From NCBI GenBank assembly GCA_016748015.1, contig JAAOMT010000200.1, forward strand, positions 308,984 through 372,983: a stretch of DNA of 64,000 bases. The letters run 5' to 3'. A program made the position numbers and the translations under genes. Positions 1 through 64,000 of this stretch are shown in pieces; the first letter of the stretch is position 1; each line of letters begins with the position of its first letter. The DNA comes from Geosiphon pyriformis uo1. Its lineage: Eukaryota > Fungi > Glomeromycota. Under the pieces are notes generated by a model that did no database searches, was not told the DNA's origin, and saw only the letters and a list, made by a program, of their open reading frames with translations.

Positions 1-624
1 AGAATTGAGAAATCTCAAATATGTATATATAATAGTAGTGTTAAAAGCAAAAAAGACAGAATCAACACCAAGCATCTTTAGCTTAGTTACCACAATCCTT
101 AAATAAATAATTATTCACTATATCAAATTTATTCTTTACTATCAACACTTCATATTGATAATAACTAATACTTAACCATACTGAAACAATAACTCTTGAT
201 CATGGCTATTGATGGAATACTAACTTGCAAATTGCCTTGGCTTATTTCTTTATATTTCTTTATTTTCTTTATTTTTTTGTGATTTTGTTATTGTGCACTA
301 ACCAATTGATTAAAAGTGCTGATTACTGACGTCAAGGATTGCCTGGTAAAAGACCCCTACGAGTGGATAGAACATGTACAGGAAATACGGATTACTTACC
401 AGAGGATTGCCAACCACTAAGCCAAGAAAAGAATTGACAAACTTGCGAGTCTGGAAAGCTACAGATAAAACAACTATTGAATCTCTGTCTATTATACAAA
501 GAACTCATTTGGAAAACCTTCAGATACCAACTCCTTAAAGATATTATTAACAACATAAACAGCTTTGAGCACCAAATTATGAGTTTGATATTGGACCTGA
601 GACCCCAAATAAACAATTGTAATA
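1..624 (+). mobile_element. Partial Gypsy LTR (family A lineage, diverged), inserted in LINE copy A ORF2; 5' part outside the window
   Basis: Shares ordered motifs with LTRs 30208-31208 and 60632-61725: CAATA.CTCTTGATCA..GCTATTG, a T-tract, GCCTGGTAAAAGA, CTTACCAGA, CAAAGAACTCA, ACCTTCAGA, GAGCACCAAA. Ends TGTAATA (decayed TAACA). LINE ORF2 resumes at once with c-cat-atg-att (HMIKSIL, cf. HTIRSVL in copy B). Confidence 0.75.
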
Positions 625-3600
625 CCATATGATTAAAAGTATTTTAGATAAACCCTTTTGCAAAGTGGTTTTTGATTATTTGATAGTTGATGATAAGCTG
701 GTTTTGGATCCTGTTGAAGTTAAATCTAAAGTTGATATAATAATGGAAGGGTGGACTAGGAAGCATTTAATGTCTGCACTTTTATCTGCTTCTTGAATTT
801 GTCAGTATGCTTCTTTACAACATGTGAATAATAGCACTTTTTCTGATATTATAGATGTTATTGGTTTTGATGAGTTGTTTCAAGTTGTCAAACATTTGTT
901 AGATGAGAAAACCACTGGCCTTAGTAGTATTCTTAACAAATTGTGGAAGCATTGTGGTAATGCCATTCTTAAAAGTTTGTTGAGTCTTTTAAATTTGTAT
1001 TTAAGATTAGGTACAGTTCCAGTTTTGTGGAAGAAAGCATGAATTTCAATAATACCCAAGCCTTACAATTGGGATAGTGTTTTAATAAACACTTATTCTA
1101 TTGCTCTAGTGGAGACTGCTCGCAAGATTCTCTCTAAGATCTTTTTAAATTGGATTTCTCTTACTTGCAGCAAGTTTGGAGTTTTATGTAGGAATAATTT
1201 TTTTATACTTAAAGACACTTCAATGCAGACTCCTATTTTTGCTGTTGGCTTAATGGTTGAAGATGCTTTGGAGAAGGGTAGAGAGATTTGGTTGGTTTTA
1301 TAGGACATGTACAAAGCATATGACTCAGTTGGCTGGCACCATTTGAAAACTAGTTTGTGGTGCATCAAAATGTGTAATAGGTTTATCAAGTTTTTTGGTG
1401 GAATTCACAATGGAAGAGTGAACTGTGTTATAACTGATTTTGGCCTTTCAGATGGCTACTGGGTTTTTAATGGTCTTGATTAAGGTAAGATGTTGTCCTC
1501 TCTTCTTTGGTGGATCTTCTATGACTTTCTGTTGTGTGAAGTTAAGAGACAAGAGAGTGTGTGTGGTTACTGGATTGATACCAAGTTTGTGGCCAAAACA
1601 GGCAGGATAAGCAACATAAGTGAAATGACCTCCTTTTTTACAGTTAGGGCTTTTGTTGACAATACTATTTGGGTTGGGAGTAACCAGGCTGCTCTGCAGT
1701 TTATACTTGACATTGCTAGTAATTTTTACTTAATCAATAATATTTCAATTAATAATGATAAGACAATAGCTATTCCTATCAACCAGAGAGTTAAAGATGT
1801 TGTACTTAAGATCAGTGGATCACTTATTTCGATTGCCAAACATGGTGTACCTCATAGATACTTAGGTATTTTTTTGTCTACTAGTCATTTGTCCAAACCC
1901 AGTTTAGCTAAAGTGCAGTCTGACATTAAGTTTTTTTCTAATATGGTGTTACAGAAGGCTATTTTTAACAAACAGTTCTTATATTTGGTTTCAGCTGTTT
2001 TCCAGCCTATTGTTGATTATCATACTCAATTTAGTTTTGTCTCTTCTGCTGTTTGTTATTATTGGGATGCTCTGGTTAAGAAAAGTTTTAAATCTAAGGC
2101 TGGTTTGTCCTGGGATTTCCCTAATGAGGTGCTTTATTACTTTTCACTATATGGTTTCAAGACATTTGATCAGATTTAAGCCAAAGAGAAGTCTGCTTTG
2201 GTTATTGTTTTTTCTAATTCATCTGGAATTGTTGGCCAGCTTTTTGATCACTGTTTCTTAGATTTGCAAGTTTTGGATTGGGCCTTTCTGAATCTCTTAC
2301 AGCATCTAATAAAACTGCGTGTTAATCCTTCTAACAATTTTTTGGTAGAAATGGTGCACATGTTTTTGGTCAACAATATTTCTATGGAGAACAATTTGCC
2401 TTGTGCTTTTTTTGGTTCTGGCAAGTATTCTGTTTCAAGTGTCTTGGAACCCTTTTTATACTATGATTGAATTTATTCTTTAAAAAAATTTGGTGTGGCT
2501 TTCTGTAATAGATTTTTGGACAAACATGGCAGGATTCTGGATTGGCAAACATTCTGACATTGGAAAAGACTTGATTTTAGGGGACCTGTGCTTTCTTGGT
2601 TTGTCTTGGTATTAAAGTTTTTGCATGATGTAATTGTTATGTCAATGTTTTTTAGTAGAAACACTGTTTTGGATGCTGGTAATATTTTGCTTTTAGGTCA
2701 ATTTTTTAATGTGAAAGATGATTTGCTTGAGGTGTGGTCAAATTTCATATCTGTTTTTACAGATGGCTCTTTAAAAGGGCTTGGTTCTGTTGATGTGGCT
2801 AGAGACACTGCAGCATTTTTTTCTGAAATTGAGTTGGGCATTGGGATTAGGATTGTAAGTCTCTTATCTTTGACAATGGCTAAATTGCAAGCTGTTGCTC
2901 TAGCACTAGAATGTGTTCCTTCTTTTTGTTCAGTAAAGATGAACTTAAACAGCCAAGCTGCTTTAGATGCATGTGTTTCAGAGTTGAAAATAGGCAGTTC
3001 TGATTTTCATAATTGCTGTTGGATGGAGAAAAGACATATTGCAAATTTGGTTAAATGTAAAAACATCTCTGTGACCTGGTTAAAGGTCAAAAAACACTCT
3101 GGTGTGCTGGGTAATGTTTGTGCAGATGAGTTGGCAAGTGTTTCTGCTCACTCATCTTTGATGCTGCTGATTAATGTGCATGAACGTTTTTTGGTGGCCA
3201 ATAATATGCCTATATCTGGCAATATTCAACACTTTATCTGAGATGTTTTTAGATCTGTGAATTATGCATGCTGGAAAGCTGGTCTTGGTTCTAAGGTTCT
3301 GGGTGGTTTTTCAGTTCATAATATTGATTTGTAGCCATTTGGCATTTGAATTTGGGTATGCTATCTGGATCTATGAGTAGAACTTCAGCTGGTTTGCACT
3401 CCTATTTTATGAAGGCTGTATACAGTAAACTGCTTATTGCAGTTAGAAAAAGACTTTATAATAAGAGTTATCCTGGTATTTTGTGTTTGCATTGTGGTAA
3501 AGTTGAATTTTTTGATTATGTGTTTACTTACAGCAAAAAATTTGTCTCTTATAAAAAAATTTTGTTTGAGTATGTGTTGGTTTGAAGGTCCTTGGCTGGT

Positions 3601-4161
3601 TTTTGTCTCTCAGCTCCTTCTGTGGTCTTGAACTTTCTTTTTTTATGTGTTTAATATCGGCTTATATGCTCTGTTTTGCAAGAGCTTTGTACTTGTAGGG
3701 TAGTTTAAAGAAGCTGTGCAGATATTTGGAGATTGCAAAGAAGCTGCTCAAGTTCTTATTGATTTTACACAGAACATGTGTGTGTATTACTGCTCTGAAT
3801 TGTAGGGGTTTAGGTTCCAGTTTAGAGCTAACATGAAAAGAGATAATTTAATTAGTGATTTAAGAGTGTTGTCAACTTTATCTGGTGGCTCAACATGAGT
3901 TTTGTTAAACAGTATAATTAGGTTAATTGGTATTGATGATTTTTTTGAAGTCAGTTTTGGTTTCCATAAGTCTTATTTGTTTTTTTCAGGTTTGAACAAT
4001 ATGGCCACTATTCATATAAGTGTGTAGTATTGCTTTAATTGGTCCGAATAATTAGTCACATGTAGTAAACATGTGAATTGCATCTAACTAGAGTCTATTG
4101 TCTTGACTCTATATACTAAATAGTCATTAGACTGTACTTATTAAGCTGTTAATAAAAAAAA
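625..4161 (+). mobile_element. LINE copy A, 3' half (RT-RNase H-zinc finger, 3'UTR, A-tail), degenerate and of a divergent subfamily
   Basis: ORF fragments KAYDSV, AFVDNTIW, YLGI, VFTDGS, KVKKHSG..GN..AD, CLHC..VEFFDY; many stops; ORF2 stop at 4025-4027; family 3'UTR; A-rich tail near 4154-4161. Confidence 0.92.
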
Positions 4162-4778
4162 TAAAAATATAATAAATAAATTTGTTTTTAGTTTTAATAC
4201 AATTTTCTAAAATTTCAAGATTTATTCTATAATAATTATAAAAACTCGATTATATAAGAAATTTTTTGTTTTAATTATTATTATTTTGTTATTTTTGTTG
4301 TTTATTTTCAGTAGTGTTTTGGATTTTGTAAATTATATTTTATAAAAAACATAAAATATTATAGGTATTTTTTTAGAATAAATAATTTTAAAAGTTTAGT
4401 CTATTTAAAAATTTATTAATTAAATTTTTTGTATAAAATACTAAAATTTATTAAACTTATATTGTTTTAAATAATTATATGTTTAATTATTTTTAAAAAG
4501 ATTATTTTAGTATTTAATTATTTTTTTAATAAATTATTTAATTACAATAAATTAATTTTATATTTATATATATTTTTTATCAAATTATGTATAATATTAT
4601 ATTTATTATTTTTTTACTAATTTAATTTACAATAAAACAAACCAAAAAAAAAAACTTTTTCTTTTGTTGATCTCCTGACTACAATGAAAGCTTGGAATTG
4701 TCGAAGAAATAATCTTTCTTACCCTTTTTTCCCCTTGTCTCTTTCATTATTTCTTCAAATGTACCTTTATTTGTGCCT

Positions 4779-6716
4779 ATGAATCCAGTGGGCTCTTCTG
4801 CTGGCACTTCGAGTTTGAGTTCAGCTAGGTTGAGGTCCCGGTTTGGCAGCAAAAAAATTAAAGTGTGCGTTGAGAGTGTATATTCGCGTAATTTTTCATA
4901 CAAAAAAACAAAGTTGCCTGGTGTCTCTGGTGGCATTGTGGACTTGTCGGATGGCCTGCTCTCAATGGGTATGCTCTATGGTGATGGTGTTGGGCTGCAG
5001 AGATCTTGGGGAAGTAAGATAGATAGTGAGAAAATAGGTGTTAGTAAAGTGTCAGATGCCAAGAATTTGAAAAGCACAGTTGCTGAGGAGACAAATTATA
5101 TGAACCCCAACGCTTCTGAGACTAATAAAATGGAAGACAATGTAATTTTTAGGAAAACACAAATAAGAATCCTCATTCTGGGACAGCCGCCAAAGACAAT
5201 TTTCTTTACTAGTATAAGTGACAATAATACTGAGTTGGTGCTTTCTGGAGCTAAATTTGCTGGGGCCAATCAGCTGCCACCTGTGATTTCACATGTTTTG
5301 GAACGTTGCGTCTTTAAACCAATTAAATTGTTTGCCTTGAATGTAGAGTTGTCAAATGTGCCTGGAAAAACTATTAGTGATAAGTTGATTTCAATTAAGA
5401 AAATTTTTTATCATATTGATGGCTTTGGGGATGCTTCAACTTCCTCAAAATTTCCTAAAATCATAAGATCAACCTTCACAAATGAATCTAGTTTGAATAA
5501 GACCAAATTAATGGCAATCAATGAGAAAGTTGTTGTCAATACTAATCTCAAAAAAGTAAACAACCATACAAATTGGGAAATAATCATCAAGGAAATTCCA
5601 GTTGATTTTCCCAAATTAGCAATAAAAGCTGTGTTTTCCAAGTTTAGTACAATCAAATCAGTCAGAATGCAGTTAATTGGTCTTTGGCAAAAGGCTCTAG
5701 TAGAGTTTGAGTTAGCTGAAGTTGCCAACCAGGTTGCTTCCAAGTGGTCTGTTCTGATGGAAAAAGATTCTGTGCATGTGGCTTTGGCTGTAGAGGATAA
5801 ACAAATGTGGGTATTGAGGGATCAACATCGGGCGTTGTTGTATATCTTATCTGTTGGCACTACAGCTTATGATCTATATGGTTTACTTGAGTCATATGGT
5901 GAAAAGATTTGTTTTATTGGCCATAATCCTTCCTTGTATGTTCGTGATCAGTGTGCTGTAATCTGTTTTGAGAATGAGGCATCCAAGTTGGCTGCTGTTG
6001 GTTCAATTCCAGTTTTTAAGGATGTAAATTTGCACTGGACTGGTCTTTGCTTGGCATATTGTACACAATGTACACAATTTAGTTATATTACTGCCAACTG
6101 CTCTGTGGGTGGGAGTTCTGGAGTTCATGGGAGATGAGTGGTTTTTGATCAGGATTGTGTTCATCTGACTGTAATTTATAAAAAGAAATCAGCTCCTGTT
6201 TCTCGTCCAGTCTTGTTTAGTGGAAAAACTTAGGTGTTAGTAGTTGGTGCTTCTCCTGGTGTTTCTTCTCATTGATAGATTCTTTCTTCTGGTTCCATTG
6301 ATAATAGTAAACCTTTTCCTCCTGTTGTGAATGATTTGGAAAAATAGTTGGTCAGCATTGAAAGCAGTCTTGTCAGTCTCGCGGGACAAATTGGTGAGTT
6401 GGCTAAGAGATTGGAGTCACTCATGCTGGCAGTTCCCCAGCCTAGCCCTGGATGTCAGCTGCTGGTGACTCCCCCATCACAGAATCAAGGAAAGAATATA
6501 GTGATGGGAGTGGGTTTGAGTAAGTCCACTTGTGATAAGGCTGCTGCTGCTACTGCTACTGCTACTTATACTGCGAAGGACTCTTCTGTGTTCTCTTATG
6601 TTGTCAAGTTGAAAAATATGTTAAAAAGTCTTGCTGCTTCAGTGCTAAGTTTGTCTGCTTGTTTTGACGGTTTGGCTCTAGCTGCTGGTACACTTCCACA
6701 ACTCCCTTCTCAATAA
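4779..6716 (+). pseudogene. LINE ORF1 (two RRM-like domains, CCHC knuckle, coiled coil), with premature stops
   Basis: WEIIIKEIPVDFPKLAIKAVFSKFSTIKSVRM..KALVEF is RRM-like; second RRM-like ALLYILSVGTTAYDL..CAVICF; CTQCTQFSYITANC (CxxCxxxxHxxxxC with H>Y; copy F has CKQFGHVFNVC); heptad segment IESSLVSLAGQIGELAKRLESL. Confidence 0.85.
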
Positions 6717-9700
6717 GTAAGTTTACTTGGAAGATTGCTACGTGCAATGTTAGAGAGATGAACAATTGTGTAAAACAGGCGGACATTGTATATTGGCATA
6801 ATAATATAAACAATCTGATTTCTGTTGTTACTGAAACAAAGTTGAAGGAAAAGATCCGCCTCTGGATTGTGGATAGATTTGTTGGTGTTTGTGTTTTTAC
6901 TTTAGGTCTGAATTCTGGTCACATGGGATCTGGTGTTGCAATTATTATGGACTCATTTCTGGCAAAACATGTGTGCAAGGTTCTGAAGATGCCCAGTCAG
7001 CTCCTGTTAGTAAAATTGCTTTTTAGGAACAGACTTTCTGTTTCTATTTTGGGGCTGTATGCTGGTGTCTCTTTGACAGTTTATTTTTCTCAGGCTGATG
7101 AAATTAATTTTCTCATCACTAGAGCTGTGAATGAATCCTCCTTTGTTATTCTTGGTGGTGACTTCAATGAAGACAGATTTCACAAGTGTGCCAGTTTCAA
7201 AAAGTGCTTTGATTTGGGTTTGGTCAACTCTTTAGATGGGAGCTCTCTTGCTAAGTTACCAACTTGGTGCAATTCTTGTGGTGTTGCTAAGACAATTAAT
7301 TATATGTTTTTTTCTTCTAACTTGATTAATGTAATTGTGAATTGTGGCATGTTAAATGTTGATGATTTTTTTGACACTGATCATAAGGCTGTTTCTGTTT
7401 CTGTGGGTCTGGGTGGTTTGTTGGACACAAGGCTTTTTTTGATATGTAAGCAGGCCAACAAAAATCACTGGAAGTTTGATGTCAAGGATGTGAATGAGTT
7501 GAAGTGGGCTGAGTTCAGGGATGGTACAGCTGCCAATGCCTCTATGTTCTCAGATGCATTTGTTGCAACTGGGAAATTTTCGGATTTGGATGCGATGTGG
7601 GACATTATTCACAAAATTATGATTCTTTCAGCAGGTGGAACTTTCAAGAAAAAGTGGTTCAAAAGTTTTGACAATGTTTTCAATAAGGTGTCTTCTAGGT
7701 TTTATAAGCTGGAGTTGCTGGTTTCTAAGCTGGTAAAGGCTTCCCGTTTGACTTTTGGGGGTGATTTTGCTCTGTTGTTGAATACGTGAGACAGGCTTGA
7801 CTCTGTTAGTGCTTTGTCAGTAAAGTCTCTTTTCCTTTCAGGGTCTGGTTTTGATAGTATTCGCTTTGAGCTGGCTAAGGCAAGGAAGTTTTACCACTCT
7901 TCCAAGATGCTAGAATCTAAGCATGCTGAGGAATCTCGTATAAGACAGGCCATTAAGAGTAGGATGGAGAGTTTTGAGTTGAATAAGAGTCATACTATCA
8001 GAAGTGTTTTGAAGTATCCATTTCACAAAGTAGTATTGGATCATTTGGTTGTGGATAATGAGTTGGTTTTGGAACCTGAGCTGGTTAAATCTAAAGTGGA
8101 CGGGATTATGGAGGGATGGACTAGAAAATAGTTGGTGGTTTCGGACTTCTCTGATAATTGGAAACGCCAATTTTGGCCTTTGGACTACATTTTTGATGGT
8201 GCTTTTTCTGGTGTCATAAAATTGATTAGTTTTGGTAAGATTTTCAGTGTCATTTTAAGCTTGCTTGATGGAAAAGCAGCTGGTCTTTCTGGCATCTCTA
8301 ATGAATTATGGAAGCATTGCGACAGAGTAGTTTTGGATATGCTTTTGGTGCTTTTGAATCTCTGCTTGGTTTGTGAGTCAGTGCTTAGACCTTGAAGAGA
8401 AGCCTGGGTTTCGATGATTCCTAAATCCTATGAATGAAAAGGTGTTCTCACAAACACCCATTCTATTGCTTTGATTGAAACAGCCCACAAGATCTTTTCC
8501 AAAATTTTATTGGACAGAATATCTTTGGCTTGCAGTGAGTTTGACATTTTATGAGGGGACAATTTTTCTGTTTTAAAGGGTATAACAATACAGTTGCCCA
8601 TTTTTGCTGTTGGTTCTGTGGTTGAGAATGCCTTGGAGAAAAACAGAGAGCTGTGGCTGGTTTTACAGAACATGTGCAAAGCATATGATTTGGTTGGTTG
8701 GGAACATCTTGAGAGGAGTTTGATTAGGATTAAAATGTGTAACAGGTTCATTAGATTTTTTGGTAGCATCCACAATAATCGCAGAAACAGGATGATAACA
8801 GATTTTGGCTTAACTAGTGAGTATGTGGTTCATGATAATTTGGATCAAGGTGAAGTTTTCTTGCCACTTTTCTGGTGCATATTTTATGATTTGCTTATGT
8901 GTAAGATCAAGAGACAAGGAGAGGTGTGTGGTTACAGATTGAATTTGCATTTCGTTTTCAATACTGGTCATATGGAATCTTAGGCTGAGTTGACATTGTT
9001 TTTTGCTGCTGATGCTTTTGTTGATGATATTATCTGGGTTGGTAGCAGCCAGGCTGCTACACAACACATTTTGGACATTGCTAGTGAGTTCTTCAGGATT
9101 AATGACATTTTAATTAATAATGACAAAACTGTGGCTATTCCCGTCAACTGCCAAGTTGAGACCCCTTACTTAACTGTCAGTGGCTTGCCTATTTCCATAG
9201 CCAAAAAGGGTGAACCTTATCATTATCTTGGTATTTTTTTGTTTTCTAATGGTTTTTTGGTGCCCAGCTTGGCCAAGACTCACTTGGACATCTAATTTTT
9301 TGTCAATCTTGTTCTAAAAAAGGCCATCTTGGATAAACAATTTAGTTATTTGGTTTTTGCTGTTCTGTTTCCTATTGTCAGCTATAGGACTCAGTTCAGT
9401 TTTGTTCCTATTAGTGTGTATAATAAATAGGATGCTCTGATTTGCAAAGGCTTGAAGTCTAAGTTTGGGCTGCCACTTGATTTCCTCAATGATGCACTTT
9501 ATCATCTTTTTTTGTATAGTTTGAAGACTTTTGAACCAATTCAGGCAGAAAGCAAATTGGTCTCCATCATTGCTTTTGCAAATTCAGTTGGTATTTTGGG
9601 CTGCTTATTTTCTCACAGATCCCACAACCTCCAGATTTTTAGCTAGCATCCTTGTCACCCCTTGCTGTTTCTGGTTTGTGTTAGTGTCAGTTCTTTAAAT

Positions 9701-11401
9701 AATTTCTTAGCAGGTGTGATTTGTATTTTCTCCGGATGTGATCTGTCTTTGGACAGATCTCTGGCCTGTGCTTTTTGTTGTTGGGGTGGTACTTCTATGT
9801 CTCTCATTCTTGGTGAAATCAATTTTCTAAAATGTGTCTCTTCACTTAAGCAATATGATATTGCTTTTGTGGAACAATTACGTGATCAAAATGGTGTTGT
9901 TTTTAGTTGGTAGACGTTCAAGCGTTGGAAAAGGTTGGACTCCCGTGGCCTGATTCCTTTTTGGTTTGATTTTTCTGTGTGTTTTCTTGGTGGTATTGCT
10001 TCTTTTCCTGCATGCTCCTCTTTTGTGAAAAATTCCGCTTTGTCTGATGTTTATCAATCTTATAATTTTGGTGTTATCTGTGACAATCTGTCAGCTACTG
10101 ATGCTGCCTGTCTTTCTGTGTACATGGATGGGTCTCTGAGTGATTTGGAAACTGTTGTTATGAAAGCTGGGGCTGCAGTCTTTTTTGAGAACATTAATTC
10201 TAATTTAGGTGTGGGGGTGTCTGGTTTGGTTTCTTCTACTATATCTGAATTGCAGGCCATTGCTTTGGCTCTTGAGTGTGTTCCTTTTTTTTGTGCAGTT
10301 GATTTGTTCTCAGATAGCCAAGTTGCTTTGGATGCATACAAGTCGGAATCATTATTGGCTCATCCAGACTTCAGGAATTGTTGTTAAATAGAGCATTGTC
10401 ATATTGCTAATATAGTTTGTCATAAGAATTTAACTGTGAATTGAATTAAAGTTAAGAGTCATTTGGGCATTTCAGACAATGAGCATGCAGATAAGCTTGC
10501 TAAGAATACAGCACTCTCTACTTGGCATTTGCCACATTTGGTCAGTAAATGTTTTTTGAGGGCTGGGGGCAATGTGGTTTCTGGAAATTCTAGACACTTT
10601 GTTTGTAATGTGTTTCAGTCTATTCTTTGTGTGCATTGGGAGGTTGGTTCTGGTTCCTGAGTCTTGGTGGCTGGTTTGCATGATAGTGTTAACTGGTTTA
10701 AGTCTTCTTTGGTTTGGCACTTTAATTTTCACTTGGCTGCTGGTTTTACTAGTGCACGTACTGCTGGTCTTCGGACATACTTTATAAAATCTTTCTATTA
10801 TCAGCTTCCTGTTACTGTGCATAAGCATTTGTATAATAGGTGCTACCCCAGTGTGATGTGTTTGTTCTGTAGTGATGTAGAATTCTCAGACCATGTTTTC
10901 GTTTGTCCTTTTGATGCTGCTGGTTGTGCTTGATTGTTGGATGCTTATGCGTATTTTTGAGAAACACGGTCTGGTCTCTTTTGATTTACTTTGTGTGTCT
11001 TGCAGTTGTTGGCTTCTTGTTTTTCCAATGCTACAATTAGTACTACTCTGTGTAAGAGTTTTGTTTTTGATAATTGGTACCATAAATTCTTTTTGGTTTT
11101 TAAGAATGCTAAAGTTGTGGCTTTGAATATTGTGTGTTTTGTGTGTGAGTTTTGCTTCACATTTTATGATGAATTTTGGTTGATCTGTGCCAAACACTGA
11201 GCTTTTATGGAAAGAAATAGATTTATTCCTCGTAATGGTTCCATTTCTGCCCTGGTTTTTGGTTTATCTACGGTGTTTTCAGTTGGTGTGATCAGATTGT
11301 TGGGTGTTGTTGAGGCTTTTGGTGTTGATTTTGGTTTTCATAAACCTTGTTTGTTTTTTTCAGGTATAGAGAATTTTGTCTCTATTAAGATAGATGTATA
11401 G
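6713..11401 (+). pseudogene. LINE ORF2: AP endonuclease, reverse transcriptase, RNase H, C-terminal CCHC finger; in-frame stops
   Basis: APE motifs ATCNVR, TETKL, GGDFN, TDH; RT motifs KAYD, DQGE..P, AFVDD, YLGI; RNase H motifs VYMDGS, SELQAI, FSDSQ, VKSH.G..DNEHAD; zinc finger CLFC..E..DHVFVC. Confidence 0.93.
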
Positions 11402-13438
11402 TGTTGTTTTGATCGGTCTGAGTGGCTGGTCACATGTAAAAAAAGCATGATTCGCTTCTAGTTTAGATCATTTATATGATGTATAGTTCTAGATCGTGTT
11501 TGGATTTCATTCATTAAATGTAATAAAATAAAAAAAAAACAAACCAAAATAAAAAATAAAATTTTATTAATAATTATAATTAAAAGTTATTAATTTAAAA
11601 TAATAATTAAATTATGTTTTTAATATCTATTAATAAATAAAAATAATTAATTGAATTATAATAAAATTAATTTGAATTTATATATTTTAATAAATAATTT
11701 CTATTTGGAATTAAATTAGATTTAATCAAAAATAAAAATAAATTTTAAGTTTTTAATTATTTAATTATTTAGATTTTTTTTGTTTATTAATAATTATTTA
11801 TATATACCTATTTTTTTAATAATATAAAATATTTTACTATTTTAATTATTTTTAATTATTTTAAGATATTTTTGGTTTTTTTAATTTTTTTAATTATTCT
11901 GGTATTTTTATTATATTATTTATAATGTTAAAATCTAATTGCTTAAGTAATAATAATATTATTATTGTTAATTTTTATTTAAGTAACAATATTAAGTTTA
12001 ATTATAGAAACAAATATTGAATAAAAAATAAGAATTTAATTAAAAAAAATTAAGAGTTACTTAAAAATTAAAAAAAAAAAATAGTCAATTATTTAACAGA
12101 TTAAACATTAATTTTAGATTTAACAAATAACAAATTACTAAAATTCATATTTATATTATAAATACTTTTTAAAATAAAATACAAAAAAATTTAAACATAA
12201 ATTATATTAAATATAAAAAAATAAAAGTGTTAATTTATGTTTTTAAATGCATAATTAATATTAAAATTAGAGTTAAAATTATGGTTAAAATATAAAATAT
12301 TATAAAAAAATTATAAAAAATTTGAAAATTTATAAATTTAATATTTTTAAGCACTTACATAAATTATTTATTTGTAAAAATATGAATAATTTATTAACAA
12401 AAAAAAGTATACTAAATTTTATTCAAAAGTTTTATATTAGAAATTTGATATTAAAAAGTTTTAAAAGTTTTTGAAAACAATGAATTGGCAATTGTAAAAA
12501 TAATAAAGTTTATATAGTTAATGTTAATTAAAAAATAAAAATAAAATAAATAATTAATATTTAACAAAAATAAATTAAGAACTAGAATTAGTAAATTTAA
12601 TACAAATAAATTAATTTTTTTAAAAAAAAACAATTAAATTATTTTAAAAAACAAATAAGCCGAATATATTTCATATATTTTAGCATAATATATGTAAAAT
12701 TATGAATTTATTAATAAAGATAAATATATAAATAACTTAGAATAATAATGCTTTAATATGAGTTTAAGTAACTGGTTATGTGTTAAAGATATATAATTCG
12801 CATTTATAATAATTACTTTATAATTAAAATAAACAATAAAAATAAATAAGTATTTTATATTTTAATAATACATTAATTATTTTTTACCAAATAATTATAA
12901 ATATTTTATTACATATTATAAAGTATATACAATTTATTTATATATATAAAATATGTATATTTAAATAAAATTTACATTTAATATTTATAGCTTTGACATA
13001 TATTATTATTATAAGTAAAATTTACAAATTAATAAACAAAAAAAAGTAATTAAAAACAATATAAATTCAATTAAAATAATAAAAAGTAAATTAATATGTA
13101 AAAAATTCAATTAATAATTAATCTTATAATCACAATTATTAAATTTTTTTTAAAACTTTGAAAATACAAAAATAAAATTTTAATTATTAATAAAAAAATA
13201 ATATAACTTTTATAATTTTATTTTTTAGTTAATGTATTTTAGAATTTAATAACAAATAGTAATTATTTTAACAGTTATTTATTTAATGAATTATAAAACC
13301 AAATTTGTTATTTTTCAAGATAATTTTAATAATTCAATTTAAGAAAAAATAAAAGAAAAAGGTTAATATTTTTTGAAAATATGAAAATATTCAATAATTA
13401 TAATTTTGCTTATATAGTTAATAAAAAGAATGAATAAA

Positions 13439-13510
13439 TGACCAAGTCAATAATCAGATCACTGACTAGGTCAACAACTGGGTTATTGATCAAGTTAATA
13501 ACTAAGTCTA
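13439..13510. repeat. Six tandem degenerate 12-bp near-palindromic units, consensus TGACYRRGTCAA
   Basis: tgaccaagtcaa taatcagatcac tgactaggtcaa caactgggttat tgatcaagttaa taactaagtcta, in exact 12-bp phase. Confidence 0.75.
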
Positions 13511-13619
13511 AAAATTAGGTTGTTTTTATATAACATTATTGGCTAATACAATAATTAAGATTATTAAAAATAATTATAATGAAAAGAAAGATTTTTAAAC
13601 TGGAATACTATTTAATCAT

Positions 13620-13790
13620 CTAGTTGGTTATTAAAAATAATTTTATTTCAACCCTGAAAGCATAAAAAAATTCAATCTATTTGGCCATTGAGAATAAAAA
13701 GATATAGTCTATTTGGCCATCAAGAATAATTATATTCCAAACTCAAAAGCATAAAAAAGTATACTATATTTGGTCGTCGAAAATAACTCT
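13620..13790 (+). repeat. Degenerate ~57-bp tandem repeat with core CTATTTGGCCRTCGAGAATAA
   Basis: Core copies at about 13620, 13677, 13709 and 13766 (spacing 57/32/57); AAAGCATAAAAAA recurs between them. Confidence 0.75.
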
Positions 13791-14118
13791 TTTACAACTT
13801 TGAGAGAACACAAATAAACACAAACACCTAAACACATACTATTTGGTCTGTGATATCATCATACAAAAAGGGCCACTTAAGGCATGTCAGTTATTTACAT
13901 TATAGCTAAATTCGGAAATTGTTGATATGAGGATCCTTTATTGTTGGCTCTAATTCCTTATATGGGTTTAAGGGTTGACCTTGTACTGACTGAAATATTA
14001 CGGTTGTAGGGGTGATAGCTTCCAGTAGTGATTCCAGTATAAACTTTTCAACACCATTCTTTATAAATATAACTCGTAATTGTAGTTAAAAGGAGAGAGA
14101 TTTGAAAGACTCAAGAGT

Positions 14119-14630
14119 TTGGGGAAAAAAAATGCATTAAGAGCAAAAACAAAAACAATCAGAAGGTCATACAATTATATAATGGAAGAAAATTCCATTT
14201 TCTTCCATAGCCAGGATGATGTTATGCAAAGAAATTTCGATTGTTACATAAAAGCAAAAAATTTTTCTTTTTTTTTTGAATATCCACTTCGAGACGCATT
14301 TGCAAATCCATTAATGAATGCAATCTAGAATTTGAAAGTGAATTCATGCTCACTATGTGGAAATTTTTTCAAACCCAGATGCTACTTGCAGACATTTATT
14401 TCATCAAATTTGTCTCAAAAAACATCTTTTACAATCGGAACTAAGATGTCCAGTTTTTAAATAAAATAAAGATATCGAAACCATCCTCTCATCAACTGAG
14501 ACAGAATCACAAGAAGATTTAATAGAGATATCACCACAAATAACTAAAGAAAATCATAGCAAGGATCCTTTATTATTCGAGAGTGAAGATATTTTTGGTA
14601 TTTCATTTGGCTTAAGATTAAGTAGATGAG
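14119..14630 (+). pseudogene. RING-H2-type zinc-finger protein pseudogene fragment
   Basis: After a stop at 14326-14328 the frame continues NLKVNSCSLC (14347). A shifted frame from 14387 reads CRHLFHQICLKKHLLQSELRCPV, giving C-x2-C...C-x-H-x2-H-x2-C...CP, followed by an acidic tail. Confidence 0.65.
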
Positions 14631-15640
14631 AAGTTCACATAAGTAAAGATAAATTACATGTTTCTACTAATATTTAAAAATTTTCTGTTATAGACCCTGA
14701 AATTTCTAGGATATCAAACAAGGCAAAGTGTACCACAAAGTCAAAATTTAATCCCCACTACAAACATCGTTAAAAGAAAATTTTTTGCGATTTATTACAT
14801 CAAGATTTGAGGTTTTGGTAATTAAAACTATTTGAATAGTATTCTTCTTTAAATCTCTCTATAGCGAGATGGGGTGGAAAGAACAGTTAACGTTGACGCT
14901 AATTTATTTTTTCAAAAGTTTTTTATTAATCTTTTAATATACTTTATTTTGATGATATATTTTTGTGTATTTAAATTTTCTAGGAAAATTGAACATAATT
15001 CTGAAAAAAAAAGGCCTCTTCTATATATAATCACGGGTTTATTTTATAATTAGCTACCCAAATATGATTTGATGAAATTAATTAAAAACGATTTTTTAAA
15101 CATTTGATTTTGTGATTAAAAATTAACATTTTTTTTGATTGGTTAAAGAAGATAATCCTCCAATTTCTGATAGTTATTAATTACTCTTACTCCAAAATAA
15201 AAAATCGAAAGGTCGGAAAATATAAGACTAATATAATATTGTTCAATACACATTCTAAAAGATGAACAGAACCCAAAGTGCTTTGAAGTTTTCGTGATTG
15301 GTCAAATGAAACAAGGGGGTATTTCAAGAGGTCACGAGTTACTGTTGGTGAATTAATTTTTGTATTAACGTCCTGCTTAAATTTGTAATCCGAACAAATA
15401 ATTTTAAAAGAGGGTTAAGTAATTGATCTATGCATGATGAGATAAGATTAAAAAGGAAATCAAATTGAAATCAGCAAACCTGATTTGACCCAAAAGGCAG
15501 AAAAAAGAGCCAAAAGAAGTTTTTTTGATTGTAAACATTTATAATGGAATTTTTTAAAATATTCTTTTTTTAATAAAATATGCAGGGAACAATGGGAAAA
15601 TCAGGTTGGTTTATCTTTGATTGAACTTTATAATTGAAAT

Positions 15641-15642
<2 letters not shown>

Positions 15643-15726
<84 letters not shown>
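15643..15726 (+). repeat. (AAT)28 microsatellite
   Basis: Perfect trinucleotide run. Confidence 0.98.
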
Positions 15727-15727
<1 letters not shown>

Positions 15728-17707
15728 TAAAAATGATCAGATAATATTCTAAAAGGATCTTTTTGAACACTCCTTAAATTGATCTGTTAAATCGACCCTG
15801 TACACCTGAACCATAATGCATTATAGTAGTTCACTTTAGAAATGAATCGGATGATATTTATATGATGTAATGCATCCACTCCTAGATCATCATCAATTGG
15901 TGATCATTCGTTTTATAAAAGATAAAATGCCACGCCATTCTCGGATTCAATTATTTTTCCGAGATATTACTTTAAATAAGCAGACTATTTTGGTCTACGG
16001 TGGAACGGACATGGTAGAAATTTGTAATTTGTGCATGTCAATTTGAAACAATTTTATTGAATATGAATATAATAAAGATATTATTCTTTATTTTATATAT
16101 AAATATTTTTTCACTTGCATAGAACGTGTCCATTTTCTTTTAAAGATTTCTTGGTAATCGAGTAAATTATGGATTGGGTTAAGATATTGACTCGTGCTCT
16201 TTTCAATTATCTAAAATTTTTCGGTAAAATTTTTTAAAAAATATGAGATGCTAATAATAATAATAATATGTCAAGATTAATTTGAAATACAATTTTAAAT
16301 TAAATATTAGGGTTTTATATTTCAATTTTCATATTTATATAAAGTTCCTAAGATTTGTGCTAATGTAAATTTAGATTATTCTTTTCAATAAATGCTAATT
16401 AAAAAAAAGTTTTCATCAACATGATTGTCAGTGATTCATTAATGGTCAGATTGTCAGAAACAAAAGAATATTTGAATCATTAAGGAGAAAATAGACTGAT
16501 GATTTAAAAAGCAAGCCTTCCAGGGTAATACTAAATTTTTCTTTGATACTTTTTTCATTGAATAAAAAAAATTAATTAACATTTTTAAAGAGAAATAAAA
16601 AACACCTCAGCTTACTAATAATAAATGCCTGTAAAACGATATAACTTTTTAAAGTTAAAATTTTGTTTCAGTTTCTATACTGGATGGATATCCATAAAAA
16701 TTTTCACTAGTTTAACATGTTCAAATAATGAAAAAATTATTGATTTTATTTCTGGAATTCCATATTTGCGTTATATTGCATAAAAATTATAAGCTATCAT
16801 ATTTTTGACATTTTTCTACACCGGGAATCCATTTCCTCAACTTGAAACTTTCCGGTTGGTTTTACTCTAAATGTGTTTGTGCATGGTCACGGACATTTTA
16901 TTAAAATGCAAAAAAAAAATAAAAACAGGAGAACTTAAAAAATTTTATAATTCTCCAAAAACACTTTCGATAATCAATTATGATGATTAAACCATTCTCC
17001 TTCTACATTACTTTAAATGGAAATTCATTTGACTAGTGGTAATCAATCAAAACAATAATAAATTTTTTCGAAAATCAAAACATATTAATTTTATGCATGT
17101 CAAATTTTGACAACAGCATCACCCACTAGCAGCAGCAGCAGCAGCAGCAACAACAGGAAAAAGCTACAGGCCTTGAATATTATAGGTCGGAAAGAACAAA
17201 ATAAAGAACGTGCAGCCGAAAATGACCAGTGACCAAGTCACCGGTTTTAGAAAAATAATGATGGCGTAATCCCAGGCAGGATGAATAATTTTGCAGAAGA
17301 TTGAGCGGCATGAATTTTTGCCTCTTTTTTTTTTTTTTGCCAGCCTGACTGTCTTTAAACCGTTCAAAAAGTTTGAGACAATATTATACCTAGTTTGAAC
17401 AACACCCACCATTACCGCCTACCATCATCATCATCAAAATCACTATAACTATCATAATATAATCATAATCATATAATAATCATAATAATCACTCATTGAG
17501 CTACCCAATATATTGGTTGCGAATAATTGGTTCCGGAACTCACATGAAGTAACCCACTATTAATGTAATTAACTAATGGGAATTTTAATATAAATAGACT
17601 ATAAGTTAGGATGGTAATCAAATTGCTCAACCCAGCCTATGATCTTTCATCACAAAAAAAAAAACGACCATATTAATAATAAAATTAAAATTAAAAACAA
17701 CGACAAA

Positions 17708-19322
17708 ATGGAAGATTTTGCTTCTTTTTTGCATTTACAGCCTCTTCAACTGCAACAGTTGCCACTTGAACGGCAAAACCATCAATGTCAACAACCACCA
17801 TCACCACAATTTTTACCCTTTCTTTCACAAGCTTCAACAAATTTTGCCGTTTACGATTTTATGCCTTCGACTCTTAACGCAAATTTCTTGCCACAATGGA
17901 TTACTTATGCGGGTCCCACTATTTTGGGCCCATTAACTCCGAATACGTTAAATGATTATGATCAATTTATTCCATCACTACTATCATATCAACATCAACA
18001 ATTACCACCATCACCACCATCAACATTCTGTAAGAGTTATGATCAGCATCATCAAAAAGTTTTTATAAATGTTATAAATGATGAGTGTCTCCCATCAACC
18101 ACAACAAGTGGCGAGAATAACAAAAACATCAACAAAAACAATAATTGTTATGATTTATCAAATTTAAATACGACCACCTTATTAAGTAATTCGGTTGCAG
18201 TTGAGCCTGTTTCCAATCCAACAAATGCCAAGATTGAAAATTTTTTAAAACATTCAATTAATATTCAACAACAACAACAACAACAATCACGGTTGACACA
18301 AAATCATCATCAGCAACAAGAAGCTTTGTCAATTTCACAAGCATTGAACATGAATCAAAATATCTTTGGAAATAGTTCCTCGGGGATTGATTCAAATTTA
18401 TTTTCAACTTGGGCTCCTTCAAATTTGGAAATGTCCCCCAATTCCAAAATCAATAACAATTCAAATATTATTCCACTATCACCTCAATCTCCTCTCACTT
18501 CCGCGCCTTCTTCTGGATCATCATCACCGACGACATCCTTCATAAATGACCACGTTACATCATTATTACAACAACAACAATCTCCAGTTTCCCTGAATTC
18601 TTCATCTATAATGATTTCGTCAACAGGTCCCATAAGACGCGCGCGTAATGTAATGTCGATAAATACCCTAAACACTTTGAACACCGCTCCTTCATCACAG
18701 AAACCGTCAGCATTGACAAATAATTCACCTACTACTACTACTACTACTACTACTACTCCTACATCATCATCATCATCATCATCAGAATCATCGTCACCAG
18801 TAAGACCACAATTTTCATATAGTGGTCCCCCGAAGAGCTATTACTCGAGACTTCCATTGTACGACCGACCTTTCAAATGTGATCAATGCCCACAAAGTAT
18901 GTATTATTGTTATCAGTTTATTTTTGATTATGATGATCTGTTGTGTTCATGCTTGATGCAGGAGCATTCGGTTTACAGGTTATACGAATTTTTTTACCAA
19001 TTTTAAATATATGGTATTCAATAGTCTTTTGCTAAATACAGTCCGTTCCATTGTATTTTATTAATTAGGCTTCAATCGCAACCATGATTTAAAGCGCCAC
19101 AAAAGAATTCATCTGGCTGTGAAACCTTACCCGTGTTCCTTCTGCGAGAAACAATTTAGCCGAAAGGATGCATTGAAAAGACATATTCTTGTAAAAGGAT
19201 GCGATAATGTCAACAAGGCATCTGTCAATAAGGCATCCCCCGCCGCTGCAAAATCTCCTACCTCAAATTCTCCCACGGTGATTGGCGAAAAAGGATCAGA
19301 TGTTCAAAGGCAGCAACAGTAA
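17708..19322 (+). CDS. C2H2 zinc-finger transcription factor (two C-terminal fingers, long Q/N/S/P/T-rich N-terminus); join(17708..18896,19069..19322), ~480 aa; alternative in-frame ATG at 17639
   Basis: Splicing restores RPFKCDQCPQSFNRNHDLKRHKRIHLAVKPYPCSFCEKQFSRKDALKRHILVKGC, a conserved fungal tandem C2H2 pair; aaaATGg start context; no disruptions before the fingers; CpG retained. Confidence 0.93.
18897..19068 (+). other. 172-bp spliceosomal intron within zinc finger 1
   Basis: Donor GTATGT, branch-like GCTAAAT at 19031, acceptor TTAG; the join A|GC gives Ser and keeps the frame. Confidence 0.92.
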
Positions 19323-19985
19323 CAGCAGCAGCAGCAGCAAAATCTTTTGGAATATTCTCCTGAATACCAACTTGCACAAAAATTTTTCCTTTGCAGCAAA
19401 ATTTTTCTCTTTAGTAGTAGTAATAGTAGTAGTAGTGTGATATTTTTTATGCATGATGTGAAATCATTTTCCTTTGATCTTGGTTTACATTCATGCTTCT
19501 TACTTTCCCTGGTATTCTTTCTTTTTTCTTTTTTTCTTTTTCTTTTCCTATTTTGAAAAAATCGTACAAAATCACAAAAAAATTCTGAAATTATTTTCAG
19601 GAGCATAAGACACATCGGTCACTAAAATGTATAATACGTTACCACATTCCCCTATCGATGAATCAATTCCTGAGCTCAAGAAAAATCCTAAAAAAAATTT
19701 ATCAGTTTCAATTAATGAATATAGTTTTTATTTTTTTAATATATCAATCAATGTACATAACACACCTCGGTTTTTTCTCGTTTTCTTTTTTTTTCTTTTT
19801 CACACCTCGGTTCATTCACAAAAAAAAGATACATCACGGTTTTATGTTTATAAAAAACCAATTTTTTGACATACCCCTTTCATTTTCTCATAAATAGACA
19901 CTCGCATATTTCCAATTTCATGATTCCGGCCACTTTTGGCAAAAATTTGTACGATATTTTTTACATTTTTCATAGTAATAAAAAG

Positions 19986-20055
19986 TCACAAACACACACG
20001 CATACACAACATACACACACAAACACACAAATACACATACACACAAACACACACA
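19986..20055 (+). repeat. Imperfect (AC)n microsatellite
   Basis: Interrupted CACA runs downstream of the TF. Confidence 0.85.
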
Positions 20056-20396
20056 AAACCACCTTTCAAGCTTATTAATAAATTCACAAACACACAAAAA
20101 CTTATTAACAAAATTTTGTTGATAATTTGCTTTCGGCATAGTTCGTTACCCATAGGTATATTTCGATTTAACGTTATCGTTTTATTAAAATTTTCAATAA
20201 AACACAACAAAAATAAAAGAAAATCAATATAAATTATATATAAAAAAAAACCACCTAAGCTAAATTCTCTATAAACCAAAAAAAAACATTTCTCTTTTAT
20301 TTAATTCACAATAGCACACAATGGAAAAAGCCGAGTCTGTTTTTGGTAATTGCAAAAGAAAACCAGAAAAGATTTATAGGGTTATCATTACTATTG

Positions 20397-20397
<1 letters not shown>

Positions 20398-20441
<44 letters not shown>

Positions 20442-20465
20442 TTACTACTATTACTACTACTACTG
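20398..20465 (+). repeat. (ACT)n microsatellite
   Basis: Near-perfect ACT run with two ATT interruptions. Confidence 0.95.
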
Positions 20466-23400
20466 CTCCTGCTGTTTGCTGCTTTTGTTTGCTACTATTA
20501 TAAATTATTTTAGGATGACAAGTTCATCACTGAAGGAAAATTTAGAAACTTTTTAAGCAATGTAAAAAAGTTTTTAGATATCCCGAATTTCCCAGGATGA
20601 TCAACCAAATTACCAGTAACCGTTCTTTACTCATTGACCCCAAATAAAGTTCAAACTATGAAAATCTAGCATTCTAATATTTTTCAATCAAAAGCCCCCA
20701 AAAAAAATATAGAAAGAATTTACGATTTACGATGAGTAAGCAAATAAAAGTCTAGGACTCGAGAGCAGACCAAGTAGAGATAACTTTTTTTTTTTACAAA
20801 GAATCTCTTTACATATACTGATAAAGAAAATTTATTTAACAGATTATCTCATTCTTCTTCTTCTATTCTTGCACTCTAATTAGGATTTAGCATTACCTTT
20901 GAATTGATTTCTAATTAAGCAGTAAAAAAATAAAATTTTTATTACAAAAAACTCAAAATACTGATTCTTCAATATAGAAAAACTGTTTTAAGTGGTAAAA
21001 ATAATAAATTCCTCTTTATTACATGTTAATCGCATGAATGATAGGTTTTTGCAGTTTTCATCTTTTGATTCTCGTTAGAATTAAACATTACAAAAAATAT
21101 TAGATTTTTTATTTCTCTTTAAAATTTAGCTCATCGCTTTTTACTTTGGAAAAACTAGCAATCAAGTTAAAATTTATTTGAATCTTCTATACTGAATAGA
21201 TATTTTTTTTAAAAAATGTAATTTCAATAGAAAATATCATTACATCAATATGTCTGAAATTCGTACATTTTTCATTTTTTAAATGTTTTAAATCTAGGAC
21301 AGTCAAATAAATGCTACAAAATTTTATTTAAAACATAATTTTTTTTAAAAACCATTTAGCGAGATATTATTATTCTTCTTTTAATTCTTGAATGTGAGAA
21401 GAAATATTAAATACAAAAGACACTACTAGATGTTGACATCAAATAGCTCTAGTCCTTATTTTTTATAAAACCAATCAAGATTCATTCAATCATACTAAAA
21501 TTGTTTGTCCAAATTAAATGTTTCAAAGAAAATTGAAATTTTTAATTGTGGGTAACTTTTTTTTAAAATTACCGTTTAATCAATTCAATACCTATGTTAA
21601 AAGTATGAGTCTCGTGTTAAACTAGCTTTCCTTTTTTTGAACTTGCATTTTTTTAATTTTAGAGTTGATATCAACTTTCACAACTTTTTTTTCTTTGGTA
21701 TTGTTAGTAAGTCATTTTTATATATTTAGAAAAGAGTTTGGAAATGAATTTATTGTTTTTCGAAATTTGGAATATATATATATAACAATTTTTTTTGAAT
21801 TTAGAATGAACTTGGTTTAAATTTGTTAGTCAAATAAGCGATTCATTAAATAATTAATTAAATTATTTTTATCAATAAAATTTTACTTTTGCCAATAAGA
21901 ATCAAAAAGCAAAATTCAAGTCTAAATTTTATAAAACAAATGTGTAAATTTATTGCAGTTTAAGAATCAATTTCTAACTTTTAAAATCTGTTGAAATATT
22001 TAACCAAATTTCCATAAAAATTATAAAGTAATATTTTCAATTGATAACAACATCATATTTAATCTGTTTTCATTATTTGAAATTTTACAAATTTAAACTT
22101 TTTATTAATAATTAGTCAATAATTTGAATGATTCAACTCTTTTATTATTTAAAATATGATTAAATAATTAAATATATTATTAATAATTTTTATAACATAT
22201 TTACTAGTTTATTTAATTGATCAAAATTTATTGAATTCAAGATTAATTAAAACTTTTATGAATTTAATTCATTTTTTTAAATATTCATTTTTTAAATTTT
22301 AGTAGTTTTTACATCTTTTATATTTTTGTTAATTTATTATTAAAAACAATTGGTTTAACCTTCTTGATTTATTTGTTTTTTTAATTCAATACTAATAATT
22401 TGGTTTTAAACTATGAAATATTAAATGTTAAATGTTAAATTTTTTATATAATAAAGAAACATTATATTAAGTTTAATTTATTGAAAGGTTGTTTTTAATT
22501 AAAACCAAGTTTTTTTGATTATCTTAAAAAAAATCGGTTATTTTTTTAATCATATTATAATAAAAATATTAAGTTGATAATTAAGATTTTTTTAAATTTT
22601 AAAATTTGATAACAATGCTAACATTAACACATTTCGTTAAAGCTTTAAAAAAAAAAAGTGTTGAAAAAATTTTTTTAAGGTTTTTAAAAAATAATAAGTT
22701 TTTTAATTTTTTCATTTTAATCTTTTAATTGCTCAAAATATTATTTTTGATTTTATTTTTAACATATTTGTAAAATACCAAAACAAATTTTAAATATTTG
22801 ATAATTAATATTATTGCTAAATTTTAAGTAATATTAAATAAAATAATTTTAATTTATATATTTATTTTTTATTGTTAATTTTTTGTTAAATTTTTTGTTT
22901 TCAAAAAAAATTGTTATTAATTATTAAAATAAATAAATATTATATAAATTGTATTTAATTATATTTATTTAATTTAAATTTTTATTTTTATTTTTATTTT
23001 ACTTAATATTAAACAATTTAATAAGTTGTTTTATGGTTTATAATTATTAATCATTCTTGTATAATTCAATTATTACATATTAAACATAAATTATGTTATA
23101 AACAATATATAATTAATCATTTGAACCAATTAAAATTATTTTAAATTAAATAATAAAAACAAATTTTGTGCTTTTATTTTGCCAATACAATAATTTAAAT
23201 AAATAATTTTTTTGCTATTTTTAATTTTAAAACTTTGAAAATTTTACAAAATTATTAATGTTTTATAATTTAAATATTTAATACTTAATTCTTTTTTGAA
23301 TTTTTTTGAATTATTTATTTAAATTTTTTTTTCTTAATTTTATAATCATAACTAAAACAAAAAGTAAAAAAGTTTTAAACATAACTAATAAAGTTTTAAC

Positions 23401-23940
23401 AAAAAAATGTTTTTTTATTGTTAAAACAGTTAAACAAAATGTTTTAACAATGTTTTTCTTAAGTATTAATAATAAAAAGCTGTTTTTAACAGTATTATAA
23501 ATAGGTTTTCTTGGTATATTAATTTTTAATATATTTATTTTACTTGTAATTAGTCTCTTATAAATTTCTTGATTTTATTTGTATAATATTATTAATATAA
23601 TATAAATTTTATTTTAATTTTTGATTATTGTATATATTTATATATTTTTTTTTAAAAACTAATTTAAAATTTATTTATTATATTATAATTTTTTTAAAAC
23701 TATTCTTGTATATACTTAAAATGTTTTTCTAAATTAAAAACATAAAATATTAATAGTTTTTAATGTTTTTTCTAATTTTTATAATAAAGTTTTTATCAAT
23801 TAATAATAACATAAATAATTTTGATTATTAATTATTTTTTTAAAAAATTTAGCTAATAAAAGATAATTTTATTTAATAAATAATACAAATAAGTTTTTTA
23901 ATACTTTTTAAATAATAATAATTTAATTTTTAATATTATT

Positions 23941-24602
23941 GGTAATATTGAGGTCTTAGATCATGTTTTTTCTTGCACATTCAACATTTCTGTTTGCTAT
24001 TATTTGTTGAATGTCTATACAGAAGCTTAAAGGATGTTTTCTGATCTTTTTCATTTCTTTTTATGTGTTTTTTAGCTAATATTCTTTTGTGTATTGGATG
24101 CTACAATATGTATAGCTCTCTGCAAGAGCTTTATTTTTAGTAATTAATATCAAGAAGCTGTTTTTGTTTTCAGTAATTCCAAAGTGACAGGTCTGAAAAT
24201 TGTAAGCTTTGTGTGTAATTTTTGTTTTGTTTTTAAGGAAGAGGTTTGGTTGGTTTATGTTAAACATCATTTTTTTATAGAAAACAATAAGCTAATTTTT
24301 CATAATAGTTCAGCTTTTGTTTCTATTTCTAGACTGTTCATAATACTTTCTGCTAGTGTAATTAAATTGCTTGATATTACTAAGACATTTGGTGTTAATT
24401 TTGGTTTACATAAGTCTTGCTTGTTTTTTTTAGGTATTAGTAACTTGGTTTTAGTTTATATAAATGTATAATATTGTTCTAATCAGCTTAAGTGGCTGGT
24501 CACATATAGAAAAAACATGATTTACTCCTAGTTTAGATTATTTGTATAATGTATAATACTAAACAATATATGGACTTTACTTATTAAATAAATAAATAAA
24601 AA
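23941..24602 (+). mobile_element. LINE copy C, 5'-truncated (ORF2 C-terminus and 3'UTR)
   Basis: Starts inside the zinc finger (GNIEVLDHVFSC); C-terminus FGLHKSCLFF..VYINV; family 3'UTR; possible TSD AATATTATT at 23932-23940 and 24603-24611. Confidence 0.88.
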
Positions 24603-25199
24603 AATATTATTTCTTATTTTTTTAATTTAAAAAATAATTAAAGTAAAAGATTAAATTATTAGAATTAATTGTTAAAATTATTATTTTTTTAATATTAAAA
24701 CTATTATATATATATATATTTGTAGTTTTATAAAAAAACATATTATAATACTTTTTTTTAATATTTTAATCTAATGTTTATTGCTATTATTAATTAATAC
24801 TTATTACTATTGTAAACTAATACTTACTACTATTGTAAAATAGTACTTGTTACTATATTAATTATTATTTTTATAAGATTATTACTATATTATATTATAA
24901 TTTAATAATTTATATTATTTTATAATTTTTTGCTAAATTTTTGAATTATAATATTATTTTCTTTTTTTAAAATTAAATTTTATTAAAATTAGAGTTAATT
25001 TTTTTATTAAATTCTAAATTATTATAATAGTTTAATATTGTATTATTAATTTGTTATTGTAATTTTTGAAATTATAAGTTAATAAGTTATTTAATATTAT
25101 TAGTAATTATTATGTTTGTAATTAGTTAATAATTTTATATATATCTTATTTTTAACAAACAATTAGTATTAATATTTTTTATATTTTTTTATATTTAAT

Positions 25200-26150
25200 A
25201 ATATAATTATATAAAGCTAATATTTGTAACTATTTAATATATTTTTTTGTTAATGTTTTTTTGCTATTTAATCAAATCAAACTTTTATAATCTGTAATAA
25301 TATCAAAAATTTTATATTGTAAATATATATTAAAATAATTATAACTCCAAATTACTATTAAATATTCTAATTTTTGTACTATATAGTTTTGTTTTATACT
25401 AAAATTTTTATTAATATAAGTAATTATATATTTTTTTCTATTATTATTTTTTTGTAAAAGAATAATATTAAGTTTAATTTTAAAGATATTTATAACCAAA
25501 ATAAATTTCTTGTTAAAATTTGAATAAATTATTATTAGCAATTTAATAAGTTTTTGTTTAAAATACTTAAAAACTTTTTATTGTATTTTAATCTATTTAA
25601 ATTTTATATTTTAAATAATAAATAATTAAAAAAGTTGATAATATTTAAAAAATTTACTATAAAACAATAGTAATAAGATATAAATTTTAAAAATTTTCTA
25701 ACTTTTAGAATATTTTGAAATATTAATAAGTTTTTTACTTTGTTTATTTTTAATAAATCTGATTTTATTTTATTTTTTTTAACTATATATCCTAAAAATA
25801 TTAAAAATTTTATTAATTAATAATATTAAATATGAATTTTTGGTTGTTTTATTGTTTAATTTGTAATAATTAATGTAAAATCTAATTTTTTTTTATTAAA
25901 ACAACTAATAAGAATTATAAACTTATTAATAGTTAAATTTTTTTTTTCAATATTCTTTAAACTTTTTTTTTAATAAAATTATGTTTTATTAATAAATTAT
26001 AATAATTATATTGTTTTTTAAATTTAATATTTTTAGTAAAAATTTGGTATTAAACCAAGTTGGTTCTTTTAAATTTATTATTTTGCAAAAATATATCTAA
26101 ATATTTTAAAATTAATGCTTTTAATTATTATTATTAATTAAAATTTAGTG
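25200..26150 (-). pseudogene. Ghost Ty3/Gypsy pol (RT-RNase H), extremely AT-mutated
   Basis: Minus strand reads FLGYIVKKNKIKSDLLKINKVKNLLIFQNILKVRKFLKFISYYYCFIVNF and IIYSNFNKKFILVINIF..KLEYLIVIWSYNYFNIYL..IITDYKSL. Both are colinear with the RT/RNase H at 46384-47010 (FLGHIVSKNGVKP..ELREFVELVFYYRNF; AYPDFNKQFQLATDA). Confidence 0.8.
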
Positions 26151-29100
26151 TTTCAATATTTTAATTTGGTCAATTTTTTTAGTGTAAATTAATAGTATTC
26201 TAATAATTATTACTAATTTATTAAAATAAATTTACAGTAAAACATGATTTCTGAAAAATTTAAAATTTTCTGTAATATTAATATATTTTTTAATTCTGTT
26301 TTAAAATATTTAATAATAGTATTTTTTAAAATATATATAAGTTTTTTGTAATATTTGCAATAAAAATTTTGATTTATTAGATTTTATTAACTAAAATAAA
26401 AAAGTTAATAAATTCTATAAAAAATTGTTAACAAGTTTTTAAATAAAGCTTAAATATTAAATTTTTCTTTTTTATTGTTTTTTAATTCTTATTTCTGATT
26501 TTTTATATAATATAAGCATAATAAATTGCTTAATTTTAATTAATTTACTTTTTTTCTATTATTTTAACAAAATTTGCTTTAATTTTATTTTTTGTTAATT
26601 CAAAACCAAAAGTTTTTCTCATTGTTTATATTAATTTTTTGCAATATTTATTAACACAAACTTTGTAATTTTTATTAATAATAGAAAAATTGCTTGTGTA
26701 ATTTTTTTCTTAGTTTTAATAATTTATGATTTTTTTAAATTGTTCTATAACAAAAACATTAAATTTTTTGAATATTTTAAGTTAATTACTTCTTTTTAAA
26801 TACTTATTTTTTTTATAAAACTTACTTATAATACTATTTAAATTATTATTTTTAACAAAATTTTAACCACTATTTTTAGATTAATTTTAATAATGTTTCT
26901 AAATAATAATATTATAAATTGGTTTTTTAAATAGCATAAATTAAATTTAGTATTAATTGAATAAGTTTTTTCAAATATTATTTTTAAGTATTTATTATTA
27001 AAGTATTAAATATCAATTTTTTATTTTAGATTAATATAAACTAAAAAATTTTTAACTTAAAATTATTAAATAAATCTTGTTAATTTATTAATTAATTTTA
27101 ATATAACTAATTCTTAAATTTTATTTTCTTTTTAAGTTTTTTTTATATTAATACTCTTTATAATATTAATTTTAATATAGAATAAAACAGTTTTTGTAGT
27201 AAATATTAATTTGAGAAAAGTATTATTCTTGTTTTTGACAAGTAAAATATAATTATTAGTAGTTTTTTTAAAATTTATTTATTAAATTAAACATATTGTA
27301 GTTTTTTTTATTAAAATTTAATGAGTAAGATCTAAACAATGCCTAGTACAATACATTATATAAAAGTAATCTAAACTAAGTGTGAATTATGTATTTTCTA
27401 TACATAACCAGTCATTTAAACTAATCAAAACAACATTAAGCACCTATATAAACTAAAACCAAATTATTTATATCCAAAAAAAACAAACAAAGTTTATACA
27501 GACCAAAACTAACTCTAAATGCTTTAGCAACACCCAATAATTTAACCACATTAGCCAAAAACACCAAAAAAACCCAGTTATTGAGACAAGAACAGATCTA
27601 TCATGTAAAATCAGCCCATTTTTTTCCATAAAAGCTCAGTATTTACTACAGACCAACCAAATTTTATCTTAAAATACAAAGCAAAACTTGCACACAAAGT
27701 CCACAATTTTTTGATATGCAATTTTAAAATTCTTGAAAACAGAAAAAGATTCCTAATACCAATTATTGAAAACAAAAATTTTATACAAAGCCATATATAC
27801 TGTAATGTCAAAAACACAGGAAGGCAATAATTGCATTACACATAAAAAAGAACAAAAAAGACCAAAAAGCATTCCCCAATAAGCTGTATGGATGTCTAAT
27901 AACTAAGTATAAGCAGCAAAGTCAAATAAGCAAGAAAAAGCATGGTCTGAGATCTTAATATCTTCACAGAATAAACACACTATACTGAAATAACACTTGT
28001 TATATAAACACTTGCAAATAGCAACAGAGAGCTGATAATGCAATGCTTTCATAAAATATGTATAAACATCAGTAGTACATTTACTAATAAAACTAGCAGT
28101 CAAGTAGAAATCAAAATGCCATACTAAGGAAGATCTAAATCAATTAACATTCACATGCAAACTGTTTGTCACAATCCAAGAACCAAAACCAACTTTCCAG
28201 TACATATGATAAATAGAGTGAAAAACATCATGAACAAAATATCTAAAATTACCAGAAACAATACTATTACCAGTTCTGATATAATACTTTTTAATCCAAT
28301 AAGAGAGGTACTAATTAAAAAGGGAGACAGTCTTTACAAGCATATTAGCACATTCATTGTCAGGAACACCTGAATAATCTTTTACTTTATGCCAACTAAC
28401 ATCCAAATTTTTTTCATGAATAATATCCATAATGTAATGATATTTGATCCAACACCTGTTTCAAAAGTTCAGACATATCAAATCCAATTCTGATTTGTAA
28501 GCATCCAAAGCAGCTTGACTGTTTGAAAAAAGCTGAATTGAATTAGAATAAAGAATACACTCAAGTACCAGTAAAATGGCTTGCAATTCTGTCATAGTAA
28601 AAGACACTAAATCAGAAACCCCAACACCTAAACCAAAATTAATATCTTTAAAAAAAACAACTACACCAGCTTTCATGTCAACAGTTTTTAGACCATACAG
28701 AGATCCATCCATATAGACAGAAAGATAACTGGCACCAACATTCAACAAACAATTATAAACAATCCCAAAATTATAAGAACCAAAAATATATGATGAGCCA
28801 GTATTTTCTAAAAAAAAAGAACAAACAAAAGAAGAGACCATATCATTAAGAAAACAAACAGAAAGCTCAAATCAATTAAGAATTGAGCCATGTGGGTCTA
28901 ATTTTTTCCACCTCTTGAATGTCTTCTAATCAAAAACTGTACCAGTATAGTTGCAAAGTTGGTTCACAAAAGCAATCTCATATTGCCAAAGCAAAAAAGT
29001 ACACTTAAAGTACATTGATCCACCAAGAACAAATAACATAGAAACATCATCCCAAAAACAAAAAACATTGGTTGTAAAACCACCCAAAGACAGATTGTAC

Positions 29101-30207
29101 TCTAGAAAGATATAAACTATACCAGCCAAGAAATTATTTGACAGATTGATATTAATACAAACCAGAAAAAGCAGAGAGTAACATAGATACCAGTTGAGTA
29201 TCTGTAGGTCATGTGACTTATAAGCAAAGAAATGACCCAAAATCTCACTAAAATTTGCAAAATAAACAATAGAAACCAACTTGCTCTCAGCTTGAATTTG
29301 TTTAAAAGTTTTTAAACCATATAAGGAAAAGTAATATATTGTATTATTAAGAAAATCAAGTGACAAACCAAATTTAGATTTTAAGTCTTTGTAAATCAGA
29401 GTATCTTATTTATTATATACACCAATAGGAATGAAACTGAATTGAGTTTTGTAACTAATAATAAGATGAAAAACTGCTAACATCAGATATGAAAACTGCT
29501 TATTAGAGATTGTCTTTCTCAAAACAAAATTGGCAAAAAACCAAACATCCAAATGTGTTTTAGCCAAGCTAGACTTTAACAAACTCTTAGAAAATAAAAA
29601 AATGCCCAGATAGTGATGAGATTTTCTTTTTTTGGCAATAGAAATAGACATACTACTGATAGACAAAGATGAGTTCACAACTCTACAGTTAATAGAGATA
29701 ACTACTGTCTTATCATTATTTATAGAAATGTTATTGATCTTAAAAAATTCACTAGCAATACTGAGAATGTGCTGTATGGTAGCTTAACTACTATCAATTC
29801 AGATTGTATCATCAATGAATACACCAGCAGCAAAAAAAGAGGTCAGCCCAGCCTAAAATTCTGCTTGGCCAGTTTTGACAATATAATAAAAATTCAATCT
29901 ATAACTATACACACTTTTTTGTTTCTTAACTTACACAAAAATAGATCATAAAATATGCACCAAAGAAGAGACAAGAAAACTTCCTCTTGATTCAACCCAT
30001 TATGAACTCAATAATTACTAGTTAAATCAAAATTAGTCATAACTTTGTTAATCTAATTATTGTAAATACAACCAAAAAGTCTAATGAATTTGTTATACAT
30101 CTTAATTTTGATCAAACTTTTCTTGAAATGTTCTTATTCAACAAAATTATAAGCCTTATGTATGTTCTGCAAAATCAGTCACAATTCTCAGTTCTTTTTT
30201 AAGGCAT

Positions 30208-31208
30208 TGTTACCCAAGTAGAAAAACCAATCTAAAGTTATGAAGAAATGTGACCAAAAGATGACATAACACAGAATAGTGTACAATAACATTGGATAAC
30301 ACATTATAACTTAGAATAACACAGGATAACACGTTATAACATAGAATAACACAGAATAACATGTAATAACACCAGATAATATGTTATAACATAGGATAAC
30401 TAGTAATAATATAAAAAAACGAAACAATTACAGAAATAGCAAAGCAATAGTTAGCAATAACAGAACAATCAGAAGCAATCCTATAGAACAAAAAGAATGT
30501 ATAAAATGAGTAGCTGTAAAAGTTAGAAAGACATCCAGAGAGAAAATTAGACTTTCAGAAATCAATTAAACTTTCAGAGTCAATTAGACTTGCAGGTCAT
30601 AATTATTAAATACTCCTTCTTTCAAAGATAGTTGCTATCAACCAAAATGGAATTATATCAATAAAATATCTCTTTAATTTTTTAAATCCATGTTATTATC
30701 CACTACTTAACCTACTGGCACAATAGCTCTTGATCACAGCTATTGACAAGACACTTATTTCTTATTTTTATTTTCTTTATTTTCTTTTTTTTTCTTTTAT
30801 TTTCTTTTATTTTATTTATTTTTTCTCTTGTGGAGTGGCAACATAGAAAAATTGACTGTCTGGAAATAGACTTCGTGATAGCCTGGTAAAAGAAGGAGGC
30901 TCTTCCTACGTTTTGGATATTATCTTGATAGCTTACCAGAAGGGCAAAAAGACAATGCCAGACTCTAATGACTGTGCTTGTTAGCTCAGAGAAGAAAGCT
31001 CACATTTACAGAAAATGTTGCAATCAATGAAAAACAAACTCTGTGCCTTATAACCAAAGAACTCAACGGGTAAATTCACATCCAGAAATAGACCTTCAGA
31101 GATTGATAACCAAGACTAAGCCAACAGAATTACGTGAAAGATGCATTCCCAATAATTGAGAGCACCAAACATTATCAGTTTTATTACCCACCAAGTTTAC
31201 TCATAACA
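30208..31208 (+). mobile_element. Solo LTR (family A), 1001 bp, inside the RT of LINE D
   Basis: TGTTA...TAACA ends; 4-bp TSD GCAT/GTAT; removal restores IEDALKK on the minus strand; homologous to LTR 60632-61725. Confidence 0.93.
30261..30410 (+). repeat. 15 x 10-bp tandem array (NNNNNATAAC) in LTR U3
   Basis: ATAAC/ATAAT recurs in exact 10-bp phase; TATAAAA lies about 90 bp downstream (~30500). Confidence 0.92.
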
Positions 31209-34200
31209 GTATCTTCTATTACTAAACCAATAGCAAAAATAGGAGATTGTGTTGTTATATCTTTTAGAACAGAAAAATTATTCCCATAAAGAACATCAAA
31301 AAAGCTGCAAGCCAAAGAGATTCTGTCTGAAAGAATTTTGGAGAGAACCTTGTAAGCTAGCTCAATCAAAGCAATAGATTAGGTATTTGTAAAAATGTCT
31401 TCTCACTCATATGGTTTAAGAATTATTAAGATCTAAGCCTTTTTTCAAGAACCAGACACTAACTCACAAGTCAAACAAGAGTTTAAAAATACCAAAAACA
31501 TATCCAATACAAACTTGTTATAATGTTTTCACAATTCATTTGAGATGCCAGAGAAACTGACAGTCTTCTCATTAGGCAAAGCAGAAATTACATTAAACAT
31601 TTCATCAAAATTAACCATATACATCACATTTGAAAAAGCATTATCAAAAATGTAATTCAATACTGATAAGACCAATTATTAGAGAGATCAAAGACTACAA
31701 CACACTTCTATGTCCAGTCTTCTATAATTACATTTATTTTTGTCTTGACCTGATTAGACTCCAGAATTAGTTTATCATTAATGATTAAATAATCCAATAC
31801 CACTTTGCAAAAAAGACACTTTAATACATTCTTAATTGTGTAACCCTTGTTCAATTTAAAATTCTCTATCCTTTTATTAATTACTAACCTAATCCAAGAC
31901 TCTTTAGCATGTTTTAATTCTATTATCTTAGAAAAGCAATAAAACTTCTTAACTCTAGCCAGAGTAGACTTAATAACATCAAAATAAGACTTCAAAAGAA
32001 AAAGAGACTTTACTATAGAGGTATTAACAGTATTGAGACTACTTCATGTATTCAATAATAATGCAAACTTATTATAAGACACTTGACAAGAGACCCTAAT
32101 AATCTTAGACACCAAAAGTTCTAGCTTGTGAAATCTGAATGATTTTTTAGTATAAATACTATTATATTTCTTGAACTATTTCTTTCTAAAAACCTTTTTA
32201 GCCAACAACCACACTGTCTTGTAAACAGCATTCTATATTACATCCAAATCTGAGAGTCTTTTAAACACACAGAATTTATTAGAAAACATAGCTATATTTG
32301 CTGCCATAATATTCTTGAACTTGGCTTATTTGGCATTATTAGCACCTTTAAAATTGATTTTTTCCAATGATTCTTGTTTGTTTGTTTGTAAAAGGAATGC
32401 AATTGTGTGTTCAATAATTCACCCAAACTTACTGGCACAGAAACAGCCCAATAATCAATGTCAAAATGTTTATCAATAGACAAGACATTACAATATACTA
32501 TTATATTGACCAAGTTCAAAGAAATAAACACATAATCAATTATTTTTTTGGCATCCCTTAAATTCTTTTATGTGTGATTTTTCTCAACTGAACTCTTTAA
32601 CAAAGAATTAACCAAATCTAAACCACAGCATTTCTTGAAACTAGCACATTTGTATAAATTATCTTTATTAAAATCACCACTTAAAATAATAAAAGAGAAT
32701 TTATTAACAGTTTTAGCTATCGAAAAATTGATTTTATCAGCTTGAAAAAAACAAACAGTTATAAAAGCTCTAGCATAAAGTCTCAAAATTGAAACAGAAA
32801 GTTTATTTTTAAAAAAAAGCTTGACAGAAAAAAGCCAACTGGGTATCTCTGAAATTTTACATATATGTTTAGCCAAAAAAGTATCCATAACAATTGTGAC
32901 ATCAGAACTCTGGTAACTAAAGTCCAAACCAGAAATAAAAACTCAAACACCATTAAATTTGTTAATGAACTTTCTTTTTTAGCTTTGCTTTTGTGAAAAT
33001 TAAAATTAAATTGTTCATATTTTTGTGTTATCAAATAACATCTGCTTGTTTAGCAAAATTGTTTATGCTCTTTACATTACATACAGCCATTTTTTAAACA
33101 AAAATCAATTATTAAGAAAAACGGGCAACAGATATCAAACCAGCATTGTTTACTTTGGTCATTAGGCTCATAAAAGTAATTGAAAAATTGTTCAAGTTAC
33201 TTCCAATTTCGAAATTACAGATTGATCAAAAACCACTACTTTCATAACAATCTTACCACTAGTGGCCACACTTAAATTCTCACTCATTACTATATTTGCC
33301 CCTTGATTCTGTAATAAAAAGATCATTAATAATTGACATTTAGAACTAAGCTGAGAAACTATTGGCCTAGATGTGTCTAATCTCTTAGCCAATTTATTAA
33401 TATGCTCTGCAAGGCTAGTAAGACTGCACTCAAGAGTGGCAAACTTATTATTTAGTTCCATAGAAACCAACAAAATAGGCTTTACCTTTAAAAAAGAGCC
33501 AGAACTCAACAAATTATTACCAATAAAAAAAGAAAGGAAAAAAAATCTACTAACAACTTTTATCTAAGAGATGCTACCAAAAAAAACAGAATAAGCTATT
33601 GATACTAAGTGTTTAGCATAAATGACTGCTAATCTGCTTTTATCTATGTTTAATAGTATCTTGCACAATAGTTTACCAGAGGAAAAATTTCCATTTACAG
33701 AACAGTTTAATAATATATGCTCTATTTTTTTATACTTAGTGCATTTGAAAAAACCCAGTTGAAACTAGCACAGATTGGCACTCTTCAGAACTGAAGTGGT
33801 TCTTATGATGGTATCAAATAATTTAACAGAGTCAAAACACACTATAGCATATTTGAATCGGACATATATAACCAGATAACAATTAATAATACAAGTTTTA
33901 CCACCAACTAATCCAATAAAGTCTTAAATATTATGTATATTTGTTTGTACTGGTAATATATATAACAATGTTTTATAACTATTCTTTGCATCCCATGATT
34001 TTTTGTCCATATTAGTCTTAGCAATGTGAACTGCATCTTTTTTGATTAAAATAGACCACTTTGCTATGACCAAATCAACATAATCTATATTATTAAATTC
34101 AATCACAGCTTTCTGCTACAGTCCTACCAATTGTATTTTGATTGACCTAATAATCTCAAACTTGGAAAATACAGCATACATAGCCTCAGCTAACATTTCA

Positions 34201-35457
34201 ATTGGAATTTTCTTTATTATCACAGTTCAATTTAAATGCTCAGTAGATTTTATAAGATTAGTGTTTACTATAATTTTCATATTTTCGGTTTTTTTAGAAG
34301 TCTGTGCCAAACTTAATTCAGAAATAAATGTTATTCTGATGATTCCAACAAATTTTGAAAGGGTAAAAATCCCTCCAAAATTATTAATTTCTGAAAATAA
34401 TTTTCTAATCATTATATATTTCTTTTGAGATGTTTTTCCAACAACTTTGTCCAACCCAATATCCAAAGCAAAAGATTTGCAAACAGAAATAATAACCAAA
34501 TTTTTTAAGAGAAAAGGGAGTTCTAGTGAAGTATTTGAGAAAACATCATTATTATTACCACTATTTAAGAAATTAATTTTTCCTAACAGTTTATCTAATG
34601 TTTTTTTAATTTTAACACATAAACTTTTAGGTGTCTGATCAAGATTTTTATAATCAAGAGCACTGCCTTTACTATAATTAAAACTGGTCTTTTTTACCAG
34701 ACATTCCTTTTCCATATCAATACTGTCAGACTTGGTAATATCACCAGTCTTTAAATCTTATAAACGACTACTTTGAATCTTAGCCAAACTTTTTTTACTA
34801 TTAACACTATTTTTTAGAACACCACCTCTTCTTTTTTTTTTGACAAAATAATTTTAAAACCACTATTAGAGCCAAAATTTTTAACAGCTTTTTTTATAAC
34901 AGCAATATTAGGACCAATAATAGTCTCATAATTAAGCAAAAATAATTTGAAATTATCATACTGAATGGTAAAAAACTTTTTTCAAAAAACTTTTTTAACT
35001 CTTTTTGAAAATTTTGAATGAGAAAAAAAAAGAAATATTTTGTAATTTTTATATTGTAGTTAATAACTTTATTGGCTATTTAACTAATATTTTTTAATAT
35101 CATATTTTTTTGGCAGTTTTTTTTACTTTAGTTTATATTGTATTATATAATTTATTCTTGTTATATAAATAATGTTGTAGTTTTTTTAGTGTTTTATTAA
35201 ATGTTGTTTTGAATAATATTTTTTTTTTATTTAAATACAAATAAATATTGAATATTAATAAGTTTTATTATATATATTTTTTTGTTTAATATATTAATTT
35301 ATTTATATTTTCTTAATAATAATTTTTATAAGTAAAACATGGTTTTTTATTTTATTTATTATGTTTTTTTAAACAATTGTATTTTTCTTTAATATAACAA
35401 TTATAATAATAGTAAGTTAAATTTTTTGGATTTTTATCTAATATATTGTATATAATT

Positions 35458-36726
35458 TTTTTTTTTTTTTTATGAGTAAAATCCAAATGTAAACTAGTAT
35501 TATACATCATTCAAATGATCTAAACTAGGAGCGAATCATGCTTTTTCTACATGTAACTAGCCACTCAGACCAATCAGAATAACACTAAGCACCTATATGA
35601 ACAAAGACTTTATTATCAATATCAGAAAAAAACAAACAAGACTTGTGAAACCTGAAACCAATATCAAAAGCCTTAGCAATACCCAACAATCTAACTATAC
35701 CAGGGGAAAACAACATAGGAGAACCAGAAACCAAAGCCAAAATAGAGCCATCATGTGGGATCAACCCATTCTTCTCCAAGAAAGCCCAGTGTTTAGCACA
35801 AACCAGCCAAATATTATCCCAAAAGGCGAGGCAAAATGCACGCACAAAATTCACAATGACTGATGTCACAACCTTGAAATCCCCAAAAACCAAAACTGAT
35901 TCATGATACCAATCACCAAAAACAAAGCTCTTGCACAGAGCAGCACCAACTGTAACATTAGCAACACAAGAAGACAACAACCATGAGACACATAAAGAAG
36001 ACCGAACCAAACCAGAATGCATCTTCCAATCCAATGCATGAGCATTTAGCAACTGAGCACAACCAGCAGCATCAAATGGACAAGAAAAAACATGGTCTGA
36101 GACCTCAACATTATTACAAAACAAACACACCACACTGGGATAACATTTATTATATAAATGCTTCCACACAGCAACAGGAAGCTAATAATAAAGAGCTTTC
36201 ATAAAGTACATCCGAAGGCCAGCAGTTCACACATTAGTGAAGCCCAAAGCCAAGTGGGAGTCTGAGTCCCAAACCAGGGAAGACCTCAACCAGTCAATAT
36301 TATCATACAAACAACCTAGAACAACCTGGGAACCAGAACCAACCTCCCAATACGCACGATAGATTGACCTGAATACATTATGAACAAAATGCCTAGAATT
36401 ACCAGAAATCTTACCAACACCAGTCTTCAAAAACCTCTCATTGATTAAATAGAACAGGTGCCAGGCAAAAAGAGCAGCATTCTTAGTAAGCGCATCAGCA
36501 TGCTCATTGCCTGAAATGCCTGAATAGCCCTTAATCTTAATCCAATTAACATCCAAATTTTTGTGACAAATAATATTGGCAATGTAATGATGCTCAATCC
36601 AACAACAATTCCTGTAATCAGAGCCAACCAATAAAGACTCTAACCTGCAAGCATCTAACACCGCCTGGCTGTTTGAAAACAAGTCAACTGAATGAAAAGA
36701 AAAAATACACTCAAGAACTAAAGCAA
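35458..36726 (-). mobile_element. LINE copy E, 5'-truncated within RNase H
   Basis: RNase H C-half, CLFC..EVSDHVFSC, 3'UTR and poly-T near 35458-35471; TSD GTATATAATT at 35448-35457 and 36727-36736. Confidence 0.93.
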
Positions 36727-36739
36727 GTATATAATTATA

Positions 36740-39700
36740 AACAAAAATTTTTTTTATCAGATAAAATATTCTAATTTTGGCTTGTATTATCAATTATTTT
36801 TTTTGTAGTAACTGTTATTTATTTAGATTTTTATTTATTTATTTAAGTTAATATAATTGGTAATTCAAATTTTTTGTTATTAGTCTATAAAAATTGGTAA
36901 GTTTTAAAAACTATTAAAATTGGGTTTTTTTATATTTAAAAGTGAGTTTTTGATTGATACTAGATTTTTAAAAATAGTTATAAATAATTAATATTCTTAT
37001 ATAGTGGCTATTGTAATTAATAAAAAGTTTTTATATAATTTAATTTAGTATAATATTGGTTTTTATTAATTAATTATTACTTATTAATATTTTTATATAT
37101 ATTATTATATTATTAATTTCGAAAAAACAAGTTAATTTCATTATAAAACAACTTAATATTTTTATTAAACAATATGATTTAAGATATTACAATATAATCA
37201 ATTGTAAAATCTAGTTAATTTATTAGTTAAAACATTATAATATTTTTAATAGATCTATTATTTAAAATAAATTTAATTAGAATATTGTTTATTTTTATTT
37301 TTGTATATATAATAATAATTAAATATTTTTTATTTATATTGTTTTTTAAATATAACTTTATTTTTTTTATTTTAAAAAGATAAATAACTGTAAAGCTATT
37401 ATTTTAATAATAATTACTAATAATATAGTTTAATTTATATTTTGGTTTTTATGTAAATTTTTAATTTGGTCATATTTTTATTATTGTTATTTTCAAAATT
37501 TGAATTTTTTAAAATATTAAAATAAATAGATTAAAAGTTCTGATAATTGTAATTAGCTTGTTAATTAAAATTTTACATAATTAAAATTTTTAAAAATTAT
37601 TATGTTTTAACTTAATATTAATTAACTTTAAAATTTTAAATACCAGTTTAAATTAGAAATTATTGTTTATTGTTAATATATTCTTTAATTTTGATATTGT
37701 TTTAATATTAGTTTAATAAAAGTAAATATTAATTTTTAGATATTTGTAATAATACATAATAATTATTTTTATATGTTTTCTATATTATTTATATTTAATA
37801 TTAACTAATTAAATATTTTGCATTTATAATAATAATAAGTACATATTTTTGTTTTATAGTTTTAATATAATAAGCAATTTTATTGACTGTTATTAAATTT
37901 TTAATTGTGTTTTTAAGGTGTTTAATAAGTATTGTTTTTTTTAAAAGTTTTTTTTTTTAATTATGATACTTTTTTTTAATGTTTCTATTTTATTTTTTTT
38001 ATAATTATATTAATTATTTAATTATAATTAACTTTTTTTTTAGTTAATTTAAGTATTTTAATAAGATAATATTTACAAAGTTAAATATTATGACTAACAA
38101 ATTTTTGTTTTTGTTTTTTTTTTATTAATGTTAATAATTAATAATATTTATTGAATTTTATTAAGTTATTAAGCATAAAAAAAAATAAGTCTTAATAAAA
38201 GTTTTAATAAATATATTTTTTATAATATAAATTTTTGTTATTATAATATTATTATATTTGATAATTACTATTTTTTAAATTTTATTTTATTATATAAGTA
38301 TTTTTTTAGTTAGATAAGAATGTAATTATAAATTGCATTCAATAAAATTCTCTTAAAAATCTAGTTATTAATAAAAATTGTGTATTAATATAATTTATTA
38401 CATGTTTTTTCTCTTTTTAAAATATTGTTTTATAGTTTTTATTAAACAAAGTTTTTTTACAAGTAAAATAAAGTATTTTGTTTTATTTTTTTGTTATTTT
38501 AAATAACTAAACGGTTTTAATACATATAAGTAACAGTAAAATTTGGTTTTTATTGAGTATTTTTTTATTATTATTATAATAAATTCTTATAAATAAGAGT
38601 TTTTTTTTTATAATTAATACAAATAAGTTTTGGTTATTAATAATATAAATTTTTTAAAATATTATATAAATATTAAACTATTATTGTAATATTGTTTTTT
38701 TTTATTTGATAATATATAAATAAAAATATTAACTTAAAAATTTTTTTTTTAGCTTTAAAATTTAATATTAATAATAAGTTAGTTTTAATATTATTAATTT
38801 ATAAAACTTGGTAAATTTTTATTGTTAACTTTTTATTAAGTTAATAAGTATTTGTTTTAAAATATTTATATATTAATACTTTTACATAGTATTTTTAGTA
38901 ACTTAATTAAAGCTTTTAAATATTTTAATTAAATATAATATTTGTTTTAGATAGTTAATTATTATCAATAAATTCTTAATACTGAATAGCTTTTATAATA
39001 AAAATTCTAATTAGTATAATATTATTAACTTTAAATAAAAAGTTATTAATTTTGTTAATTAAAATTTTGATAATTTTATTAGCAATAATAATATAAGTAT
39101 TAACAATATAATTAATACAACAATATAATTAATTTATAAACTATTATATAATAATATTATTTATTATATTATTATTAAAAATAAGTTTAATTAATTAACT
39201 ATTAACTTTAGTATTAATAAATATAATAATAATGAATTTGTTAATATTTAAAACAGTTTTATTAAAAAAAAAATTATTTTTATTTTTCAATTTAAAAAAA
39301 AAACAACAATAATTTTTAATAATAATTATAAGTAAAATATTGTTGTTATTAAATAGTTAATTTTTAATTATAATAAAAAAACTTAAATAATTCTAGAAAT
39401 TTAAAAACTGTAATTGTTTATTTTCTAAATTTTTAACATATTTTTTATTTGTAAATTAGAAATATTAAAATTAATTGATGAGTAATTACTGTTAATTGTT
39501 AATTTTATTAAACAATTTTAGATTTTAAGTTTTAAAATTAAGCCAAAAATAGTTGTTGTAGTTAAAATTGTGTTTATAATACTAGTTTTTAAGATTGTAA
39601 ATAAGTAATTTGTAATTTTAATTAAAAATATGACAAGTAAACTGGTTAAAATTGTTGTTAAAATATTGTATATAATATTATAATAGTTAATATTATTTTT

Positions 39701-39750
39701 GTAAAGTTCTAAATCCATAATTTAAAATTTGTAATTTGTAATTTAAGTTT
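36740..39750 (-). pseudogene. Ghost Gypsy gag/protease/pol region (protease clearest at ~38870-39245)
   Basis: Minus strand reads KFIIIIFINTKVNS*LIKLIFNNN..IIIANKIIKILINKINNFLFKVNN..KAIQY*EFIDNN*LSKTNIIFN*. This is colinear with the protease at 49500-49860 (KTITTMYTKATVERKPI*LILNSG..IVTADNIKKTPVEEIDNFLFTIDE..QYQALVRNDWLLKTNTNLDW). Confidence 0.7.
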
Positions 39751-39816
39751 TAATTTTCTAATTATTAGTTGTTTAGTTAAAAGTAATAATTAATTTTGAT
39801 ATAATTTTATTTATGG

Positions 39817-40630
39817 TATTATTTATATAAAAAAACAAAAAATAATAATAGCTTAAAATAATTAATAATAAATAAAAAATTATTAGAACATATAATATTA
39901 AAAATTTTAAAAATTTTAAAAATATTAGCAAAAATATTAGAGATTTTAGAAATGTTAAAAATTTTAATAATAACTTAAAAAAATTAAAAAAATTAAAAAA
40001 ATTTTATATTATAAAGATTTATATATATATAATAAAAGTATTAAAAATTAAAAGAACAAATATATTAAAAATCAAACAAATTTATTTTAATCTTTATTAT
40101 TATTTTAACCAAATTATAACTAATTTAATAAACATATTAATTAAATTATATTTAATATTATCTATTTATAAATCCTAATTTATCTTGTTAAAATTTAAAT
40201 ATTTTTTATATTAATACTATCAACATTAAACATATTAACTTAATAATACTAAAACAATAGCTTTTAATCATAACTATTAATAAAATATTAATTTCTATTT
40301 TTATTGTTTTTATTGTTTTATTAATTGATTAAAAAAATTTTAAGATTATAATATTAAAAATTACTTGGTAAAAATTCAAAAAAAAGTATAGATATAGTCA
40401 TAAAAACTAAAATTGCTTACTAAAAAAATACAAATACCAAAATAAACTAATTATTAAGTTAAAAAAAACATATACTAAATATTATTTATAATTATATTAA
40501 ATCTCTATTTATTATATAAAGAGCTTTATTATTAAAACTTTTAAAATTTTCAGATTATAACAACTATTTACTAAAGCATTAAGTTATAAAACAACCAATT
40601 TATCTAAAAAATCTACTTATAAAAATAACA
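39817..40630 (+). mobile_element. Ghost solo LTR of the family A lineage
   Basis: TATTA...TAACA ends; flanks ATGG/ATAA (decayed TSD); remnant periodic array at 39890-40000; motifs CAATAGCTTTTAATCATAACTATT, TTACTTGGTAAAA and TATTAAATCTCTATTTATTATATAAAG occur in the same order as in LTR 1-624. Confidence 0.7.
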
Positions 40631-42211
40631 ATAATTATAAATTCGGGTTTTTAGCTATTATAATTAATTAGATAATAAAAATTATAACTAATTTTAAGAA
40701 TAATTGCTATTTTAACTATTTTTATATTATTGTAGTAATAGATATATAACTTGATTATTAGTTAAATATCTATTAATTTTTTGATTAATATTATTATTGA
40801 GCTGTTTTAATTTAATATTTAATTTAAATATTTTGTTTATAATTAATAATAATTTAGATATAATTAGTTTTAAACTTAACTAATTCAAAATTTTTTATTA
40901 ATATAATTGTTGTTTAAAAATTGTCTAAATAAACTGGCTGTATTTATTAAAAAATGTTGTTATACAATTTTTTGATAACTGATTTGAAATTTAAAATATT
41001 ATATAGTATTAATATTAATAACTTAAATTTAATATAAATAATAATAAAAATATTTTAAGTAAATAATAATTATTTTATTATTATTTTGTTAATTAATATT
41101 AAAATACTTTTATAATTAAATAATATTATTGTAATCATTAATATATTAAAAAAATACAGTTTTAAAATTATTTAATAATGTAAATTTAGTGATAAAACTT
41201 TAATAATATGAATTAACTGTATTTTACAACAAATATAAAATTGTTTAAAAAACTTTAGTATTATTTTAATTATTAACAATAATGGCTTTTTATATATTAT
41301 TTAATTAGACTTAAACATTATTTTTTTTGTTAGTAAATTTTTTTAATTTGGTAATTAGAGTATATACTATTAATATTATAAGTAAAAAAAGATATATATA
41401 TTATAGTAAAACTATAAAAATAAATAATATTAATAGTAAATTTATTAGTATAATTAGATTTATTAGATTTTAAATTAATTTTAAAGTTTTAATTGCCAAA
41501 TTTAAGATATAATTAAGTTTATAATAAGATTTTTTTTAATTGTTTCTTAATCTTAATTTTTTTTAAATTTAATGTTTTTTTAATTACAAATAAAATTAAA
41601 ATTAAGTTTTGGTAATAAAAATTGTAATAATAAAAAATTGATAATTTTAACTAAAATTTTTCAAGAAATTCTTATATTTTTTTAATAAAATATTATTTTT
41701 AAAATAGTTTTAAAAGATAAGTTTGGATTTTGCTATAAACATAAATATAATTTTTAATAGAATTTAAATAGTATTATTAAATATATAATAATATAATAAT
41801 TTAAAGATAAAATAACTTAAAACTTATTTTTACAAAGATAAAACTATTTATTTAAATATGACTACTAAAATTTATATTAATAAATTAAACTAATAATTTT
41901 CTGTAATAAGTAAAAAATTTTTTTTAATATATTATAAATTTTTAAGTAAATTTTTAATAGAATACTTACAAAATTATAAAATTAATAATAATTAGTGTAT
42001 TCTTTAATAACTTTGTAAAAATCAAGTTTTATAATTTTTATATTAATAATTTTCTCTAAATTATGTTTAATTTTTTTATTAATATAGAAATTAAATATAA
42101 ATTTTATTGGTAAATAATTAATAAATAATTTTAATTTTTTCTAAAAATGTTTATATAATGTTTTTATAAATCTCAAATAATTAGTTTTTATAAATTTTAA
42201 TTTTGCTACTT

Positions 42212-42961
42212 TGTTAATTATTATTAACTAGTGCTTTGTTTTTTGTAAATTATATTTTATAAAAAACATTAAATATTATAGCTAAATTCTAAAGTTTTTG
42301 GAATTTTTTATAATTTGGTATTTAATTTTATTGGATTATTAAATTAAAAATTTATTTAAAGATTTTAATAATGAAATCTTTTATATAATAGACAAAATTT
42401 TAATATAATAGTTGATAATATTTAGTATTTAATTTTTTTAGTATAATATTTGGTTTATTCTAATGTTTTTTATCTTTTTGATAATTAATTTTAGTTTTTT
42501 AACTATAATTTATATTTTTTTTAATGTTTTTTATTAGACAATTCTTAATATTATAATCTTAACACTTTTTTTTAATTAATTAATAAACAAAATAAATAAA
42601 CAATAAAAAAACAATAAAATAAAAATAAAAATTAGTATTTTATTAATAGTTATAATTAAAAGCTATTGTTTTAATATTTTTAATTATATAGTATTAATAT
42701 AATTAAATTTTAATAAATTAAGTATAAATTTAAAAACAATAGTTTAGATATAATAAATTAATATCTTTATTAAATAATAATTAATGTTAAATATTGAATT
42801 AGCTATTAAATTTTGTGATAAAAGAAAAAACTAAACTTGTTTTTAATTAAATTTGTTTATTTTCAAGATAATTTGGTTTTTTATTTTTAATATTTCTGTT
42901 ATATATACATAAATTTTTGTTATATAAAATTATTAATATTTTGTTTTCTATATAAATAATA
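42212..42961 (-). mobile_element. Ghost LTR of the family A lineage, inverted relative to 39817-40630, with the U3 array largely missing
   Basis: The reverse complement contains TATTATTTATATAGAAAACAAAA, AAAACAATAGCTTTTAATTATAACTATTAATAAAATA and TATTAAAATTTTGTCTATTATATAAAAG. The left boundary is uncertain. Confidence 0.6.
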
Positions 42962-43185
42962 ATAATTATTAACAATAAATATTGGAAAAACTTTCTCTTG
43001 TTAATCTTCTGTTCATGACAAGAGCAATAAAATTTGTCGAAGATATAGCATTTTTCCTTTTATTTTTTCTTTCACCTCTTTTTTCGTTAGTTATTTCTTC
43101 AGATACTTTTATTTTTGTTATTATGGAACCTGTGAGCACATCTGCTGATGGTTCTAGTGCTAGTACAACTGGTTTGGGAACCCAT

Positions 43186-43992
43186 TGTTACCAGAGGTTT
43201 TTGGTCTCTTTTCTTGAATATTGTTAATGTTGATTTGCTGTGAATTTATGTGTTCTAGAAGTAGTTAAACCTCCAATAACTGAATTTATCTTCAAATTAT
43301 TTCCTATAATTTAAACTGCTGGGCTTATAAGTAGAATGGCCAATTCCTTGCCAGTTACTTTATGTAGTTACATTGTAGTAAATGTTAACTCTTTCCCAAG
43401 AATTGCTTGTCTGAAAGCTCACTAAAAATATGTAATTATTTTGCTGTAAAAGTTAACTCTTTTACAGAAATCTTGTCTGTAGGCTACTCTAATAATTTAA
43501 GAATTTGGTTTTCAAATATTTTAATTTTTATTTGAATATGTAAAAGGTGATTTGTTTCAATTAAGATATCTAAAGTAAGATACTATAGTAAGATACTATA
43601 AGAAAATACATTTTTTTGAAGAGAGAAGCTCTTTTTTTATACAACTTGTTGTAGTATTAGTCTTTGAACTTGCACTTTTTTTTTGCTCCAATTTCGGTGA
43701 ACTAAAGATACATTTTGGTGAACTACAAGTTATTTCCACGAATTATTGATTATTTCGGCCAATTTTCTATTAATTTCAGCGAATTTTGACTATATTAAAT
43801 GGTTCAGGGTATTGTGTAATTTGATCATCTTAATTTCTATAATACAAATCGGATTATTGATTGAGTAATGATATTTGATAATTTAATTAAATAATAAGTG
43901 ATAATCGAAATAATAATAATATATGCTAATTAATAATAGGAATTATGAGGGTAATTTCATGCTAATTAATAGCTAAAATTCTATTGGTAACA
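43186..43992 (-). repeat. 3' LTR (807 bp)
   Basis: About 94% identical by manual count to 51946-52906, apart from a 153-bp indel; preceded on the minus strand by the PPT TTTTAAGGAGGAGATTA. Confidence 0.96.
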
Positions 43993-44680
43993 TAATCTCC
44001 TCCTTAAAACTGAGCTCCGTCAAAGTCCAAGCACTATCTGTAATATTAAGATAGTAATCCAAGATAATTGAAGTAATCTGGTCCAAAAATTGTTGAAATT
44101 TTGGTTTTGTGAGCTTTCCAATGTATTGAATCTTTATTGGATGGAGTATTGGGTTTTGTAAGACATTTTCACAAGTGTTGAATAAATTATAGAGTCTAAA
44201 TGCTGCTTTAAGTTTATAGTGAGTGTTTGTTAGTCTAGCTATTGTCTTGAATTCATTGTGAATTTGTTTTTGTATAGCCTTACGAGTAATGTTGGTTGCT
44301 TCAAGTTCTAGTTTTCGTTCATAAAGTGTTTTTCCAATATGAAAATATCTATATATAAGAGTATGTTCATTGTTCTGTTCATTGAGGAGTAATAAAAGTT
44401 TTTGTTGCATTGTGGTATTTGGTGAAATGTTAATAAGGGCAGATAAAAGGTTTTTTTTTAGTGCTTGCTTCAAAAGTTCTGGTAATTGATTTCCAAAGTA
44501 ACTTTTTGTTTTTTTTCTATAGGGGTGATAATTCTGAGAATTATTTACTACTGGGGCTGTGATTTTTTTCTGAATGTAATTAATTTGACTTCTATTAATT
44601 ATTATAGATAAGTTAAGAAGTGTTTTCAAAGCTAACATTAATTTTTGGGATATTTGTTGAATATTTCGGGGAATAATCAT
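43973..44680 (-). CDS. Accessory 3' ORF of Gypsy family B, 235 aa, function unknown
   Basis: Uninterrupted ATG-started ORF between IN and LTR, running through the PPT; homologous to 61740-62591. Confidence 0.75.
   Translation of the reverse strand: MIIPRNIQQISQKLMLALKTLLNLSIIINRSQINYIQKKITAPVVNNSQNYHPYRKKTKSYFGNQLPELLKQALKKNLLSALINISPNTTMQQKLLLLLNEQNNEHTLIYRYFHIGKTLYERKLELEATNITRKAIQKQIHNEFKTIARLTNTHYKLKAAFRLYNLFNTCENVLQNPILHPIKIQYIGKLTKPKFQQFLDQITSIILDYYLNITDSAWTLTELSFKEEIMLPIEF
43993..44009 (-). promoter_or_regulatory. Polypurine tract
   Basis: AAGGAGGAGATTA directly abuts the TG of the 3' LTR. Confidence 0.88.
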
Positions 44681-44859
44681 GATAAAAATGACTAACTAAT
44701 AAACAAAAATTTGAAAAAAGAATAAAGAAAATTATTTTTGGGTATAGGGTTTTTATTTGTTTTTGGGTTTGAATGTTTCTTCTAATTATTTACTATTTTT
44801 GATTTATATTTTGTGTATTTTGAAGAGGTTTGTGAAAATGTTAAATTAAGTGTTCAAGT

Positions 44860-46230
44860 TTGGTTATTGTTCTATTATAATTATTGGTTCTAAATTTCGG
44901 AAAATATTTTCAGAATTAATTAAAGAGGAATGTATACCAATTTGTAAAATTAATGGTTCAGGATTGTTTCTAGAGTAATAGTGTTTCAATTGATCTCTAT
45001 GTGCAACTTTTGCTAGTACTTTGTCATTAAGTCTTAATTTGTATGATCTATTGCCTAGAATTTCGTAAATATAAAATGGTTCATCCCATTTATGTTCAAA
45101 TTTTCCACTCCATTGTTTTTCAGCCTTATCTCTGTGTAAGAGAACTTTATTTCTAACTTTAAATTTGTTGATAACTAGTGGCAGTTTGTTGTTATGTCTT
45201 TCTTTTTGTAGGGCTTGGAAGTGTTTAATATAAGTGGCTGCTATGTGTTTTTTTCCTTCTAATGTACTAAGGAGAGTGTAGACTCTTCTTTGGAGTGTTT
45301 TTTAGAAGTTTTTTTCATTGATTGGTTGCACTGAATATGTTTTCACTGTGAAATTAATTGGTAATATTGCTGTTCTTTTATAAGTAAGATCAAATAGTAT
45401 GTGTTTCATAATATCTTGTTTTAGTGTTCTGTATGCTAATAATACTAATATAATAAAGATATCCTATTTCTGCCCAAAATCTGTTAAGACTTTGGCTAAA
45501 GATTTACACAATGTTCTGTTGAACTGTTCTACAAGTCCATTTGTTTGAGAGTGATAAAGTGATGATAAAAGTCTTTTGACATTAAATCGTTCACAAATTT
45601 TTTGTATCAAGTTGTTCACAAAATGTGTTCCTTAATCAGATAAAAGTTCAATTGGGCATCCATGTCTACAAATAATGTCCTTATAAATGAAATTTGCTAT
45701 TGATTTTGCATCTGCTCTTTGAATGGCTCTAGCTTCAGACCATTTGGTAAAATAATCTACTGCAACTGCAATATAACAATTTCCTTGAATTGTGATAAGT
45801 AATGGTCCAATTAAATTAATTTCAACTCTGTCAAAAAGTTGTCCAACTTTGATTGGATTTAAAGGTTCTGTGGAACAAGTTTCTTTTCTTCTTTGACAAC
45901 TATTACAAGATTCTACATATTGTCAAATGTCTTTTTACATGTGAGACCAAAAATAATGTTCAAGAGTTTTTTGAATTGTTCCATCTCTTCCCAAGTGTGC
46001 TAAAGAAGAATCTGTGTGCATGTTGTATAGAATTGTTTTTTTCTCATTTTCTTGTACTAATCTGAGTGATTGGTTTGGATTTCTGTGATTTTTGTAATAA
46101 ATTTTGTTGTAGTATATGAAATATTGTTTGGATTGGTGTTGTAATCAATGTTTTTTACTTGAAGACCAATTTTTTGGTATGGTAAGAGTTTCCAAATAGT
46201 TTTTAAGATTGTTGTAATTTTTAGAATCCA
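44860..46230 (-). pseudogene. Integrase (HHCC, DDE core, GPY/F-type C-terminus)
   Basis: HTDSSLAHLG..CNSCQRR, AVDYFTKWSEA, LLSD*GTHF, YHSQTNGLVEQFNRTL, FKVRDKVLL..KWDEPFYI; stops present. Confidence 0.92.
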
Positions 46231-46339
46231 TTGTTGTTTTGTTATTTGTTGGTAAGTTAGAAAGTTGTAGTGAATTTGTTGATATTATTAATCTTGTCTC
46301 ATTCTTGAAAGGCTATCAACATTGGTATGTAATTTTCTT

Positions 46340-47650
46340 GATTTGTGGTATACAATATATTTGTAATCTGCTAAGAAATCATTCTATCGAGACTGTTTGG
46401 CACTTTGTTCAGTTTTCTTTTTATTGAGCCATTTGAGACCAATATTGTTAGTTATGATGTTAAATTCTTTTTTATTCTTTAAATATTGTTGAAAATGTTT
46501 AAGAGCCCAAATGACTGTGGCAGCTTCTAATTCAGTTGAGCCATATTTGAGTTTTGTTGGCTTGAATGTTCTACTGACATAGACAATGACTTGTTCTTGG
46601 CCATTTTTATCCAATTGTGATAAAATAGCACCAAATGCTATATGTAAAGCATCAGTGGCTAGTTGAAATTGTTTGTTGAAATCTGGATAAGCAAAAACTG
46701 GGGCTGTTGTTAATTTTGACTTGAGGGTTTCAAAAGCTTTTTGTTGTTCTTCAATCCATTGGTATGGCATGTTTTTGTTGGTAAGATAGTTGAGTAGTTT
46801 GGCAATTTCTGAGAATTTTTTTATGAAATTTCGATAGTAAAAGACTAATTCTACAAATTCTCGTAGCTCTGTAGTATTTTTGGGGATTTGAAAGTTTTTG
46901 ACAGCATTGATTGTTTCAGAGTTTGGTTTGACTCCATTTTTGCTAACAATGTGCCCAAGAAAGATTAAACTTGTTTTTCCAAAGTGACATTTCTCAATAT
47001 TCAACTTCAATTCTGCTTTCTGTAATTGTTAAAAAACTTTTCACAAGTGAATAAGATGAGCTTCAAAGCTTGGTGAATATACATTAGTGTCATTAAAATA
47101 AATAGCTACTGATTGCCACAAAAGTCTTTCATATACAACATCCATGAGTTATTGGAATGTTGTTGGTGTATTGCAGAGTCTAAAAAGCATAACATTGAAC
47201 TCATAGTTTCCTTCTTGGGTGGTAAATGCTGTTTTGGTTCGATCTTTTAGGTTCATTTCGACTTGTCAGTATCCACTTTCCAAGTCTAAAGTTGAAAAGA
47301 ACTTGGCTTTTTTAGAGCATCTAACATGTCATTAATTTTTGACAGAGAGTAGGTATCTCTAATTGTAATACTATTCAGTTGTCAATAGTCAATACAAAAT
47401 CTGATTTTTCCGTTTTTCTTTTTGACAAAAACTACTGGTGAGGCCCAAGGACTTCTTGATGGTTAAATTAATCCGTTATTGAGCATTCTTTAGATCTCTT
47501 CTCTAATAAATTGGTGGCTAGCAGATAAAACTTGATAGGCTTGTTGTTATTTTGGTGGAGCATCTTCTGTGTGAATCTAATGTTGAACAATATCAGTTTT
47601 TCCAAGATTATTGTTGTTTTTTGCAAATATATCTGCAAATTCAGCTATCA
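46340..47650 (-). pseudogene. Gypsy reverse transcriptase and RNase H
   Basis: SPWASPVV, FCIDY, KTAFTT, VAIYFND (decayed YLDD), KCHFGKTSLIFLGH, ATDA, TELEAA; stops and a frameshift. Confidence 0.93.
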
Positions 47651-48131
47651 GTTGTTTCAATTGTCTTTGTTGTTGGAGTTTCAAGAGACCTATGTTGATT
47701 CAAGAGAGTTTTTTTTCTAACAGATAATAGTTTTCAGTAGTAGGAATGATGTTTAGATTTGGAAGTAGTGTATGTCTTATAATTTCGATGAAATTAAAAA
47801 CAATTTAAGGGTTTTCATTTTGAAAGATGTTACTGTGTATGATTTCAATCTCTAGTTTGTTTAATAAGACAATGAAGTAATTATTGGGATTGTAGAATAT
47901 AATTCAGAATTTTTTCATTCCTTTGGGAATATAAACGTTTGAGATTGAGATTTCATGCTTTAAACAGATTTGTTTATTGGATTCAAAGATTTGTTGGGTA
48001 GTAGTGGGTTTTGAGCAAGTGTAAATTTCGTGATGTTTACCAAAAAGTGAAATAGTGATTGGTTAGAGAAGTTGAAGAATCTGGTAAGATTCATTCTGTG
48101 TATTGAGAGCTATGTTTACTGGTACTGTAAA

Positions 48132-48565
48132 TCATCCAGTTGAACCAAAACCTTGCATTTCTCTTTCACTTTTTCCCAATTGTTTTCTATTGTTGACTGA
48201 TTGTAGACCTAAAATGTTGATTAAGGATAGGTAAATTGCTTGGGCAATTTTTTCAGCATGTTCAATCCTAAATGGTTTGTCTGTTTCATTCTGTAGCATA
48301 ATAGTAATGTCTCCAGTATATCTTGCATCTATAACTTCTCTTCTAATGTTAATTTTTTTGCTTGCCAATGATAATCTGGATGCAATTTAAACTATTGCTT
48401 CAGGTGGAATTTCAAGAGCAATTTTTAGATTGATTTTTGTCAAAGACTTTGGTTGGAGAACCAAAATATCTTTTTCTGAGTATCTTAGATCATTATTCTG
48501 TATTAATCTCATGTGCTTTTTCTGGTCTAATTCTTTGGCCATGGTTGTCGAAATATTTAAGTTGT
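48132..48565 (-). pseudogene. dUTPase (trimeric type) domain within pol
   Basis: Five motifs are recognisable: E*DLR (GYDL), SRLSLASK, VIDARYTGDI, EKIAQ, EREMQGFGSTG. Confidence 0.9.
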
Positions 48566-49449
48566 AGAGTTAATTGATTTTCAAGAAAATAGATAGGAGT
48601 AGTTGGTAGTTTTTCTATTAGTTTAGGTACTCCAAATTCGATTTCATTCTCATCATCCTTATCTGGCAGGAGAATGCTAAGAGCATAGCATTCTAAACAC
48701 CATTGGTTATCACAAAACATAACACATTCTTCATATAATTGAATGTTCATTTGCTCTAATAGTTGAATTTGAGCTTTTTTGGTTGGATATGTATGACTTG
48801 CAATTTGGTGGTAGGTTTTTACTTTATCTTCATAATCAAATCCAGCTAATTCCATGATATACTCAATGTATTCAGCTTCTTTCATTTGGCAGACATCTTT
48901 TTGTGTGGCTTTATTGATTAATGCCATTGCTAAGTCAAAAATTATTTCAGCATCATGAGGATAGTAGTAGAGTTTATTAAGAGTATTGTTATATACTGCA
49001 TCAAAGGGTGTTCCTCTTTTCACTTTTTTCGAAATTGATAGAGCATATTGACAGATTTGATCGCATACTTCTCCTCTTATTGCAACATCAATTCAATTGT
49101 ATTCTTCAAATAGCATATCTTTACATGTAAGGCAAGGTGTATTGTCCTATTTCCCACTTCTTCTTGAGAATTCAAATTATTTTCTATGGTATGCTTTGCA
49201 GAAGTAGCAGGTGTGAGTTTCATATTCCTCTTCTGGAGAAATACAAGCTCCCATAGCTGAAAGTTTCTTCTTGCAATCTTTGTATTTTAGTAGAATATAT
49301 GGTGGTTCTGGTGTAGAATATCTAACTTTCTTCTATCTTCTTGATTCTTTAAAAATCTCTTGTTCTGTTTCCTCAGCCTAATTGGATGTTAATTCAAGAG
49401 CCATATAGGTTTCAGTGAATGGTATTTCTTTCTTCTCTTCAAATTCAAA

Positions 49450-49870
49450 TACTGGGGCTTTTTCTGATTGTTTGCTGAAAGTTTCACAAGTAGCAGATAT
49501 TATGGTGTATTGTCCTTGGTATAAGATTTTTAATTCCTGAGTTTTCCAGTCCAAGTTTGTATTGGTCTTAAGAAGCCAATCATTTCTGACCAGAGCTTGG
49601 TATTGGGATACATCTATGACTAGAACTTTGACTGGAATGGTAATTTCATCAATAGTGAATAGGAAATTGTCAATTTCTTCTACTGGTGTCTTTTTTATAT
49701 TATCTGCTGTAACAATTACAGTTTGGGCTGGTCTGTCAACAGTTTTTTGAAGCTGTTACATTAACTGGTAGGTGATAATACTTCTAGCTAATCCACTGTT
49801 TAGGATTAATCAAATGGGTTTTCTTTCTACTGTAGCTTTAGTGTACATGGTAGTGATAGTTTTTTGTTTA
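49450..49870 (-). pseudogene. Aspartic protease
   Basis: LILNSG (DSG>NSG), flap IVTAD, ALVRNDWL. Confidence 0.85.
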
Positions 49871-50399
49871 TTAGCTGCTGTATTACTAAGCAAGAATAGT
49901 GATTCATTTGCTTCAAATTCGAATGGGAATATATCTGAGAGATTGACATTTTGGGCAATTTGAGCTGGTGAAATAGTATTGTTGGAAGAATTTGATTTTG
50001 GTGCTGCAGTTTCACTTTCAAAAAGTGCAGTTTGTTGAAAATCCGATCCTTTAGGCATTGTAAGATAGCTGGATTGAGTGTGATAGTGATTTGGTCTTTG
50101 TTGACCAGAATTTTGGGGAACCAACTGGTTATTTAAATTGATTCTGTTATTATTATTATTGAATTGATTTTGAGGTGTAAATTGATTATGTTGAACCAAT
50201 CTTCTGGCTAGTATTTGATATTGTTGAGTGGGTGGTGTCTGATATTGCTGAATTGGTAAAGGTTGCTAATATTGTTGCTGCATTGATTGTGGAGCTGGTT
50301 AATAGTAACTGTTTTGATTTTGTGGTCTTGGTAAATAATAAATTGATAGTGGAGGTTAGTAATAAGATTGTTGTAATGAAGAGTAACATTGATTATTTC

Positions 50400-51900
50400 T
50401 GTTTTGTTAGTCTCTCTGTAATTTCCTGCAATCTCGTTTCCAGTGTCCTGAAATTCCACAATAATAACACTTTTGAGGTTGGTTGTTGGGTGGCAATCCA
50501 AAATTGTTTTGGTTGCATTGTTGTGATGGTTGATATCTTTGTGGTTGTTGTTATTGTTGTTGTTGGTTTATAAAGTAGCTTTCAACCTTCTTTGTGAGTT
50601 GGTCTATCTTCTTTTCAACTGCTGAGCTGGTTTTTCCAATAGCTAGATTGACAAGTTTGGTATGATTTGCTTCTTCTATTGCCATTTCATAGTTTTTTGC
50701 ATGTCTAATGGCAGTTGCTAAGTCTGCTGATGCATGTGAATGAACTTTTTTAATGAATTTGTCTTTTAATTTTGCTATGAACTGATCCAAAATTTGGGCA
50801 TTGGAATAGTATTCATTGGTTTCCAATTGTTGAATTTGTTGAAAAAGTTTATTAAATCTCCCAAGATAGGTCATAACAGTTTCAGATGTTTCTTGCTTAA
50901 TATTGCGAAAGCAGTTTCTGAGAGTAATAGAGGTGTTGTTGTCAATGAATTGTTGTAGAAAAGCATCTTTAAATGCTTGTCAGTTTTCAAATGATTCTTC
51001 TAAGTTTTTAAACCATTCTTCTGCAGTTCCTTGAAAAAAATATGAGATTGTTTTAAGCATTCTTGCTGCATTCCAACCATTTGCATCTTCTGCTTTTTGA
51101 ACTTTGTCAAGCCATTTTTAAAGGCTGGTATTATTGTTTTCACCAGTGAATTCTGGGATTTTTGCAATATAAGCAGTTGCCATTTTTTCTTCATTTTTTG
51201 TAGTTTTTTCTTGTTCTGATTCAGTTTCTTTACTTTCTAAGTTTTCTGGATGATTATTTTCGTTTTCTTGTAAGTAATCAATAATATTAGTGCTTGTTAA
51301 TATGGGTTCTTGCTATTAAGTAGGATTTTTAGGTAACTAAAAATCTTCTGGTCTGGAGAAATGGTTAAGTAGTGAATTTGGTGTTTGTAGTCAAGCAAGT
51401 GAAATTGAAAATGGTGTAATAGAAGGTGGTAATTTGACACTGGTTCTTTGTTCAGGTGTTTGCAAGTGTTTGGCAGTTGTTTTTGGTAGTATTAGAGTAT
51501 TTGGAGTGGTTCTTGAGTATTGTTTCACTTTGTGTTTGCTTTTGTTGCTTGTTTCTGTTTCTAATTCAAAGTCAAGAGAGTATTTGGACTGTACTGGGTA
51601 TTTTTCTTCACAATACTCAATAATGTTAAAATTAAGTTTTTGGAAGTAGGTAGCAAGTGTTTCATTGTTCAGGTCTTCTGTTCTCAATTGTGAATAGTGC
51701 ACTAAATTATTGTAGAGATTGTTTCTAACTTCTGAAATATTGTAGTTTTCAAAAAGATAGTTGTTGATGCAATTTTCAATGTATTGGTATACTGATTTCT
51801 TGACAACTTCAATTCCATCTGGGATGTTAAATCTTTGCTTGTAGTGAGTATAAATTGACTGATAATACTTTAGAGTTGTTGTGTTTGGTGTGATTATCAT
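50400..51900 (-). pseudogene. gag: N-terminal extension, capsid, CCHC nucleocapsid
   Basis: IPEFTGE..WLDKV..ANGW, AFKDAFLQQF, IKQETSETVMTYLGRF, and CYYCGISGHWKRDC at ~50425-50470. Confidence 0.9.
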
Positions 51901-51932
51901 TTTGAAGTTGTTTTTGCTGTATTGTTTCTGTA

Positions 51933-51945
51933 GGAGAGCACCAAA
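51933..51945 (-). promoter_or_regulatory. Primer-binding site TT-TGGTGCTCTCC (cognate tRNA ends ...GGAGAGCACCA; identity not determined)
   Basis: TGG begins 2 nt after the CA end of the 5' LTR. Confidence 0.82.
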
Positions 51946-52906
51946 TGTTACTGGAGGTTTTTGGTCTCTTTTCTTGAATGTTGTAAATGTTGATTGGCTG
52001 TGAATTTACGTTTTTTAGAAGTAGTTGAACCCCCAATAACTGAATATATCTTCAAATTATCTCTTATAATTTGAACTGCTGGGCTTATAAGTGGAATGGC
52101 CAATTTCTTGCCAGTTACTTTATGTAGTTACATTGTAGTAAATGTCAACTCTTTCCCAGGAATTGCTCGTCTGGAAGCTCACTAAAAATGTGTAGTTACT
52201 TTGCTGTAAAAGTCAACTCTTCTACAGAAATCTTGTCTGTAGACTACCCTAATAATTATAATAAAAAAATAAAAAAAATGTAAAAAAATAGAATTTTATC
52301 AAGGAAAACGTTTTCTATCCAGGCCTGAAGTCACTAACAGTTTATTAAAATTGGTAGCTAATCAATTTCAAACCATTAGTTGTGTTGAAAGAATTTCAAG
52401 TGTAATAATTTAAGAATTTGGTTTTCGAATATTTTAATTTTTATTTGAATGTGTAAAAAGTAATTTGTTTCAATTAAAATATCTAAAGTAAGATACTATG
52501 GTAAGATACTATGAGAAAATACATTTTCTTGAAGAGAGAAGCTCTTTTTTTATACAACTTGTTGTAGTACTAGTCTTTGAACTTGCACTTTTTTTTTTGC
52601 TCCAATTTCGGTGAACTAAAGATACATTTTGGTGAACTACAAGTTATTTCCACGAATTATTGATTATTTCGGCCAATTTTCCATTAATTTCGGCAAATTT
52701 TAACTATATTAAATGGTTCAGGGTATTGTGTAATTTGATCATCTTAATTTTTATAGTACAAATCGAATTATTGATTAAGTAATGATATTTGATAATTTAA
52801 TTAAATAATAAGTGATAATCAAAATAATAATAATATATGCTAATTAATAATAGGAATTATGAGGGTAATTTCATGCTAATTAATAGCTAGAATTCTATTG
52901 GTAACA
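51946..52906 (-). repeat. 5' LTR (961 bp) with TATA-like TATAAAA (~52554-52548) and an upstream 20-21-bp repeat array
   Basis: Direct repeat of 43186-43992. Confidence 0.96.
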
Positions 52907-55900
52907 CCATCTAAATACAAAAAAGAAGCATGTAGACACTGTCTATTTTTGTGGTGTATTCTACAAAAAATTGAAGATACTAGTAATTGGTAATGTAGTT
53001 GACTTATCTGCTGGTTCTCTGAGCTTAGAAAATATTGGTGTTGTTGGTGTCAAACCTGTGGTGTTCTGGGGAAATAATGTTGGCAGCATTGCAAATAGTA
53101 TTAGTGGACTTTTTAATGTCAAGAATATGAAAAACACTGTTGCTAAAGAAATAAGTTATATAGAGTTAGATAATTTAGTAAATGATAAAAACATAGACAA
53201 AACAACTCCAAAGAAGACTTGCACATATACATATGTGTTAGACCACTTCTCCTAAAGTGCCTTTATATAATAACATGAGCAATAATGATAAGGTCTTAGA
53301 ACTTCTTTCTCCTAAATTCAATGGGTCTAATCAGTTGTTACCATTCAAGTTATGTGTATCGGAAAAATAGAGTTTCAATTCGGCTAAGTCATTTGCACTT
53401 AATATTGAACTCTTTACAGTGTCTGGTAAAACTGTTAGTGATAAATTAATTTCTGTCAAAAAAATCTTCTATCATGTAAATGGTTTTGGGAGAGCTTTAA
53501 CTCTCTCAAAATTTCCAGGAATTATTAGATCATTTTTTACATCTGAATTAAGTTTGGAAAAGGCAAAGAAATTGGCTATCAGTGAGAAAATTTTGGTCAA
53601 TAATAATGTTAAGCAGATAAACAAATGCACAAATTAGAAAATTGTTGTGAAAGAGATTCCAGTGGATCTTTTCAAATTAGCTGTGGAATCTGTTTTTTCT
53701 AAATTTGGCAAGATTGTCTTGATTAAAATGTAACTGATTGGTCTTTGGCAAAAGGCCTTAGTAGAGTTTAAATTATTGAATATAGCTAGTTTGGTTGCTT
53801 CCAAATGATCAGTTTTCATGAGAAAAAATTTGGTGCATGTGACTTTGGCTGTTAGTGACAAAGAATTATGGATAACAAAGAATTATCATCAAGCTTTTTT
53901 ATATACCCTTTCAGTTGAAATCACAGCTTATGATTTATCTGATTTGTTGAACTCATATAGTAGAAAAACTTGTTTTATTGGCCATAATCCTAGTTTATAT
54001 GTATGTAATAGATGTGTAATAGTGTGTTTTACTAATAAGATATCTAAATTGGCTGCTGTTGGTTCTGTTTCTGTTTTTAAAGATGTTAATTTACATTGGG
54101 CTGGGCTTTTTTTGGCCTGTTATGCTCTGTGTAAACAATTTGGTCATGTTTTTAATGTTTGTTCAGTAGGTAAGAATTCTGGTGGTTATAGTAGGTGTGT
54201 GGTTATTTCTTAGGATCAGATTTGTTTGGCCAACATATATAAAAAGAAGCAGACTCCTGTTACATGTTCTGTTTTATTTGGAGATAAAACTTGGGCTTAA
54301 ATTGCTGGTGGTTTTTTCTTTCATGCAATCTTGTCAGTTTTGTCTGGTGGTGGTTCACCTCCAGATGTAGCATCTTTTTTTTTGGGTTTTGCCTTTTCTG
54401 TTAATTCTGGATTGAGTAATCATGTGGCTGTCTTAGAACAATTTTTGGAGCTTTTGTCTGATCAGGTTTCTGTTCTTTTGAAGAAGTTGAGCTTTGTGGA
54501 GTTAGTGTTTTTGACTGTATTTTCTTCCACTCTCCCTTTAGTTGTCTCTGTTTTTTTAGTTTTGAATATGGTTTTGGATAATATGTTAGTGTTATCCACT
54601 CTCTCTTTCTTTGTTAGTTCAGATTTGGTGGCTGATTTCAGTTCTAGTAATTCTAAAATTCTAACCACTAAGATAGGTAGATTAAAGTCGAAAATAGTGG
54701 CTTTGAAGACATTAATTAATTTGGTTTTGGAAAGATTGAATTGTTTGTGTTCTGGTTTGGGTTCTTCATCTTAATAACCAGTTTGGTTTGGAAAATTGCT
54801 ATATGCAATGCTCAGAATATGAACAATCCTACAAAACAAGAAGATATTATTTATTGGCATAAGAATATAGGCAATTTGATTTTGATCATTACTGAAACTA
54901 AGTTGAAAGGTAAAGTTTATCCATAGATTGCTAATAAATTCAATGGTGTCTGTGTTTTTACTTCTGATTTAGACTCTGGTTACTTGGGTTCTGGTATTGC
55001 TATTATTATGGACAGTTTTTTGGCTTGTTATGTGTGCAAAGTTTCTGAGGTGCCAGGTTAGCTTTTATCTGTTAAGTTGCTTTTCAAAAATAAACTTTTT
55101 GTTTTGATTTTGGGGCTCTATGCTGGCACTTCTTTGGCAGTTCATCTCTTTTAAGCTGGTAAAATCAACTCTTTGATTGCAAGAACAGTGAACAAATCTT
55201 CTTTTATTGTCTTGAGTGGGGACTTTAATGAAGATGGTTTGTACAAATGTGCTAGTTTTAAGAAGTGTCTCAATCTAGAGTTGGTAAATATTTTGTTAAA
55301 TAGTTCAGTTACAAGAAGTTCTACATAGAAAAATTCTAGAGATGCTGAAAAAACAATAGATTATTTGTTCATTTCTTATAATTTAGTTAATACAATAGTG
55401 AGTTGTGATGTTTTGGATGTCAATGAACACTTTGACACTAATTACCAAGTGGTCTATGTGTCTGTAGGTTTGGGTGGACTTTTGAATATGCAGTTAAACT
55501 CTCTTCACAACCAAGTGAATAAAGATCATTGGAAGTTTAACTTCAAGTATGCTGATAAAGCAAAGTGATGCAGATTTAAGGAGTCAACAACAGCAAATGC
55601 TGCAATGTTCTCTGATGAGTTTTTTGCATCTAAAGAGTTTATGAATCTGGATACTATGTGAAATATTATTTGCAAAATAATATGTTTCTCGACAAATGAG
55701 ATTTTCAAAAAAAAATGGTTCAAGAGTTTTGATAACATTTATACCAAGAAGTCTTCTAGGTTTCATAAGTTAGAAATTTTGGTGTTGAGAATAGTCAAGT
55801 CTTTACATGGAAGTGTTGATAGTATGTTCAAGTTTTTAATGAGCTGCTTAACTTCTCTGGATTTTGATAAGGCTTTGTCTATTCAGACTCTGTTAAATTC

Positions 55901-58900
55901 TGGTATGGATCTTGATTATGTATGTTCAGCTCTTTTCAATGTACATAAATCATATTATGCTTCTAAGTTTGCTAAGTCTATACAAGCTAAAGAGTTAAGA
56001 ATTAAGTCAGCTGTTAATAAGTATATGGAGAATTTTGCAGTCAATAAAAGTCATACAATCAGAAGTATACTGGAGCATCCTTTTCAGAAGGTGGTTTTGG
56101 ATCATTTGGTTGTTGAAGATAAACTGATTCTGAAGCCTAATCTGGTTAAGACCAAGATAGATAAGATTATGAAAGATTGGACTAAGAAGCATGAGGTGGT
56201 AGCAGATTTTCTCAGTAATTGGTTTCAACAATATTAACTATTGGAGTATGTTTTTGATGATGCTTTTTCTAATGTTATGTGTTTGGTTAATTTCGACAAA
56301 TTGCTTAGTGTGGTGTCTGATTTACTTAACAGTAAAACTGCTGGTCTTTCTGAAATCTCAAATGAACTCTGGAAACATTGCAACAAGTTGGTCTTAAACA
56401 TGCTTTTAGTGCTTTTGAATTCTTATTTGTTATATAAACAGGTGCCAAATGCTTGGAAAAAAGCTTGGATCTCAATAATTCCCAAGCCATATGAATGGGA
56501 GAAGGTTTTAATAAATATCTGACCTATTGCCTTAATTAAAACTACTTGCAAAATTCTCTTCAAGATTTTTTCAAACAGGATCTCTTCAGCATGCAGCACT
56601 TTTAATGTTTTATGTGAGGACAATTTCTCAGTTTTAAAAGATACAACAATGCAATCTCCTATTTTTGCCATTGGTTTAATTATTAAAGATGCTTTGAAAA
56701 AGAAGCATAAGCTTTGGCTAATCTTGCAGAACATATAGAAAGCCTATAACTCTGTTAGATAGGAGCATTTTAAGAATAGCTTGGTTAAGATAAAGATATA
56801 TGACAAGTTCATTAGATTTTTTGGTGGTATTTACAATGATCATGTCAACAGGGTTATGACTAATTTTGGTTTGACAGATGAATATCAAGTACATGACAGT
56901 TTAAATCAAGAGAAAGTGTTCTCACTTCTTTTTTGATACATATTTTATGATCCTCTTTTATGTAAAGTCAAGAGACAAAAAAGTGTGTGTGGTTATAGAT
57001 TGAATTTTTATTTTATTGCCAGAACTGGTTGTGTTGAATCTCAGGCTAAATTGTCATTTTTTTTTGCTGCTGGTGCTTTTATTAATGATATGATCTGAGT
57101 TGGTGGCAGTCAAGCTGCTTTACAATATATTCTCAATACTGCTAACAAATTTTTCAGGATCAATAACATTTCCATCAATAATAATAAGACAGTGGTCATT
57201 CCTATTAATTGCAGAGTTGAATATCCTTCTTTATCAATCAGTGGTCTACCTATTTTCATTGCCAAAAAAGAAGAATCTCATCATTACCTGGGTATTTTTT
57301 TGTTTACTGAGAGTTTGTCGAAACCTAGTTTGATTAAAACTTATTCAAATATTAAGTTTTTTGCCAATCTTATTCTAAGGAAGACTATTTTAGATAAACA
57401 ATTTTCTTATTTAGTGTTGGCTGTTCTTTATCTTATTGTTAGTTATAGAACATAATTCAGTTTTGTCCCTACTGAAATATGTGAGAAATAGGATGCTTTG
57501 ATTTGTAAGGGCTTAAAATTGAGATCTAATTTGCTTCTTAACTTTCCCAGTGATGCATTTTATCATCTTTTATTGTATGATTTGAAAACTTTTAAGCAAG
57601 TACAGACTGAAAGCAAGGTGGCTTCTGTTATGTGTTTTGCAAACTCTGTTGGGATATTAGGTTGTTTGTTTGTATACAAGTCTCTTAACTTACAGGCTCT
57701 GAGTTGGTGTCCACTTCATCCCTTAAGTTTTCTGGCTCATATTAGAATCAATCTGTTTAATAACTTTTTGGCAGGTGTGGTTTGTATTTTTCTTGGATGC
57801 AAGTTGTCTTTGAGTGATCCAATAGTCAATTCTTTTTGTTTTTGAAATAGAACCCCTATGTTATCTATTCTTGGTGAATCTGAGTTTTTTAAATTTTTTT
57901 TTTATTTTGGCATTATGATATAGCTTTTGTGGAACAGTTTCATAATCAGAAAAGTGTTGTCTTTAATTAGAAAACTTTCAAGTACTAAAAAAGACTGAAC
58001 TCATGTGGTTCTATTCCTAACTGGTTTAAGCTTTTTGTTGATTTTTTTAATGTTGTAGCTTTTTTTCTTACTAGTTTTTCTTCTTTGGATGGTTTTAAAT
58101 CTTTAAGTATTTTGAAGTCTAGTAAGTTCAGACATGTTGGTAATAGTTTGTTGAATGTTGTGGCTGATAGTCTTTCTGTTTATATGAATAGATCTCTGGT
58201 AGACTTAAGGGGTGCTGATATAAGAGCTGATGTGGCAGTTTTTTTTGAGAACATAAATTTGGGTTTGAAAGTTAAGGTTTCTGGTCTGCTGTCTTCTACT
58301 TTGACAGAGCTGTAAACTATTGCATTGCCTCTTGAGTATGTTCTTTTTCTTAGCTCAATTTGTCTTTTATGGACTGTTAGACTGCCTTAAATGCTTGCAA
58401 ATCAGAATTGGAGCTGGTACATTCAGATTTTCGGAATTGGTGTTGGGTTGAGTGTTGGCATATTGTGAACATTATTAGGAAGAAAAAGTTAAATATTAGT
58501 TGATGCAAAGTTAAGGGTCATTTGGGTATTTTGGATAATGAATGTACTAATGAACTTGCTGACATTGCTTCTTTGTCTTTCTGACATCTTCCTCTTATTT
58601 TGAAAAAACATTGTATTTTGGTTGATGGTAGTGTTGTTTCTGGTAATTCTAGACATTTTGTTCGTGAGATTTTTTGGTCCATTCATCATATATACTAGAA
58701 GGCTAGTTCTGGGCATAGGACTTTGGATAATAGTTTGTGCTTAAATGTTGATTGGCCTTGCTTATACTCAGTCTAACATCCTGATTTGCACATGGCTGTT
58801 GGTTTTACTAATAGGCTTACTGCTGGTACTTGAACATACTTTATAAAAGCTTTGCATTATTGGTTGCCAATTGCTGTTCATAAATGCCTTTATAACAAAA

Positions 58901-59587
58901 GTTACCCTAGTGTATTGTGTTTGTATTGTGGTGAGATTGAGGTTTCAGATTATACTTTCTCTTGCATAATTAATGATCATGTTTGTTATCATTTATTGAA
59001 TGCTTATGTAGCTGTTTGGTGTGTGTTTTTTGGTCTGTCTCTTCCCTTTTTATGTGTGTCTCAATTATTGTCCTCTTGTGTCTCCAATGCTGCAGTATGC
59101 ACAGCTTTTTGCAAAGACTTTGTCTTTAAAAATTGGCTTCAGGAGGCTATGTCTGTTTTCAAGAATACCAAAATTGTAAGTCAAAAAATTGTGAAATTTG
59201 TACATGCCTTCTGTCTTGCTTTTAGGAAAGAGGTATGGTTAGTTTGTGTTAAGCACTAAACTTTTATGGAAAAGAATAGGCTGATACCATTTGATGATTC
59301 AATTTTAAAGTTGGTTTCTGGATTGTTTTTATCATTTTTTGCTGGTATGATAAGATTGTTAGATATTAATGAAGCATTTAGTGTTGCCTTTGGGTTTTAT
59401 AAATCACATTTGTTTTTTTCAGGTATTAGAGACCCTGTCTCTGTTTATATAGGTACATAATATTGTTTTGATCAGTCTGAATGGCTGGTTACATGTAAAT
59501 AATGCATGATTCACACCTAATTTATATCAGTTATTTGATGTATTGTATTAAGCCATGTTTGGATCTCATTTGTTAAATAAATAAAAA

Positions 59588-60450
59588 AATTACTAGCAAA
59601 TAATTATAAATTTAAATAATAATAAAAAAATAGTCTTTATTATATAAAAATAAAATTTAAAATTTAAAATAATACTATTTAGTTTGATTAATACACTAGT
59701 AATATTTTAATAATTAATGAAAATTGTATATTTAAGTATACTATAAAAATTAATAGTTGGTTATTTAAATAATATTAAAAACTTTTAATAAATATTTAAA
59801 AAATTTTAACAAATTAAATTAAAGTTCAATGCCAATAAATATTTTTTAAAAAAAAAAATTTAAATTTATAAAACATATATTAAATAAAGATAGTGTTAAA
59901 ATTAATTCAGATAAAATAGAAAAATTAAAAAACTTTTTAAAATCCAAAAATTTAATAAAATTAAAAAAATTTCTGAAATTAGCTGAATATTATTAAATTT
60001 TTTTAATAATTGTTTAACTATTTTACCAATTATAAATAAAAACATCAATTATAAATAAATTAATAATTAACAAAAAGTTTTCAAAAAAGTATAAAAAAAA
60101 TTAATTAAAATTCTAATTTTAATTTATTTAAATCATAATAAATTTTTTATTATTGTAATTAATATATTTAAAACAATAATAAAAGCAATACTATTATAAT
60201 AAAAATTTAATAAATAAATATATTTAGTAATATATGTTAATAGAAGCTTAAATTTAAGAAAATATAACTATAAAATCTTAATATTAAAATATTTAATAAT
60301 TTATTAAACAATTATAAAATAAAAAAAATATCTTAGCCACAAAAATTTGATATTACTACAAAAAAAAATTGATAAATAATAAAAATACCAAATAAAAAAC
60401 TATACTTTTATTTTTTAAATATAAAATTTATTATAAAAAAAATTAAAATA
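59588..60450 (+). pseudogene. Ghost Gypsy RT-RNase H, probably continuous with remnants ending near 42210
   Basis: Reads NY*QII..KIVFII..ILFSLINTLVIF**LM..GYLNNI (GYWQ..KTAF..MPFGLTNAPATFQRLM..YLDD), PKNLIKLKKFLKLAEYY, and LILIYLNHNKFFIIVINIF..YVNRSL. FINFNFAT just before 42211 fits the preceding motif F..LDLAS. Confidence 0.75.
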
Positions 60451-60604
60451 TTAATAGTTTATTAATAATAAAACAAATATATAAAACATTAATATATTAT
60501 CACAAAAATATTAAATAAATAATTATATATAATCTAAGACAAAAAAAAATAGAAATTATTATTTTAATTATAATTTAATAAAAATTTATTTAATAATAAA
60601 TTAA

Positions 60605-60631
60605 TCTTTCTCTCGTCAATCCCCTGGCTGC
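60605..60631 (+). mobile_element. First ~27 bp of another LINE 5'UTR, cut by the Gypsy insertion
   Basis: CTTTCTCTCGTCAATCCCCTGGCTGC aligns by transitions to the 5' ends of copy B (CTTTTCTTTTGTTGATCTCCTGACTAC, ~4655) and copy F (CTTTCTCTTGTTAATCTTCTG, 42991). Confidence 0.65.
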
Positions 60632-61725
60632 TGTTACAGGTAAACTTGGTGGGTATGAAAAATAGTAACATTTGGTGTTCTCAATTATTGATGATGTATC
60701 TTCCACATAATTCTGTTGGCTTAGTCTTGATTATCAGTCTCTGAAGGTTTATTTCTGGATGTGAATTTTACCCATTAAGTTCTTTGGTTATAAGGCACAG
60801 AGTTTGTCTTTCGTTGATTGCAATGTTTTTTGTAAATGTGAGCTTTCTTTTCTGAGCTAACGAGTGCAGTCATTAGGGTCTGGCATTGTCTTTTTGCCCT
60901 TCTAGTAAACTAACAAGATAATGTTAATATTCAAAACTTAGGGGGAGCTTCTTTCTTTTACCAGGCTATCACGAAGTCTATTCCCAGACAGTTGATTTTA
61001 CTATGTTGCTGCTCCACAAAAAATTAAGACAGAAAAAGAAAGAAAAAGAAAAAGAAAAGAAAAGAAAAGAGAAAAAAGATAAATTAGTATTGTCAATCAC
61101 CATGCTCAAGAGCGATTGGTCCAAATTGTTAATAGGTTTGAGGTGGTTATGCTAAGAGCATCTGTTCTAGAATAGAGATATGAGACAAGGGTTAATTCAC
61201 GTAAATTCCACGAAGTTCGAGAACATAAATTCATGATTTTGATTTCTTTTAATAATTGGTTTATTTCAGGAGATGAAATAGGGAAGATAATAAAGAATGA
61301 AGGGATATGGATATTTTAATTTCTGGTCTAGAGGTTCGTATCTATTTTTTTCTTTTCTGTTTTTTCTCACTTCTACAACTACTTGCTTTTATACATTCTT
61401 TTGGTTTTACAGGATTGCTTTCAATTGTCTCACTATTGCTAGCTATTGCTTTGTTGTTTCTGTTATTGCTTTGTTTTTTTATGTTATCACTAGTTATCCT
61501 ATGTTATAACACGTTATCTGATGTTATTACATGTTATTCTGTGTTATCCTACGTTATAACACGTTATCCTACATTATTGCGCACTATTCTGTATTATCCT
61601 GTATTATAACACATTATCCAACATTATAATACATTATCCAACATTATTGCGTGTTATTCTGTATTATGTCACGTTTTGGTCACGTTTCTTTATAATTTTG
61701 GATCGGTTTTTTTACTTGGATAACA
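60632..61725 (-). repeat. 3' LTR family A (1094 bp)
   Basis: TGTTA..TAACA ends, abuts the PPT, homologous to solo LTR 30208-31208. Confidence 0.94.
61481..61670 (-). repeat. 19 x 10-bp tandem array in LTR U3
   Basis: xxGTTATxxx recurs in exact 10-bp phase on the plus strand. Confidence 0.93.
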
Positions 61726-61739
61726 TTATCCCTCTCTTT

Positions 61740-62591
61740 TTAAAATTGAGCTTCTGTGAAATCATATGTATCTGTTATCGTGGCTTTGTTCGTGTAATGT
61801 TTGATTGTTGCCTTGAGTATTGCCTTTTGTAGGTCTTTGAACTGTTGATTGGTTATTCATCCTATGCTGTTAACCATTATGGTTTTCATAGATCTGTTCA
61901 GTAGTACATTTGGGCAATGTTGAAAGGCGACGTATAGTTGGTATGCTGCTTTGTAATGTAGGGTCAGGTTGTTTTTCCCTATGAATTTTTCTACTTGTTG
62001 TATTGCTTCTTTGTTGAACATTTTCTGGCTGAGGTCTTTGTATAGTGTTTTCAAGTCAAGCTGTTCTCCAATTTTGTAGAACCAATAAGCTGGAGGAAGT
62101 CTTTTTTTCCATTCCTGGGCGTTGTCAGGTGTCTACTCCCCTGTTTCAGGGAGTTTGGTCTCATGAGCTAAAGCTTGTTTTATTTCTTCAAGCTTGGGAA
62201 CCAAGTATCTTCTTTTGTAACCTTTTTCTTGTTCTTTGCCTCCTTCTTTTCCACCTCCCGCCCAAAGGCAATTTTTCTTTCCACATTGCCTTTTGGGTGG
62301 TGGGTAGGGGAGGGAATGTTTAGTTCTAATTGAACTCTCATCCTCCTCTCTCCTGCTCTTATCTTTGTACCATATCTCTTTTTTATCAATTGTTATTTCT
62401 ATTTGAAATGTCAATTTTTGAATTGTTTCAAATAATTGTTTAGATAATTTTAAAATTTGATCTGAAAGGTCCATGTTGAAATTTCTATCATTTCTTGCTG
62501 CTTTTCGGATGCTATATATATTTGAATTCCCCAATTTAATTTGCTGCCCATTGTCTACGTTTCGATAATGATGATTGGTTCCAGATCTCAT
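61740..62591 (-). pseudogene. Accessory 3' ORF of Gypsy family A (~283 codons, two in-frame stops)
   Basis: ORF-track pieces 62133-62591 and 61857-62054 share one frame. The TAG (62133) and TGA (61857) are each one transition from a sense codon. The ATG overlaps the integrase stop (ATGA 62591-62588). Confidence 0.75.
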
Positions 62592-63930
62592 GGTATATCT
62601 TCTGGTCTGATTAATGAAATTTGTGTTCCTAGTTGAGGTACTGATGATGATGATTCCTGTTTTACATGATAAATTTTTAACTGATTTCCATGCGCTACTT
62701 TCTTTAAAATTCTGTCTTCCAATTGTAATTTGTAAGCTCCATTTTCTAATGCTTCGTGTATGTGGAATGGATCATTCCACTTTGGATTGAACTTTCCACT
62801 CCACTGTTTTTCAGCTTTTGTATGATGTAACAGTACTTGGTTTCCAATCTTGAATTCCATTGGTTGTTCTGGCAGGTGTTTATTATGTCTTTCTTTTTGT
62901 CATTCTTGAGCGTAATTAATATTGTCAGCTGCTGTTCTTTGATTGTTTTCCAACATTTCCATTAGCTGCTACATTCTTTGGTATAAGATAGCCTCAAAAT
63001 TCTCTTCATTGATTGTTTTTGTTGGGTATGGTGGTATCATTCGTTCAATTGGTAATATAGCTTTTCTTCCATAGACTAGTTCAAATGGTGTGAACTGAGT
63101 CATATTTTGTTTCAATATTCAGTATGCAAAGAGTACAGAAGGTATAAATAAGTCTCATTTTTGTCTGTTTTCATGACTTATTTTTGCTAGTGCTTTGCAC
63201 AGTGTTCTGTTAAACCATTCTACCAGTCTGTTCGTTTGTAGGTGGTATGGTGACGATAAGGGTCTCCTTATTCCAAACCGTTGGCTTAGTTCAGTCAGCG
63301 TATTATTAACGAAGTGTGTTCCCTGATCAGATAATAATTCTTTCGGACATTCATGTCGGCAAATTAGGTCTTGATGCACAAATTTGGCAACTGTTTTGGT
63401 GTCGGCCACTTGGATTGCTCTGGCTTCTGGCCATTTTGTAAGATAGTCTACGGCTATAGCAATATAGTGATTTCCTTGAGATGTAATTGAAAGAAGTCCA
63501 ACCAAATCGATCCCAATTCTATCAAATAGATTTCCAACTGGAATGGGTCAAAGTGGTTTTGTTGATCTTGTTCCTCCTTTTTGCTAACATGTGTCACAAT
63601 TGAGCACGTATTCGAAAATGTCTTTGTGTATTATTGGCCAATAGTATAAGTTTAGTGTTTTTTTAAGGGTAGCGTCTTTGTTAAAGTGTCCTGCAGTCGG
63701 ATCTGAGTGCATGCTATATAGTATAGTTTCTTTTTTATTGTCTGTGATTAGTCGTTGTGAGTTGGGGTGGTTTCAGCATTCTCATCAATATAGTTGGTTG
63801 TCTTGAATAAAATAATTTTGGGCTTGTTTTCATATGGTACTCTGTTCCTGTTGAGATAATATCTCCTTAAAACATAGTGTTAATAGGTACTGATGTAGTC
63901 ATTGATAAGTGAGTGTGTCCATGGGTCTGG
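62588..63930 (-). pseudogene. Integrase of the family A element
   Basis: HHCC, DDE and C-terminal motifs with several stops. Confidence 0.93.
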
Positions 63931-64000
63931 GATTAGGTTTGTGGCATCCTCAACAAACTGTCGGCATTGGTGTTCTTAGATCCTTCCTTGTAATGGACTT

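Follow-up and report, generated by a model that had tools for sequence, protein, structure and literature searches.

In foamy viruses, the gene for the Tas protein adjoins the 3' LTR. Tas (Bel1) is reported to activate its own LTR (PMC8670036, PMC4929722), and the VANC proteins of Arabidopsis VANDAL (Mutator-like) transposons are described as anti-silencing proteins (PMC5735166; PMC10398659). Extra open reading frames downstream of pol in LTR retrotransposons are among the subjects reviewed in PMC6431247; an account of bdelloid rotifer LTR elements describes an ORF3 in that position (PMC5408684), and an account of fungal Gypsy elements notes a dUTPase between protease and reverse transcriptase (RT) as well as an 'add. 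ORF' whose function is unknown (PMC2864245). Striking LTR expansions are reported for the Geosiphonaceae and Ambisporaceae (PMC11952901). Here we describe a third gene, ORF3, of Ty3/Gypsy elements in Geosiphon pyriformis. Such a gene goes unmentioned in the accessible parts of PMC3248453 and PMC11952901, and we found no description of it among the titles and open-access passages returned by a literature search on the ORF3 family and on extra ORFs of LTR elements; the ORF3 family of Geosiphon-type Gypsy elements is apparently undescribed.

On its minus strand, the window (the whole 64-kb stretch of G. pyriformis DNA analyzed here) contains element B, a complete Ty3/Gypsy element with the domain order gag-PR-RT-RH-IN. 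Its 5' LTR (51946..52906) has TG...CA ends, its 3' LTR (43186..43992, starting at 43992) is about 150 nt shorter, and a 4-bp target-site duplication, ATGG, surrounds the element. The LTR pair differs at 46 of 802 aligned sites, with 42 of the 46 differences being transitions, 6 of those at CpG. A putative primer-binding site (51934..51945) directly follows the 5' LTR; the hairpin between U5 and this site was not significant (z=-1.16). Next comes a region (48502..51900) that encodes gag (Retrotrans_gag, Ty3_capsid, zf-CCHC) together with protease (RVP_2) and a Cys-rich insert lacking a Pfam match. It is followed by a dUTPase domain (47802..48470; PF00692, E=1.6e-14) between protease and RT, by an RT-RNase H region with one frameshift and a stop before the integrase (46288..47801), and by the integrase, which forms an ORF distinct from RT-RNase H and starts at an ATG of its own (44864..46231; H2C2, rve, and SH3_Tf2-1 domains, 6 stops). 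RT of B was recognized by eye; for the RT-RNase H of a metagenome relative, contig L001, the closest solved structure was Ty3 RT (E=6e-47). A domain scan of the B and L001 integrases found no chromodomain, the C-terminal mark of chromoviruses, with SH3_Tf2-1 at the end instead. An AT-rich spacer (44681..44863) separates the integrase stop from the ORF3 ATG. Immediately 5' of this ATG, B alone has a pyrimidine tract followed by AG; a splice acceptor common to the lineages, sought by eye before ORF3, was seen only in B.

ORF3 of element B (43973..44680, minus strand) lies downstream of the integrase in the sense orientation and encodes 235 residues in an open frame, bearing out the initial annotation of a sense ORF of 235 codons in the env position. 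The annotation also placed the ORF between the integrase and the polypurine tract (PPT). This holds for a second family, A, in which ORF3 differs from that of B in stopping just before the PPT; it fails for B, in which ORF3 crosses the PPT, overlaps the LTR start, and terminates 20 nt inside the 3' LTR (U3), as it likewise does in lineages B2, M1, and M2. A GGAGCTCA box with the PPT (43996..44018, minus strand) is conserved at the DNA level in B, A (with one mismatch), and L001, and the reading frame through it differs between elements although the DNA is kept. Because this box upstream of the PPT is retained as DNA in different frames, we regard the C-terminal tail of ORF3 as a cis by-product.

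Family A enters at the right edge of the window with the end of its RNase H, an integrase, ORF3, and a 3' LTR. The integrase (62555..63922, minus strand) starts at a separate ATG downstream of the stop that closes RNase H, contains 12 stops, and is 50% identical to that of B. For ORF3 of A, the annotation had proposed a start at 62591; a likelier start is 62474, as in other A gene models, giving 244 codons from the likely ATG (61740..62474, minus strand) with two in-frame stops. The 3' LTR of A (60631..61725, minus strand) carries a degenerate array of 10-nt period in its U3 (61480-61647), and the same array is found in an A-type solo LTR (30208..31208, plus strand), which sits in a non-LTR element and has a 4-bp duplication with one mismatch. 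The A and B LTRs in the window were, as had been claimed, alike at their ends only, without further similarity at E<=0.01 except for one 30-nt T-rich match, which joins the 5' LTR of B and the solo LTR.

The ORF3 products of B and A are homologous (tblastn E=3e-6, 34% identity over 128 residues), with a local alignment score at z=13.8 that was reached by none of 1000 shuffles. The motifs quoted in the initial annotation were found in both ORFs; its 'shared C-terminal domain' proved too narrow a description since the N-terminal part aligns too, and its ITD motif is present in B and A and absent from the metagenome members. A word-seeded search identified 203 relatives of B ORF3 among 620 candidates, and the best 120 of the 203 comprised 119 G. 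pyriformis hypothetical proteins and one that was the window's own gene model. An ORF3 profile search gave 57 matches among 2863 candidates (55 Geosiphon and two ENA proteins), and a core-only profile gave 111 matches among 1273 candidates, all from Geosiphon or the window's own model; the proteins listed by three word-seeded searches were solely Geosiphon-named, the window's own model, or the two from ENA. A HMMER search of 1.84 billion representatives returned 33 matches, none pointing outside the ORF3 family, the four most distant being the metagenome proteins P0146 and P0149 and two of Geosiphon family C. Searches of IMG/VR with ORF3, with the L001 integrase, and with the PPT junction pattern all came back empty, and the best tblastn match of ORF3 in phages had an E-value of at least 0.4.

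These sequences form six lineages: B1, B2, A, and C in G. pyriformis, and M1 and M2 in metagenomes. Identity is 73% between B1 and B2 and 21–36% for every other lineage pair; across the six lineage majorities, 16 columns are identical and a further 28 hold residues of a single class. In an unrooted tree of 15 rows, A grouped with C (95/95) and M1 with M2 (100/99), with long branches meeting centrally. Open ORF3 frames of 230–244 codons are kept across lineages that are more than 60% diverged.

Wherever genomic context existed (A, B, L001, and fused gene models), the homologs were linked to a Gypsy integrase. Of 277 pattern matches in metagenomes, contig L001 (3.7 kb) was the only locus to be confirmed. 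It carries RT-RNase H, a stop, an integrase that begins at a separate ATG, then a 316-nt spacer, ORF3 (P0149), a PPT, and an LTR start. In A, B, and L001 alike, RNase H ends in a stop, the integrase ATG follows 10–56 nt later, and ORF3 has its own ATG; integrase identity among the three is 50–53%, compared with 21–31% for their ORF3s. Of 282 proteins examined that contain the ORF3 domain, 35 are extended at the N-terminus by more than 40 residues. The extension includes a piece of integrase in 26 of the 35 models, and its family always matches that of the ORF3 (16 of 16 for A and 10 of 10 for B), with these fusions, as predicted genes of decayed elements, showing adjacency rather than transcripts. 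One ORF3 gene model has the integrase piece on its C-terminal side, and family C has such a piece in none of eight models. As nearly all of the 282 proteins are annotated as hypothetical host genes, the ORF3 domain should be masked as transposon-derived. The homologs, their conservation, and the gene order support the annotation's reading of an accessory gene that is conserved, undescribed, other than env, and linked to Gypsy elements, and none of the three outcomes that the annotation had named as refuting it was encountered.

The annotation had drawn attention to an ORF3 open for 235 codons beside a gag/pol full of stops. The counts hold, with no stops in the 235 codons of ORF3 versus 40 in 2313 gag/pol codons; 4.1 stops were expected in B ORF3 from its own gag/pol, and the corresponding P of about 0.02 is post hoc, the copy having been chosen for being open, making the observation modestly unusual and weak as evidence. 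ORF3 of A has two stops versus 6.4 expected from its integrase (P=0.045), and for A and B taken together the count is two, where the stop density of their own gag/pol would predict 10.5 (P about 0.002).

Present copies bear the marks of decay. The B copy departs from its family majority at 16% of positions (mean 11%) and has lost the otherwise invariant Gly149; Pro53 is changed in 18 of 41 B1 and 20 of 54 B2 open copies, and the commonest substitution among the 95 open copies is E>K. The pI is 9.83 for the B copy, 6.3 and 6.2 for the column majorities of B1 and B2, respectively, and 5.2–5.9 for the metagenome members, while single A and C copies, likewise decayed, are at 9.2–9.7. The protein had been described as basic; judged by the majorities and relatives, this property is largely an artefact of G-to-A decay in the B copy. 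The argument from charge for nucleic-acid binding therefore fails.

Sequencing-run contigs gave a view of selection on ORF3. Between the B copy and contigs of run X1, replacement to silent changes at the best-supported sites were 10:4 in ORF3 and 13:6 in the integrase; this comparison covered 40 of 275 sites, and 33 of the 40 lie in one of these two ORFs. A contig of run X2 covering ORF3 codons 120–227 has 43 differences from the B copy, 38 of them listed. Of these 38, 22 fall at third positions and 21 were counted as silent, where random transitions would give 35% silent changes (P about 0.007); the test is a count of sites in one pair, over 38 of its 43 differences and about 85 codons. Thirteen of the 16 replacement codons in this pair are sites at which the B copy leaves the B1 majority. 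The annotation had named a dN/dS near 1 as a refuting outcome; the single testable pair shows an excess of silent changes. When open copies were compared at conserved columns, the number of departures relative to expectation was 0.49 for the 41 B1 copies (P=0.035) and 0.86 for the 54 B2 copies (P=0.31), a mixed result. Runs X2 (16 contigs) and X3 (2 contigs), for which the run type was guessed, contained no informative joints. The silent-site excess, together with open frames kept across diverged lineages, points to purifying selection in active ancestors; selection would have acted mainly there, with the present genomic copies, including B, mostly decaying. That ORF3 is a real, selected accessory gene we consider close to certain.

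Concerning the protein, AlphaFold2 confidently predicted residues 62–216 of B ORF3 (44033..44497, minus strand) as an all-alpha core of eight helices (pLDDT 88.7, pTM 0.83), in agreement with the annotation's 'looks helical'. Residues 1–67 were predicted as an N-terminal helix and hairpin (alpha-beta-beta) followed by an unresolved linker, mostly at pLDDT <50. The absence of a transmembrane segment was upheld: the maximum 19-residue hydropathy was 1.44 in B and 0.44–1.29 in six relatives. No signal peptide or furin site was evident by eye, the N-terminus being the predicted helix, which is amphipathic, and hairpin. The first half of the core has a net charge of 0 in the M1 lineage (P0146, P0167).

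No confident match to a characterized family emerged from sequence or fold searches with ORF3. No entry of Pfam, PHROGs, or NCBIfam passed its cut-off; PHROG matches, scattered over two of nine members (best E=7e-4), differed between lineages. A sequence search of the PDB with two profiles had E-values of at least 0.79, Foldseek against the PDB and viral models had no match at E<=0.001 (E>0.2), and the best Z in a VIA structural search was 5.2–5.7 (5.4–5.5 for the core). The core matched no DNA-binding fold, and no RNA-binding domain was matched; as modeled, the helical core may be a new fold. One candidate, DUF1016_N (PF17761, the YhcG N-terminal domain), was rejected. Weak matches to it occurred in 8 of 65 aligned members, the best with E=0.0028 and 18.2 bits versus a cut-off of 32.8, hhalign against 70 YhcG N-termini gave a probability of 0.7–1.7% over 13–14 columns, and the profile-profile score was no better than those of reversed or block-shuffled controls. 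The likeness consists of a short Y-x-x-I-G helix motif shared with ORF3.

The linker contains the dipeptide Pro53-Tyr54 (44519..44524, minus strand), which resembles a PY-NLS and lies in a basic, low-confidence stretch. The PY-NLS motif has been given as R/H/K-X2-5-PY (PMC2408616); this pattern fits eight of nine representatives, covering all six lineages, and is not strict in the window's B copy. Pro53-Tyr54 is identical in the six lineage majorities although the linker varies in length and is rich in indels, and the net charge of the linker is +3 to +5 in eight of eight proteins. Its residues 37–67 have pLDDT <50, to which a shallow alignment may also contribute. Since the motif arises in 8–16% of shuffles of any single linker, its weight comes from conservation; among 176 near-full-length decayed copies, PY is kept in 96. 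From these sequence features, nuclear import of ORF3 through the basic PY linker seems probable.

Short U3 repeats differ from lineage to lineage wherever an LTR was available, being of 10-nt period in A, of 13- and 20-nt units in B, and of a TTCTTAA type in L001. The count of the top U3 7-mer was reached in 17 (B), 36 (A), 7 (L001), and 1 (solo LTR) of 300 shuffles, i.e., the repeats in B, A, and L001 are weakly enriched; U3 repeats are also common in LTRs without such a gene. The CpG observed/expected ratio is 0.19 in element B and 0.21 in L001, and CG methylation and small RNAs are reported on transposons of the related fungus Rhizophagus (10.1101/2021.03.30.436303).

A fast-evolving, probably nuclear protein encoded beside the 3' LTR fits a transactivator or anti-silencer of the cognate LTR, comparable to Tas or VANC, and this is the function we tentatively favor. 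ORF3 would be a cistron of its own, with translation starting at the ORF3 ATG via a subgenomic RNA or reinitiation, and its product would be a small nuclear protein that enters the nucleus through the conserved basic-x-PY linker, binds its own LTR DNA or chromatin, and promotes transcription of the element against methylation silencing by the host. If the core bound the U3 repeats particular to its family, this could explain both why ORF3 has outpaced the integrase in divergence and why the LTRs share nothing. With the overall charge set aside, the remaining pointers to a regulator are the basic linker with its PY-NLS-like motif, the CpG depletion, and the family-specific U3 repeats, and a nucleic-acid-binding regulator or anti-silencer acting on the U3 arrays, as the initial annotation proposed, would still be an argument by analogy.

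An RNA-level role, i.e., in RNA export, in reinitiation at the integrase and ORF3 start codons, or in suppression of small-RNA silencing, is possible, albeit doubtful. The RNase H stop and the separate ATGs of integrase and ORF3 in A, B, and L001 imply a polycistronic RNA, which requires an unusual expression route, and the caulimovirus translational transactivator is a precedent for a reinitiation helper; Hrp1p and Nab2p, for their part, are RNA-binding proteins. Both are named among PY-NLS cargoes (PMC2408616), and transposons in Rhizophagus are reported as small-RNA targets (10.1101/2021.03.30.436303). However, the searches matched no RNA-binding domain, and reinitiation might need no helper, given the short CA-rich spacer that precedes the integrase ATG.

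We think it unlikely that ORF3 assists integration or the particle as a cofactor, which would import the pre-integration complex or tether the integrase in place of the missing chromodomain. The SH3_Tf2-1 ends of the B and L001 integrases, the pairing of ORF3 with an integrase of its own family in the fused models, and the NLS-like motif would all suit such a protein, but ORF3 diverges much faster than the integrase, and many chromodomain-less Ty3/Gypsy elements are generally known to function with no third gene.

The favored transactivator or anti-silencer also has a far-reaching version, in which ORF3 is a sequence-specific anti-silencing transactivator with a new helical fold that in each lineage reads its own U3 repeats, was selected despite a dying pol, and contributed to the large LTR expansion in Geosiphon. 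In this version the joint stop deficit of A and B would be taken as selection on ORF3 in elements whose pol is dying. We judge the combination distinctly improbable; should ORF3 prove to be a sequence-specific anti-silencer, the VANC/Tas principle would extend to fungal LTR elements.

Still harder to credit is that ORF3 was once part of a larger Mucoromycota protein family, was captured by the elements, and has been kept for host benefit or an unrelated function. For the core of P0149, the ESM Atlas ranked two unnamed Mucoromycota clusters first (scores 0.95 and 0.94; 176 and 174 of 256 features), in a resource that gives no alignment and whose scores are uncalibrated for parts of proteins. 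A search with a whole protein, P0001, matched only unrelated clusters, and none of the HMMER matches or of the word-seeded listings led beyond the ORF3 family or beyond Geosiphon and ENA entries, respectively.

There is very little to recommend an envelope-like or cell-to-cell spreading protein: ORF3 occupies the env position, in the sense direction between pol and the 3' LTR, and small ORF3s with transmembrane domains are described in rotifer elements (PMC5408684), but hydropathy stayed at or below 1.44 in all seven proteins, the predicted fold is soluble and helical, and there was no match among viral structures. That the frame is open by chance, as a by-product of AT-rich sequence or of PPT cis-signals, can practically be dismissed, being refuted for residues 1–215 by homology over the full length, hydrophobic periodicity, open metagenome frames, the silent-site excess, and the confident predicted fold, and applying only to the C-terminal tail, whose last 12–15 codons run across the PPT and the beginning of the LTR, where the DNA is kept in different frames in A and B.

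As a conserved accessory gene of expanding Gypsy families, ORF3 is a concrete, assayable candidate cause of the LTR expansion. Its kinship in kind is with several described systems. Rotifer ORF3s are of env, GDSL esterase, DEDDy exonuclease, coiled-coil, or transmembrane types, and the Geosiphon ORF3 matches none of them. The fungal 'add. ORF', as described in PMC2864245, is similarly a separate ORF. VANDAL elements resemble the Geosiphon elements in having an extra transposon gene, family-specific short noncoding repeats, and a host that likely methylates transposons; they differ in being plant DNA transposons, while ORF3 is carried by a Ty3/Gypsy retrotransposon, and Pfam and structure searches with ORF3 returned nothing that would link the two. 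With Tas we detected no homology, and ORF3 has no preceding env gene; the likeness would be that of a retroelement-encoded LTR activator whose gene lies next to the 3' LTR, the position that ORF3 occupies. What sets ORF3 apart from known additional ORFs is that it lies behind a separate integrase and has been kept across lineages that are only 50% identical in that integrase.

At the junction between RNase H and integrase we saw the same arrangement in all three elements, that is, in element B, a complete Ty3/Gypsy copy on the minus strand (window 46231-46320), in element A, a second minus-strand copy at the right edge of the window (63920-63935), and in L001, a 3.7-kb metagenome contig carrying a related element (L001 741-801). 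Since in each of them a stop codon closes RNase H and the integrase opens with its own ATG only 10-56 nt further on, beyond a CA-rich spacer, the integrase is predicted to be a separate cistron, outside any Pol polyprotein, in A, B and L001.

In the gag-to-RT region of element B (all minus strand), the gag frame contains, upstream of the recognizable capsid domain, a stretch of ~240 codons (window 51181-51900) that has its own ATG and had no match in Pfam. A dUTPase (47802-48470; PF00692, E=1.6e-14) lies between protease and RT, with ~110 residues without a match directly after its domain, and between protease and dUTPase there is a Cys-rich insert of ~300 residues (48500-49400) for which Pfam gave no match at E≤0.01.

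Elsewhere, the window contains several decayed copies of a non-LTR element, 65–73% alike (1-11650, 23940-24740, 27090-36730 and 53385-59720), with a C-terminal RNase H (PF00075) and with endonuclease-like and RT-like motifs that we recognized by eye. Blocks of ~10% G+C (12000-13000, 22000-27000 and 37000-43000) look like fully decayed repeats; some resemble one another, including an inverted pair (39953-40545 and 42355-42974). The region at 17618-19006 (plus strand), which is Gln/Ser/Asn-rich and found no match in Pfam, is probably an exon of a host gene, and it ends where a C2H2 zinc finger seems to begin.

One of the non-LTR copies is interrupted by an A-type solo LTR, and inside this LTR, ~40 nt short of its end, we found a perfect 12-nt complement (31158-31169, plus strand) of the putative primer-binding site of element B (51934-51945, minus strand). 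The complement is also present, with one mismatch, at 60682 in the 3' LTR of A. Element B's own LTRs differ in that ~150 nt of the 5' LTR (52260-52410, minus strand) are absent from the 3' LTR. The complement in the A-type LTRs may reflect pairing between LTR and primer-binding site, or self-priming.
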